Assembly (NCBI GenBank): GCA_964584035.1 | Contig: CAZOYL010000010.1 | Span: forward strand, 1-34,619 | From: an uncultured Gemmatimonadota bacterium | Lineage (GTDB): Bacteria > SM23-81 | Direction: 5' to 3' | Length of the DNA stretch: 34,619 bases | Part shown: positions 1 to 34,619 of the stretch, piece after piece | Position numbering within the stretch: the first letter of the stretch is position 1 | Layout: every line of letters starts with the position of its first letter | Notes under the pieces: generated by a model | What the model was told of the DNA's origin: nothing | Database searches by the model: none | The model's input: only the letters and a program-made list of their open reading frames with translations | Made by a program: the position numbers and the translations under genes

Positions 1-115
1 ACGTATGACGGCGCTCATCGAGGACCGGCCGGATCGGCGGATGGCTGCCTGCCGCAGGCGGGCTACCATTCGCCGACTTTAAATGATAGAAACGCAATGT
101 ATTGTGAAAAAACAC

Positions 116-144
116 TTGACAAATACCACAGAAGGTATTATTCT
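116..144 (+). promoter_or_regulatory. sigma70-type promoter for M23 peptidase gene
   Basis: TTGACA (116-121), 17 bp spacer, TATTCT (139-144), in an AT-rich intergenic patch. Confidence 0.65.
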
Positions 145-188
145 TTATCGTCTGTATTCTTTTTTTATCCGGAAAGTGAGATCCACAG

Positions 189-1121
189 ATGGCGCTGATG
201 CCCCAGAAACGCTATTCCATCATCGTAGTTCCCGAGGATGAGGGCCGGGTGAAACAGGTCAGGATCACCTCGGGACAGATCCGGGCCGTGGCCGTGGGTC
301 TGAGCCTGGTGCTGATCCTATCATCCTTTTTTGCCCTGAATTATCTGGGGCGAGCCCGCGATGCCGTGGCCATGGCCCAGCTTCGGCAGGAGAACGCCTA
401 TCTGTGGTCCCGGGTGGCCGATCTGGACAGCAGCATCTCCCTGTTTCAGGATCAAATGGTGGCTCTGGTGAAAACCGAAGAGAACTTGCGGGTCATGGCC
501 GATCTGCCGCCCATCGATCCGGATGTGAGAAAGGTGGGCGTCGGCGGACACAGCGCCGTGAATCCGGTTTTCTCCTCCGGCCCATTGAAGAGGGGAGAAC
601 TCGCTCCCGACCTTGCCCTGGCCGATGTCGATCGGCTCCTGAGGCAGGCCAAGCTGGAGAAACAGAGCTTCCTGGAGGTGGAATCGGTCTTTCAGGATCA
701 GAGCGACCGGTTGCGGCATACGCCCACCATCTGGCCCGTTTCCGGCCATATTTCCAGGGGCTTCGGGAAACGTACCGATCCTTTTACCGGACAGCTTCGT
801 CAGCATGAGGGTCTTGATATCGTCAATCGGATGGGCACCCCGGTGGTGGCCACCGCCGACGGAAAGGTGATCAAGAGGGGGTGGCAGGGGGATTACGGCT
901 GGATGGTCGTGATCGATCACGGCTATGGCTACCAGACGGCTTACGGGCATCTGGACTCGATCCTGGTTAAGAAAACCGAGCGGATCGATCGTGGTCAGAC
1001 CATCGCCACACTGGGAAACAGCGGTAGGTCCACCGGTCCTCATCTGCATTATGAGGTCCGCCTGAAGGGAACTCCGGTGAATCCCTATCGATTTATTCTG
1101 CCGGAGGTTATTGTTGACTGA
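189..1121 (+). CDS. M23 family metallo-endopeptidase (MepM/NlpD-like) with N-terminal TM helix and coiled coil
   Basis: HEGLD (HxxxD) and TGPHLHYEV (HxH) zinc motifs; GYQTAYGHL; hydrophobic segment at about residues 33-52. Confidence 0.93.
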   Translation: MALMPQKRYSIIVVPEDEGRVKQVRITSGQIRAVAVGLSLVLILSSFFALNYLGRARDAVAMAQLRQENAYLWSRVADLDSSISLFQDQMVALVKTEENLRVMADLPPIDPDVRKVGVGGHSAVNPVFSSGPLKRGELAPDLALADVDRLLRQAKLEKQSFLEVESVFQDQSDRLRHTPTIWPVSGHISRGFGKRTDPFTGQLRQHEGLDIVNRMGTPVVATADGKVIKRGWQGDYGWMVVIDHGYGYQTAYGHLDSILVKKTERIDRGQTIATLGNSGRSTGPHLHYEVRLKGTPVNPYRFILPEVIVD

Positions 1122-1185
1122 CGGGTTTCTCGATGGCCACCTTGTGTGGATCATCTGAGCGAACAAGCGGTGACGATTGTGAACC

Positions 1186-1218
1186 AAAGCCGGTGGCGTA
1201 GCAGCCAGCGGTTTTTTT
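1186..1218 (+). terminator. Intrinsic terminator after M23 gene
   Basis: GCCGGTGGC...GCCAGCGGT stem (one mismatch) followed by T7. Confidence 0.7.
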
Positions 1219-1294
1219 ATTGGGCCGCCTCTCCGCCGGAGCATCGGTTTGGACTGGGCGGCCGCATCGAGCGGCACGGGCATCCGCGAGTGAC

Positions 1295-3811
1295 ATGATC
1301 TTAAGGCCGCGTGAAACCAGGGACTGTAAACAGCCGGCGCTATGGGCCGCCGTTCTCTACGCCGGCGGTATCTGCCTGGGACGGGTGACCGATCCGTCTG
1401 TCGGGCTCATGGCCGCGGCCGTTTGTCTGCTGCTCGGTATTTCCATTTTAGTGGACCGCCGGCGGTTCTCCGCATTCGACCCCTCCCTTTTTCTGGGGCT
1501 GGCCCTGCTTTTGACGGCCAGCCTGCAATATGAAGTCCGGACCCGTCTGTTCCCGCGGCATCATATCGAGCATTATCTTGCCCGGGAACCGATGACGGCC
1601 AGACAGGTGATCGTCCGGGGCCGAATCATATCGGATCCCCAGGAGAAGAGAGCCGATGCCACCTGTGTGCTTCAGGCCGCCGCCATCGATACGGGACGTG
1701 GTGGCATGCCGGTCACGGGCAGGATTCTCGTTCGTATCAGGGATTTCCGGGGCGGATTCGAAGCCGGAACCCAGGTCTGTCTGAGCGGCCGGCTGCGGTC
1801 TCCGGGAGGCGTCCGGAATCCGGGCGACTTTAACTATCGGGAATACCTCCGGCGTCGGGACATCTGGGCCATACTGACCACCAATGCCGACGGTGGGGAA
1901 CCGGCCGCCCCGGGCTCGAGAGGCTGGCTTGGTTCCCTGGCGAGCCGGGCACGGCGGTATCTCGCCGCCACGATCGCCCGGATGCTGCCGGGATCGCCGC
2001 GCGCCCTGCTGATGGGCCTTCTCCTGGGTCAGCGGGGCGCTCTTCCCGATGAGATCACCGCCGCCTTTTCGGATGCCGGGGTGATCCACGTGCTGGCCGT
2101 ATCGGGCCTGCACGTAGGGCTCATCGTCGGTATTTTTTTCGCCCTTTTCTCCGTTCTGAGATGTCCCCAGCCGGCGGCCACTCTGCTCACGCTGACGCTG
2201 GCCTTTTTCTACATGGTGGTGGTGGATCTGCGACCATCGGTCGTTAGAGCCACCATCATGGCGGCCACCGTCATGGGGGGGCGCCTCCTGGAGCGCGATT
2301 CCGATCTCCTCAATACTATTCCCTTCGCCGGCCTGGTCATCCTCATCTGGAATCCGCGCCTGCTCTTCGAACTGGGTTTTCAGCTTTCTTTCGCGGCGAC
2401 CCTCTCGATCGTCTACCTGCGCGGGCGGCTGTTATCCATCTGCTGTCCCTTTCTGTCGGCGGCATCCCCCAAATGGCTGCGCTGGGCCGCCGCCGGGTTG
2501 ACCGTGTCTCTATCGGCGCAATTGGGGACGCTGCCCATCGTGGCCTACCATTTTCAGAAGATACCGGTGATCTCCCTGGTGGCCAATCTGGTGGTCGTCC
2601 CTCTGGTCGGCCTGGCCGTGGCTTTGGGATTTACCAGCGCGCTGCTGTTTCCCCTCAGCACCGCTCTGGCGGAACTCTATGCGGCCGCCAACTGGCTGGT
2701 GCTGGAGATACTCATCCATCTGGTCACCTGGGCCGCCGCTCTTCCGATGGCCTGTTTTCATGTGCCCCGGCCGGCGCCCTACTGGATCATGGTCTACTAC
2801 CTGTTCCTGATCCTGGGGGCCAACCTGAAGAGATCTCGAGCCGCCGCCAGGGCTTTTCTCCTGGGCCTGTTGATTCTGCTCAACCTGTTGATCTGGAGGG
2901 AAGCCTTACCGGCCGGCGGCCGGCTGAAAGTGGTTTTTTTCGATGTCGGGCAGGGCGACGCCGCCCTGGTTACTTTCCCCAACGGCCGCCACATGCTGGT
3001 GGACGGCGGGGAGCGAACCATGAGCAATGACTGCGGCCGGCGCATCCTCTGTCCCTATTTTCTCAGAAGCGGTATCCGGCGCCTGGATGTGGTCGTCCTG
3101 ACGCATGCCGACAACGATCATGTCGGCGGCTTGCCGGCTGTCCTGGAAACGATGCCCGTGGATCTGGTGGTGGAGCCCGGTGCCGAGCATCTGTCCGCCA
3201 CCTATCTGCGCTTTTTATCGCTGGCCGGCCGTTCCGATCGCCGCTATCGACGGGTCCGGGCCGGTGATCGCCTCCTGATCGACGATCGGGTGGCGGTCCG
3301 GGTGCTGCATCCCACCGTGAGGTTTGTCACCCCCGACGGGAAAGCGCCCTATGGTCTGAACAACGGCTCGGTGGTGCTGCGCCTGGAATATGGCCGGATC
3401 AGCCTGCTGCTGACCGGCGACATCGAACGGGAGGCCGAGGAAAGCCTGCTGAACGCCGGGCTGTTGGAGCCGGCCACCTGCCTGAAAGTGCCTCACCATG
3501 GTTCCATCTCCTCCAGCACGGAGCCCTTCCTGCAGGCCACGCGACCCCGGCTGGCCGTCTTCTCGGTGGGCCGCGAGAATCGCTTCGGACATCCGCACGA
3601 TGATGTTCTCGGCCGTTACGAGCGGCTGGGCATCTTCGTTTTCCGGACGGACCGGGGCGGGGCCGTTCTGCTGGAGACCGACGGGCGCGACCTGTGGGTG
3701 CGCTCGATGATCGACAGAGGGCCGATCCGGTTGAGGATCGAAGAAAACGATGCGGCGGCCGTCCGTTCATCAGACCGTCTTCTTCAGGCCGGCAGAGCAC
3801 TTTTTCCTTGA
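1295..3811 (+). CDS. comEC: DNA internalization competence protein ComEC/Rec2 (DUF4131 + competence + metallo-beta-lactamase domains)
   Basis: RNPGDFNY, HVLAVSGLHVG, GFQLSF, FDVGQGDA, THADNDHVGG, KVPHHGS, FGHPH motifs; start placed at ATG 1295 (uncertain, ORF open from 1220). Confidence 0.95.
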   Translation: MILRPRETRDCKQPALWAAVLYAGGICLGRVTDPSVGLMAAAVCLLLGISILVDRRRFSAFDPSLFLGLALLLTASLQYEVRTRLFPRHHIEHYLAREPMTARQVIVRGRIISDPQEKRADATCVLQAAAIDTGRGGMPVTGRILVRIRDFRGGFEAGTQVCLSGRLRSPGGVRNPGDFNYREYLRRRDIWAILTTNADGGEPAAPGSRGWLGSLASRARRYLAATIARMLPGSPRALLMGLLLGQRGALPDEITAAFSDAGVIHVLAVSGLHVGLIVGIFFALFSVLRCPQPAATLLTLTLAFFYMVVVDLRPSVVRATIMAATVMGGRLLERDSDLLNTIPFAGLVILIWNPRLLFELGFQLSFAATLSIVYLRGRLLSICCPFLSAASPKWLRWAAAGLTVSLSAQLGTLPIVAYHFQKIPVISLVANLVVVPLVGLAVALGFTSALLFPLSTALAELYAAANWLVLEILIHLVTWAAALPMACFHVPRPAPYWIMVYYLFLILGANLKRSRAAARAFLLGLLILLNLLIWREALPAGGRLKVVFFDVGQGDAALVTFPNGRHMLVDGGERTMSNDCGRRILCPYFLRSGIRRLDVVVLTHADNDHVGGLPAVLETMPVDLVVEPGAEHLSATYLRFLSLAGRSDRRYRRVRAGDRLLIDDRVAVRVLHPTVRFVTPDGKAPYGLNNGSVVLRLEYGRISLLLTGDIEREAEESLLNAGLLEPATCLKVPHHGSISSSTEPFLQATRPRLAVFSVGRENRFGHPHDDVLGRYERLGIFVFRTDRGGAVLLETDGRDLWVRSMIDRGPIRLRIEENDAAAVRSSDRLLQAGRALFP

Positions 3812-3836
3812 CTTGTCTGCCATCTGGGATTATTAA
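3808..3836 (+). promoter_or_regulatory. sigma70-type promoter for TPR gene
   Basis: TTGACT (3808-3813, overlapping comEC stop), 17 bp spacer, TATTAA (3831-3836); GGGAGG/GAGGT RBS downstream. Confidence 0.55.
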
Positions 3837-3877
3837 TTATAACAATAGGTTATATTTAAAAGGGAGGTAACGAGGTC

Positions 3878-4855
3878 ATGTCAAAGAGCCAATTCTACTG
3901 TGCCGCCATGCTGCTGATCGTGCTCTGTCTGCTCCCCGCCCTGGCTTTCGGGGACGAAGAGCAAAACCCGCAGGCGATCGAACATTATAACGCCGGGGTG
4001 GAATATACCAGACAGGGGGATTTTCAGAGCGCCGTGGAGGAGTACCTCAAATCGTTGGAGTTGGATCCGGAGAACGTGCAGATCCTCTATGGCCTGGGTT
4101 ATGCTTATCGGCAGCTGGACGATCTGGATCAGGCCATTGAGTACCTCAGCCGGGCCGTCGGCATCAATCCCAACTATATCGATGCCTATTATGAAATGGG
4201 ACTGGCCTACTGGAAAGCGAAGCAATACCAGGAGGCCATCGAACAGTTCACCAACGTCATCAATCGAGGACCAACCGGCGACAGCAAAATACCCAAGGCC
4301 TACTATTCTTTGGGCCGTCTGTACCTGCTTCAGGACGATCTGGAACAGGCCCTGATGGCGCTGCAGACCTCCGTGGCGTTCGATGCGGAATACGCGGAAG
4401 CGCATTACTATCTCGGGGAAGTGTATCGCCAGCAGAAGCAACTTTCCTCCGCCATCGAGGCCTATACAATGGCAGCCACCCTGGATAGCACCGATATGCA
4501 AACCTATTATAAATTGGGCATCGTCTACAAGGACGATGGGCAATACGAGCACGCCGTGTCGGCCTTCCAGAAGGTCATTCAATCCGGGACCAAATTCGCC
4601 ACCGACAGCCGCTACCGTTTAGGGTCGGTCTATAATGCCATGGGAAAGTATCAGGAAGCTATTGAGGTCTTGGGGGCGTATCTCGAACTCAAGCCTGGAG
4701 CCGCCAGCGCGCTCATGGCGCTGGGAGAGGCTCATGAGAATTTGGGCCAGTATGCGGAGGCCATCGAGGCCTATGGACAGGCAGCCAAGGACAGCCGCTG
4801 GGCCCAATATGCCAATTATAAGATCGATCAGTTACAGAAGTACATCGAGGAGTAA
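3878..4855 (+). CDS. Secreted tetratricopeptide repeat protein
   Basis: Signal-peptide-like N-terminus (...CLLPALAFG); about 8 tandem 34-aa repeats with YxxLG...A...Y/F..A pattern. Confidence 0.9.
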   Translation: MSKSQFYCAAMLLIVLCLLPALAFGDEEQNPQAIEHYNAGVEYTRQGDFQSAVEEYLKSLELDPENVQILYGLGYAYRQLDDLDQAIEYLSRAVGINPNYIDAYYEMGLAYWKAKQYQEAIEQFTNVINRGPTGDSKIPKAYYSLGRLYLLQDDLEQALMALQTSVAFDAEYAEAHYYLGEVYRQQKQLSSAIEAYTMAATLDSTDMQTYYKLGIVYKDDGQYEHAVSAFQKVIQSGTKFATDSRYRLGSVYNAMGKYQEAIEVLGAYLELKPGAASALMALGEAHENLGQYAEAIEAYGQAAKDSRWAQYANYKIDQLQKYIEE

Positions 4856-4910
4856 TTCACGGACCGGTATCTCGCCCTCCATGGTGTTCGGGGGCCTTTG
4901 ATGATCACAG

Positions 4911-4950
4911 AAACCGCAGGAATGGAGGCATCGATTTCTGCGGTTTTTTT
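4911..4950 (+). terminator. Intrinsic terminator after TPR gene
   Basis: AAACCGCAGG...TCTGCGGTTT stem with T7 tail. Confidence 0.7.
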
Positions 4951-4982
4951 ATTGAAACGGGGAAAAGAGAGGGGAAATCTCG

Positions 4983-5852
4983 ATGGCACCCGGCCAAGGA
5001 CGTGCTGAACGCATCCAAATGTTGATCGCCCGATATGGACCGGGCCGGGCGGCTGCCGGCCGGCAATTTGGGCCTCTGAGCCTATCTCTGGCCGTTCTCT
5101 TCCTGATGGCCTGTGCCCATGCCCCTTCGTTCGATCCGGGCGGCGGACCGGCCAGAGGCCCCCGGGAGGTCGTCGAGCGAATCAATCGGAACGCGCTGCT
5201 GGTCGAAAGCCTTCGGGCCGATGTCCGGTTGCAATCGAATCACATTCCCCAGAGCAGATTGTCCCGGGCCGATCTCCTGTTCGCCCGTCCCGACCGCTAT
5301 CGGGTGCGGCTTCGGACGGTCTTCGGATCGACGGTGGCCGTATTGATCCTCTGTCAGGGTCAGGCCGATCTCTATCTTCCCGCGTCCAACCGCCTGTATC
5401 AGGGATTCCTGACGGTCGAACAGGTCAAGGGGCTGGTGGGCATTGAGTTGCCGGCCGTCGACTTGCTGGAAGCCCTGTCCGGCATGCCCACGCTGCCTCC
5501 CGTCACGGAGCTGCTGGAGTACCGTCGCATTCAGGAAGATCACCTCCTGATTTTTCCCTGGGAACAGGGGCGTCGTGAGGTTATGGTGGCACCGGATGGA
5601 TACCGGATTCTCCGCGATCAATACCGCGATGCTGCTGGACAAGTGGTTGTGGAAAAGCAGTTTGATGAGCATCGCCTGGTCGCGGGCGTGGTTCTCCCGG
5701 AACGGGTTCGGGTTCTCCTCCCCGGTCGCGGTGATGCCCTGGAAGTCCAGTTTTCCCACCAGGATGTGAATGTGTCATGGGAGCAGGAAGATTTCCAGCT
5801 GGACCTTCCCGGCAGCGTTGAGCGGATTCGATTGGATCTGGAATACCGTTGA
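4983..5852 (+). CDS. Putative lipoprotein, DUF4292 / LolA-LolB-like fold
   Basis: Lipobox-like LAVLFLMA-C; beta-rich body with RPDRYRVRL and LPERVRV segments; start uncertain (4983 or 5019). Confidence 0.65.
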   Translation: MAPGQGRAERIQMLIARYGPGRAAAGRQFGPLSLSLAVLFLMACAHAPSFDPGGGPARGPREVVERINRNALLVESLRADVRLQSNHIPQSRLSRADLLFARPDRYRVRLRTVFGSTVAVLILCQGQADLYLPASNRLYQGFLTVEQVKGLVGIELPAVDLLEALSGMPTLPPVTELLEYRRIQEDHLLIFPWEQGRREVMVAPDGYRILRDQYRDAAGQVVVEKQFDEHRLVAGVVLPERVRVLLPGRGDALEVQFSHQDVNVSWEQEDFQLDLPGSVERIRLDLEYR

Positions 5853-5877
5853 CATCTCGGGTCGTTTGTATTACTTT
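5849..5877 (+). promoter_or_regulatory. sigma70-type promoter for msbA-LPS cluster
   Basis: TTGACA (5849-5854, overlapping upstream stop), 17 bp spacer, TACTTT (5872-5877). Confidence 0.6.
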
Positions 5878-6006
5878 GGGAAACGCGAAACCTTTCCAGA
5901 CCGGGGCTGGGAAGGTCTCCCCCTGCCGGATGAGGGGATTTCTACAGGTTATTCCTGCACCATCCAGCAGTAGCATAAACATTACCGTTTTCGATGAGGT
6001 TGTCCG

Positions 6007-7887
6007 ATGCGGCTTTTCTGGCGTGTCCTTTCCTATATCCGCCCCTACTGGAAGCACCTCCTGGTTTCCGTCCTCTGTACGGTGATGTTCACAGCGCTCA
6101 GCGGGGCCACGGTCTGGCTGCTCACCCCTCTGATGAGAACGGTGTTTCTGGCGCAGAAGTCCGGACCGGAAAGTTCGTTGCAGGCGGAGACGGTCTCACA
6201 GGAGCTGGATATCAGCGGAAAGAGCCTGAACCTCTCGCGCCTCAAGGATCAGATCCGGTCCTTGACGGCCACCCTGTTCGCCGGAAGAAACCAGCTGGAT
6301 TCATTGAAACGATTATGTCTGGCGATCTTGCTGGTGATCTTGCTGCGCAACCTGTTTTCCTATTTGCAGGCTTATTTTATCACCTATCTGAAGGAAGGCG
6401 TCATCCGGGACGTTCGCAACAACCTGTTTGCGCATCTGCAATTCCTCTCGCTGCACTATTATCATGGAAAACGTTCCGGGCAGTTGATCTCACGGGTGAT
6501 CAACGACACGGTCACGCTCAACGAGACCGTCAACATCAGTTTTTCGGTCCTCATCCGAGATCCCCTGCTGGTGTTCATCTATCTGTTTATCGTCATGCTG
6601 ATCAACTGGCAATTGACCCTGATGATCATGGCCGTGCTGCCCCTGAGCCTCTATATCGTCACCCGGATCGGGCGAAAACTGCGGACCTACAGCACCCGTT
6701 CTCTGGAAAAATTGAGCAACATCACCTCGATTCTACAGGAAACCTTTTCGGGGATCCGGGTCGTCAAGGCCTTCGGCATGGAAAAGGTCGAGATCGATAA
6801 ATTTCAGCGGGAGACCAACCGCTATTTCCGGACCATGCTGAAACGCGTCAGAGTGCGTTCCCTGGCCGGACCGGTGAACGAATTTCTTGGGACCGCCGCC
6901 GGGGTCATGGTCCTGTGGTATGGCGGCCGCCAGGTCCTCAGCGGCGATATCATGGGCCCGGAAGAATTCATGACCTATATCATCGCCATCTTTCTGCTGA
7001 TGCAGCCGATCAAGAGTCTCAGCAAAGTGCACAACCAGATCCAGGAGGGATTGGCGGCAGCCGACCGTGTCTTCCAGGTGCTGGACACGCCTCCGAGGAT
7101 CCGTCAGGTGCCGGACGCCCTGGAGGCCACCGATTTTCGGAGATCTATACGATACCGGAATGTCGTCTTCGCCTATGATGGCGGCGAGCCGGTATTGAAT
7201 CATATCGATCTGGAGATCAAGCGCGGGGAGGTGGTCGCCCTGGTCGGAGCCAGCGGAGTGGGCAAGTCGACCATGGCGGATCTGCTGCCCCGGTTTTATG
7301 ATCCCCAGGAAGGGTCGGTGGAGCTGGATGGCGTTGACCTGCGGAAGATCTCCATCTCCTCCTTACGGAGCCTGCTCGGAGTGGTCACTCAGGAGACCAT
7401 TCTATTTAACGATAACATCTTCAACAATATTGCCTACGGAGCTCAGGACGCTACCCGGGAGCAGGTCGTGGCGGCTGCCAGAGCGGCTAATGCGCATGAA
7501 TTCATCGTCGATCTGCCGCACGGCTATGAGACCGAGATCGGAGATCGGGGCGCCAAGATTTCCGGAGGGCAGCGGCAGAGGATTGCCATTGCCCGGGCGT
7601 TGCTGAAAAACCCGAAAATACTGATCCTGGACGAGGCCACTTCTGCTCTGGACAGCGAATCGGAGATCTATGTCCAGCAGGCGCTGGAGCGTCTGATGAA
7701 AAACCGCACCGCGCTGGTCATCGCGCATCGTCTGTCCACCGTGCAAAATGCCGATCGGATCATCGTCCTGGACGGCGGGACCGTTGCTCAGGATGGCCGC
7801 CACGAAGACCTCATCCGGCAAGAGGGCATCTATAGGAAGCTCTATGAACTGCAGTTTCAGGAAAGGCCTGGCACAGCGGAAACATGA
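6007..7887 (+). CDS. msbA: Lipid A export ABC transporter permease/ATPase MsbA
   Basis: 6-TM domain plus NBD: GASGVGKST, ISGGQRQR, ILILDEATSALD, IAHRLST; heads an LPS glycosyltransferase cluster. Confidence 0.85.
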   Translation: MRLFWRVLSYIRPYWKHLLVSVLCTVMFTALSGATVWLLTPLMRTVFLAQKSGPESSLQAETVSQELDISGKSLNLSRLKDQIRSLTATLFAGRNQLDSLKRLCLAILLVILLRNLFSYLQAYFITYLKEGVIRDVRNNLFAHLQFLSLHYYHGKRSGQLISRVINDTVTLNETVNISFSVLIRDPLLVFIYLFIVMLINWQLTLMIMAVLPLSLYIVTRIGRKLRTYSTRSLEKLSNITSILQETFSGIRVVKAFGMEKVEIDKFQRETNRYFRTMLKRVRVRSLAGPVNEFLGTAAGVMVLWYGGRQVLSGDIMGPEEFMTYIIAIFLLMQPIKSLSKVHNQIQEGLAAADRVFQVLDTPPRIRQVPDALEATDFRRSIRYRNVVFAYDGGEPVLNHIDLEIKRGEVVALVGASGVGKSTMADLLPRFYDPQEGSVELDGVDLRKISISSLRSLLGVVTQETILFNDNIFNNIAYGAQDATREQVVAAARAANAHEFIVDLPHGYETEIGDRGAKISGGQRQRIAIARALLKNPKILILDEATSALDSESEIYVQQALERLMKNRTALVIAHRLSTVQNADRIIVLDGGTVAQDGRHEDLIRQEGIYRKLYELQFQERPGTAET

Positions 7888-8972
7888 GACTGAAGGCGAT
7901 CGAACGGAGGGGCAAACGGCTCCTCATAAGCGTCCTTGGTTTCCTGCTGGGGACGAGTCCCATTTCTCCGAGGCGGATTGCCCGCAGCCGCTTGCATCGT
8001 GTCCTGGTTGTCCGTCAGGATGAGAGACTGGGCAATGTGCTGCTCATTACCCCGCTCTTGGAGGGCTTGAGACGGGCCCTGCCGGGGGCGCACATCTCCG
8101 TCCTGGTCAGCCCCCGATTCGCCGATATTCTCCGGGGCAATGCCGATATCGATCGTATCCTGACTTTCGACAAGCGGAGATTGCTGCGCAATCCTCTCCG
8201 GCTGGTATCTCTGATACGGACGCTGCGTCAAGGATCGTTCGACCTGTCCATAGACGGCGGTCCCGTTGACGACATCTCCCTGAACAATTCCCTGCTGACC
8301 TATCTCAGCGGCGCGCCCTTACGCCTGGGGCATCACCGGGGAGACAGACATCTCTTCCTAACGGTTGAGGTTCCGGTGGTCCAGGGGAGCCGAACCGAGG
8401 TGGATCATCACCTGGATCTGCTGCGGCATATTTTTGGAGATGTTCCAGCCGGCCGGCTGAAGATATGTTTGTTTCCTGAAGAGCGGGACAGGGCCGTTGA
8501 GAGACACCGGAGCTGGGGCCTGCGGAGCGACGATGCGGTGGTCGGGCTGCATGTCGGGGGACGAGGAAAGAAACGATGGGCCGCCGAACATTTCTATTCT
8601 CTGGCCGAGCAACTGATCTCTCGATACGGGGTCAAGGTTCTTCTCTTCTGGGGACCGAACGAGAGGGAACTGATCCGGCGATACCGGAGCCGAACCCTTC
8701 GAGGTCTCTCCATTCCTCCCCTTCTGCCCATCCGCGATCTGGCCGCTCAGCTTGAGCGATGCGCGGTCTTCATCTGCAACGATACCGGCCCCATGCATAT
8801 GGCCAGGGCCGTGGGCACTCCAACGGTGGCCATTTTCCGAAAACCGAATTACGGCCGGTACGGCCCGCCGGATCAGAGAAACAGGGTCGTCTACCAGCGG
8901 GACGGCAACGTCACGGTCGATGAAGTTTTAGCCGCCTATGATGAACTCATCAAACCGCGTGACGGGGGATGA
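7884..8972 (+). CDS. Glycosyltransferase family 9 (heptosyltransferase-like)
   Basis: RLGNVLLITP N-terminal motif, KRW, CNDTGPMHMA; ATGA overlap with msbA. Confidence 0.9.
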   Translation: MRLKAIERRGKRLLISVLGFLLGTSPISPRRIARSRLHRVLVVRQDERLGNVLLITPLLEGLRRALPGAHISVLVSPRFADILRGNADIDRILTFDKRRLLRNPLRLVSLIRTLRQGSFDLSIDGGPVDDISLNNSLLTYLSGAPLRLGHHRGDRHLFLTVEVPVVQGSRTEVDHHLDLLRHIFGDVPAGRLKICLFPEERDRAVERHRSWGLRSDDAVVGLHVGGRGKKRWAAEHFYSLAEQLISRYGVKVLLFWGPNERELIRRYRSRTLRGLSIPPLLPIRDLAAQLERCAVFICNDTGPMHMARAVGTPTVAIFRKPNYGRYGPPDQRNRVVYQRDGNVTVDEVLAAYDELIKPRDGG

Positions 8973-9026
8973 CGTTCCGGCCGCCTTGGATCAGCCGATG
9001 AAATGGTGTCGCCGGATTGAGAGCAT

Positions 9027-10163
9027 ATGAGACTGCTGATCACCATGGATTTTCCTCCCAAAGAGGGCGGGCTGCAGACCTGGGCTTTTGAGTTGGCCCG
9101 CCATCTTCACCAGCGGGGAGGATCCATCACCGTTCTAGCTAGAAAACCCACCGCCAGTCATCGGGCATATGATCGGCGATTGAGCTTTCCCGTCTGGCGA
9201 ATGAGCGGGCATGACTGGGATCATTACGGCCATTTCTATGTGGCCTATTATTTGATGAAATTTCTCACCATCCGGGGTCTCGTGCCCGTGGTGTACGCCA
9301 CACATTGGAAGCTCGGTCTGGTACCGGCCCTGCTGGGTTCCCTGGTGGGTATGAAGGTCATTATCGGTGCCCACGGCATGGAAATTCTCAAAGAAAAGGG
9401 AGCCTTTCGGAAACGACTCATCCGGCTAGCCTTCAGCCGCGCTCATCGAGGAATCACGGTGAGCCGTTTTACGCAGCGGGAGCTGATCCGGCTGGGAGTG
9501 CCTGCCGAGAAGCTGGTCTGGATACCGAATGGAGTGGATGTCGAGAAATTTCATCCCAAAGAAAAATCGTCTGCCCTGATGAGAAAATATCGGCTGGATG
9601 GGAAAAAGGTTATTCTCACCCTGGCTCGTCTGGTGCCCCGAAAAGGTCAGGATCAGGTTATTCGCGCGCTTCCCCGGGTTCTCAGAGAGGTTCCGGATGC
9701 TGTCTATATCCTGGCCGGAAAAGGGGGAGATGAGTTCCGGCTCAGGGCGCTGGCCGATTCTCTGGGTTTAGAGGGCAGAGTGATCTTCACCGGCTATGTT
9801 CCCGCCGGGCAGCTGGTGGATTATTATAATTTAGCCGATATCTATATTATGGCCAGCCGGGAAATAGAGAAAACGGGGGATGTGGAAGGGTTCGGGATCA
9901 GTTTTCTGGAGGCCGGCGCCTGCGGAGTGCCTGTGATCGGCGGCCGTTCAGGGGGAGTAGGTGATGCCGTCATCGACGGGGTGACGGGCCTTTTAGTCGA
10001 TCCCCTGGACCCGGGCCAAATCGCCGGCGCCATGATACATCTTCTCACCGACGAGGTCTTGGCCGGGCGGCTGGCATCAGCGGGCCGGCGGAGAATTGCG
10101 GCCGGTCTCCAGTGGCATCATATGGCTCAAAGATGCATCCAGCTGGAGGGCGAAGTCTCCTGA
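9027..10163 (+). CDS. Glycosyltransferase family 4 (PimB-like)
   Basis: DFPPKEGG, IPNGVD, ARLVPRKG, EGFGISFLEA. Confidence 0.92.
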   Translation: MRLLITMDFPPKEGGLQTWAFELARHLHQRGGSITVLARKPTASHRAYDRRLSFPVWRMSGHDWDHYGHFYVAYYLMKFLTIRGLVPVVYATHWKLGLVPALLGSLVGMKVIIGAHGMEILKEKGAFRKRLIRLAFSRAHRGITVSRFTQRELIRLGVPAEKLVWIPNGVDVEKFHPKEKSSALMRKYRLDGKKVILTLARLVPRKGQDQVIRALPRVLREVPDAVYILAGKGGDEFRLRALADSLGLEGRVIFTGYVPAGQLVDYYNLADIYIMASREIEKTGDVEGFGISFLEAGACGVPVIGGRSGGVGDAVIDGVTGLLVDPLDPGQIAGAMIHLLTDEVLAGRLASAGRRRIAAGLQWHHMAQRCIQLEGEVS

Positions 10164-10178
10164 GATGAGGCTAAGATT

Positions 10179-11294
10179 TTGCGCATTCTGTTGATCAGCT
10201 CTCAAAAAAACTGGGGCGGGGGAGAGGCCTGGATGCTGTCAACGGCACTGGGCCTGGCTCGCCGGGGACACTCTGTCTCCCTGGTCTGTCAGCCGGGCAG
10301 TATGCTGGCCGGGCGCGCTCTTGCTCAGGGATTCCGGCCTGTGACCATAAGATTGCGGGGGGATTTTGATCCCATAGTGATCACCCGGTTATATCGGCTC
10401 ATCCGACGACGCCGAATTCAGCTGGTCTGCGGCAACATGGGCAAAGAGGTCCGCCTGGCCGGTGTCTCTGCCAGACTGGCAAAGATTCCCTTTATCCGCC
10501 GGCGGGGCAGTGACATGCGTTATCCAAACAGATGGCGCCATCGGCTGGTCGATCGCTGTCTGGTTCGTCTGATCATCGTCAACTCGCGAGCCACTCGGGA
10601 CACGTTGCTCCGGGGCAATCCCTGGCTGCCGCCGGAGAAACTGAAATTGATCTATAACGGAATACCCCTGTCTATGGATGGCGGGTCGGTCAACAGGGAT
10701 GAGGTGTTGAAGGAGTTCGGCCTGGAGAAGGCCGCTCCTCTTTTGGGTGTCGTCGGCCTGTTGAAGGAACGCAAAGGTCATGAGGTCTTATTCCGGGCCA
10801 TGCCGCAGATCCTGGAAAAATTCCCCCGGTTAGCCCTGCTGGTGGTCGGGGAGGGCGCCCTCAGAGGAAAATTAGAGGATCTGACGCACCGTTTGGGTAT
10901 CGCCCGTCATGTTCATTTCACGGGATTTCGCGACGATGTGCTTCCGTTGATGGAGGCCCTGGATATTCTGGTGCTGCCCTCCAAGAATGAGGGCTTCGGC
11001 TATGTTTTAGCAGAGGCCATGTCTTTGCGCAAACCGGTCGTGGCCAGCAGGATCAGCAGCATTCCCGAGGTGGTGTCGGAGGGGCGCACCGGATTGCTGG
11101 TGCCGCCCGGTGATATCGCAGCGCTGCGGGACGCCCTGCTCGATCTGGCCGGGGATCCCCAAAGAGCACAGCAGATGGGTTTGGACGGAAGGCGGCGGGT
11201 GGAACGGCTCTTTTCGCTGGAGCGTATGCTGGATGAAGTGGAGGACCTGTTCGGGAAGGTCATCAAGGAGGGCGGATTCAGGAGGGTTCTTTGA
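10179..11294 (+). CDS. Glycosyltransferase family 4
   Basis: WGGGE, IYNGI, ERKGH, EGFGYVLAEAM; TTG start. Confidence 0.92.
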   Translation: MRILLISSQKNWGGGEAWMLSTALGLARRGHSVSLVCQPGSMLAGRALAQGFRPVTIRLRGDFDPIVITRLYRLIRRRRIQLVCGNMGKEVRLAGVSARLAKIPFIRRRGSDMRYPNRWRHRLVDRCLVRLIIVNSRATRDTLLRGNPWLPPEKLKLIYNGIPLSMDGGSVNRDEVLKEFGLEKAAPLLGVVGLLKERKGHEVLFRAMPQILEKFPRLALLVVGEGALRGKLEDLTHRLGIARHVHFTGFRDDVLPLMEALDILVLPSKNEGFGYVLAEAMSLRKPVVASRISSIPEVVSEGRTGLLVPPGDIAALRDALLDLAGDPQRAQQMGLDGRRRVERLFSLERMLDEVEDLFGKVIKEGGFRRVL

Positions 11295-12165
11295 TCAGGA
11301 TATAATTCCTGTATTCCCCGATCACGGCATTCAGGATGTGGTTCTCGACAAAGGATAGCATCCGGTTGGACAGTTTATGATGACGGTGCTTGACACCAGG
11401 TTCGTCCTCGACTTGCCAGTCTTTGCGGGCGATGCGGGGGCCCATCACCCGGGGGTGGGTTCCTTGAAAACGGGCCAGGTGTTTCAGGGAGCCGTAGCGG
11501 AAGGAACTTTCTCTGTCGGGATGGCGCCGGTTGACCCATTGGGTGTCGTGGTGCAGGGAATCCAGGGCCACTTGCTTGCGCTTCATCAGCCGGGGATGAC
11601 GCACCCAGCCGTAATGATAGACCTTCGCGCCGCTGGGAACCACCTTGATTTTTTCTCCGTTTCGGCGGAAGCCCTGAGCGCTTTTCCATGATTCAATGCC
11701 CAGGCCGTTGCGGATCACCCGGACCTCATGGCGATACCAGCCGTGAGCCTTCTGATAGGTCTCATAGCTGCCCCAGAAATGGACATAGTCGAACAGCAGT
11801 CCCTCGATATTAGAATAGGGTTGACATCGCTCCATGGCGGCCCGAATGATGGGCAGATATTTTTCATGGATCACTTCATCGGCCTGGACGTAGAAACACC
11901 AGTCGCCCGAACATCGCGACAGAGCCAGGTTGGTCTGCTGAGCATTGATGGCGCCGTGAACGAAGTACTGCGGATCCCAGTCGCTCTCAATGAGGTGTAT
12001 TCTGGGATCGCCGATTCCCCGAATGGCCTCCGCCGTGCCATCGTCCGACCGTCCCACGGCCACCCAGAACTCATCGCAGATGGGCAAAATGGAGGTGATG
12101 GCCTCCACGATGGGGTAGTCGAGCCGCAATGCGTCCCGAACGAAACTGAAACCGCTGACGTTCAT
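11278..12165 (-). CDS. Glycosyltransferase family 2 (GT-A fold, LPS-related)
   Basis: SGFSFVR, YPIVEAI, SDDGT, QADE (DxD-like), YHYGWVR; GGAG RBS at 12171-12174. Confidence 0.85.
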   Translation of the reverse strand: MNVSGFSFVRDALRLDYPIVEAITSILPICDEFWVAVGRSDDGTAEAIRGIGDPRIHLIESDWDPQYFVHGAINAQQTNLALSRCSGDWCFYVQADEVIHEKYLPIIRAAMERCQPYSNIEGLLFDYVHFWGSYETYQKAHGWYRHEVRVIRNGLGIESWKSAQGFRRNGEKIKVVPSGAKVYHYGWVRHPRLMKRKQVALDSLHHDTQWVNRRHPDRESSFRYGSLKHLARFQGTHPRVMGPRIARKDWQVEDEPGVKHRHHKLSNRMLSFVENHILNAVIGEYRNYILIKEPS

Positions 12166-12197
12166 ATATTCTCCATGGTTGGGACCTGATGTCACCC

Positions 12198-12226
12198 AAA
12201 ATATGCTCTTCGGGCCGGGGGGTCAA
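12198..12226 (-). promoter_or_regulatory. sigma70-type promoter for antisense GT2 gene
   Basis: Minus strand TTGACC, 17 bp spacer, TATTTT. Confidence 0.55.
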
Positions 12227-12237
12227 GGAATTTCTTG

Positions 12238-13365
12238 ATGCAGAAGCGATGGCGCATATTGCAGCTGGTTGATGTCCGCTGGTGGAACGCCTGCGCCGAT
12301 TACGGAATCAGCCTGGCCCTTGGCTTACAACGCCGGGGTCAGCGGGTATTCGTGGCCGGAGAGAGAGGGAGCCCTCCTCTGACGCAGGCCCGGCGGCTGG
12401 GACTGCCGATCTACGAGAACCGGCTGGGACGGAGCGGACCGGCCGGCTGGATCTCCGATCTGACCGGTTTGATCGACTTCATCCGACGGGAAAAGATCCA
12501 GTTGCTGAACGCCCATCGGGCCGAGGGGCACCTTTTTTCCAGCCTGGCTTCTCTCCGGCTGGGCCGCCGCATTCCGGTGGTTCGCACCAGGGGCGATATC
12601 CGCCCGCCCAAAGGTCATCTGCTGAACCGCTGGCTCCATCTCCACCTGACCGACGCCCTGGTGCTGCCCAGTGAGGCATTGAAAGGCCCTGTCCTGGGGA
12701 AACTTCGTCGCTGGCCCCGGCAGTTTCAGGTCATTCCTCCGGGCGTCGATGCGGATCGTTTTGCCAGCCGCCGCTCTCCCTCGGCGGCTCGCTCACATCT
12801 GGGCTGGCCCAGCGAGGAACCCCTGGTGGGTGTGGTGGGACGGCTTTCGCCGGTCAAGGGTCTGGATATTTTTCTGCAGGCCGCTGCCCAGGTGGCTCGG
12901 TCGGTGCCCGGATCGAATTTCGTTCTGGTAGGAGGTGAAGCCCAGTTGAGCATCACGGACCTCCGCAGGTTGGCTCGAAAGTTGGGCATCGATCATCGGG
13001 TTCGCTTCATCGGGCAGGTTCAGGAGACGATTCCTTACATGGAGGCGTTCGATGTGGCGGTGGTGCCGTCGGTGGGGTCGGAAGCCATTTGCCGGGTCGC
13101 TCTGGAACACATGGCCATGAGCCGGCCGGTGGTCGGCACGCGGGTCAATGCCATTCCCGAGGTCGTGGTCCACGAACGAACCGGACTGCTGGTGCCGCCG
13201 GGCGATGCCCGGGCTCTGGCCCGGGCCATCGTGACGCTTCTGAAAAATCCGGACAGAGCCCATGCTATGGGTGAAGCCGGCCGGCGGCGGGTAGAGACAT
13301 CCTTCACGCTGGACCACCTTGCCTGCCGGACCGAAGATCTCTATAACCGGCTGCTGTCCGCCTGA
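12238..13365 (+). CDS. Glycosyltransferase family 4
   Basis: IPPGVD, GRLSPVKG, EAICRVALEHM (Ex7E). Confidence 0.9.
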   Translation: MQKRWRILQLVDVRWWNACADYGISLALGLQRRGQRVFVAGERGSPPLTQARRLGLPIYENRLGRSGPAGWISDLTGLIDFIRREKIQLLNAHRAEGHLFSSLASLRLGRRIPVVRTRGDIRPPKGHLLNRWLHLHLTDALVLPSEALKGPVLGKLRRWPRQFQVIPPGVDADRFASRRSPSAARSHLGWPSEEPLVGVVGRLSPVKGLDIFLQAAAQVARSVPGSNFVLVGGEAQLSITDLRRLARKLGIDHRVRFIGQVQETIPYMEAFDVAVVPSVGSEAICRVALEHMAMSRPVVGTRVNAIPEVVVHERTGLLVPPGDARALARAIVTLLKNPDRAHAMGEAGRRRVETSFTLDHLACRTEDLYNRLLSA

Positions 13366-13475
13366 CGAGGGGAGCTGCCGGAGTGATCGCCGCATCCCGG
13401 CGGTGGAGTCGATCGCGGCAGGGGGAGCGTTTTGCCGATGATGTGTCTGAAAGCAAGGTGAGAAAGGGCCCGTTG

Positions 13476-14735
13476 ATGGTTGTTTCTGAACGGAAGGAGA
13501 GCTGCGGTTCGATGTCGATCGCACCGCAGCCGTCCTCAGAGGTCGGCTGGAATCAAAAGATTGTCCTGACTGCCCTGTTGGGTTTCGCCTTTTTTTCACC
13601 CTGGTCCATCGCCGGGGCCCAGATCAGCCTGGGAGTGGGTCTGCTGACCTGGGTTGCGGGGCTGTTCAGTTCTGCTCGACGCCCGTTGGTGCGCTCTCCG
13701 CTGTTGTGGCCGGTGGCGGCCTATCTGGGATTTCAGCTTCTCTCGGTGCTGTTCAGTCCCGATCTCCTGACGGGTCTTCGGGCCTTTCGCGCCGAGTGGA
13801 TCATTCTGCTGTACTTTCTGGTGGTCAATATGGTCGAAGACGGCCGGTCGGTCCGCCGGCTGGCCGATGTCCTGGTGTTGACCACCGTCCTGGTCAGCCT
13901 GTATGCTATTTGGCAGCACTGGGCCGGCTGGGACCTGTATCGCCAGCGCCCTCTGCGTGCCACCGGGAGCGTGTTCGAGGCCACCGGCCTGTTCGGTCAC
14001 CATCTGACCTTTGGCGGATACATCATGATGGTGCTGATGCTCAGCGGCAGCCTGTTTCTTTTCGGATCCCGGAATCGTGCCAGGATATTCTACGGATTGA
14101 GCAGTCTGGTGCTGTTCCTGGCCCTGCTGTTCAGCTATGCCCGCAGCGCCTGGCTCGGATTTCTGGCCGGGACGCTGGCCGTGGCTATGGTCCGCGGGCG
14201 CCGGGCGCTGACCGTCATCCTGCCCGGCATCGCCGTGGTCATCGTGATGGCGGTTCTTCTGCTGCCGTCGGTGCGCGAACAGGCCGGGGAGATCGCCGGC
14301 CTGTTCGAGGATCCTATGTCCAAATCCTCCCGCCTGCAGATGTGGTCGGCCGCCTGGCGGCTGATCGGCGATCATCCTCTTCTGGGAGGGGGCAGTGGCC
14401 AGGCCGCCGGGCTGTTGCCCGGCTATGGTTGTGAGCTGGGTTATGCTCACATGCATAACGATCTTCTCAACGTTGCTGCGAATTCGGGTCTGCCCAGTCT
14501 GGCGGCCTTTGTGTGGATATGGGTGGTGCTTCTCCGTCTCACCGTCAGATGCCGCCGGAACCGCCGGTCAGGCCCCTGGTCTGCAGGCATGGCTGCCGCA
14601 GGATTCGGAATCGTGGTGGCCGTTCTGGTGGCCGGACTGTTCCAGTGTTATTACACCGATGCCGAAGACGGCATGCTCCTGTGGTTCTGTATGGGCCTGG
14701 TGGTCACCGTGTGCGCCCAAACTGAAAGGGCATGA
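13476..14735 (+). CDS. O-antigen ligase family (WaaL/Wzy_C) membrane protein
   Basis: About 11-12 TM segments; SYARSAW, SRLQMW, HPLLGGG, HMHNDLL motifs; start uncertain (13476 or 13512). Confidence 0.88.
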   Translation: MVVSERKESCGSMSIAPQPSSEVGWNQKIVLTALLGFAFFSPWSIAGAQISLGVGLLTWVAGLFSSARRPLVRSPLLWPVAAYLGFQLLSVLFSPDLLTGLRAFRAEWIILLYFLVVNMVEDGRSVRRLADVLVLTTVLVSLYAIWQHWAGWDLYRQRPLRATGSVFEATGLFGHHLTFGGYIMMVLMLSGSLFLFGSRNRARIFYGLSSLVLFLALLFSYARSAWLGFLAGTLAVAMVRGRRALTVILPGIAVVIVMAVLLLPSVREQAGEIAGLFEDPMSKSSRLQMWSAAWRLIGDHPLLGGGSGQAAGLLPGYGCELGYAHMHNDLLNVAANSGLPSLAAFVWIWVVLLRLTVRCRRNRRSGPWSAGMAAAGFGIVVAVLVAGLFQCYYTDAEDGMLLWFCMGLVVTVCAQTERA

Positions 14736-14739
14736 AGTC

Positions 14740-16881
14740 ATGCAGCGAACCGCATTTTTGGATGAGGTCGTGAAGCTTACGCCCAAGGCCGATGTTCAGC
14801 TGATCGGGAGAGCTTTCGATTTCAGCCGCCAGGCCCACCAGGGACAGCTTCGTAAATCGGGTCGTCCATTTTTTGAGCATTGCGTACAGGTGGCTCTCAT
14901 CCTGGCCCAGCAGGGACTCGATTCGATAACCGTTTCGGCAGCTCTGCTACACGATACCGTAGAGGATGCCGGGGTGCAGATCGAGGACCTCAAGGACCGT
15001 TTCGGAGGGGAGATCTCCGATTTGGTGGATGGTGTCTCCAAGATCGGCGGCCTGGCCTTTCGCAGCAAAGAGGAGAGCCAGGCGGAGTATTATCGCAAGA
15101 TGATCCTGTCGATGGCCAAAGATATCCGGGTCATTCTGATTAAATTTGCCGACCGCCTTCACAACATGCGCACCCTGGAGTATCTGCCCGCCGATCGGAT
15201 CCGGCGCATCGCCCATGAAACCCAGGACGTCTACGCCCCTCTGGCTCACCGTCTGGGGATAGACCAGATGAAGCGGGAAATGGAGGATCTCAGCCTGAAG
15301 TTTCTTCAACCGGAGATCTATAAGGAGTTTTCAGAGAAAATCGCGCTCAGCACCGAGGCCCGCGAGCGTTATATCGATATGATCAAGGTTCCCTTGATGA
15401 AAGCCCTTGAGGAGGTCGGCATCCAGGCCGCCATCACCGGCCGAGCCAAGCACCTGGCCAGTATTTACCGCAAGATCCTACAACGGCACAAGCCGTTGGA
15501 GGAAATTTACGATCTCACCGCTATGCGTGTGGTGACCACAACGGTCCAGGATTGTTATCATGTGCTGGGCATCATCCATCACCTGTGGAGGCCCATTCCC
15601 GGACGGTTCAAGGATTTTATCGCCATGCCCAAGAGCAATATGTATCAGGCGCTGCATACCACCGTGATGGGCCCGCAGGGTGAACCCGTCGAGATACAGA
15701 TACGGACCGAGGATATGCACCGGACCGCCGAGATGGGCATCGCCGCTCACTGGCTCTATAAGGAGGGGCGGAGAAGTCCCGATGAGCTGGACGAGTACAT
15801 GGGCTGGTTGAGACAGGTGCTGGACTGGCAGCGGGATCTGACCGATCCCCGCGAATTTATGGAGTATCTGAAGTTCGACCTGTATGGCGAGGAGATCTTC
15901 GTTTTTACCCCCAAGGGAGATCTGAAGCCGCTCCCCCGGGGAGCGACGCCAGTGGACTTCGCCTTCGCGGTGCACAGCGATGTGGGACTCCATTGCCAGG
16001 GGGCCAAGGTCAATGACCGCATGGTGCCGCTGGTTTCGCAGCTTCACAGCGGCGATACGGTTCAGATCATCACCTCCCCTTCGCAGCACCCCAGCCGGGA
16101 CTGGCTCAAGCTGGTCAAGACATCTCGCGCCAAGAGCAAAATCAGACATTGGCTGAAGGGTCAACGTCACAGCCAGAGCCTGTCGCTGGGCCGGGAGATG
16201 CTGGAACGAGAGCTGAAGAAACGCCGCTGGGGGCCGCGATCATCCGAACAGCTTTCCCGGGTGGCCGAAGAATTCGGACTGCCGGATATGGAACATTTCT
16301 ATGTGGCTCTGGGAAGCGGGGATCTTTCACTTCAACAGGTCCTCGGCAGGCTCGGACCGAGTGTCGAGGAGAGGAAGTCAGCGCGGACCGTTGTCGGACG
16401 GAGAACGGGCCGAACAGCCCGAGGGGACGAGCGGGGGGTTCAGATCCAGGGCCTGGACAGTCTGATGATCCGTTTTGCCAGGTGTTGTCAGCCCATTCCG
16501 GGGGACCCCATTGTGGGATTTGTTACCCGGGGGCGGGGCATATCGATCCATCGGGCGAACTGTCCCAACAGCGTGCGCCTGATGACGTATCCGGAGCGCC
16601 AGGTTTCCGTGGAGTGGGATACCCGGTCGGAACAGTCCTTTCCGGTCATCATCGAGGTGGTGGCGAACCGCCGGGTGGATCTGCTCAGTGATCTGACACG
16701 GGTCGTCTCGGATATGGGCGCCGACGTGCGCGACGCCGCTGTTAAAGTGGAGGGAGAGGCCTTTTTCGGCACCTTCCGCATTGGTGTCCATGATCTTCAA
16801 CATCTGCATGCCATCATGGATAAATTGCGTCACGTGAAGGGCACCGAACGTGTCCTTCGCCGGACGCGCGGGGCGGAATGA
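14740..16881 (+). CDS. rel: Bifunctional (p)ppGpp synthetase/hydrolase (long RSH)
   Basis: HD hydrolase LLHDTVED and DRLHNMRTL; synthetase RFKD and EIQIRT; TGS (FTPKG...DFAFAVH); CC zinc finger; C-terminal ACT; start at ATG 14740. Confidence 0.96.
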   Translation: MQRTAFLDEVVKLTPKADVQLIGRAFDFSRQAHQGQLRKSGRPFFEHCVQVALILAQQGLDSITVSAALLHDTVEDAGVQIEDLKDRFGGEISDLVDGVSKIGGLAFRSKEESQAEYYRKMILSMAKDIRVILIKFADRLHNMRTLEYLPADRIRRIAHETQDVYAPLAHRLGIDQMKREMEDLSLKFLQPEIYKEFSEKIALSTEARERYIDMIKVPLMKALEEVGIQAAITGRAKHLASIYRKILQRHKPLEEIYDLTAMRVVTTTVQDCYHVLGIIHHLWRPIPGRFKDFIAMPKSNMYQALHTTVMGPQGEPVEIQIRTEDMHRTAEMGIAAHWLYKEGRRSPDELDEYMGWLRQVLDWQRDLTDPREFMEYLKFDLYGEEIFVFTPKGDLKPLPRGATPVDFAFAVHSDVGLHCQGAKVNDRMVPLVSQLHSGDTVQIITSPSQHPSRDWLKLVKTSRAKSKIRHWLKGQRHSQSLSLGREMLERELKKRRWGPRSSEQLSRVAEEFGLPDMEHFYVALGSGDLSLQQVLGRLGPSVEERKSARTVVGRRTGRTARGDERGVQIQGLDSLMIRFARCCQPIPGDPIVGFVTRGRGISIHRANCPNSVRLMTYPERQVSVEWDTRSEQSFPVIIEVVANRRVDLLSDLTRVVSDMGADVRDAAVKVEGEAFFGTFRIGVHDLQHLHAIMDKLRHVKGTERVLRRTRGAE

Positions 16882-16892
16882 AGAGTGGGCCC

Positions 16893-18641
16893 TTACCCGG
16901 TGGGAGGGGTCAGCGGCGAAGAGAACCAATCGAGTTGAATATGAGAGAAAATCTTGTCCCTTGCCTGGCATTCCCCCAGAAAGGTCCATTCACCGGGATC
17001 GACCCATTCGCCCCGGCCGTAACGCCCGGCCATGTCGGCCAGGCGATTGAAGATCTGATGGTGCTCGACCAAACGTAGTTCGGCATAATCCCGGGCCGAC
17101 CAGGTGCTGATCAGGAATTGCCAGTCGGAAGCCTCCAGCAGCAGCAGTTCGCGGGCCATCTGTTTGAGGATACTCTCAAGCTGTTCATCCGGATGTTTCC
17201 CCAGCTCTGCCAGCAGCGATGCGAAGCGGGCCTCGTCCTCATAGATATGTTTCCAGGTCCATTCGGTCCACTCATTTAGCCAGATATAGTGGTAGCCTCC
17301 CTGTCCCCAGGATCCTTCCGGCAGGGAAACGATTTCCGTCGGTGCCGCCTCGTCCAGATAATCGCCGCAGGTGGTCAGTTCGACCTCCTCATCCTGGTCC
17401 AGCAGGTCGAGGACCTTTCTCAGCCATTGGGGTCCTTCGAACCACCAGTGGCCGAAGAGCTCGGCGTCGAATGGCGCACAGACGATCCCCCGGCGGCCCG
17501 TCTGGCGATGGTATTCCCGAAGGCTGTCCTTCACCAGCTGGACGAAATGTTTGGCGTTCTCCGGAACTCGCCCGATGGCCCGGTCAGGATCATATTCCTC
17601 TTTTTCCGCCAGGTCGCTTCCCGGGCCGGTGACCCGCCAGTAACGGTGCCCCCCCGGATAGTGCTTCTTGTGGAAGTCAAGATACCATCCATCGCCAGGA
17701 TAGCCCCACTGACTGCTCCATACCTGCAGGCCGGTTTCCGCATCGCGCGTGAAAACAGCCACGGGTGAGCGGCTTTCCGTGGTGCCGCTGCCTACCAGGT
17801 AGATCTCCCGGGGCGTTCTCTCCTTTTCCTCGGGCCGTTCCTGATATTGGCTGGCGAACTGTTGCCATAAGCGGCGCAGGGATTCAAAACGATCGATATA
17901 GACGCCGATCGACTTGCCTCCCTTCAGCAGGGCAGAGTCCACGATAAAATATTCCAGACCGTTTTCAGCCAGGATCTGTTCGATGCCCCGCCGGGGGAAT
18001 TCTTCCGGGAGCACCGTGGTTTTCACCGGAGGGGACCATCGATACCCGGGCCGGTAAGCGCACTCCGGGAGCCAGATCCCCCGGGGCCGCTTTCCGAAGT
18101 GGCGGCGGTACGTTTCCACACCGACTCGAATCTGAAAGCCGACATTTTCATCGGTGCCCAGCAGTGGCAGATAACCGTGAGTGGCCGCGCAGGTGATGAT
18201 CTCCAGATGATGCTCATCCTGAAGTTTTTTAAAGGCGCCTATCAGATCCCGATGGTAACGGTTTTGGAAACTCTCCCGGATTCCGGCGTAATGATCGCGC
18301 CACCGGATGGCCAGATCAGCCAGTGAGGCGCGGTCCCACTGGCTGAAGGTGCGATGATCTTCTTCTGCGGCGTCGATCTTCTCGGTGAGATAGTGCTCGA
18401 ATTCCTCCTTGAAATCATCGTCCGCCAGCTGCTCACAGAGCACCGGCGTAAGCCCCAGCGTGAGCCGGGGCGAGCGGCCTTCCGCCAGCAGATCATTCAG
18501 CACGTTGAGCAGGGGAATATAGGTTTCGGCGGTGGCCTCGTTGAGCCAATCCATTCCGTGTGGCCAGCGGCCGTGGGCCATCACGTAAGGCAAGTGTGCG
18601 TGAAGGACGATGGTGAAACGGCCAATGAAATTTTTTTTCAT
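16893..18641 (-). CDS. GH57 1,4-alpha-glucan branching enzyme (DUF1957 C-terminus)
   Basis: HAHLPYV, ETYIPLL, THGYLPLL, GIWLPECAY (nucleophile Glu), FDAELFGHWWFEG (acid/base Asp), ELLLLEASDW; GGAGAGG RBS. Confidence 0.95.
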   Translation of the reverse strand: MKKNFIGRFTIVLHAHLPYVMAHGRWPHGMDWLNEATAETYIPLLNVLNDLLAEGRSPRLTLGLTPVLCEQLADDDFKEEFEHYLTEKIDAAEEDHRTFSQWDRASLADLAIRWRDHYAGIRESFQNRYHRDLIGAFKKLQDEHHLEIITCAATHGYLPLLGTDENVGFQIRVGVETYRRHFGKRPRGIWLPECAYRPGYRWSPPVKTTVLPEEFPRRGIEQILAENGLEYFIVDSALLKGGKSIGVYIDRFESLRRLWQQFASQYQERPEEKERTPREIYLVGSGTTESRSPVAVFTRDAETGLQVWSSQWGYPGDGWYLDFHKKHYPGGHRYWRVTGPGSDLAEKEEYDPDRAIGRVPENAKHFVQLVKDSLREYHRQTGRRGIVCAPFDAELFGHWWFEGPQWLRKVLDLLDQDEEVELTTCGDYLDEAAPTEIVSLPEGSWGQGGYHYIWLNEWTEWTWKHIYEDEARFASLLAELGKHPDEQLESILKQMARELLLLEASDWQFLISTWSARDYAELRLVEHHQIFNRLADMAGRYGRGEWVDPGEWTFLGECQARDKIFSHIQLDWFSSPLTPPTG

Positions 18642-18696
18642 GGTCACCTCTCCTGGGGCGATGCGCGAAAGGGAATGACATCATCAATGAGAATAG

Positions 18697-18729
18697 AAAA
18701 AAACAGGGCTGATGGACGGTATCAGCCCT
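18697..18729 (-). terminator. Intrinsic terminator-like hairpin between NucS-like gene and GH57 gene
   Basis: Minus strand AGGGCTGAT-accgtcc-ATCAGCCCT perfect 9-bp stem, then G and T7. Confidence 0.7.
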
Positions 18730-18758
18730 TCCCTGTTCAGTGGAGAAAAGCCGGTCTC

Positions 18759-19337
18759 TCACAGATCGAAAGAGGATTCCATCTTCATGAATGAGGCGAT
18801 TTCCTCTTCGCCCAGTGGGATCATCGTCGATGGCAGGGAGATATCCTGCTCCAGCTGTTCCCCCGAGGATTCTTTATGCGTTGAGGAATTGGCATACTCG
18901 ATGAGCAGGCCGTTCTCATTATCAGACTGAAGCAGGCGAAGCCTGAACAGATCCACCGGGAGGTTTTCCAGGGCGGCCACGGCATCCTGGAAACAAGCGG
19001 AGAAATCCGGAGCCACCAGGATCAATCGGGGATGAACGAACAGATCCCTGGCCCTTTCTCCCAGCAGGGGCAGCATCTGATGCCGATACTGGTGGAACCA
19101 TCGCAGGTGTGATAGGCCTTCCACCAGCAGGTCATCCCGGGCCTGGGGAGCCACATCGATGATCACCGGCCGGCCGGTGGCGTCCACGCCCAGCAAATCC
19201 ATCGGCCCCCATTTTCCACGCCCTTTGCCGGGGTCGACCACCCGCAGGCCCTTCTCCAGAGCCTGCGAATTTTCAGCCACCATCAGGGCCAGGCGGTCTC
19301 TATCTTCCAGCGGCTTGCTGTTGAATACCTTGGTCAC
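18759..19337 (-). CDS. Hypothetical protein with degenerate NucS-like PD-(D/E)XK fold
   Basis: ALEKGLRVV...GPMDLLGVDATGRPVIIDV...PRLILVAPDF resembles the NucS C-terminal domain; GTG start in GTGA overlap with upstream stop. Confidence 0.65.
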   Translation of the reverse strand: MTKVFNSKPLEDRDRLALMVAENSQALEKGLRVVDPGKGRGKWGPMDLLGVDATGRPVIIDVAPQARDDLLVEGLSHLRWFHQYRHQMLPLLGERARDLFVHPRLILVAPDFSACFQDAVAALENLPVDLFRLRLLQSDNENGLLIEYANSSTHKESSGEQLEQDISLPSTMIPLGEEEIASFMKMESSFDL

Positions 19338-20281
19338 GTCGATGCCTCCAGAACCTGGCGGAGCGCTTGAAAAAAAGAGCGGTCCGTCTCTTCTCGAGCC
19401 CGCGGCTGTACCCATAACTTCTCTGCGATCTGTGAGAGACACTGAGCGGCCCTGGAGCTGGCGCGAGTCAGGGAGAGAGGCGTGCGCCGCAGAATGGATT
19501 TCTCGATGTTGACATCGGCAAGCAGGTAGCCCAGGTTGACGACCGTCACATTTAAGAATTCGTTCAGTGCGCGGGTCATCTGCTTGAAGATAGATTGAGC
19601 TTCCGATATCATCCGAACCTGATAGACGACGATGCCCAGCGTGATGTCCGGCCTGGTCGACAGGATGTTCTTGATGACGGCATAGGCATCCATCATTCCC
19701 AGGGGATCAGAGGGGACCATGACGACGATCTGGTGGGCCAGCCCGTGAATCAGACGGGCGTTCTCATGCACGGAGGCCGGCGTGTTTACCAGTATCATAT
19801 GGGCATCGGTCTCCAGTGATGTCAGCCCCGCCCAAATCCTTTCCCGGGCCGTCTCGGGAAGTTCCCTAAGATGACGAAGATCGATGTCCAGAGAGAGAAG
19901 TTTGACGCCCAGGGGTCCTTCGAGAATGACCTGTGGCTGTTGCCCGTTCTCTTCCTCGGCCAGGCGCGCCAGAGAATCGCCCGGCCGGCGGCCCCACAGG
20001 AAGGCTTGATCCGGAAAGCTGGAATCGGCATCCACGATCCTGATCCGTCGCCTGCGGCGGGAAAGTTCCACGGCCAAATTGCTGACCAGAAAAGATTTTT
20101 CCAGACAGCGGTGATCTCCTGTCACCGCCACAACGCGGGGAAACGGTTTGTCACTCTGGGAAGCATGCGGATTCTTCGGGGAATCCTCCTCCGGCTGTGA
20201 TGGCGGGGACGACTCCTCGGCCGACAGGAACAGGTGAGAGATGTCTTCCAATCCTTTTGCCAATCTTTTGTGATCTTTCAA
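19334..20281 (-). CDS. FlhG/MinD-like protein with degenerate P-loop
   Basis: VVAVTG...KSFLVSNLA, IVDAD, DAYAVIK, LGYLLAD features of FlhG/MinD; Walker A reads GDHRCLEKS; C-terminal SFFQALRQVL helix; TTG start. Confidence 0.8.
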   Translation of the reverse strand: MKDHKRLAKGLEDISHLFLSAEESSPPSQPEEDSPKNPHASQSDKPFPRVVAVTGDHRCLEKSFLVSNLAVELSRRRRRIRIVDADSSFPDQAFLWGRRPGDSLARLAEEENGQQPQVILEGPLGVKLLSLDIDLRHLRELPETARERIWAGLTSLETDAHMILVNTPASVHENARLIHGLAHQIVVMVPSDPLGMMDAYAVIKNILSTRPDITLGIVVYQVRMISEAQSIFKQMTRALNEFLNVTVVNLGYLLADVNIEKSILRRTPLSLTRASSRAAQCLSQIAEKLWVQPRAREETDRSFFQALRQVLEAST

Positions 20282-20297
20282 TTTAGTATGACTCTTT

Positions 20298-21386
20298 CTA
20301 TTGTTGGATCTCGACTATGGAGTTCTTGACCCCGTAGGGGGTGTCGACCGTGTGAGGATTGTGCGGATCCTCCATCCACTGGCCATCGACGATGAAGCGG
20401 TACTGGTACCTGCCCGGTTCCAGGGGCAATACAGCGGACCAGATGCCGTTGCCGTCGGGATCCAGATGAGCGGCCTCATCGGGCTGCCAGTCGTTGAAAT
20501 CACCGGCCACTCGAACCTGGCCGGCATCAGGAGCCAGCAGCCGCAGGTGGAGACCCTGTTCGGTAAAACAAGGCCCCAGAGGTTTGGCCATCGCTGAGGC
20601 TGGCCGGACCTGATATTGCCGATCCTGAGACTCTTCCAAAACTTCCTGAGCCAGGGCGGCATGGTCGCGATAACCGGCGCAGTGCCGGTCGTACTGGCAG
20701 ATGGGCTGGCCGAAACCGGTGGCCTCTCTGAGGCGGACATTGATCCCGATGGTGGTTCGAAACAGCCCCTTGCCAAAGTGGCGGCTCAACTCCTCGAGCA
20801 CCTCTGTGGCAATCTTGGTGCGGCGATCGAATATGGTCGCTGCCACCCGGACGTGTTTTCGCTGGCCGTAACGGTCGGCGATGAGTTTGATCGTCTCGCT
20901 GAGCTTGGCCAGCCCGTGCAGGGCAAAAAAACTCGTTTCGACCGGTACGATGATCTCCCGGCAGGCCCTGAGGGCGTTGAAGGTCAGCAGACCCAGACTC
21001 GGCGGGCAATCTACGATGACATAGTCATAGTCACGGGACAACTGCGCCAGGGCGATCAGCAGCCGGTCTTCCCGCCCGGGATGCCCGGCCAGCTCCTGTT
21101 CCACGGCGGCCAGCATGAGCCCGGAGGGGGCCAGATCCAGGCGCGGCCCCAGGCCCACGAGAATATCCTTCAAATCGGTGTCGGGGTGGTTCTCCGAGAG
21201 GACATGATAGAGGCCCCGGTCGACCTCGTCGGGTTGAACACCAACGCCCAGAGAAGCATGTCCCTGAGGGTCCAGGTCGATCAGGAGAACGCTCTGGTCC
21301 TTCTCGGCCAAACAGGCCGATAGATTGATGGCCGTGACCGTTTTTCCACAGCCGCCCTTCTGGTTGATGACCGCGATGGTTCTCAT
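20298..21386 (-). CDS. Soj/ParA-family ATPase fused to C-terminal CBM48 (AMPK-beta-like glycogen-binding) domain
   Basis: NQKGGCGKT, DLDPQG, IVDCPPSLG; residues about 278-362 carry VAGDFNDW...GIW...PGRYQYRFIVDGQW..DP.N...YGVKNS; AGGAGAGG RBS. Confidence 0.93.
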   Translation of the reverse strand: MRTIAVINQKGGCGKTVTAINLSACLAEKDQSVLLIDLDPQGHASLGVGVQPDEVDRGLYHVLSENHPDTDLKDILVGLGPRLDLAPSGLMLAAVEQELAGHPGREDRLLIALAQLSRDYDYVIVDCPPSLGLLTFNALRACREIIVPVETSFFALHGLAKLSETIKLIADRYGQRKHVRVAATIFDRRTKIATEVLEELSRHFGKGLFRTTIGINVRLREATGFGQPICQYDRHCAGYRDHAALAQEVLEESQDRQYQVRPASAMAKPLGPCFTEQGLHLRLLAPDAGQVRVAGDFNDWQPDEAAHLDPDGNGIWSAVLPLEPGRYQYRFIVDGQWMEDPHNPHTVDTPYGVKNSIVEIQQ

Positions 21387-21448
21387 GGTTCCTCTCCTGT
21401 GATCCGGATGATGCCGAGGAACCTGCTTTTGATCAAGGGGTTATCTCT

Positions 21449-21778
21449 CTATTCCCGTGGTTCCCCGGGACGTCCGGTCTGAAAACCGATCTCCGATCCT
21501 GGCTGCCCCTGTATCTTGATCTTTCCAAAGCGGTCTTCGAATTTCTCCAGGTTCTGCTCCAGAGCATTGCAGAGCATCTTGGCGTTCTGAGGCGTCATGA
21601 CGATACGGGCATAGACCTTTGTTTTCTTGATACCCGGCATAACCCGGGCAAAATCGATGAAAAATTCCGATGGCGAGTGGGCGATCAGGGCCAGATTGGA
21701 GTAAATCCCTTCCGATTCCTTCTCTCCCAGCTCTACCGAGATCTGATGGGGTCTTTTCTCCGGCATTTTTTTCTCCAT
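21449..21778 (-). CDS. DUF3467 family protein
   Basis: EGIYSNLALIAHSPSEFFIDF...ARIVMTPQNAKML...FE.RFG.I signature. Confidence 0.85.
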   Translation of the reverse strand: MEKKMPEKRPHQISVELGEKESEGIYSNLALIAHSPSEFFIDFARVMPGIKKTKVYARIVMTPQNAKMLCNALEQNLEKFEDRFGKIKIQGQPGSEIGFQTGRPGEPRE

Positions 21779-21814
21779 AGGTATGCCACCCTGTATGTTG
21801 TGCTGGCCGCTCGT

Positions 21815-21843
21815 AAAGTACATTCATTTTGTGGAAAAGTCAA
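21815..21843 (-). promoter_or_regulatory. sigma70-type promoter for the DUF3467 / ParA-CBM48 cluster
   Basis: Minus strand TTGACT, 17 bp spacer, TACTTT. Confidence 0.65.
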
Positions 21844-21851
21844 GAGTATTT

Positions 21852-21935
21852 CCAGCCGCTGAAACCGAAAACTCGTCTGCAGAGAGTTTCCCCGGCCGTC
21901 GAAACCGATCATTCGTCTGCCGGCCGTTGGAACCG
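21852..21935. repeat. Three imperfect direct repeats, core CCrGCCGyyGrAACCG
   Basis: 21852-21880 and 21892-21920 are identical at 23 of 29 positions; shorter third copy at 21920-21935. Confidence 0.6.
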
Positions 21936-22008
21936 CCCGAGAGGACGGCACGGTGCCGGCCCATCCCGGCGGAGGGTCGCGCCCGGCGCTGGAGGGCGAA
22001 TATTTCAC

Positions 22009-22037
22009 TTGACAGCTCAATTGAATGGATGTATATT
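22009..22037 (+). promoter_or_regulatory. sigma70 promoter of rib operon
   Basis: TTGACA, 17 bp spacer, TATATT immediately upstream of the riboswitch. Confidence 0.8.
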
Positions 22038-22042
22038 TTTTA

Positions 22043-22170
22043 TAACCTTCGGGGCGAGGTGGAATTCCTCGACCGGCGGTGAAAGCCCGCGAACGATGAC
22101 ACACACCGGTGTGTGCTCGTGGAGCCGGTGAAATTCCGGCGCCGACGGCAAGAGTCCGGATGAAAGAAGG
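22043..22170 (+). ncRNA. FMN riboswitch (RFN element) aptamer
   Basis: CCTTCGGGGCGAGGTGGAATTCCTCGACCGGCGGT, AGCCCGCGA, CCGGTGAAATTCCGG, CCGACGG, AGTCCGGATGAAAGAAGG; P1 CCTTC/GAAGG; upstream of ribD. Confidence 0.96.
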
Positions 22171-22204
22171 TGCATCAGGAGGTGGAGTCCGTGCGTTTGT
22201 GATG

Positions 22205-22236
22205 GCCCCGGGGGATGTTCCTTTGGGGCTTTTTTT
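22205..22236 (+). terminator. Riboswitch expression-platform terminator
   Basis: GCCCCGGGGGA-tgt-TCCTTTGGGGC followed by T7, 4 nt before ribD ATG. Confidence 0.85.
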
Positions 22237-22240
22237 AGCG

Positions 22241-23323
22241 ATGGCTCAATACGATGATCAGCGATATATCCGCCTGGCCCTGCGCCTGGCCCGCAGGGGG
22301 CTGGGCATGGCTTCGCCCAATCCCTGTGTCGGCGCGGTGGTGGTCAGGAACGGCATCATCCTGGGACAGGGTTATCACCGGCGTCCGGGTGAGGACCATG
22401 CTGAAGTCCTGGCTTTACGGCAAGCCGGTCGAAAGGCTCGCGGATCGACCCTGTATGTCAACCTGGAACCCTGTTGTTTCCAGGGCCGGACACCTCCCTG
22501 TACAGAAGAGATACTGAGAAGGGGAGTGGCTCGGGTCGTCTGTGCTCAGGAGGATCCCAATCCCAGGGTCTCCGGTCGAGGGCTGGCCCGGCTGCGATCG
22601 GCCGGGGTCGATGTGTCCAGCGGCGTGATGGAGCAACAGGCCAGGGAGTTGAACGAGGCCTATGATAAGCATATCAGCACCGGCTGGCCGTTTCTGGTAG
22701 TCAAGATCGCGCAGACGCTGGATGGTCGCATCGCTACCCGGGATGGGGATTCCCGGTGGATCACCTCGTATCCGGCGCGGCGGTTGACCCATCGTCTGCG
22801 ATCGCAACTCGATGCCGTTCTGGTCGGTGCGGGGACGGTGCGCCGGGATGATCCCCGCCTGAATGTTCGCCATGGACGTGGTCGTGATCCGGTAAAAATC
22901 ATATTAGACAGCCGACTGCGGATACCTCTCCGGGCTCGCCTGTGGTCCGGCGGCAGGACCATCGTGGCCACCTGTGAGGGTGGCGATGAACATCAGATCC
23001 GGCGCTACCGAGACCTAGGGGCGGAGATTTGGGAATTCCCCCCCGATGCGGATGGCCGGGTGGATTTTGGGAAGTGTATCGAACGGCTCGGGCAGGAGGG
23101 CATCATCAGCGTTCTGGTGGAAGGTGGACAGAGAGTGTTCACCACGGCCCTGAAATCGGGGCTGGTGGATAAGATTGTCATCTGCCTGGCGCCCCGCCTG
23201 CTGGGCCGGGGGAAAAACGCTCTGGGCGATCTGGGCATCCGACGGATCGCCGATGCTCTGCCGGTCCGGGAACTGAAGGTTCGCCGCCTGGGACCGGATG
23301 TGATCATCACCGGCCGAATGTGA
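22241..23323 (+). CDS. ribD: Bifunctional diaminohydroxyphosphoribosylaminopyrimidine deaminase / reductase
   Basis: SPNPCVG, HAE, LEPCC...TPPC, TLDGRIA, VEGG; start at 22241, after the riboswitch. Confidence 0.96.
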   Translation: MAQYDDQRYIRLALRLARRGLGMASPNPCVGAVVVRNGIILGQGYHRRPGEDHAEVLALRQAGRKARGSTLYVNLEPCCFQGRTPPCTEEILRRGVARVVCAQEDPNPRVSGRGLARLRSAGVDVSSGVMEQQARELNEAYDKHISTGWPFLVVKIAQTLDGRIATRDGDSRWITSYPARRLTHRLRSQLDAVLVGAGTVRRDDPRLNVRHGRGRDPVKIILDSRLRIPLRARLWSGGRTIVATCEGGDEHQIRRYRDLGAEIWEFPPDADGRVDFGKCIERLGQEGIISVLVEGGQRVFTTALKSGLVDKIVICLAPRLLGRGKNALGDLGIRRIADALPVRELKVRRLGPDVIITGRM

Positions 23324-23330
23324 GGAGTAC

Positions 23331-23969
23331 ATGTTCACCGGCATCGTCGTGGAAACTGGAGTTGTTCGAGCGGTCCAGCGCATCCGCGGCGGCCTCAGTC
23401 TGACGGTCGCGGCTGAGCGGATTCCGCGGGGCCTGAAGCCCGGCGACAGCATCGCCATCGACGGGGTCTGCCAGACGGTCGTGGCCCTCGGCGATGACGC
23501 CTTTTCGGTCGAGGTCCTGCCGGAGACTCTGGGCCGAACCACGCTGGGGAGCATGCGCCGGGGCGACCGGGTGAATCTGGAACTGGCGGTGGGACCGGAT
23601 GATCGCTTCGGGGGTCATCTGATCACCGGACATGTGGACGGCCTGGGCATCATTCGTGCCCGCCGCCCCCGGACCGGCGATACCATCCTGAGGATCGACG
23701 CACCGGCCGGCATTCTAACTCAACTGGTGGAGCGGGGCTCGGTGGCCGTGGATGGTATCAGCCTGACGGTGGTATCGCTCTCCGGCAGCACGTTCACGGT
23801 GGCGCTTATCCCTCACACGTTGCGGACCACGACCCTGGCCGGCAGAAAAGTGGGCGATCGGGTCAATCTGGAGACGGACCTGATCGTCAAGGCCGTTCAT
23901 CGCTGGTTGGATCCCGGTCGCAATCGCGGTGAGTTAACCGAGGATCGTCTCAGACAGTTGGGTTTTTAA
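23331..23969 (+). CDS. ribE: Riboflavin synthase (alpha chain)
   Basis: MFTGIV N-terminus, [28 protein letters not shown]. Confidence 0.96.
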
Positions 23970-24000
23970 CCCAGGGTGTGATCAGAAACAAGAGGTTGTT

Positions 24001-25260
24001 ATGACCGGAAAACAGAAATCATCGGTCTTCGATTCCATCGAACAGGGGCTGGAGGATATCCGCCGGGGCAAAATGGTCATCGTGGTGGACGACGAGAGCA
24101 GAGAGAACGAGGGCGATTTCATCATGGCCGCCGAAAAGGTGACCTCTGAGTCCATCAATTTCATGGCCAAATATGGTCGCGGTCTCATCTGTATGCCCAT
24201 GACGGGTGAGCGGCTTGACCGCCTGGGTCTGTCCCCCATGGTCACGAAAAACACCGCCAAGCTGGGAACACCCTTCACGGTTTCGGTAGATGCCGTACAG
24301 GGCACGACCACGGGAATATCGGCTCAGGACCGGGCCGCCACCGTTCAAACCCTGATCGATCCGGCTTCTAAACCTGAGGACCTGGCCAAACCCGGGCATA
24401 TCTTCCCGCTCCGGGCCATGGAGGGGGGCATTCTTCGCCGGGCGGGGCATACCGAGGCGGCAGTGGATCTGGCCGTTCTGGCCGGCCTGATGCCGGCCGG
24501 TTTGCTGTGCGAGATCATGGCCGACGATGGAACCATGGCCCGGGTCCCCGAGCTGTTGGAGCTGAAGCCGCGCTTCGATCTCAAGCTCATTACTATCAAA
24601 GACTTAATCTTCTACCGGCGCCGCACAGAGAAGATGATTCGCCGGGTGGCGACCACCGGACTGCCCAGTCGATTCGGATCGTTCACCCTGCATCTGTACG
24701 AGGATATCATCACCGGAGATCACCACGTTGCCCTGGTCAAGGGTCAAGTGAAGGGTAAGAAGCGCATTCTCGTCAGAGTTCACTCTCAATGCCTGACGGG
24801 GGATCTGTTTGGATCATTGCGCTGTGATTGCGGAGATCAGATGGCCGAGGCTCTGCGGCGTATCGAGCAGGAGGGCAGCGGCGTTTTCCTCTATATGCGG
24901 CAGGAGGGCAGAGGCATCGGATTGGCCAATAAGCTGCGCGCCTATGAGCTTCAGGATCGGGGACGTGATACCGTTGAGGCCAATGAGGAGCTGGGCTTTG
25001 CTCCGGATCTGCGCGACTACGGCATCGGAGCGCAGATATTGGTCGACCTGGGACTTTCCACCATCCGGATCATGACCAATAATCCCCGTAAGATTACCGG
25101 CCTGGAGGGATACGACCTGGAGGTGGTCGAAAGGGTTCCGCTGCAGATCCCCCCCCGCCGGGAAAATGTCCGTTATCTTCAAACCAAGAGAAAAAAATTA
25201 GGCCATCTGCTGGACTTTACTGCCAAGGAATCCAGCCTGTCACAGGGGGAAAAGAGATGA
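24001..25260 (+). CDS. ribBA: Bifunctional DHBP synthase / GTP cyclohydrolase II
   Basis: [46 protein letters not shown]. Confidence 0.97.
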
Positions 25261-25736
25261 TCGTTCGCCAGGGGAAGTACAGTGCTTCCGGCAAGCGGTT
25301 TGCCATCGTGATCAGCCGTTTTAACGAGTTCATCACCGGCAAGCTTCTGGATGGAGCCGTCGATTGTTTGCAGCGGCACGGCGCCGAAGAATCGGATCTG
25401 GAGGTCTTCTGGGTTCCGGGAGCCTTCGAGATTCCTTATCTGGCCAAGAAACTGGCTGCGGCGGGAGGGCATCACGGCATTATCTGTCTGGGGGCCATTA
25501 TCCGCGGGGCCACTCCGCATTTCGATTATGTGGCCAGCGAGGTGGCCAAGGGCATCGCCCAGAGTGCGCTGGAAACGGGCCTGCCCGTGATCTACGGGGT
25601 GATCACGGCCGATACGGTCGAACAGGCCGTGGAACGAGCCGGAACGAAGGCCGGCAACAGGGGTTTCGATGCGGCCCTGGCCGCCATCGAGCTGGTCGAT
25701 CTGTACGGCTCGATATCTCGCCGGAAGAAGCGTTAA
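25257..25736 (+). CDS. ribH: 6,7-dimethyl-8-ribityllumazine synthase
   Basis: [26 protein letters not shown]. Confidence 0.97.
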
Positions 25737-25749
25737 GGGGATAGCCAGG

Positions 25750-26193
25750 ATGGGAAAGCGGCGAAAAGCTCGAGAACTGGCCCTGCAGGCTCTGTATGCT
25801 TTTGAGCTCTCGAGAGATCAGATCGATGGTATCCTGGAGACGATCCCCGATCGGGAGGACCTTTCCCAGGAGGTCGTTCAGTTCGCCGCATCCCTCAGCA
25901 GGACCGCGGTTGAGCATCTCGAACAAATCGACGATATCATCTCGCAGAGGGTCCAGCGATGGGAGCTTTCTCGCATCGCCATGGTCGATAAGACGATCCT
26001 GCGGTTGGCCGTCTGCGAACTGCTCTACTTTCCTGATATCCCCCAGAAGGTTTCGATCAACGAAGCCATCGAACTGGCCAAGGCTTATAGCACCGGGGAA
26101 TCGGGACGTTTTGTCAACGGTATACTGGATTCCATAGCCGGTCTGCACGGAGGCGGCGGGAATAAGCCGGCCGATGGGAAAAACGGCGGGTGA
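25750..26193 (+). CDS. nusB: Transcription antitermination factor NusB
   Basis: RRKARELALQALY, DKTILRL, INEAIELAK, FVNGILD; ribH-nusB adjacency. Confidence 0.95.
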   Translation: MGKRRKARELALQALYAFELSRDQIDGILETIPDREDLSQEVVQFAASLSRTAVEHLEQIDDIISQRVQRWELSRIAMVDKTILRLAVCELLYFPDIPQKVSINEAIELAKAYSTGESGRFVNGILDSIAGLHGGGGNKPADGKNGG

Positions 26194-26219
26194 GGCCCGC
26201 AGGGCGGGTGAGGCCCGCA
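26185..26219. repeat. Tandem perfect 17-bp direct repeat GGCGGGTGAGGCCCGCA, each unit a mini-hairpin
   Basis: Copies at 26185-26201 and 26203-26219; GCGGG/CCCGC arms. Confidence 0.9.
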
Positions 26220-26234
26220 CAACAGGGGAAGACC

Positions 26235-26957
26235 ATGCGGGTTGCCGTACTGTCGGACATTCACAGCAATCTCGAGGCACTGGAATCCGTTCTGGAAGAT
26301 ATCGTCGGCCAGGGGGTCGATGATCTCCTCTGTCTGGGCGATCTGGTCGGATACGGCGCCAATCCGAATGAATGCGTCGAACGGATCAGAGGTCTGATCT
26401 CGCATGTGGTGGCCGGAAATCATGACCACGCCGCGGTGGGCAAAACGGATGCTTCCTATTTCAATCCTCATGCCAAACGGGCCGTGGCCTGGACGGCGCA
26501 GAACCTGACTGCGGATCATGCCCGGTACATCTCCACATTGCCCTACGTGAAACAGGTTGAGCATCTTTTACTGGTCCATGCCTCCCCGTCGGACCCGGCT
26601 GCTTGGAATTACCTGCTCTCTCCTCAGATGGCCCGGGCCGAGTTCCAGGCCTTTTCGGAATCGATCTGTTTCATCGGGCACTCCCATCAGCCGCTGTTCT
26701 TCTCGATCAACGGGGCACCCCGCTCTCTGAAGGGCGACCGGCTGTCCTGCGACCCAGGGGAGAGGTACATCGTCAATGTCGGCAGTGTCGGCCAGCCGCG
26801 CGATGGAGATCCCAGATCCTGCTATGCCATCTATGATGATCGCCAGCGCACCGTTCAACTCCGCCGGGTGGCCTATGATATCAGAAGCGCGCAACGCAAG
26901 ATTCTACAGGCCGGACTTCCTCCCGTCCTGGCCGCCCGATTGAAGCGGGGGGAATGA
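26235..26957 (+). CDS. Calcineurin-like metallophosphoesterase
   Basis: SDIHSN, GDLVGYG, GNHD, GHSH, NVGSVGQPRDGD. Confidence 0.92.
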   Translation: MRVAVLSDIHSNLEALESVLEDIVGQGVDDLLCLGDLVGYGANPNECVERIRGLISHVVAGNHDHAAVGKTDASYFNPHAKRAVAWTAQNLTADHARYISTLPYVKQVEHLLLVHASPSDPAAWNYLLSPQMARAEFQAFSESICFIGHSHQPLFFSINGAPRSLKGDRLSCDPGERYIVNVGSVGQPRDGDPRSCYAIYDDRQRTVQLRRVAYDIRSAQRKILQAGLPPVLAARLKRGE

Positions 26958-27039
26958 GCCGGGAGACCGAGGTCCTCTCGCCCCGAAGCGGTGGGACATT
27001 CCCCGTGCTAAAGATAACCATAAGGAATAAAAAGAAGAT

Positions 27040-29487
27040 ATGAGGATCGGCCAGATGAAAAACAGGAATCAGAACAGCTTCATCGGTTTTTTTATCGTCT
27101 CGGCCATCGTGCTGATCGTCTATGTCCGCACCATGGCGGCCTCGGTTTCATTCTGGGACTGCGGGGAATTTATCGCCTGTGCCCATATTCTGGGCGTTCC
27201 GCACCCCCCCGGAGCCCCTCTGTTCACGTTGCTGGGACGGATATTCAGCCTGATTCCGCTGTTTGAGACGGTGGCCCGGCGGGTAAATTTTCTCTCGGCG
27301 CTCAGCGGTGCCCTGGCGGCCGGGATGCTCTCGGTCGTCGTCCAGCGGATTTCCAGATCCTGGTTCGGGGCGGACCTTGGCTGGAAGGGTATGGCACTGT
27401 CCGTGGTCGGCGGAGTGACCGCCGGTCTGTGGATGGCCTTCAGCGACACTTACTGGTCCAATGCCGTGGAAACGGAGGTCTACGCTCCGGCCACCTTTTT
27501 GATGATCCTGGCCGTCTGGGTGACGCTTCGCTGGCGAGAGGTGCGGGCTCAATCCGGAGGCGATCACCTGTTTTTGCTGCTGGTATACCTTCTGTTTCTG
27601 GGTATCGGCATTCACTTGACGGTTTTTCTCATCGCTCCGGCGATCTTTTTCTTCATTCTGCTGGTCGACCCGGAGCGGTTGCGGGATTGGAGGTTCTGGT
27701 TGGTATCGGCCGCACTGGGGTCAGTCATCATCTCCATGGGCGAGACCTTTCTGATGGCCAGCGGTGCAGCGCTGGTGTTGAGCTTCGTCGGCATGCAGTG
27801 GGGATCCCCCCTGGGGCGTGCTCGCTGGCGCTTCTGTTTCTGGATGGCCGCCGTGGGGCTGCTGGCTTTTTCGGTCCAGGCCTTCATTCCCATCCGATCG
27901 GTGCTGAACCCCATCATCGACGAGAATGATCCGGACAACTGGAAGGCTTTCATGTACTATCTGGAAAGAAAACAGTACGGTCAGGAGAGTATGCTGACGC
28001 TGATGTTCCAGCGAAAAGGCACCTGGGCCAATCAGTTCGGCGTTCATGCCCACATGGGCTTCTGGGGATTTTTCCGGCAGGGGTGGGCTCCGGCAGCCTG
28101 GTGGCCGGCGGTGCTGGGCATCGGTCTGCTGGGGATGGTGATCGGCTGGTTTCGAGAACGGAAGGTCTGGTGGTATCTGCTGGTGATGATGATCCTGTGC
28201 AGCCTGGTCGTCGTTCTGTGGATGAATTTCTCGGACGGAACCCGCGGCGTACAGCTGGAGGTCAGGAATCGGGACTATTTTTTCACACCGACCTATGTGC
28301 TGTATTCCCTGTGGATGGGACTGGGGGTCAGCGGATTGCTCTGGCTGGTGGCGCGGAAATGGGGGAGTTGGTCCGGCCGGGTGATTTTCTGGATCCTGCT
28401 GGTCGCTTTGCCGATCGCCCCGCTGGGCACCATGGCCTATAATTATCATCGCCATGACCGCTCCGCAAACTTGATCGCCCGCAGTTATGCCTACAATCTG
28501 CTGAATTCCTGCGATCCGGATGCTCTTCTGTTCACCAATGGGGACAATGACACCTTTCCTCTGTGGTATCTGCAGGAGGTGGAGGGAGTTCGCCGGGATA
28601 TCCGGGTGGTGAATCTGAGCCTGCTGAACACGCCCTGGTATATCAATCAGCTCCGGGACCTGGAGCCCAGGGTCTTCCTGGATCTGACCGATGGTCAGAT
28701 CGACCGCCTCATGGCCGTCCGCCGGCGGGATGGAACTGTCATGAGGATTCAGGATCAGATGATCCAGAAGATCATTGAGGACAACGACTGGCGGCGGCCG
28801 ATCTTTTTTGCGGTCACCATCCCGGAGGAGAACCGTATCGGCCTGGACAATCATTTTCTCATGGAGGCCATGGTCTATCGCCTGCTGCCGGAAGAGCGGA
28901 CCGCTGTCATGGACCTGGAGCGGACCCGGAAAAACCTCACTGAGGTGTATCGATATGACAGCATGGGCGATCCCAATGTATACAAGGATGAAAACACCCA
29001 GCGGCTGCTCTACAACCTTTCTTCGGCCTTCATCAGCCTGGCCAACGAATACTACAATGCCGGCCGGAAGGAGGAGGCCGAGGCCCAGCTGCGACTGGCC
29101 ACCGAGGTGCTCACCGGGGACTGGCGTCCCCACGCCTTTCTGGCCGATATTTTAGGGAAAAAGGGAGAATATACTGTCGCTCTGGAGCAGATCCGTAAGG
29201 CCATTGTGTCCCAGCCGGATTTTTACATCCTCCATCGCATGTTGGGCAGTTACTCTGCCGCCCTCGGCGACACCGCGGGAGCTCTATCGGCCTATCGGGA
29301 GGCCTACCGGTTGAACGCCTCCGCCCGCCCGGTGGTCCTGGAGCTGGCCGAACTCTATCTGCGGAGCGGCCGGGTCCCGCAGGCCAGGACGCTCCTGCAG
29401 GAGTGGCTTGCTCAGCATCCGGAGGATACGGCTGCGGAGACGCTGTTGCAGCGCAGCACCATCCCGCCGGGAGCCGCGGGATCGTGA
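27040..29487 (+). CDS. DUF2723 (TMEM260-like) GT-C membrane protein with C-terminal TPRs
   Basis: WDCGEFI...LGVPHPPGAPLF, ETEVY, NGDNDTFPLWY, NLSLLNTPWY; multiple TM helices; TPR-like tail. Confidence 0.88.
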   Translation: MRIGQMKNRNQNSFIGFFIVSAIVLIVYVRTMAASVSFWDCGEFIACAHILGVPHPPGAPLFTLLGRIFSLIPLFETVARRVNFLSALSGALAAGMLSVVVQRISRSWFGADLGWKGMALSVVGGVTAGLWMAFSDTYWSNAVETEVYAPATFLMILAVWVTLRWREVRAQSGGDHLFLLLVYLLFLGIGIHLTVFLIAPAIFFFILLVDPERLRDWRFWLVSAALGSVIISMGETFLMASGAALVLSFVGMQWGSPLGRARWRFCFWMAAVGLLAFSVQAFIPIRSVLNPIIDENDPDNWKAFMYYLERKQYGQESMLTLMFQRKGTWANQFGVHAHMGFWGFFRQGWAPAAWWPAVLGIGLLGMVIGWFRERKVWWYLLVMMILCSLVVVLWMNFSDGTRGVQLEVRNRDYFFTPTYVLYSLWMGLGVSGLLWLVARKWGSWSGRVIFWILLVALPIAPLGTMAYNYHRHDRSANLIARSYAYNLLNSCDPDALLFTNGDNDTFPLWYLQEVEGVRRDIRVVNLSLLNTPWYINQLRDLEPRVFLDLTDGQIDRLMAVRRRDGTVMRIQDQMIQKIIEDNDWRRPIFFAVTIPEENRIGLDNHFLMEAMVYRLLPEERTAVMDLERTRKNLTEVYRYDSMGDPNVYKDENTQRLLYNLSSAFISLANEYYNAGRKEEAEAQLRLATEVLTGDWRPHAFLADILGKKGEYTVALEQIRKAIVSQPDFYILHRMLGSYSAALGDTAGALSAYREAYRLNASARPVVLELAELYLRSGRVPQARTLLQEWLAQHPEDTAAETLLQRSTIPPGAAGS

Positions 29488-29512
29488 TCAGTTTTCCCGG
29501 GGAACAGAGAAT

Positions 29513-30613
29513 ATGGACCAGGGACGACATGGCGTAAGCGGTCAGAAAAATGAGAGAAAGATCCTCGTTCTCTGCCTGCCCGGCATTGGCGACACGCTCC
29601 TGTTCACCCCGGCGCTGCGGCTCTTGCGAGGGCGTTTCCCCGGAGACCGCATCTGGGCCCTGGTGATGTTCAAAGGCTCTCTGCAGGTCCTTGAAAAAAA
29701 TCCCCATCTGGATCGCGTGATTCTCTGGGAATTTCTGAAGGAGGGCCTGTTCCGTTCATTGAAGTTCCTGAGAGATCTTCGCCGTCAACGTTTCGACATT
29801 TCCATCATGGCCTATCCGGCCAATCGGATCGAATACAGCCTGGTGCATATTCTCATCGGGGCCAAAAGACGGTACGGTCACCGCTATCATCATCGCAACG
29901 CCAGCAGCATGAACTGTCTCCATGGCCGCACCATCCTGGAGGACGACCAGCGGCACAATGTCGAGGAAAATGTCGCTCTGGTGCATCTGCTGGGGGTCAA
30001 GGCCGCACCACCGGCCGCCCTGGAGCTCTATTTATCCGGGCAGGATCAGGCCTGGGCGCGTCGCTGGCTGCGAGAATGCCACCTGGAAGGGTCCCTGCTG
30101 ATCGGTATTCATGCCGGGACGGCCGAGTTCAAGAACCAGGCCCGGCGCAGATGGCCGGTGGAGAGATTCGCCCTTCTCAGCGACAGGCTGACCGAACGGC
30201 TGGGGGCTCGAACGCTCATCTTCGGAGGGCCGGATGAGAAGTCCCTGAAGCAGCAATTGCTCCGCTGTATGGATCATCCCGGTCTGATCGTTGACGGCAC
30301 CACGATGCGTCAGACGGCCGCTCTGATCGAACACTGCGACCTGTTCGTCAGCAACGACTCCGCTCTGATGCACACCGCAGCTGCGATGAAGGTCCCCTGC
30401 GTGGTGATCTTCGGGCCGACCAATCCGAAATGGGTCCATCCCTACGGAACGCCCTACCGTATCGTCCGCTTAGATCTGGACTGCAGCCCCTGTTTTTATT
30501 ATTCAGCCAGACCTCTGTGCTGCCGCAAGGGCGGTTTTCCATGCATCTCCGACCTCGGTGTCGAGCCGGCCCTTCAGGCGGCGGAGGAGCTGCTGTCCCG
30601 GGAGACACTTTGA
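29513..30613 (+). CDS. Glycosyltransferase family 9
   Basis: PGIGDTLLFTP, RRWP, SNDSALMH, IFGPT, CSPC. Confidence 0.9.
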   Translation: MDQGRHGVSGQKNERKILVLCLPGIGDTLLFTPALRLLRGRFPGDRIWALVMFKGSLQVLEKNPHLDRVILWEFLKEGLFRSLKFLRDLRRQRFDISIMAYPANRIEYSLVHILIGAKRRYGHRYHHRNASSMNCLHGRTILEDDQRHNVEENVALVHLLGVKAAPPAALELYLSGQDQAWARRWLRECHLEGSLLIGIHAGTAEFKNQARRRWPVERFALLSDRLTERLGARTLIFGGPDEKSLKQQLLRCMDHPGLIVDGTTMRQTAALIEHCDLFVSNDSALMHTAAAMKVPCVVIFGPTNPKWVHPYGTPYRIVRLDLDCSPCFYYSARPLCCRKGGFPCISDLGVEPALQAAEELLSRETL

Positions 30614-31644
30614 AGAGCACGCTGATCAGAATCCTGAAGGTCGTGGTCAGCCTGGGATTGCTGACCTATCTGGTCTGCCGGGCGGGACCTGCCGAGATGA
30701 TGGCCCTGTTTCGGACGGCCCATGCGGCCGGTCTGGCGCTGGCCTTGCTTGTCTATCTGAGCACCGTCGCTCTGATCTCCTGGCGCTGGCAGCTGCTGCT
30801 GGCCAGCCAAAAGGTGTCTTTGTCTTTCGGCCGGCTGCTGACCCTCTATTTCATCGGTTTCTTTTTCAACAATTTTCTGCCCACCAGCATCGGGGGCGAT
30901 ATCTACCGGGCTCTGGGCGCCGGCCAGTCCAGCGGCCGCAGGGCTACTGCCGCGGCATCGGTTCTGGTGGAACGACTCATGGGCATGCTGGCCGTTTCCG
31001 CTCTGGCTATCCTGGCCGTCGTCGTCGTGGTCCGCCGGTCAGCCGACGGCAGCGTTCGGGGCCTGACGCTGGGATTCGGCGTCGTCATGATCATCTTGAT
31101 GGCGCTCTTTTTCCACCGGCGCGCCTTCGGCCTGCTGGAAAAGCTGATCCGCCGGATCTCGCTGTGGGGTTTGGAGGAGAGGCTGCTGCGGCTCTATGAT
31201 GCGGTCAATATGTTTCAGCAGAATAAGGGCATCCTCACTGCGGCCTTCTTCCTGTCCCTGGCCTATCAGTTGCTCATCGTGGTGTTCAGCTTCCTGGTGA
31301 GCCGCGCCCTTGGGCTGGCCGTTCCGCTGCGATATTTTCTGCTCTGTGTGCCGTTTACGGTCATCATCAGCCTGCTTCCCATTTCCATTAACGGGCTCGG
31401 TGTGCGGGAGAGCGGGTATGTTTTTCTGCTGGCCAAGATCGGATACGACAGTTCCCAGGCGGTCAGTCTTTCGCTGCTCATCTACGGGCTCAGTCTGCTG
31501 GCCAGCCTGGTGGGCGGCATTGCCTATGTCTCATGGGGCAGCAAGACAAAAGCCGAGCGGCACATGGGTGTCCGGGATAGGTCGCAGGGGGCCCGGGACT
31601 CTGCCACAGCGGCGGAGCGCCATCGCATCAGGAGGAGCGGGTGA
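30610..31644 (+). CDS. LPG_synthase_TM / UPF0104 flippase-like membrane protein
   Basis: RW..LL, FFNNFLPTSIGGD, ER, LPISINGLGVRE; TTG start overlapping the GT9 stop. Confidence 0.88.
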   Translation: MKSTLIRILKVVVSLGLLTYLVCRAGPAEMMALFRTAHAAGLALALLVYLSTVALISWRWQLLLASQKVSLSFGRLLTLYFIGFFFNNFLPTSIGGDIYRALGAGQSSGRRATAAASVLVERLMGMLAVSALAILAVVVVVRRSADGSVRGLTLGFGVVMIILMALFFHRRAFGLLEKLIRRISLWGLEERLLRLYDAVNMFQQNKGILTAAFFLSLAYQLLIVVFSFLVSRALGLAVPLRYFLLCVPFTVIISLLPISINGLGVRESGYVFLLAKIGYDSSQAVSLSLLIYGLSLLASLVGGIAYVSWGSKTKAERHMGVRDRSQGARDSATAAERHRIRRSG

Positions 31645-33323
31645 AGAAAAAGGCAGGGGCCACAGGGACCGGTAAACGACAGGCCGGTCGGCCAACGCAA
31701 CCCCGCAAAAGGAAACCTGTTCAGCAGGCACATGCTCCCGGAAGCAGGAGCGTACCCCTGCTGAAGAAATATTTCTGGTGGGCTCTCGTCGGCCTGATCG
31801 CTCTGGCCGCCATCGGCAGCGTGATGGTATTTAACCCGAGCCTGTCCACCAATGGCGATAATGCTCTCTACATCGTTTTGGCCATGTCCTGGGCCGAGGG
31901 AAAAGGTAACAGCACCATCTGTACCCCAGGAGAACCGGCCAACACGATGGTGCCGCCCGGGTATCCGCTACTGCTGGCCCCGCTGGTGGCCCTCTTTCCG
32001 GACCACTGGCTGCCCCTGAAATGGCTCTCGACGGTGCTGTTCATCCTGTCCATAGCGGCCATCCTGTTCATGATTCGGGAGCGGGGGGAGGATCTCCCGA
32101 TGGCCTTCGGCGTGGCCGCGCTGGCCGCCATGAACGTCAACCTCCTGATTTCGAGCAGCCTGGTGATGACCGAGATCCCCTTCCTGTTTTTTTCGATCCT
32201 TGGATTGGCCCTGGCCCAGCGTTCTCTCCGGCCCGGAGCGGACCTCACGACGCCAAGGGCAAAGGTGCTGTTCGCTCTGGCGGTACTGTCGCTGGTCGGC
32301 GCCTACCATATTCGGTCCATCGGTATCGTCCTGCCCGCGGCTCTGGTCATCTTCCTTCTGCTGACCAGACGCTACCGGCTGGCCCTGGTGGCCGGGGCGG
32401 CCATCCTGCTGCTATCGCTTCCCTGGGCGGTGCGCAATGCCACCGGTGGTGAGGGGGGCGGGTATGCGCAGCAGTTTATGCTGCGGAACGCCTATAATCC
32501 CGAGCTGGGGACGATCACAATCGTGGATCTGTGGCACCGGATCGTGGCCAATCTCAAGACCTATGGTGTTTTTGTAAGCACCCAGGCCGTATTCCCATCT
32601 CTCTCGCCATTGCTTGGCTCTCGAGGCCCGACCGGAACGCTGGCGCTGCTGGGCATTGTGGTCACGGCCGCCATCATGACGGGGTTCATCGTTCAGGTCA
32701 GAAGATCGTTGACCCTGTTGGAGATCTATGCCGCCTTCTTTCTCGGCGTCTGCATCCTGTGGCCGGAGATGTGGAGCGGGATGCGGTTTATCGTGCCGGT
32801 CATACCACTGGCCATCTATTACTTTCTCGCCGGCCTGCGGGCACTCATGACGGTCCTGGACGCCCGGCTGTTTCGCCGGGCCGGCCAGCTTTTCGCGGCC
32901 GCCGTCCTGATGGCCGTGCTGTTTTCATCGGCCAGGGGTATGGCCCAGGAGGCCGGCCGGGTCCATCGCTATCCCGCCCAATGGGAAAATTATTTCGCGG
33001 CCGCCCGGTGGTGCCGCCACCACACCGATCCGGGCAGCATCTTCCTGGCTCGAAAACCTTCCTTGTTCTATCTCCAAGCGCGACAGAAGGTTCTCAACTA
33101 TCCGTATACGGCCGACAGGGCCGAGATGATGGCCTTTCTGGCCGATCATGAGGTCGACTACGTGCTCGTCGATGGATTCACCTGGACGGGGACCACGCAG
33201 CGCTACCTCATACCGGCGATCGAGGCGCACCGGGATCGCTTTCAGCCGGTCTATCGGTTGGAGAATCCCGATACCTGGGTGTTGAAGATCCTGCCGTCCG
33301 CGGAACCGGGGGAGAGACCATGA
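31641..33323 (+). CDS. GT-C superfamily (ArnT/PMT_2-like) membrane glycosyltransferase
   Basis: GDNALY, PPGYPLLL, MTEIPF, IRSIG, RFIVP motifs; about 11 TMs plus soluble C-terminal domain. Confidence 0.78.
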   Translation: MKKKAGATGTGKRQAGRPTQPRKRKPVQQAHAPGSRSVPLLKKYFWWALVGLIALAAIGSVMVFNPSLSTNGDNALYIVLAMSWAEGKGNSTICTPGEPANTMVPPGYPLLLAPLVALFPDHWLPLKWLSTVLFILSIAAILFMIRERGEDLPMAFGVAALAAMNVNLLISSSLVMTEIPFLFFSILGLALAQRSLRPGADLTTPRAKVLFALAVLSLVGAYHIRSIGIVLPAALVIFLLLTRRYRLALVAGAAILLLSLPWAVRNATGGEGGGYAQQFMLRNAYNPELGTITIVDLWHRIVANLKTYGVFVSTQAVFPSLSPLLGSRGPTGTLALLGIVVTAAIMTGFIVQVRRSLTLLEIYAAFFLGVCILWPEMWSGMRFIVPVIPLAIYYFLAGLRALMTVLDARLFRRAGQLFAAAVLMAVLFSSARGMAQEAGRVHRYPAQWENYFAAARWCRHHTDPGSIFLARKPSLFYLQARQKVLNYPYTADRAEMMAFLADHEVDYVLVDGFTWTGTTQRYLIPAIEAHRDRFQPVYRLENPDTWVLKILPSAEPGERP

Positions 33324-34000
33324 AACTGTCGGTCATCGTGCCGGTCTACAATGAGGAGAAGACGATCTCCGAGGTCATCCGGAGAGTGCGGGACGTTCCC
33401 CTGGAGAAGGAGATCATCGTGGTGGACGATGGCTCCAGCGATGGAACGGTCGCCATGCTCCGGGCGTTCAGCCGGGATGGACAAATCCTGCTGCATGAGT
33501 CCCGGGTGAATTTGGGCAAGGGGGCCGCCGTCCGGATCGGCCTGACTTACGCCAGCGGCGAGATCATCATCATTCAGGATGCCGATCTGGAGCTCGATCC
33601 CAACGAGTACGGCCGCCTGATAGAACCCATTCTGGCCGGACAGACCAAGGTCGTCTATGGCTCCCGGTTTCTGGGAAGCAACCGGGACATTCCCCGGATC
33701 ACGTTGGCGGCCAATAAATTCCTGGTGATGGTGACCAACCTGCTGTATGACAGTTGTCTGACCGATATGGAAACGGCCTACAAGGTTTTCTCCGCCGATG
33801 TGCTGAAGGACATCACCTTGCGCTGTATGCGGTTTGAGCTGGAGCCCGAGATCACGGCCAAATTCCTCAAGAAGGGTTACCGCATTCTGGAGCTGCCCAT
33901 CTCCTATCAGCCCCGAACCGTCCAGGGGGGCAAGAAGATCGGCTGGCGCGACGGCTACAAGGCCATCGCGACACTGCTGAAATACCGCTTGACCGATTGA
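33320..34000 (+). CDS. GT2 polyprenol-phosphate glycosyltransferase (Dpm1/ArnC-like)
   Basis: VIVPVYNE, VDDGSSDGT, NLGKGAA, QDADLE, YGSRF, TDMETAYK. Confidence 0.92.
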   Translation: MKLSVIVPVYNEEKTISEVIRRVRDVPLEKEIIVVDDGSSDGTVAMLRAFSRDGQILLHESRVNLGKGAAVRIGLTYASGEIIIIQDADLELDPNEYGRLIEPILAGQTKVVYGSRFLGSNRDIPRITLAANKFLVMVTNLLYDSCLTDMETAYKVFSADVLKDITLRCMRFELEPEITAKFLKKGYRILELPISYQPRTVQGGKKIGWRDGYKAIATLLKYRLTD

Positions 34001-34050
34001 ACCCGGCGCCGGACCCGGTGGCGGGGCGAACCGCTATCAAAGGGGGGCAT

Positions 34051-34619
34051 GTGAAGGTTCTCATAACGGGAGGAGCAGGGTTCATCGGGTCGCATCTGGC
34101 CGAACGTCTGTTGAACGATGGCGAAGAGTTGACCTTCATCGATGATCTTTCCACCGGTTCCAGGGAAAACTTCGAACACCTCACTTCCCATCCGGGATTT
34201 CATTGGGTAATCGATACCATTCTCAACCGGCCGGTTCTTGCGGAGCTCGTGTCCGCCTGTCAGATGGTCTATCATCTGGCCGCCGCCGTGGGGGTCCAGT
34301 ATGTTATCCAGAATCCCCTGAAATCTCTGCAGATCAATATCGAGGGGACCAACCAGGTGCTGGAACTGGCCAATATGCACGGCTGCCGGGTTCTGGTCAC
34401 CTCCACCTCGGAAACCTACGGGAAAAGTGAGCGCATCCCCTTCCGCGAGAATGACGATGTCATTCTGGGAGCAACCTCGGTCTGCCGCTGGGGATATGCC
34501 TATTCCAAAGCGGTGGATGAGTTCCTCTGCTTCGCCTACTACCGCGAGAAGAAACTGCCGGTGGTCGTGGCCCGGCTGTTCAATATCACCGGGCCGCGTC
34601 AGACCGGAGCCTATGGACT
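34051..34619 (+). CDS. NAD-dependent nucleotide-sugar epimerase/dehydratase (extended SDR), 3' truncated by window edge
   Basis: GTG start; KVLITGGAGFIGSHL, YHLAAAVG, STSETYG, RWGYAYSK (YxxxK), RLFNITGPRQ; not in ORF track because no stop codon lies within the window. Confidence 0.9.
   Translation, partial: MKVLITGGAGFIGSHLAERLLNDGEELTFIDDLSTGSRENFEHLTSHPGFHWVIDTILNRPVLAELVSACQMVYHLAAAVGVQYVIQNPLKSLQINIEGTNQVLELANMHGCRVLVTSTSETYGKSERIPFRENDDVILGATSVCRWGYAYSKAVDEFLCFAYYREKKLPVVVARLFNITGPRQTGAYG

Follow-up and report, generated by a model that had tools for sequence, protein, structure and literature searches.

The described system closest to the locus reported here is ConB5, presented in a bioRxiv preprint of 22 October 2026 (10.64898/2026.10.19.760177). 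The first-pass annotation of this DNA knew of no characterised ParA-type system for glycogen, a statement that is now out of date, since passages of this preprint describe exactly the same gene set, namely a ParA fused to AMPK1_CBM together with two inactive proteins, one ParA-like and one with a restriction-endonuclease fold, and propose an immune role for it. A single-TM variant of ConB5 corresponds to the arrangement observed here in Omnitrophota. The same passages speak of an immune function, of a CBM that evolves fast and of a sporadic distribution, whereas core-genome synteny, presence in a majority of Omnitrophota and a conserved CBM were found here; these features, together with a ParB-like peptide and a linkage to a GH57 branching enzyme, go beyond the examined passages and main-text terms of the preprint, whose main text does not contain "branching" or "stimulat".

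Other systems are related through single components. Chromosomal ParABS (Soj/ParA, Spo0J/ParB and parS) has the same Soj-type deviant Walker A ATPase, but the partner of the ATPase described here has neither a ParB/Srx CTPase nor an HTH domain, no parS accompanies it, and the cargo-binding module is placed on the ATPase itself, the presumed cargo being a polysaccharide. The distribution of non-DNA cytoplasmic cargo by a ParA-family ATPase with a small activator partner is an idea shared with McdAB (carboxysome positioning), PpfA, ParC and PomXYZ. In those systems the cargo is bound by an adaptor and not by the ATPase, and McdA is only a distant match to the fusion (6non, E 3.7e-10, residues 1-167). 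FlhG has an N-terminal activator peptide and a C-terminal helix, and the second protein of the locus (g2), whose model superposes best on FlhG, likewise combines a disordered N-terminal peptide of activator type with a C-terminal helix; unlike FlhG, FleN and MinD, it occurs in no flagellar or division context. The third protein (g3) finds its best fold matches in the C-terminal PD-(D/E)XK domain of NucS/EndoMS, and is without the N-terminal DNA-binding domain of NucS. Finally, the CBM of AMPK beta is the closest solved relative of the carbohydrate-binding module; in AMPK beta and other CBM48 tethers a non-catalytic module parks a nucleotide-regulated enzyme on glycogen, while here the putative glycogen binder is fused to a bacterial ParA ATPase. 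The reading preferred here, a ParA-type system that would tether or distribute glycogen granules, is a tentative one, to which we give a little less than an even chance.

Layout and transcription of the locus

The window, that is, the whole stretch of 34,619 nucleotides that was analysed, belongs to a Zixibacteria genome and carries on its minus strand five co-oriented ORFs (DUF3467, ParA-CBM48, g2, g3 and GH57 branching enzyme), placed as the first-pass annotation had them. The features are as follows:

21815..21843, minus strand: weak promoter-like hexamers 5' of DUF3467, TTGACT-17 nt-TACTTT, read by eye
21449..21778, minus strand: DUF3467 gene (Pfam PF11950, E 7.8e-27), start set at MEKKM; an alternative longer ORF begins at 21823
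20298..21386, minus strand: ParA-CBM48 fusion, 362 aa (Pfam AAA_31, AMPK1_CBM and CBM_48)
20622..21386, minus strand: Soj-like ATPase domain, residues 1-255, deviant Walker A NQKGGCGKT (AAA_31, E 2.9e-50)
20301..20531, minus strand: CBM48/AMPK-beta-type glycogen-binding module, residues 286-362 (AMPK1_CBM, E 2e-13; CBM_48, E 1.4e-9)
19334..20281, minus strand: g2, FlhG/MinD-fold pseudo-ATPase, 315 aa, TTG start (AF2 model and Foldseek)
20222..20281, minus strand: g2 N-terminal peptide MKDHKRLAKGLEDISHLFLS, putative ParA-binding/activating motif (motif HMM, 28.9 bits)
18759..19337, minus strand: g3, NucS/EndoMS fold (PD-(D/E)XK) without the catalytic lysine, 192 aa, GTG start (AF2, Foldseek and alignment)
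18695..18729, minus strand: intrinsic-terminator-like hairpin and T run between g3 and GH57 (hairpin scan)
16893..18647, minus strand: GH57 alpha-1,4-glucan branching enzyme, 584 aa (Glyco_hydro_57 and BE_C)

The 16-bp gap between ParA-CBM48 and g2 (20297..20282) and the GTGA overlap of the g2 stop with the g3 start (19337..19334), both annotated earlier, are directly legible in the sequence. The five genes had also been placed behind one promoter. The site at 21843..21815, however, is a weak match (its -10 hexamer has 3/6 consensus matches, and a promoter consensus scan did not report the site) and the spacer before GH57 holds a strong, terminator-like hairpin, with a 9-bp stem at 18729..18705 followed by a T run. 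A very similar hairpin lies 3' of g3 in a relative from another genus (L014); in L009 none was found after g3. Because this hairpin stands between g3 and GH57, a five-gene operon is less likely than a transcription unit DUF3467-ParA-g2-g3 beside which GH57 is conserved as a neighbour.

The annotation had reported neither an HTH ParB nor parS in the window, and this holds: Pfam detected no ParB domain in 23 further window ORFs, and no parS-like site was found within the window, where the best candidate was one 3-mismatch match at 26539, equalled by 23/100 shuffles. A canonical rsmG-soj-parB operon is present on another contig of the same genome.

The ATPase fusion and its partners

The closest solved relatives of the ATPase domain are chromosomal ParA/Soj proteins (8ray, E 3.4e-53; 1wcv; 6iub), with 43-46% identity. 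In 16/16 fusions from several phyla the Walker A KGGCGKT and the residues K10, K15, T16, D37, D39, D126 and R189 are invariant, and so are W300, W337, Y327, Y329, G335 and S356 of the CBM. The module aligns to the AMPK beta CBM chains 2f15 and 1z0m (E about 7e-9), aromatic and polar positions included, with W300, R330, W337 and N355 matched to W, K, W and N in the AMPK beta1/beta2 CBM (FNNW/YKF/DGQW/NN), which we take to be sugar contacts there. With ATPase and aligned sugar-site positions intact, both the Soj-like ATPase and the AMPK-beta-type CBM48 look functional. A possible nucleoid binding is hinted at by one arginine, aligned with the arginine of the D-x-R-T motif of Thermus Soj, presumably the DNA-binding arginine of Soj.

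By Pfam, g2 is matched by CbiA at E 0.0056, and against NCBIfam minD_arch it scores 41 bits (cut-off 202). Its AF2 model (pLDDT 79, residues 1-44 predicted disordered) has FlhG 4rz2 as best Foldseek match (E 1.1e-18, TM 0.86 on target), followed by FleN and MinD, and the Walker A position is ruined, reading GDHRCLEKS; the label pseudo-FlhG is thus apt. The motif is destroyed in the Zixibacteria and Nitrospirota copies but nearly intact elsewhere, for example SGKGVRGKT in L017.

The N-terminal peptide of g2 belongs to a motif, [KR]xLGRGLxxISHLFLS, present at 13 bits or more in 35/80 loci according to an HMM built from 34 of the matching loci (L038, L063 and L065 being new). All matches lie on the ParA strand, immediately downstream, at the N-terminus of proteins of 104-724 aa, and in a six-frame translation of the whole 2.9-Mb genome g2 is the sole match above 10 bits (28.9; next 9.7). 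By eye, the motif has K/R-x-L-G-R/K-G-L/I in common with the start of the genome's own ParB, MARKALGRGIGAII; the motif HMM run on the genome did not retrieve this true ParB, and the peptide may be called ParB-like on account of this short core and of its position. It also fits the ParA-binding motif described in passages of PMC12462528, an unstructured N-terminus with aliphatic and positively charged residues, of which the peptide alone is sufficient. A conserved ParB-tail-like peptide opening the gene just downstream of ParA is new here. Given the disordered N-terminus and a motif kept across phyla on very different partners, there is strong support for the earlier prediction of an activator peptide on g2. 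The membrane anchor also attributed to g2 found no support: its C-terminal helix is amphipathic, but variable and often acidic in homologues.

The match of g3 to NucS is weak (NCBIfam, E 2.6e-4) and falls in its C-terminal half. The best Foldseek matches of its AF2 model (pLDDT 78) are 5gke and 2vld, with probability 1.0 and E 2.6e-4 to 8e-4, at a TM of only 0.39-0.45. At the E-x-K position of the nucleases the alignment shows D-V-A (IIDVA), variable between homologues, so that with fold present and catalytic lysine missing the term pseudo-nuclease is justified. Unlike NucS/EndoMS, g3 is acidic (pI 4.9; median 5.75 over 150 relatives); this acidity gives no pointer to a binding partner and counts against the granule-positioning reading.

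That g2 and g3 work as one unit is supported by their overlapping genes and by fusions in other lineages. In 10 Planctomycetota loci (L021, L024, L025, L028, L032, L049, L051, L058, L067, L083) g2-like and g3-like domains form one polypeptide; the occurrence of this fusion in Phycisphaerae is new here. In L042, L044 and L053 a g3-like domain follows the peptide directly within one protein, as it does in 54/150 of the best g3-like cluster representatives. A complex prediction of g2(45-315) with g3 lends the pairing weak support: the score was 0.35 (best of 3 controls 0.00), passing a mark reached by 116/157 solved complexes and 2/215 mismatched pairs, and at scores of up to 0.60 by only 18 of the 157 solved complexes and by both passing mismatched pairs. 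The runs had at least 45% contact agreement and a partner pLDDT of at least 67.

The partners of ParA-CBM48 are very diverse across lineages, with HTH_17+RodZ_C as anchor in L068, AAA_22 in L077 and a single-TM protein in Omnitrophota, and no partner of any type was found in 23/80 loci (19 labelled Planctomycetota, one cut at a contig end). In the Nitrospirota L027 and L033 the same g2 and g3 partners stand beside a ParA without CBM48, and therefore the partner module is not tied to glycogen. The variety of anchors would suit a signalling adaptor, and it is possible, if unlikely, that the locus is a switch reporting glycogen status, in which ParA-CBM48 would read the presence of alpha-glucan and its ATP cycle, with g2-g3, would regulate enzymes, nucleoid organisation or division, or in which the granule would be a platform holding the partner complex. 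Such a switch draws on the same domain evidence as granule positioning and on the Nitrospirota loci, and the closest folds of g2, FlhG and FleN, are regulators and not motors. However, no kinase, transcription factor or enzyme accompanies the system as a conserved output domain, and the whole Soj-type machinery is kept, including the arginine aligned with D-x-R-T, a machinery that known members put to spatial patterning. Moreover, GH57 may not be co-transcribed, because the terminator-like hairpin separates it in the window.

Distribution, inheritance and the link to glycogen

The ParA-CBM48 fusion is not rare: it was found in more than 10 phyla, in 45/81 evenly sampled Omnitrophota genomes, of which many measure 1-2 Mb, and at full length in 5/6 further genomes from the phylum of the window. 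Three genera of the family share the order RelA-GH57-g3-g2-ParA-DUF3467-RibD-RibE-RibBA, and the second family of the phylum also has the triad, an arrangement conserved beyond chance. DUF3467 lies 5' of ParA-CBM48 in 5/6 loci from five genomes and two families (L009, L011-L014), with 69-83% identity; it is not upstream in the second copy, L010, and a tblastn search of the 80 loci from other phyla gave no match to it. The window carries housekeeping genes (RelA/SpoT, LPS genes, riboflavin operon), and the ParA tree clusters by phylum, with 16 label changes where shuffling gives 27.5 on average (0/200 shuffles as low). ParA-CBM48 is thus a cellular, core-genome gene, inherited mostly vertically.

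These data bear on the immune or conflict system proposed in the preprint (bioRxiv 10.64898/2026.10.19.760177), according to passages of which the CBM would detect infection through a carbohydrate signal, be it phage glycans, wall fragments or glycogen depletion, whereupon ParA would form multimers and block the invader, with the inactive second ParA and inactive REase as extra sensors. For the present locus this appears improbable. The preprint's passages do describe exactly ParA+AMPK1_CBM, with a second inactive ParA and an inactive REase in one variant and an upstream single-TM protein in the other, and place the architecture in the immunity-associated ParA branch ConB5; the diversity of partners agrees with this, as do a match of g3 to the PADLOC candidate-defence model PDC-S18 (E 6.3e-11) and PADLOC matches (E <= 1e-15) in 5 of the 123 ORFs examined around 18 loci, including SoFic, a type IIG RM enzyme and an SspH-like protein. 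Against it, 14/18 scanned loci have no PADLOC neighbour, PADLOC matches none of ParA-CBM48, g2 and GH57, and the core-genome context, the synteny across genera, the non-sporadic distribution and the clustering by phylum point the same way. Across the three genera, ParA-CBM (62-65%) and g2 (54-57%) diverge about like RibD (60-62%) and RibE (55-56%), and g3 more (47-49%). Nor is the CBM fast-evolving: its mean pairwise identity is 48% versus 54% for the ATPase domain among the 16 fusions, a sample drawn from the best matches to the window's ParA-CBM48 query. Furthermore, an immune role leaves the GH57 linkage and the ParB-like peptide unexplained.

The GH57 gene is matched by Glyco_hydro_57 (E 1.2e-36) and BE_C (E 1.8e-20), and by NCBIfam branching-enzyme models at E 7e-166, yet under the equivalog cut-off. 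It adjoins the triad in the Zixibacteria relatives L009, L013 and L014. In 10 Omnitrophota-type loci it is found upstream, same-stranded and 0.6-1.0 kb away, whereas in L040 it stands 2.2 kb downstream. This adjacency in three different arrangements is new here and bears out the earlier link to glycogen genes. Over 789 kb of flank the last two arrangements amount to 11/80 loci, 10 of the 11 from one clade, and GH57 adjacency was not found in the other 69. The genome of the window encodes a GlgA-type synthase and gives six GH57 matches, and GH57 is present in 46/50 carrier genomes. Instead of storage granules, the CBM48 could bind a different alpha-glucan, for instance maltodextrin.

A proposed model for granule positioning

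An ordinary DNA-partition ParA, of chromosome or mobile element, with an accessory CBM is hardly credible: beyond the Soj-like ATPase domain and the ParB-like peptide of the partner, g2 and g3 have no ParB/Srx or HTH domain, no parS-like site lies within the window, a separate soj-parB operon exists, the locus lies on the chromosome in conserved synteny, outside any mobile element, and the CBM Pfam domain is kept in all 120 best homologues listed.

The glycogen-positioning interpretation of the first-pass annotation is, overall, partly supported: the domains, the labels, the peptide, the g2-g3 unit and the link to glycogen genes stand, and the membrane anchor and the single five-gene operon are not supported. 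To our knowledge, no characterised ParA system has a cargo-binding module on the ATPase itself, and this counts against the interpretation, since a gradient or ratchet is then hard to account for. Glycogen binding, DNA binding, peptide-driven ATPase activation and positioning or segregation are what we infer. Core genome, clustering by phylum and few defence neighbours fit a cellular role involving alpha-glucan better than an immune sensor.

In the granule-positioning reading, the C-terminal CBM48 would be the ATPase's own cargo hook and, because it sits on the ATPase, a dimer with bound ATP would expose two such modules to glycogen. On the model of Soj, this dimer would also bind non-specific DNA and tether granules, of a polymer made by the neighbouring GH57 branching enzyme, to the nucleoid. 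g2, probably no longer binding nucleotide normally, would form one partner unit with g3, a dead NucS-fold domain, and its disordered ParB-like peptide would bind the ParA dimer, triggering ATP hydrolysis and release. Through cycles of tethering and release the granules would become distributed over the nucleoid or stay bound to it, so that both daughter cells would inherit stores.

The gene set and its surroundings

Five co-oriented ORFs occupy 21778..16893 of the window, all on the minus strand, and are listed from first to last.

21778..16893, minus strand: the five ORFs together
First ORF, minus strand: DUF3467 protein (Pfam/NCBIfam E 7.8e-27)
Second ORF, minus strand: ParA-CBM48, 362 aa, a Soj-like ATPase fused to a C-terminal glycogen-binding-type module (AAA_31 E 2.9e-50; AMPK1_CBM E 2e-13; CBM_48 E 1.4e-9)
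Third ORF, minus strand: g2, 315 aa, with MinD/CbiA signals that are all sub-threshold
18759-19337, minus strand: g3, 192 aa, with a weak match to NucS (E 2.6e-4)
Last ORF, minus strand: branching enzyme with GH57 and BE_C domains

The tight coupling described in the first-pass annotation, a 16-bp gap between ParA-CBM48 and g2 and a GTGA overlap between g2 and g3, is legible in the sequence. The single promoter that it placed before the five genes is more doubtful: a candidate, TTGACT-17-TACTTT, is present at 21843..21815, but it is a weak match by eye and is absent from the promoter scan report. The proposed five-gene operon is made less likely by a strong terminator-like hairpin (9-bp stem and T run, 18729..18705) lying 30 nt 3' of g3, between g3 and the GH57 gene. 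A near-identical hairpin follows g3 in L014, a locus of another genus (5595-5619), the stems being AGGGCTGAT...ATCAGCCCT in the window and AGGGTTGAT...ATCAGCCCT in L014, with a changed loop; no such hairpin was found 3' of g3 in the related locus L009. Since the hairpin precedes it, GH57 is considered a conserved neighbour whose operon membership is unproven. DUF3467, rejected as a component of the system, is also treated as a neighbour, because its linkage is confined to Zixibacteria, the group to which the host genome is here referred. Housekeeping genes make up the remainder of the window: ComEC, LPS and O-antigen genes and RelA/SpoT flank the set at one end, RibD-RibE-RibBA-RibH-NusB at the other.

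In ParABS systems the partner ParB has ParB/Srx and HTH domains and parS is nearby, whereas here neither was found. Pfam and NCBIfam gave no ParB/Srx or HTH domain in g2 or g3 and no ParB among the 23 other window ORFs, in agreement with the first reading, and a window search with what we take to be the parS consensus returned one match with three mismatches, 5 kb off, a result to be expected by chance. A canonical rsmG-soj-parB operon is located on a different contig of the same genome.

An ATPase with a sugar module and two inactive partners

ParA-CBM48 has a deviant Walker A motif, NQKGGCGKT (residues 8-16), with the signature lysine present. In an alignment of 16 fusions (46-81% identity), K10, G11, G12, G14, K15 and T16 are unchanged in 16/16, and the Walker A stretch KGGCGKT, D37, D39, D126 and R189 are invariant, as are W300, W316, Y327, Y329, D334, G335, W337, G352 and S356 of the CBM. 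The nearest solved proteins are chromosomal ParA/Soj (8ray, E 3.4e-53; 1wcv, E 3.3e-44; 6iub, E 1.8e-40), each match spanning about residues 2-251, and R189, in the sequence D-R-R-T, sits opposite the arginine of D-x-R-T in Thermus Soj, which we take to be a DNA-binding residue. The C-terminal module scores over the cut-offs of both AMPK1_CBM (50.8 vs 26.8 bits) and CBM_48 (38.6 vs 22.4 bits), and its alignment to the AMPK beta CBM (E about 7e-9) places W300, R330, W337 and N355 opposite W, K, W and N, presumably the sugar contacts of that domain. A CBM Pfam domain is present in 120/120 of the best homologues listed. Further CBM48 modules are encoded in the same genome, three on contig C164 (about 1548-5129), one of these in a frame that reaches the contig end with the N-terminus of a GH57, and a tandem pair on contig C6 (32522-33106) in a frame of 860 aa.

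The core of g2 superposes best on FlhG (4rz2; Foldseek E 1.1e-18, TM 0.71 for the query and 0.86 for the target), followed by FleN and MinD. The fold is common to these proteins, but MinD and FlhG have an intact Walker A, while the site in g2 reads GDHRCLEKS, against GKGGVGK[ST] expected; Pfam CbiA reaches 17.1 bits, below its cut-off of 25.4. The name "pseudo-FlhG" given at first reading is thus justified by the fold and the destroyed Walker A. Some distant g2 homologues retain a near-intact P-loop. In the g2 model residues 1-44 are disordered and a C-terminal helix is present, predicted at 303-313. For this helix the hydrophobic moment of the window copy is 0.81, while homologues range over 0.34-0.89 and frequently have an acidic helix; the membrane anchor suggested earlier is therefore left unclaimed, because the amphipathicity seen in the window copy is inconsistent in the family.

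The g3 model (pLDDT 78) finds its best match, a modest one, in EndoMS/NucS (5gke and 2vld; probability 1.0, E 2.6e-4 to 8e-4, TM 0.39-0.45). The catalytic D...(D/E)-x-K triad of these nucleases is not shared by g3: at the E-x-K site, whose position was assigned by eye, the g3 alignment A2 reads I-I-D-V-A or S, with no lysine and a variable acid. Fold and lost site together agree with the earlier term "pseudo-nuclease". Since g3 is acidic (pI 4.9, with a median of 5.75 in the family), DNA binding was dropped as a candidate function for it. At E <= 0.001 an exhaustive profile search yielded 1726 representatives of g3-like clusters, of which 719 also pass E <= 1e-10. Free-standing g3 proteins have a conserved acidic C-terminal tail, L-x-EEEIA-x-F (window 18759-18800), which is missing in two fusions of the partner peptide to g3 (L042, L044) and may be a docking motif.

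A putative portable partner peptide

The main new result of the analysis is a putative portable partner peptide, recognised by sequence comparison. Around relatives of the fusion, 80 loci were fetched from named public genomes, all of them metagenome bins, of Planctomycetota, Omnitrophota, Myxococcota, Thermodesulfobacteriota, Eisenbacteria, Rokubacteria, Gemmatimonadota, Acidobacteriota, Margulisbacteria, Nitrospirota and further phyla. The gene immediately 3' of ParA repeatedly begins with [KR]xLGRGLxxISHLFLS, in proteins of 104-724 aa. An HMM of this motif, trained on 34 of the 80 loci, scores at least 13 bits in 35/80, in every case immediately downstream of ParA and on its strand, with L038, L063 and L065 as new detections; elsewhere in the same loci nothing reaches 10 bits. 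In the six-frame translation of the host genome g2 is the sole match (28.9 bits; runner-up 9.7), and no other client of the peptide was obtained there with this HMM. The peptide region is disordered in the g2 model. In ParABS systems the partner has an N-terminal peptide that binds ParA and stimulates its ATPase, a role for which this motif would be a candidate. Comparison by eye with the start of the host's own ParB, MARKALGRGIGAII, gives a common K/R-x-LG-R/K-G-L/I core; this likeness is limited, because the true ParB was not retrieved by the motif HMM.

The two inactive partners, g2 and g3, are one unit. In 10 Planctomycetota loci profile searches found g2-like and g3-like domains in a single protein (in L083, g2 at 84-303 and g3 at 363-498). 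L042, L044 and L053, the last from a genome flagged as unpublished, on which alone no claim rests, have the peptide fused directly to a g3-like domain, and it stands at the N-terminus of 54 of the 150 best g3-like cluster representatives. A complex of g2 (45-315) with g3 was predicted with a score of 0.35 (best of three controls 0.00), at least 45% of contacts agreeing between runs and partner pLDDT being at least 67. The mark applied to such scores is passed by 116/157 solved complexes and 2/215 mismatched pairs, and passing scores of 0.60 or under comprise only 18/157 solved complexes and both passing mismatches; the model weakly suggests that the two proteins would pair.

Elsewhere the peptide is attached to HTH_17 and RodZ_C (L068), to an HTH (L090) and to AAA_22 (L077). 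In L068 (1614-2969) and L090 (8077-8523) it precedes or accompanies an HTH_17/MerR-like domain, RodZ_C being found in L068 as well, and the partners in these two loci appear from their domains to be DNA- or envelope-linked, rather than g2/g3.

Over the 80 loci, peptide, g2 and/or g3 are found in 41, an Omnitrophota type with an upstream single-TM protein in 16, and no recognisable partner in 23 (19 labelled Planctomycetota, one cut at a contig end). The Omnitrophota TM protein starts with MDKKDIYEHLAKIYLDASS, by eye like a Phycisphaerae variant, TLDALADLYLTG; as a peptide carrier it was missed by the motif HMM and stays a lead.

ParA proteins of 279-334 aa that have no CBM48 were observed in two Nitrospirota loci (L027, L033) and in L015 (genome G013). 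In the Nitrospirota loci the genes after this ParA are g2-like and g3-like and carry the N-terminal peptide described above; L027 has a MerR-family gene upstream as well, and in L015 a g2-like gene was the only partner detected. Because Nitrospirota pair the same partners with a CBM-less ParA, the partner module either predates the glycogen link or reaches beyond it. Two Zixibacteria relatives (L010 and L016, genomes G001 and G003) have another ParA-CBM48 paralogue, 62-65% identical, that stands without peptide, g2 or g3; the ORF after it, of 622 aa, has no PADLOC match.

Glycogen or immunity

The window GH57 enzyme scores over cut-off for GH57 (126.9 bits) and BE_C (73.7 bits), while the NCBIfam equivalogs, at 553 and 473 bits, fall below their cut-offs of 1000 and 920. 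A GH57 gene follows the triad of ParA-CBM48, g2 and g3 in Zixibacteria relatives. In 10 Omnitrophota-type loci it is encoded on the same strand as ParA, 0.6-1.0 kb upstream, and in L040 it is located 2.2 kb downstream. The last two groups add up to 11/80 loci, counted across 789 kb of flanking sequence, and the other 69 have no GH57 neighbour; in all there are three arrangements, not eleven independent events. A GlgA-type synthase and six matches to GH57 are encoded in the host genome; PF00343 phosphorylase was not found in it (91.7% completeness). GH57 is present in 46/50 carrier genomes, those of the first 50 of the 80 loci.

The 545 neighbour ORFs were clustered, and one representative was Pfam-scanned from 25 of the 26 clusters present in at least three loci, with 6 extra ORFs; the g2-like cluster was scanned separately. 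A wider Omnitrophota-type block (L041, L043, L050, L056, L066, L075, L088 and similar loci) contains an Alginate_exp-like porin, GH57, the single-TM protein, ParA-CBM48, a 108-aa membrane protein, a protein of 130-146 aa whose N-terminus is lysine-rich and whose C-terminal part is small and beta-rich, and DUF134.

ParA+AMPK1_CBM with both extensions has already been described in a preprint of 22 Oct 2026, the one text found to treat this gene set, which reads it as immunity: the system is argued to be an immune sensor, with sporadic distribution and a fast-evolving CBM cited (bioRxiv 10.64898/2026.10.19.760177). The window set fits the architecture given there, namely ParA+AMPK1_CBM joined by two inactive proteins, another ParA and an REase. 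Moreover, residues 42-162 of g3 match PDC-S18, a candidate-defence model of PADLOC (E 6.3e-11), which may reflect the shared nuclease fold or a true defence link, and in a PADLOC scan of 123 of the 545 neighbour ORFs, from 18 of the 80 loci, five matched at E <= 1e-15; yet 14 of these 18 loci had no neighbour match. The data for the ParA-CBM family point the other way, as neither sporadic spread, fast evolution nor a defence neighbourhood was found by synteny, census, tree or PADLOC on 18/80 loci. The order RelA-GH57-g3-g2-ParA-DUF3467-RibD-RibE-RibBA is conserved in three genera, with cross-genus identities of 62-65% for ParA-CBM, 54-57% for g2 and 47-49% for g3, against 60-62% for RibD and 55-56% for RibE. 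The triad is also found in the second family of the phylum, and the full-length fusion in 5/6 other genomes of the phylum and in 45/81 evenly sampled Omnitrophota, with further genomes carrying a ParA match within a longer frame. Sequences of one phylum group together in the ParA tree (16 label changes, where shuffling gives a mean of 27.5 and 0/200 shuffles are as low), and the CBM is not fast-evolving in a sample of 16 sequences biased to good matches (mean identity 48%, vs 54% for the ATPase domain). Four loci labelled Planctomycetales/Planctomycetia (L056, L066, L072, L084) fall inside the Omnitrophota clade of this tree, and all except L072 have the Omnitrophota-type gene order; mislabelled bins or gene transfer may account for this. 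If true, the immune reading would imply a defence system unusually widespread and sited in the core genome.

To our knowledge, the placement and sharing-out of glycogen in bacteria are largely uncharted, and a literature search returned no paper connecting a ParA-type ATPase with glycogen granules. In the tether-and-release model that we infer from the domains, ParA-CBM48 would hold glycogen via its CBM, its ATP dimer would grip the nucleoid, and the g2 peptide, displayed by the g2-g3 unit, would trigger hydrolysis and release, so positioning the granules. The ParA machine would then be inverted, with an ATPase that rides the cargo through CBM48 and grips the nucleoid only with ATP, and with a partner peptide that sets granule release; we regard this as possible rather than probable. 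The peptide would be displayed by a dead FlhG and a dead nuclease, by a single-pass membrane protein or by an HTH-RodZ_C protein, in a system that is ancient, mostly vertically inherited and spread over more than ten phyla and over half of the sampled Omnitrophota. If so, it would be the first dedicated bacterial apparatus for the inheritance of a polysaccharide store. The ParA/MinD family would acquire a carbohydrate cargo and be wired in a new way, the ATPase itself bearing the cargo hook while interchangeable partners bear the activator peptide, and in a family of this size the conserved peptide is a handle for locating more partners.

Follow-up and report, generated by a model that had tools for sequence, protein, structure and literature searches.

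A Walker-A-less FlhG-like protein with a ParB-like N-terminal peptide: a candidate adaptor of a ParA-CBM48 system probably linked to glycogen

One gene of the analyzed window (the whole stretch of 34,619 nucleotides) encodes a protein with the fold of FlhG/MinD ATPases that has lost the Walker A motif and carries at its N-terminus a highly conserved peptide resembling ParB's motif for binding ParA. The gene immediately upstream encodes a Soj-type ParA fused to a glycogen-binding module. We propose that the protein is an ATPase-dead adaptor with a ParA-activating tag, acting in a so far undescribed ParA system with a probable link to glycogen; the probability of this reading is, by our own rough estimate, 0.55. 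The more general proposal is made tentatively, at somewhat below even odds: that of an unrecognised multi-phylum glycogen-granule ParA system with a CBM48-fused ParA, in which the "ParB role" is cut to a portable 16-residue tag moved among a dead FlhG, a dead NucS-like fold, a DUF4912/glucodextranase-B protein and a coiled coil. In our literature searches no paper on the ParA-CBM48 architecture was found, and nothing on Walker-A-less MinD/ParA proteins or on DUF4912 in connection with glycogen; the only match for the SHLFLS motif was an unrelated paper on a nematode GPCR.

The peptide-bearing protein and its ATPase motifs

The gene and its features are located as follows.

19334..20281, minus strand: gene of the Walker-A-less FlhG/MinD-fold protein, 315 aa, TTG start (open reading frame and translation)
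20222..20272, minus strand: N-terminal tag peptide, residues 4-20 (HKRLAKGLEDISHLFLS), with a ParB-like L-x-K-x-L-x-x-I core and the SHLFLS extension
20141..20221, minus strand: variable S/P/E-rich linker, residues 21-47, of which 16/27 are S, P or E (pLDDT 52-74)
20093..20119, minus strand: degenerate P-loop GDHRCLEKS, residues 55-63, aligned with SGKGGxGKS of 46 intact relatives
19781..19795, minus strand: Walker B region ILVNT, residues 163-167, with N166 at the Asp position
19349..19381, minus strand: amphipathic helix RSFFQALRQVL, residues 301-311 (AF2 helix 303-313; muH 0.81, net charge +2)

The TTG codon is the earliest possible start after the upstream stop, and the homologues share this start position. 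The FlhG/MinD-like fold proposed in the preliminary description is borne out by the AF2 model of the 315-aa protein (pLDDT 86.2, pTM 0.84), whose best Foldseek match is FlhG (4rz2, E 1e-18, TM on target 0.87-0.89), followed by FleN (5j1j/8p53) and MinD (1hyq). The profile scores are below the cutoffs, being 17.1 bits for Pfam CbiA (cutoff 25.4), 41.3 bits for NCBIfam minD_arch (cutoff 201.75) and 20.8 bits for NCBIfam minD_bact (cutoff 212.9), and neither a ParBc nor an HTH family was detected by Pfam or NCBIfam.

The translation contains the peptide, the S/P/E-rich linker and the C-terminal sequence just as they had been described, together with the lost Walker A (GDHRCLEKS) and the altered Walker B (ILVNT). 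Moreover, the loss of the P-loop, for which an alignment of homologues had been suggested, turns out to be family-wide: KGGxGK[ST] is missing in 64 of 110 aligned relatives, including the whole peptide-bearing family. The active relatives have hhhDT(G/A)AG at Walker B. With a destroyed P-loop and no Walker B Asp, the protein has presumably lost nucleotide binding as well. Several Zixibacteria relatives retain the Walker B Asp. The conserved surface positions of the protein include Y200, K204 and the GPLG loop.

Residues 5-18 of the protein read KRLAKGLEDISHLF. In the Walker-A-less relatives the tag peptide (K-R-L-G-K-G-L-E-D-I-S-H-L-F-L-S) is near-invariant across phyla: the mean pairwise identity of 64 such sequences is 0.76 in the peptide (residues 5-20), compared to 0.29 in the core, 0.11 in the linker and 0.27 in the C-terminal helix. 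Given the difference from the linker and the core, the conservation of the peptide, whose LxKGL part had been proposed for an alignment of homologues, is more than chance. In particular, L10, S14, L16, F17, L18 and S19, numbered as in the 42-aa pieces, are invariant in 20/20 of these. AF2 places a short helix at residues 15-19 with moderate confidence. The residue spacing fits ParB's motif for binding ParA, in agreement with the initial suggestion of a ParB-like peptide. A search of PDB sequences with the tag-peptide profile gave 0 matches at E up to 10, so that the resemblance to ParB lies in the pattern, without statistically supported homology. A word search with residues 1-40 gathered 3 candidates, among which the query alone was found.

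The protein ends with ...RSFFQALRQVLEAST. F303 and F304 are conserved in at least 90% of the homologue alignment, and the active FlhG-type relatives have their C-terminal tail aligned to the helix region; in these the mean muH is 0.64 and the net charge is +2.1, as opposed to +0.8 in the Walker-A-less family. Averaged over the family, muH is 0.60, less than one sd away from the internal control windows (0.51, sd 0.15). Of the 28 members scored, five (P0048, P0049, P0202, P0207, P0212) have no FF motif in their best C-terminal windows, and across the family the helix is not consistently basic, nor is it always present. Of the membrane-targeting helix proposed previously, the homology to the FlhG/MinD tail and the amphipathic character in this particular protein stand, while the family as a whole has muH near the controls and a charge below that of the active relatives; membrane targeting via this helix is weakly suggested.

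In FlhG, the DQAxxLR motif activates FlhF. Within the first 60 residues this motif is present in 30/46 relatives with intact Walker A, whereas none of the 64 Walker-A-less sequences has it. A rough neighbour-joining tree (own numpy implementation, core columns only, 200 bootstraps, unrooted) separates 63/64 Walker-A-less sequences from all 46 intact ones by one bipartition, the exact bootstrap of which is 114/200 (57%). Only the unrooted bipartition is used here, because the midpoint root fell inside the fast-evolving Walker-A-less group. Long-branch attraction among the Walker-A-less sequences is possible in such a tree. The protein may be considered a catalytically dead descendant of FlhG, judging by its sequence and predicted fold. 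Four intact relatives (P0052, P0058, P0113, P0180) have a looser LGRxL peptide. The absence of flagellar genes nearby, remarked on in the preliminary description, extends beyond the window: no flagellar gene (flhF, fliA etc.) was found either in the 29 ORFs scanned there or in 59 neighbour ORFs of related loci. The window also has no detectable minC or minE.

The ParA-CBM48 partner and the conserved gene order

The neighbouring genes and features are listed below.

20298..21386, minus strand: upstream gene, Soj-type ParA with a C-terminal CBM48/AMPK-beta-like glycogen-binding module (Pfam AAA_31, E 2.9e-50; AMPK1_CBM/CBM_48)
20601-21386, minus strand: ParA part of this gene, residues 1-262
20301-20600, minus strand: CBM48 part of this gene, residues 263-362
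18759..19337, minus strand: NucS-like (PD-(D/E)xK-fold) gene, 192 aa, its GTG start overlapping the pseudo-ATPase stop (GTGA)
21449..21823, minus strand: DUF3467 gene (Pfam), head of the cluster, present in Zixibacteria loci only (also L001-L003)
18705..18729, minus strand: terminator-like hairpin with a T-run between the NucS-like stop and GH57 (a consensus match, the regional count being not above the shuffled expectation)
16893..18647, minus strand: GH57 1,4-alpha-glucan branching enzyme (Pfam/NCBIfam neighbour), also near the module in L001, L003, L004, L017 and L018

The ParA gene and the pseudo-ATPase gene are separated by 16 nt. The best PDB match of the ParA is M. xanthus ParA (8RAY, E 3.4e-53), and its Walker A, NQKGGCGKT, is invariant in 15/15 ParA sequences. 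In the alignment with 8RAY, Y81 and E117 correspond to Y60 and E98, and the pocket residues L150, L152 and L187 to L131, L133 and L168, with F136 in place of L155; R238, given as DNA-binding in the M. xanthus study (PMC12462528), aligns with R218. Two of the four residues around R13 of ParB are changed in ParA (E82 to H61 and D110 to M91), and further changes in the pocket are V116 to Q97 and L192 to Y173. Judged by its Walker A and the residues that are kept, the partner looks competent. The module aligns with the AMPK beta CBM (E 6e-9), with FNDW, QYRF and VDGQW kept. A complex prediction for the dimer of ParA residues 1-262 with two ATP and a 42-aa peptide piece, each protein having its own alignment, scored 0.00 (mark 0.32) in a run without controls and carries no weight for or against binding.

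The NucS-like gene on the other side is, by its overlapping start, translationally coupled to the pseudo-ATPase gene. The AF2 model of its product (pLDDT 85.6) matches EndoMS/NucS structures 5gke and 2vld in Foldseek (E 1e-4 to 6e-4, ~118 columns), and the NucS_C and NucS profiles match weakly, far under their curated cutoffs. Unlike NucS/EndoMS, it has no N-terminal NucS domain, and the TM on the query is 0.45. It has a C-terminal EEIxxF helix. In the ESM Atlas it falls into clusters of hypothetical proteins only, one of them with NucS_C on 23% of members. The window flanks contain relA/spoT, GH57, a riboflavin operon and LPS glycosyltransferases.

Pattern matching in genome contigs gave 130 matches; the synteny count covers the 18 loci confirmed as relatives by tblastn and is thus conditioned on relatedness to the query. 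ParA is directly upstream of the peptide gene in 16/18 loci, and in the two remaining ones the CBM48 part alone is visible, L014 being cut off by the end of its contig and L009 masked over a run. This order is kept even with unrelated peptide-bearing bodies, which strengthens the link between the peptide and the adjacent ParA-CBM48 locus drawn in the preliminary description. The loci come from Zixibacteria, Omnitrophota, Nitrospirota, Desulfobacterales, a Pseudomonadota MAG, Acidobacteria, Rokubacteria and unclassified MAGs. CBM48 is present on ParA in 15/18 loci; the three Nitrospirota ParAs do not have it, which rules out glycogen as a cargo common to all loci. Two phyla show synteny of the module with glycogen genes, and many loci lack GH57 and DUF4912.

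The tag is found on dead FlhG, NucS-like, DUF4912/glucodextranase-B and coiled-coil bodies. This modularity, the coupled NucS-like gene and the descent from FlhG proper were not part of the preliminary description. The peptide-profile search yielded 76 matches, comprising 31 proteins of MinD-like length (28 of them in the 110-sequence alignment), 5 DUF4912 proteins and 40 short proteins (28 of them aligned separately). The short tag-bearing class (about 210 aa) matches the NucS-like genes with hhalign probability 99.9 (E 4e-31). In all three Omnitrophota loci (L004, L017, L018) the tag is borne by the dead FlhG as well as by the DUF4912/glucodextranase-B protein. A NucS-like protein is encoded in 12/18 loci (tblastn), being either the next gene or the peptide's own body, while none was found by tblastn in L016. 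In lineages lacking the dead FlhG, the NucS-like body itself carries the tag as a direct fusion.

Proposed mechanism and alternative explanations

In the preferred reading, the DQAxxLR motif of FlhG would have been swapped for a ParB-type L-x-K/R-x-L-x-x-I/V motif with SHLFLS, carried by a disordered linker some 30 residues long. This tag would dock at the dimer edge of the ATP-bound ParA-CBM48 and, by analogy with the peptides of ParB, McdB and PomX, might stimulate or time ATP hydrolysis by ParA. The dead body would be an adaptor joining the tag to the NucS-like protein and possibly, via the C-terminal helix, to the membrane. The module may couple granules of alpha-glucan (glycogen), or complexes of glycogen metabolism, to the nucleoid, positioning or partitioning them. 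Such coupling is probable, since ParA keeps residues of the DNA and peptide sites, as given in the excerpt of PMC12462528, and CBM48 keeps the carbohydrate signature of AMPK beta. Glycogen is probably the cargo, considering the CBM48 itself and the GH57 and DUF4912/glucodextranase-B neighbours.

The dead FlhG body could, instead, be an interacting surface (a pseudo-heterodimer, an anchor or a sequestering protein) that holds or inhibits ParA-CBM48 instead of activating it, possibly at the membrane, with the peptide merely raising the affinity. The well-folded MinD-type core (AF2, Foldseek) with conserved surface positions and the amphipathic C-terminal helix agree with this, and so do the ParB R13 variants, which, according to the excerpt of PMC12462528, retain binding and lose activation, so that the two are separable. 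Still, we find such a role of the body unlikely, as the tag stays beside ParA on NucS-like, DUF4912 and coiled-coil bodies that have no MinD fold, and hence the MinD body is dispensable for the link to ParA. Moreover, a sandwich dimer of the MinD/ParA type requires that each side have the signature Lys and a bound ATP, and the pseudo-ATPase has neither. Likewise, we have little confidence that the peptide targets the NucS-like protein, a housekeeping Soj/ParA or a glycogen enzyme, with the adjacency of ParA reflecting shared regulation: the LG(K/R)GL core does resemble the housekeeping ParB motif and NucS-like proteins occur in two thirds of the loci, but ParA is the one neighbour that recurs in all loci with readable upstream DNA (16/16), the NucS-like protein is undetected in L016 and the glycogen-related GH57 and DUF4912 are frequently lacking. 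The invariant SHLFLS, for its part, speaks for a dedicated, cognate partner and against a housekeeping ParA.

An ATPase combined with a nuclease is a common layout of defence systems, and the ParA, dead ATPase and nuclease-like genes might serve anti-phage defence or mobile-element maintenance, unrelated to glycogen. The PD-(D/E)xK-type fold of the NucS-like protein (Foldseek) and its partial match to the PADLOC candidate PDC-S18 (E 6.3e-11, 39.9 bits) are consistent with this, but no meaningful PADLOC match exists for ParA or the pseudo-ATPase (best E 0.0016, 15.6 bits), the flanks are of the housekeeping type, and the synteny with glycogen genes recurs in two phyla. Furthermore, the position of E-x-K, which we take to be the catalytic residues of NucS, reads D-V-A or D-V-D in the NucS-like family, with the Lys missing, and a defence function seems very improbable. 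As for an ordinary divergent FlhG or MinD, acting in the control of flagellar number or in division-site placement, we give it hardly any credence despite the FlhG-like fold (Foldseek) and the name "flagellar biosynthesis protein FlhG" borne by several homologues at JGI, as both Walker A and DQAxxLR are missing, the window has no flagellar, minC or minE genes, and the profile scores are far under the curated cutoffs.

Bacteria position their cargoes chiefly by ParA/MinD ATPases, many of which are "orphans", their partners being too diverse for recognition. If the adaptor reading is correct, one protein of the ParA/MinD family has been retooled as an activator of another, an FlhF-directed peptide becoming a ParA-directed one. 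This would be a pseudo-enzyme route, in which FlhG keeps the activator-on-tether layout, drops catalysis and changes its client. The short searchable tag would then assign partners to a whole ParA subfamily in at least 7 phylum-level groups, and the cargo would likely be of a new class, storage polysaccharide. To our knowledge, the spatial control of storage polysaccharide in bacteria is essentially unstudied. One tag on unrelated scaffolds would also be a natural example of the "luggage-tag" idea for synthetic positioning systems, as outlined in the excerpt of PMC10241942.

Comparison with known systems

The ParA-binding motif of M. xanthus ParB comprises residues 11-19, of which L11, R13, L15, L18 and I19 are critical, and Lys occupies the central motif position in about half of ParBs (both from the excerpt of PMC12462528). 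L7, K9, L11 and I14 of the tag correspond to L11, R13, L15 and L18 of that motif, while its fifth hydrophobic position, I19, is Ser in the tag. Common to ParB, as described there, and to the pseudo-ATPase are the disordered N-terminus with L-x-(R/K)-x-L-x-x-(L/I/V) and the location of the gene beside that of a Soj-type ParA. Unlike ParB, the pseudo-ATPase contains neither the ParB/Srx CTPase domain nor an HTH domain (Pfam), and its tag is extended by the invariant SHLFLS and carried on at least four unrelated scaffolds.

As in FlhG/FleN (4RZ2, 5J1J, 8P53), a tethered effector peptide at the N-terminus precedes the MinD core, and a C-terminal helix with FF follows it. Unlike FlhG, the pseudo-ATPase has a destroyed P-loop, Asn instead of the Walker B Asp and a ParB-like peptide instead of DQAxxLR; it has no flagellar context and is encoded after ParA-CBM48. 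The ParA-fused module shares with the AMPK beta CBM the aligned FN(N/D)W, QY(K/R)F and VDGQW, and differs from it in being attached to the C-terminus of a ParA ATPase.

In cargo-positioning systems, according to the excerpt of PMC10241942, the ATPase dimer is touched and stimulated by a charged peptide at the N-terminus of a partner linked to the cargo, and PomX/PomY follow this principle of stimulation by a partner peptide (excerpt of 10.1101/2025.12.01.691545). By analogy with McdB, PomX and ParP, the tag is an N-terminal peptide on a putative ATPase partner. Unlike in those systems, the partner here belongs to the ParA/MinD superfamily itself, as a dead member, one locus may hold several proteins with an identical tag, and the ATPase bears its own carbohydrate-binding module. 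Thus, whereas in the canonical systems the cargo is borne by the partner, here the cargo-binding domain is on ParA itself.

Architecture of the tag-bearing pseudo-ATPase and its surroundings

The module consists of a ParA gene with a C-terminal carbohydrate-binding domain (ParA-CBM48), the tag-bearing pseudo-ATPase (dead FlhG) and a NucS-like gene.

Features of the window (L numbers denote tag-bearing genome loci)
20298..21386, minus strand: ParA-CBM48, AAA_31 (E 2.9e-50) with C-terminal AMPK1_CBM/CBM_48, 16 nt upstream of the pseudo-ATPase gene
19334..20281, minus strand: pseudo-ATPase, 315 aa, TTG start
18759..19337, minus strand: NucS-like gene, 192 aa, GTG start at 19337, GTGA overlap with the pseudo-ATPase stop
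18762-18800: acidic tail of the NucS-like protein (shared by its counterparts in L001, L003-L007, L017, L018)
18729..18705: terminator-like hairpin 3' of the NucS-like gene, consensus match only
1220-3811: comEC
7884-14735: LPS/O-antigen glycosyltransferase and ligase cluster
14395-16881: relA/spoT, listed start probably too far upstream
22109-26193: ribD-ribE-ribBA-ribH-nusB operon
31641-33323: 560-aa ORF without a Pfam family (E cutoff 1e-5)

The TTG codon of the pseudo-ATPase is the earliest possible start past the upstream stop, and its homologues start at the same residue. All motif and linker features assigned to this protein in the preliminary description are found in the translation. 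Residues 55-63 read GDHRCLEKS, aligned with SGKGGxGKS of active relatives, and in residues 163-167 (ILVNT) Asn replaces the Walker B Asp. KRLAKGLEDISHLF is located close to the N-terminus, the linker (residues 21-47) is rich in S, P or E (16 of 27 residues), and the C-terminal end is RSFFQALRQVLEAST.

The MinD/CbiA profile matches are genuine, yet far under the curated cutoffs. The AlphaFold2 model, built on an alignment of 110 sequences, is confident (pLDDT 86.2, pTM 0.84), being weak at residues 1-48 only, and its top structural match is FlhG 4RZ2 (E 1e-18, TM on target 0.87-0.89), followed by FleN and then MinD, consistent with the proposed FlhG/MinD identity. The adjacent ParA-CBM48 gene has the domains and position ascribed to it, and no flagellar families were found among the 29 window ORFs scanned, as had also been noted; the genes around the module are housekeeping ones.

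Loss of the P-loop and conservation of the tag

An exhaustive search of representative sequences yielded 3501 relatives with E values no higher than 1e-3 and only 5 within 1e-30, the bulk of the 3501 being ordinary FlhG/MinD proteins that align only from about residue 45 on. From the matches of several homology and profile searches 110 sequences were selected and aligned; KGGxGK[ST] is present in 46 of them (intact) and missing from 64 (dead). The FlhG N-terminal motif DQAxxLR is found in 30/46 intact relatives vs 0/64 dead ones, where it is replaced by the tag K-R-L-G-K-G-L-E-D-I-S-H-L-F-L-S. The strict tag pattern is matched by 57 of the 64, and among the other seven, six are close variants or have a truncated start, while P0060 retains a remnant only. 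The mean pairwise identity of dead proteins is 0.76 in the tag, 0.11 in the linker, 0.29 in the core and 0.27 in the C-terminal helix; thus, the anticipated conservation of the peptide along with P-loop loss is borne out by the alignment.

In a custom-built neighbour-joining tree (core columns only, 200 bootstraps), a bipartition has 63/64 dead sequences on one side and all 46 intact ones on the other (exact bootstrap 114/200), which suggests, without establishing it, a single origin of the dead family. Four MinD-like proteins (P0052, P0058, P0113, P0180) combine a looser LGRxL N-terminal peptide with intact KGGTGKS; they may still be active and stand between FlhG and the dead family.

The C-terminal helix had been predicted to target the membrane. 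It is amphipathic in the window's protein (hydrophobic moment muH 0.81, net charge +2), whereas the family-wide mean muH (0.60) is near the 0.51 (sd 0.15) of control windows taken inside the proteins and the mean charge is +0.8 in the dead family vs +2.1 in active relatives. Since, moreover, some members have acidic tails and the FF motif is missing from the best C-terminal windows of 5/28 scored members, the case for membrane targeting is weak.

Gene order, tag modularity and the NucS-like protein

A scan for the pattern L[EQ][DE][IV]SHLFL, covering a single genome of each species, produced 130 stretches; 25 of them proved to be relatives and make up the 18 loci to which all synteny counts refer. 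These come from Zixibacteria, Omnitrophota, Nitrospirota, Desulfobacterales, a Pseudomonadota MAG, Acidobacteria, Rokubacteria and unclassified MAGs. According to tblastn with the window's proteins as queries, a ParA ATPase is immediately upstream of the tag-bearing gene in 16/18 loci. The L014 contig starts within CBM48, and in L009, a complete-chromosome MAG record, a masked N run (about 7600-7740) lies just upstream of a CBM48 fragment, so that the CBM48 piece alone is visible and the ATPase part is unreadable. CBM48 is found in 15/18 loci by tblastn, being absent from all three Nitrospirota ParAs, and Pfam analysis of 12 of these ParAs is consistent with that (CBM in 10/12). In the Nitrospirota loci (L006, L007, L008), which keep both tag and NucS-like gene, the ParA ends in a short tail. 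A MerR-family regulator is upstream in L006 and L008, at the position of DUF3467 in Zixibacteria. In L013, a stand-alone CBM48 ORF (4020-4499, 159 aa) precedes the ParA-CBM48 gene by about 2 kb.

The tag stays at its position in the locus, though the body behind it differs. It is carried by a protein of about 210 aa in L014 and L015, and in L016 (8001-8540) by a 179-aa protein that is Cys-rich in the middle and coiled-coil at the C-terminus (also P0200 and P0209), for which no family match was found. In all three Omnitrophota loci the tag occurs both on the dead FlhG and, internally (about residues 46-70), on a DUF4912/glucodextranase-B protein (L004 10523-11965; L017 7758-9230; L018 9126-10664); the genes of the latter have a Cu-oxidase_4 gene on one side and a GH57 branching enzyme on the other. 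Searching with a profile built from 42-aa tag pieces retrieved 76 proteins: 31 of MinD-like length (28 included in the 110-sequence alignment), 5 with DUF4912 and 40 short ones (130-226 aa). The profile of 28 aligned short proteins matches the genes following the dead FlhG (hhalign probability 99.9, E 4e-31), and hence the tag resides either on a dead FlhG accompanied by a separate NucS-like gene, or directly on a NucS-like body.

The NucS-like gene was listed as an overlong 227-aa ORF (18759..19442, minus strand), whose surplus 35 codons extend into the pseudo-ATPase gene in a different reading frame; orthologue alignment sets the start at GTG 19337. The protein model (pLDDT 85.6) modestly matches the NucS/EndoMS nuclease domain (E 1e-4, TM 0.45 on query), and the protein (18759-19337) also partially matches the PADLOC defence candidate PDC-S18 (E 6.3e-11). 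At the position of the NucS E-x-K, the family alignments have D-V-A or D-V-D, so the protein may be inactive. An acidic C-terminal helix L-(T/S)-x-E-E-(I/M)-x-x-F is found in 11/11 aligned stand-alone NucS-like proteins vs 0/28 tag-fused ones, which suggests that the dead FlhG body may serve as docking site for this helix. Three of the 11 (L011, L012, L013) have merely 14-20% identity to the window's protein, and thus their homology is doubtful.

Proposed mechanism and comparison with ParA-ParB systems

The C-terminal module of the ParA can be aligned to the carbohydrate-binding module of AMPK beta (E 6e-9), retaining FNDW, QYRF and VDGQW, positions that presumably contact sugar. A GH57 branching enzyme adjoins the module in the window, and likewise in L001, L003, L004, L017 and L018, as do DUF4912/glucodextranase-B proteins in Omnitrophota.

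The analysis shows the fold, the missing catalytic motifs, a tag that is both conserved and modular, and the synteny; from here we infer a mechanism in which the tag would bind the ATP-bound ParA-CBM48 dimer at its edge and stimulate hydrolysis, with the dead FlhG body as an adaptor joining the tag to the NucS-like protein and perhaps also to the membrane. The ParA would link DNA, through R218 and related residues, to alpha-glucan, through CBM48, and by such bridging the module would position glycogen granules or complexes that metabolise glycogen, or would partition them. Counting against this mechanism, or unexplained by it, the cargo-binding domain is carried by the ATPase, not by its partner, Nitrospirota lack CBM48, and two of the four residues of the R13 site, as described in PMC12462528, are changed.

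Our literature search found nothing on ParA with CBM48, the SHLFLS motif, DUF4912 with glycogen, or Walker-A-less MinD/ParA proteins; as a general principle, N-terminal partner peptides are already established (PMC10241942; PMC12462528).

The partner ParA is assigned to the chromosomal Soj type, and the deviant Walker A reads NQKGGCGKT in 15/15 ParAs of its subfamily. Its best PDB match is M. xanthus ParA 8RAY (E 3.4e-53), the ParA of PMC12462528, which describes Y81 and E117 around ParB R13 as invariant, and E82 and D110 as functionally conserved. In the 8RAY alignment the invariant residues are retained (Y60, E98), while the functionally conserved ones are lost (E82 to H61, D110 to M91). In the six-residue hydrophobic pocket L150, L152 and L187 are identical, and L155, L192 and V116 are changed to Phe, Tyr and Gln, respectively; R218 stands at the place of the DNA-binding R238.

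In M. xanthus ParB, the ParA-binding motif comprises residues 11-19, with L11, L15, L18 and I19 each required for ParA binding, and R13, replaced by Lys in about half of ParBs, required for ATPase stimulation (PMC12462528). The likeness of the tag to it is one of pattern only, as the tag profile had no match among PDB chains (E up to 10). L7, K9, L11 and I14 of the tag are spaced as in the M. xanthus motif, while the tag differs in having Ser at the fifth position of the motif, followed by the invariant H-L-F-L-S.

Follow-up and report, generated by a model that had tools for sequence, protein, structure and literature searches.

The window analyzed here is a stretch of 34,619 nucleotides from an uncultured Gemmatimonadota bacterium. 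On its minus strand lies a gene for an orphan ATPase of the ParA type whose C-terminus carries a glucan-binding module (ParA-CBM), set in a cluster with the conserved order DUF3467, ParA-CBM, dead ParA paralogue, dead NucS-like nuclease and GH57 glycogen branching enzyme. The features of the cluster are as follows.

16893..18647, minus strand: GH57 1,4-alpha-glucan branching enzyme of 584 aa, conserved as the neighbor downstream (Pfam Glyco_hydro_57 and BE_C; synteny in relatives)
18705..18729, minus strand: terminator-like hairpin with a 9-bp stem and a T-run after it, lying past the nuclease-like gene and ahead of GH57 (consensus match only)
18759..19442, minus strand: partner 2, NucS/EndoMS-like protein of the PD-(D/E)xK fold, 227 aa, start uncertain (NCBIfam NucS, E 2.6e-4; fold matches)
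19334..20281, minus strand: partner 1, 315 aa, dead paralogue of ParA/MinD (CbiA and MinD_arch match weakly; no GK[ST] at the P-loop position)
20222..20269, minus strand: N-terminal peptide of partner 1, aa 5-20, KRLAKGLEDISHLFLS, similar to the ParB N-terminus and the best-conserved stretch of the partner
20298..21386, minus strand: ParA-CBM48 gene, 362 aa (open reading frame; Pfam AAA_31, AMPK1_CBM and CBM_48)
20304..20570, minus strand: CBM48/AMPK-beta-type module, aa 273-361, with W300, R330, W337, Y351 and N355 (Pfam; beta-sandwich secondary structure in the AF2 model)
20571..20609, minus strand: flexible linker joining ATPase and CBM, aa 260-272 (AF2 pLDDT below 50 over aa 260-267)
20610..21386, minus strand: ATPase domain, aa 1-259, with Walker A KGGCGKT, Walker A' D37/D39, Walker B D126 and basic R189/R218/R220
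21449..21823, minus strand: DUF3467 protein, 124 aa, an upstream neighbor conserved within the window's phylum only (Pfam)

The ParA-CBM fusion and its conserved residues

An earlier note on this DNA had read the gene as a Soj/ParA ATPase fused to a CBM48 domain and had named a Pfam scan as one check. Three models match above their cut-offs, namely AAA_31 (aa 1-173, E 2.9e-50, 171 bits against 27), AMPK1_CBM (aa 288-361, E 2e-13, 50.8 bits against 26.8) and CBM_48 (aa 269-336, E 1.4e-9, 38.6 bits against 22.4), and together with the open reading frame and the homologues that carry both domains they bear out the fusion. The ATPase domain has a mean pLDDT of 83 in the AF2 model, and the linker is very variable in length among relatives, reaching several hundred residues in two of them (L082 and L057). 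Relatives occur in at least 589 species genomes, distributed over Omnitrophota, Planctomycetota, Myxococcota, Desulfobacterota, Nitrospirota, Zixibacteria-like and other phyla, and in five of the six genomes of the window's phylum. Among the matches listed, both domains (PF13614 and PF16561) were found in 120 of 120 homologues. The domain junction is also crossed by a contig from run X1 (20182-20760), which may be the source sample, and by one from run X10 (19988-21301), which comes from a relative approximately 90% identical. Given these homologues, the number of genomes with relatives and the contigs that bridge the junction, the fusion is not an assembly artefact, a concern that the earlier note had raised. 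An RNA-library contig (X22) spans 20693-21368 and comes from a relative approximately 92% identical, so that it is not proof of transcription of the window's gene.

Within the ATPase domain, KGGCGKT lies at aa 10-16, DLDPQG at aa 37-42 and the Walker B segment VIVDCPP at aa 123-129. K10, K15 and T16 are invariant in 80 of the 81 members compared (the remaining row being a gap), D37, D39 and D126 are kept in all 81, and the Walker A cysteine is specific to the family (79/81). By its sequence, ParA-CBM has a complete deviant Walker A site for ATP binding and dimerization. The segments FDRRTK (aa 186-191) and INVRLREA (aa 215-222) had been proposed to correspond to those carrying the DNA-binding arginines of Soj, and this assignment is upheld by alignment, in which R189 and R218 coincide with the arginines of 'FDSR' and 'NVRL' in the genome's canonical ParA as well as in solved Soj/ParA structures. 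Passages of PMC3778016 give R189 and R218 of B. subtilis Soj as non-specific DNA-binding residues. With R189 kept in 79 of 81 members and a lysine or arginine at position 218 in 77, ParA-CBM retains the basic residues that chromosomal ParA/Soj uses for non-specific DNA binding, a statement that concerns the residues only.

The C-terminal module carries GDFNDW (aa 295-300), YRF (aa 329-331), DGQW (aa 334-337) and YGVKN (aa 351-355) and aligns to the CBM chains of AMPK beta1 and beta2 at E ~7e-9, with the two tryptophans, the lysine/arginine and the asparagine all matching. Of the 75 CBM-bearing members, 74 keep W300, 74 keep W337, 70 have R/K330 and 73 have N/D355; judged from this alignment, the putative glucan-contact residues are conserved across the family and nearly invariant. 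Averaged over 2775 pairs, members share 47% identity in the ATPase and 40.5% in the CBM. A conserved CBM whose contact positions hardly vary suits a constant self ligand. The module is kept in 75 of the 81 members and is absent from five relatives that have the partner genes or belong to the family (L013, L018, L019, L060 and L077), so that the core machine is not strictly tied to glucan. All of the motifs named in the earlier note are present in both translation and alignment, on the ATPase and the CBM sides, and its view that both domains are apparently functional is upheld, at the level of sequence, by the conserved catalytic, DNA-contact and glucan-contact positions.

Partner genes, neighborhood and inheritance

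The gene for partner 1 is separated from that of ParA-CBM by a gap of 16 nucleotides. Its product lacks the Walker A lysine motif (GK[ST]), as do all 20 of the 20 members aligned, and outside the N-terminal peptide it drifts to 25-30% identity, while the peptide itself is near-invariant; the genome's own ParB begins MARKALGRGIGAIIP. Between families of the window's phylum, identity is 26% for the dead ParA as against 50% for ParA-CBM. As a result of this fast divergence, tblastn with the window's partner proteins found few loci, and the partner distribution given here therefore comes from profile searches. At 31 of 81 loci the gene directly following ParA encodes the peptide, with carriers of three different architectures, and the peptide's profile recovered 143 cluster representatives, nearly all of them dead-ParA or nuclease-like carriers. 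Of the 106 carriers of at least 150 aa, 95 belong to the dead-ParA or nuclease-fold type rather than to glycogen metabolism. The peptide is also borne by a DUF4912 protein that adjoins GH57 at one locus (L014), and the library profile search gave a second DUF4912 carrier (P0303); a literature search on DUF4912 returned nothing relevant. A homologue search with partner residues 1-40 returned the query only (3 candidates), its word index being unsuited to a 16-residue motif. A predicted complex of partner residues 1-45 with an ATP/Mg-loaded dimer of the ParA ATPase scored 0.02, which we take neither for nor against an interaction. In Omnitrophota, the N-terminus of an upstream membrane protein, DIYEHLAKIYLDASS, may be a variant of the partner peptide.

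The nuclease-like protein has fold matches to 5gke_A and 2vld_A (E 3e-5 to 1e-4), lacks the catalytic lysine of (D/E)xK in the alignment and is fused to the dead ParA in Phycisphaerae. It has a conserved C-terminal motif resembling L[ST]xEE[IV]xxF. A reading of this motif as a sliding-clamp/PIP-type peptide was dropped, since the motif is found only where the protein is separate from the dead ParA, a pattern that docking within the system appears to fit better.

The window's GH57 protein matches NCBIfam branching-enzyme models at E 7e-166, under the equivalog cut-off. Because of the terminator-like hairpin between the nuclease-like gene and GH57, co-transcription is not assured, and terminator-like sites in the region are no commoner than in shuffled sequence. 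Within the window's phylum the ParA-CBM locus is syntenic and lies beside relA and ribD; GH57 is present at two of the three relative loci that have a downstream flank (L101 and L105, not L104), and DUF3467 lies upstream in four of five relative loci, being missing at a second copy (L102). DUF3467 was not found at 80 loci from other lineages. Over 81 loci, GH57 lies no more than 5-6 genes from ParA-CBM in 12, in four separate arrangements or clades, phosphoglucomutase lies near it in six, all of one clade, and GH15 in one; approximately 60 of the 81, all 21 from Phycisphaerae among them, lack any glycogen gene over a distance of 5-6 genes. GH57, phosphoglucomutase, GH15 or DUF4912 occurs near ParA-CBM in several independent lineages. 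The organism makes glycogen, and its genome encodes GlgA and several GH57 genes. Of 223 neighbor proteins scanned with Pfam, almost all are housekeeping, and three have conflict-type domains. On the family tree, phylum labels change 23 times as against a shuffled mean of 38.8, with none of 200 shuffles as low, and some clades mix phylum labels; inheritance is mostly vertical.

A candidate tether for glycogen and its alternatives

The reading that we favor, with about an even chance, is that ParA-CBM is an orphan ATPase of the ParA type devoted to the alpha-glucan (glycogen) store of the cell. The near-invariant contact residues, a CBM scarcely less conserved than the ATPase, the glycogen genes found nearby, the housekeeping surroundings and the mostly vertical inheritance all point toward glycogen cell biology. 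A more specific reading, which we put forward tentatively, is that of a ParA-driven machine dedicated to partitioning or tethering a polysaccharide store, in which CBM48 would grip glycogen and a ParB-like peptide, carried by a chromosome-reading adaptor of dead ParA and dead nuclease, would set the cycle. Many copies of ParA-CBM would sit on a glycogen particle through their CBMs and, in the ATP-bound state, dimerize and hold the nucleoid, such that glycogen would be tethered to and spread along the chromosome rather than gathered at the poles and both daughters would inherit it. The dead ParA could be the regulator, since its N-terminal peptide, its only strongly conserved part, resembles the ParA-stimulating N-terminus of ParB and probably triggers ATP hydrolysis and release. 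It would act with the dead NucS-like protein, which is probably DNA-binding; the two are fused in some phyla, and elsewhere it is the nuclease-like protein that bears the peptide. The adjacent GH57 branching enzyme would link the system to glycogen synthesis. A bridge between nucleoid DNA and alpha-glucan would agree with the conserved residues and with the GH57, phosphoglucomutase and GH15 neighbors. In E. coli, according to the abstract of PMC12706056, glycogen builds up at the old pole, pushes the nucleoid aside and makes division asymmetric, which is the kind of problem that a tether would solve. Against the glycogen reading stand the many loci that lack a nearby glycogen gene, the hairpin ahead of GH57, the relatives that have no CBM and the sole published reading, which is immunity. 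Nor is it obvious what a dead nuclease would do in positioning granules, and the nuclease-like protein matches a PADLOC candidate-defense model. The usual positioning design, moreover, has the partner sitting on the cargo, whereas here the ParA would bind it through a domain of its own.

Several other explanations have to be weighed. The ATPase strongly resembles that of an ordinary Soj/ParA: its top solved-structure match is 8ray_B (ParA family protein, E 3.4e-53), chromosomal ParA/Soj structures match at E 1e-40 to 1e-53, identity to the genome's own ParA is 43% and source labels call the relatives 'chromosome partitioning protein'. That the protein is simply a chromosome- or plasmid-partition ParA with an extra domain, or an artefact of assembly or gene calling, is nonetheless very improbable and already contradicted. 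The 120 listed homologues and the independent contigs across the junction speak against an artefact, the score against the NCBIfam ParA_partition equivalog is 101.7 bits where the cut-off is 180, and ParB_N matches in the genome fall on contigs C27 and C247, with none at the ParA-CBM locus. Since a canonical rsmG-parA-parB locus is present separately, on C27, we regard ParA-CBM as a second, specialized, non-chromosomal ParA. This separate locus and the dedicated partner genes of ParA-CBM also make less likely the earlier suggestion of a Soj-like cell-cycle function modulated according to glycogen status. It is possible, though in our view unlikely, that ParA-CBM is a glycogen-anchored regulator or scaffold that has no positioning role, its CBM parking an ATP-dependent switch on glycogen that recruits or controls enzymes such as GH57 or reports the size of the store, much as AMPK-beta, PTG or laforin acts on eukaryotic glycogen. 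The same ATPase and CBM domain evidence and the adjacency of GH57, phosphoglucomutase and GH15 are consistent with such a switch, and the peptide on DUF4912 proteins beside GH57 suggests that glucan-related proteins are recruited to the ATPase. A purely glycogen-bound switch would, however, have no need of the DNA-contact residues retained at positions 189 and 218, and neither of the main partners, dead ParA and nuclease-fold protein, is a glycogen enzyme.

The literature search returned no experimental paper on a ParA-CBM48 protein and a sole item on the family, a preprint of October 2026 (bioRxiv 10.64898/2026.10.19.760177). Its passages describe the ParA-CBM architecture as a large family, place this "ParA-CBM system" in a branch ConB5, propose an immune role and give a second variant in which ParA-CBM is accompanied by another ParA and an REase, both inactive. 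The window has this exact architecture, with a C-terminal AMPK1_CBM, a dead ParA and a dead NucS/EndoMS-fold protein. The partner genes, the GH57 neighbor and the existence of this large, already described family do not figure in the earlier note. In a carbohydrate-sensing conflict system of this kind, the CBM would detect glycosylated virion parts, cell-wall fragments or glycogen depletion, ParA would multimerize on nucleic acid and block the invader and the dead nuclease would sense DNA. The match of the nuclease-like protein to the PADLOC candidate PDC-S18 (E 1e-10), the fast evolution of the partners, the several modular variants and the mixing of phylum labels in some clades are all in keeping with it. 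In the preprint passages, the argument for immunity rests on "rapid divergence of the CBM" and a sporadic distribution, but neither was found over 80 of the at least 589 loci, where the CBM is not fast-evolving and its contact residues barely change. PADLOC gave no match for ParA-CBM or the dead ParA, the neighbors are housekeeping genes rather than defense islands, synteny beside relA and ribD holds across the phylum and glycogen enzymes recur nearby. We therefore consider the immune reading quite unlikely.

ATPases of the ParA/MinD family position DNA, protein organelles and protein arrays. If the glycogen reading is correct, a member that directly holds a polysaccharide would extend this positioning principle to carbon stores, and the question of how bacteria share glycogen between daughter cells would become testable. 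The 16-residue partner peptide and the dead-ParA/dead-nuclease adaptor offer concrete handles for biochemistry, and glycogen positioning offers a testable alternative to the immune role proposed in the sole paper on the family.

Comparison with known systems

In fold, nucleotide-binding motifs and the positions of the DNA-contact arginines, ParA-CBM is the same as chromosomal ParA/Soj (type Ib deviant Walker A; 8ray, 1wcv, 6iub), and its partner bears an N-terminal LG[RK]GL peptide like that of ParB. The locus differs in that it has neither ParB nor parS, in the added C-terminal CBM48 and in a partner made up of a dead ParA and a dead nuclease. McdA/McdB and other orphan ParA systems, which serve carboxysomes and chemoreceptor arrays, likewise have an orphan ATPase beside ParAB, a dedicated small partner and the nucleoid as presumed matrix, and McdA structures match ParA-CBM at E ~4e-10. 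In systems of the McdA/McdB type it is the partner that binds the cargo, whereas here the domain for cargo binding sits on the ATPase, and what it binds would be a polysaccharide and not a protein assembly.

The C-terminal module is the same as the AMPK beta CBM (CBM48; 1z0m, 2f15), whose contact residues we take to be W100, K126, W133 and N150, and the Trp-Trp-Lys/Arg-Asn set is aligned and conserved; identity is approximately 30% over some 70 residues, and the module sits on a bacterial ParA ATPase rather than on a kinase scaffold. PhaM of PHB granules embodies the functional idea proposed here, as a single protein that binds both a storage granule and DNA, such that granules are shared by the daughter cells, but it is unrelated to ParA-CBM and has no ATPase cycle. 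Finally, the architecture is the same as that of the ParA-CBM system described in the preprint passages, although at the loci compared here the CBM is conserved, housekeeping genes make up the syntenic surroundings and glycogen enzymes are found repeatedly close by. The near-invariant, ParB-like N-terminal peptide of the partner, the fusion of dead ParA to the nuclease-like protein and the link to GH57 and phosphoglucomutase are not mentioned in those passages.

Domains and conservation of the ParA-CBM protein

ParA-CBM, a ParA/Soj-type ATPase with a C-terminal CBM48/AMPK-beta-type module, belongs to a minus-strand cluster ordered DUF3467, ParA-CBM, a 315-aa ParA/MinD-like protein (here the dead ParA), a 227-aa nuclease-like protein and GH57 (glycogen branching enzyme family), which lies between relA/spoT and the ribD riboflavin operon.

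Features of the cluster and domains of ParA-CBM
21449-21823, minus strand: DUF3467, first in cluster order
20298..21386, minus strand: ParA-CBM open reading frame, 362 aa
ParA-CBM aa 1-173: AAA_31, ParA-type ATPase (Pfam, E 2.9e-50); CbiA, MipZ and related families also match
ParA-CBM aa 269-336: CBM_48 (Pfam, E 1.4e-9, above gathering score)
ParA-CBM aa 288-361: AMPK1_CBM (Pfam, E 2e-13, above gathering score)
19334-20281, minus strand: ParA/MinD-like protein, 315 aa, after a 16-nt gap behind ParA-CBM
18759-19442, minus strand: 227-aa nuclease-like protein, between the dead ParA and GH57
18729..18705: terminator-like hairpin, between the 227-aa gene and GH57
16893-18647, minus strand: GH57 branching enzyme with BE_C domain, last in cluster order

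The earlier note had proposed that both halves of the fusion are functional; every motif that it quoted was found in the translation where it had been placed, and the Pfam scan that it had suggested returned the ATPase domain and the C-terminal glucan-binding module. The closest solved structures are chromosomal ParA/Soj proteins for the ATPase part (8ray_B, E 3.4e-53; also 1wcv and 6iub) and AMPK beta1/beta2 CBM chains for the CBM (E ~7e-9). W300, R330, W337 and N355 align on glucan-contact residues of the AMPK module, which we take to be W100, K126, W133 and N150, and the AlphaFold2 model (mean pLDDT 83) has two folded domains with a disordered connector at aa 260-267.

With each species represented by a single genome, scanning gave at least 595 matching stretches and at least 589 confirmed relatives, from which 80 loci were kept for a comparison of 81 proteins including that of the window. 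D37, D39 and D126 are invariant (81/81), K10, K15 and T16 are each present in 80/81 (the remaining row has a gap), and R189 and the Cys of KGGCGKT, a family signature, are each kept in 79/81; K or R occupies position 218 in 77/81 and position 220 in 74/81. The CBM is present in 75 of the 81 proteins, with W300 and W337 each in 74/75, R/K330 in 70/75 and N/D355 in 73/75. It is absent from L013, L018, L019, L060 and L077, and L058 is truncated at a contig end; the peptide-bearing partner is retained in the CBM-less L013, L018 and L019, as is the nuclease-like gene in L018 and L019. One relative (L082) carries an acidic linker of several hundred residues ahead of its CBM.

Mean pairwise identity is 47% for the ATPase and 40.5% for the CBM (2775 pairs from 75 full-length proteins). 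Between genomes of the same family, identities are 64% for ParA-CBM, 72% for GH57 and 58% for RibD, with 54% for the dead ParA and 49% for the nuclease-like protein, so that the ATPase-CBM protein evolves like a housekeeping protein and its partners faster.

Genomic neighborhood across lineages

Within the window's phylum, a full-length ParA-CBM copy is found in 5/6 genomes of at least 80% completeness, one of which (G004) has two. Of the five relative loci compared, four (L101, L103, L104 and L105) have DUF3467 and the dead ParA on either side of the gene; L101 and L105 also have GH57 at the locus, L104 does not, and the L103 contig ends before that position. Beside the second G004 copy (L102, identical to L011), DUF3467, GH57 and the partner genes are all absent; the gene that follows it encodes 622 aa, including a T9SS-type C-terminal sorting domain.

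At all 81 loci, genes up to 5-6 positions away from ParA were clustered and annotated, which gave GH57 at 12/81 and phosphoglucomutase at 6/81. The dead ParA was recovered at 14 loci by BLAST clustering and at 35 by a profile that includes the peptide, the nuclease-like protein at 13 and 21, respectively. Directly upstream lie an unannotated membrane protein of ~190 aa (17 loci) or MerR (7 loci). In the family tree, the nine loci where GH57 lies two genes upstream group as a single clade; GH57 has therefore become or stayed a neighbor in about four separate settings (those of the window's clade, L014, L022 and the Omnitrophota-type clade). The phosphoglucomutase loci likewise form one clade. 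The 21 Phycisphaerae loci had no glycogen gene among these neighbors. On a quick tree, 23 changes are required to account for the phylum labels, whereas shuffled labels required 38.8 on average, none of 200 shuffles being as low.

A Pfam scan of 223 of the 232 remaining neighbors of at least 180 aa (the other nine, each >1000 aa, were left out) showed an ordinary housekeeping mix, in which GH15 occurred once (L032) and conflict-type domains three times (L014, AAA_14/DUF4143; L062, Fic; L079, PT-HINT).

The Omnitrophota-type loci (L021, L025, L028, L036, L041, L045 and others) hold another variant of the system, ordered GH57, ~190-aa membrane protein with the conserved N-terminus DIYEHLAKIYLDASS, ParA-CBM, 108-aa membrane protein and a 130-140-aa protein combining a very lysine-rich N-terminal half with an EF-Tu-domain-2-like barrel; an ISHLFLS-type peptide was not found there.

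In the window itself, the hairpin ahead of GH57 makes co-transcription of that gene uncertain. The surroundings are ordinary chromosome (22109-26193, plus strand, and 7884-14735), with a ribD-ribE-ribBA-ribH-nusB operon plus a cluster of glycosyltransferase/O-antigen-ligase genes. Further genes are those for ComEC (1220-3811) and a TMEM260-like mannosyltransferase (27040-29487), and a 560-aa frame (31641-33323, plus strand) in a cell-envelope glycosyltransferase region is without a Pfam match at E 1e-5. Further CBM48-like segments occur on contigs C164, C6, C215, C90 and C22 of the same genome (three on C164, one adjoining a GH57 match; two on C6 inside an 860-aa frame), and the organism appears to be rich in alpha-glucan proteins.

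The partner peptide and its carriers

None of 20 aligned members of the 315-aa family has GK[ST] at the P-loop position, and the N-terminus is the sole strongly conserved part of the protein (in the window, KRLAKGLEDISHLFLS; family consensus K-x-LG[RK]GLED[IV]SHLFLS). We call this peptide ParB-like because an LG[RK]G[LI] core is shared, at the extreme N-terminus, with the ParB of the same genome (MARKALGRGIGAIIP); ParB N-termini stimulate ParA. At a threshold of 8 bits or more, the profile matched 32/81 loci, in 31 of them shortly downstream of ParA and in the same orientation; the remaining match (L074), on the opposite strand, is probably due to chance.

The peptide is carried by the dead ParA, by the nuclease-like protein alone (two-gene loci such as L023, L024, L027, L033 and L035) or by a ~500-aa fusion of the two (Phycisphaerae L051, L055, L061 and L062). 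The same profile found 143 proteins (E up to 1e-3) among 1.84 billion cluster representatives, with the peptide inside the first 86 residues in all but one: 45 nuclease-like only, 39 dead-ParA only, 11 with both domains, 37 fragments of <150 aa and 11 other proteins. The latter include a DUF4912 protein (P0303) that also matches glucodextranase-B weakly; a second peptide-bearing DUF4912 protein (L014:11725-13608, plus strand) lies directly ahead of a GH57 gene. DUF4912, which was not found in the window's own genome, may be a glucan-associated adaptor of the system.

The 227-aa protein resembles the EndoMS/NucS nuclease domain in fold (5gke_A, E 3.2e-5; 2vld_A, E 7.5e-5), and its (D/E)xK motif is missing the Lys. 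In loci where the dead ParA is followed by a separate gene for it, its C-terminus has an L[ST]xEE[IV]xxF-like sequence, a putative docking motif that the two-gene form does not have.

Possible function of the system

We favor, at about an even chance, a glycogen-directed ParA system, which draws on directly supported elements: two intact domains, conserved contact residues, a separate canonical ParAB, a dedicated partner with a conserved peptide, and recurring glycogen-gene neighbors. ParA-CBM would bind both glycogen and DNA, its ATPase would be stimulated by the partner peptide, and glycogen could in this way be tethered to the nucleoid and shared along it. In E. coli, glycogen is reported to accumulate at the old cell pole, with the result that the position of the nucleoid and cell division are skewed (PMC12706056), which gives such a tether a potential use.

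That the protein is instead an ordinary Soj or an artefact is scarcely credible. The same genome has a canonical rsmG-parA-parB locus (contig C27), whose ParA shares 43% identity with ParA-CBM aa 2-250, and ParA-CBM is not the chromosomal Soj. The fusion, for which the earlier note had allowed an assembly error, is real: PF13614 and PF16561 are both present in 120/120 homologues among the matches listed, with full-length coverage down to 46% identity, and the domain junction is bridged by contigs from two public sequencing runs, X1 (20182-20760), which may be the source sample, and X10 (19988-21301), from a ~90%-identical relative. Relative to the window, the contig of this related strain also has one base inserted and one deleted at 20177-20185, the two changes lying 8 nt apart within a low-complexity stretch that follows the partner peptide; the reading frame is regained after three codons. 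A glycogen-anchored regulator with no positioning role is a less remote alternative, which we nevertheless consider unlikely. Whatever the reading, the dead nuclease is the component whose role is explained least.

The sole relevant item found in the literature on ParA-CBM is a preprint of October 2026 (bioRxiv 10.64898/2026.10.19.760177), which defines the fusion of ParA to AMPK1_CBM as a "CBM-containing system" (branch ConB5). An upstream single-pass membrane protein is added in one of its variants; the window is the second, in which ParA-CBM is accompanied by an inactive ParA and an inactive REase. The preprint proposes, on the CBM's fast divergence and a scattered distribution, an immune role, which we regard as decidedly unlikely here, even though PADLOC gives the nuclease-like protein a match to candidate PDC-S18 (E 1e-10), the partner genes evolve fast and the system is modular. 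Our sample shows neither a fast-evolving CBM nor a defence-island context but does have repeated links to glycogen enzymes.
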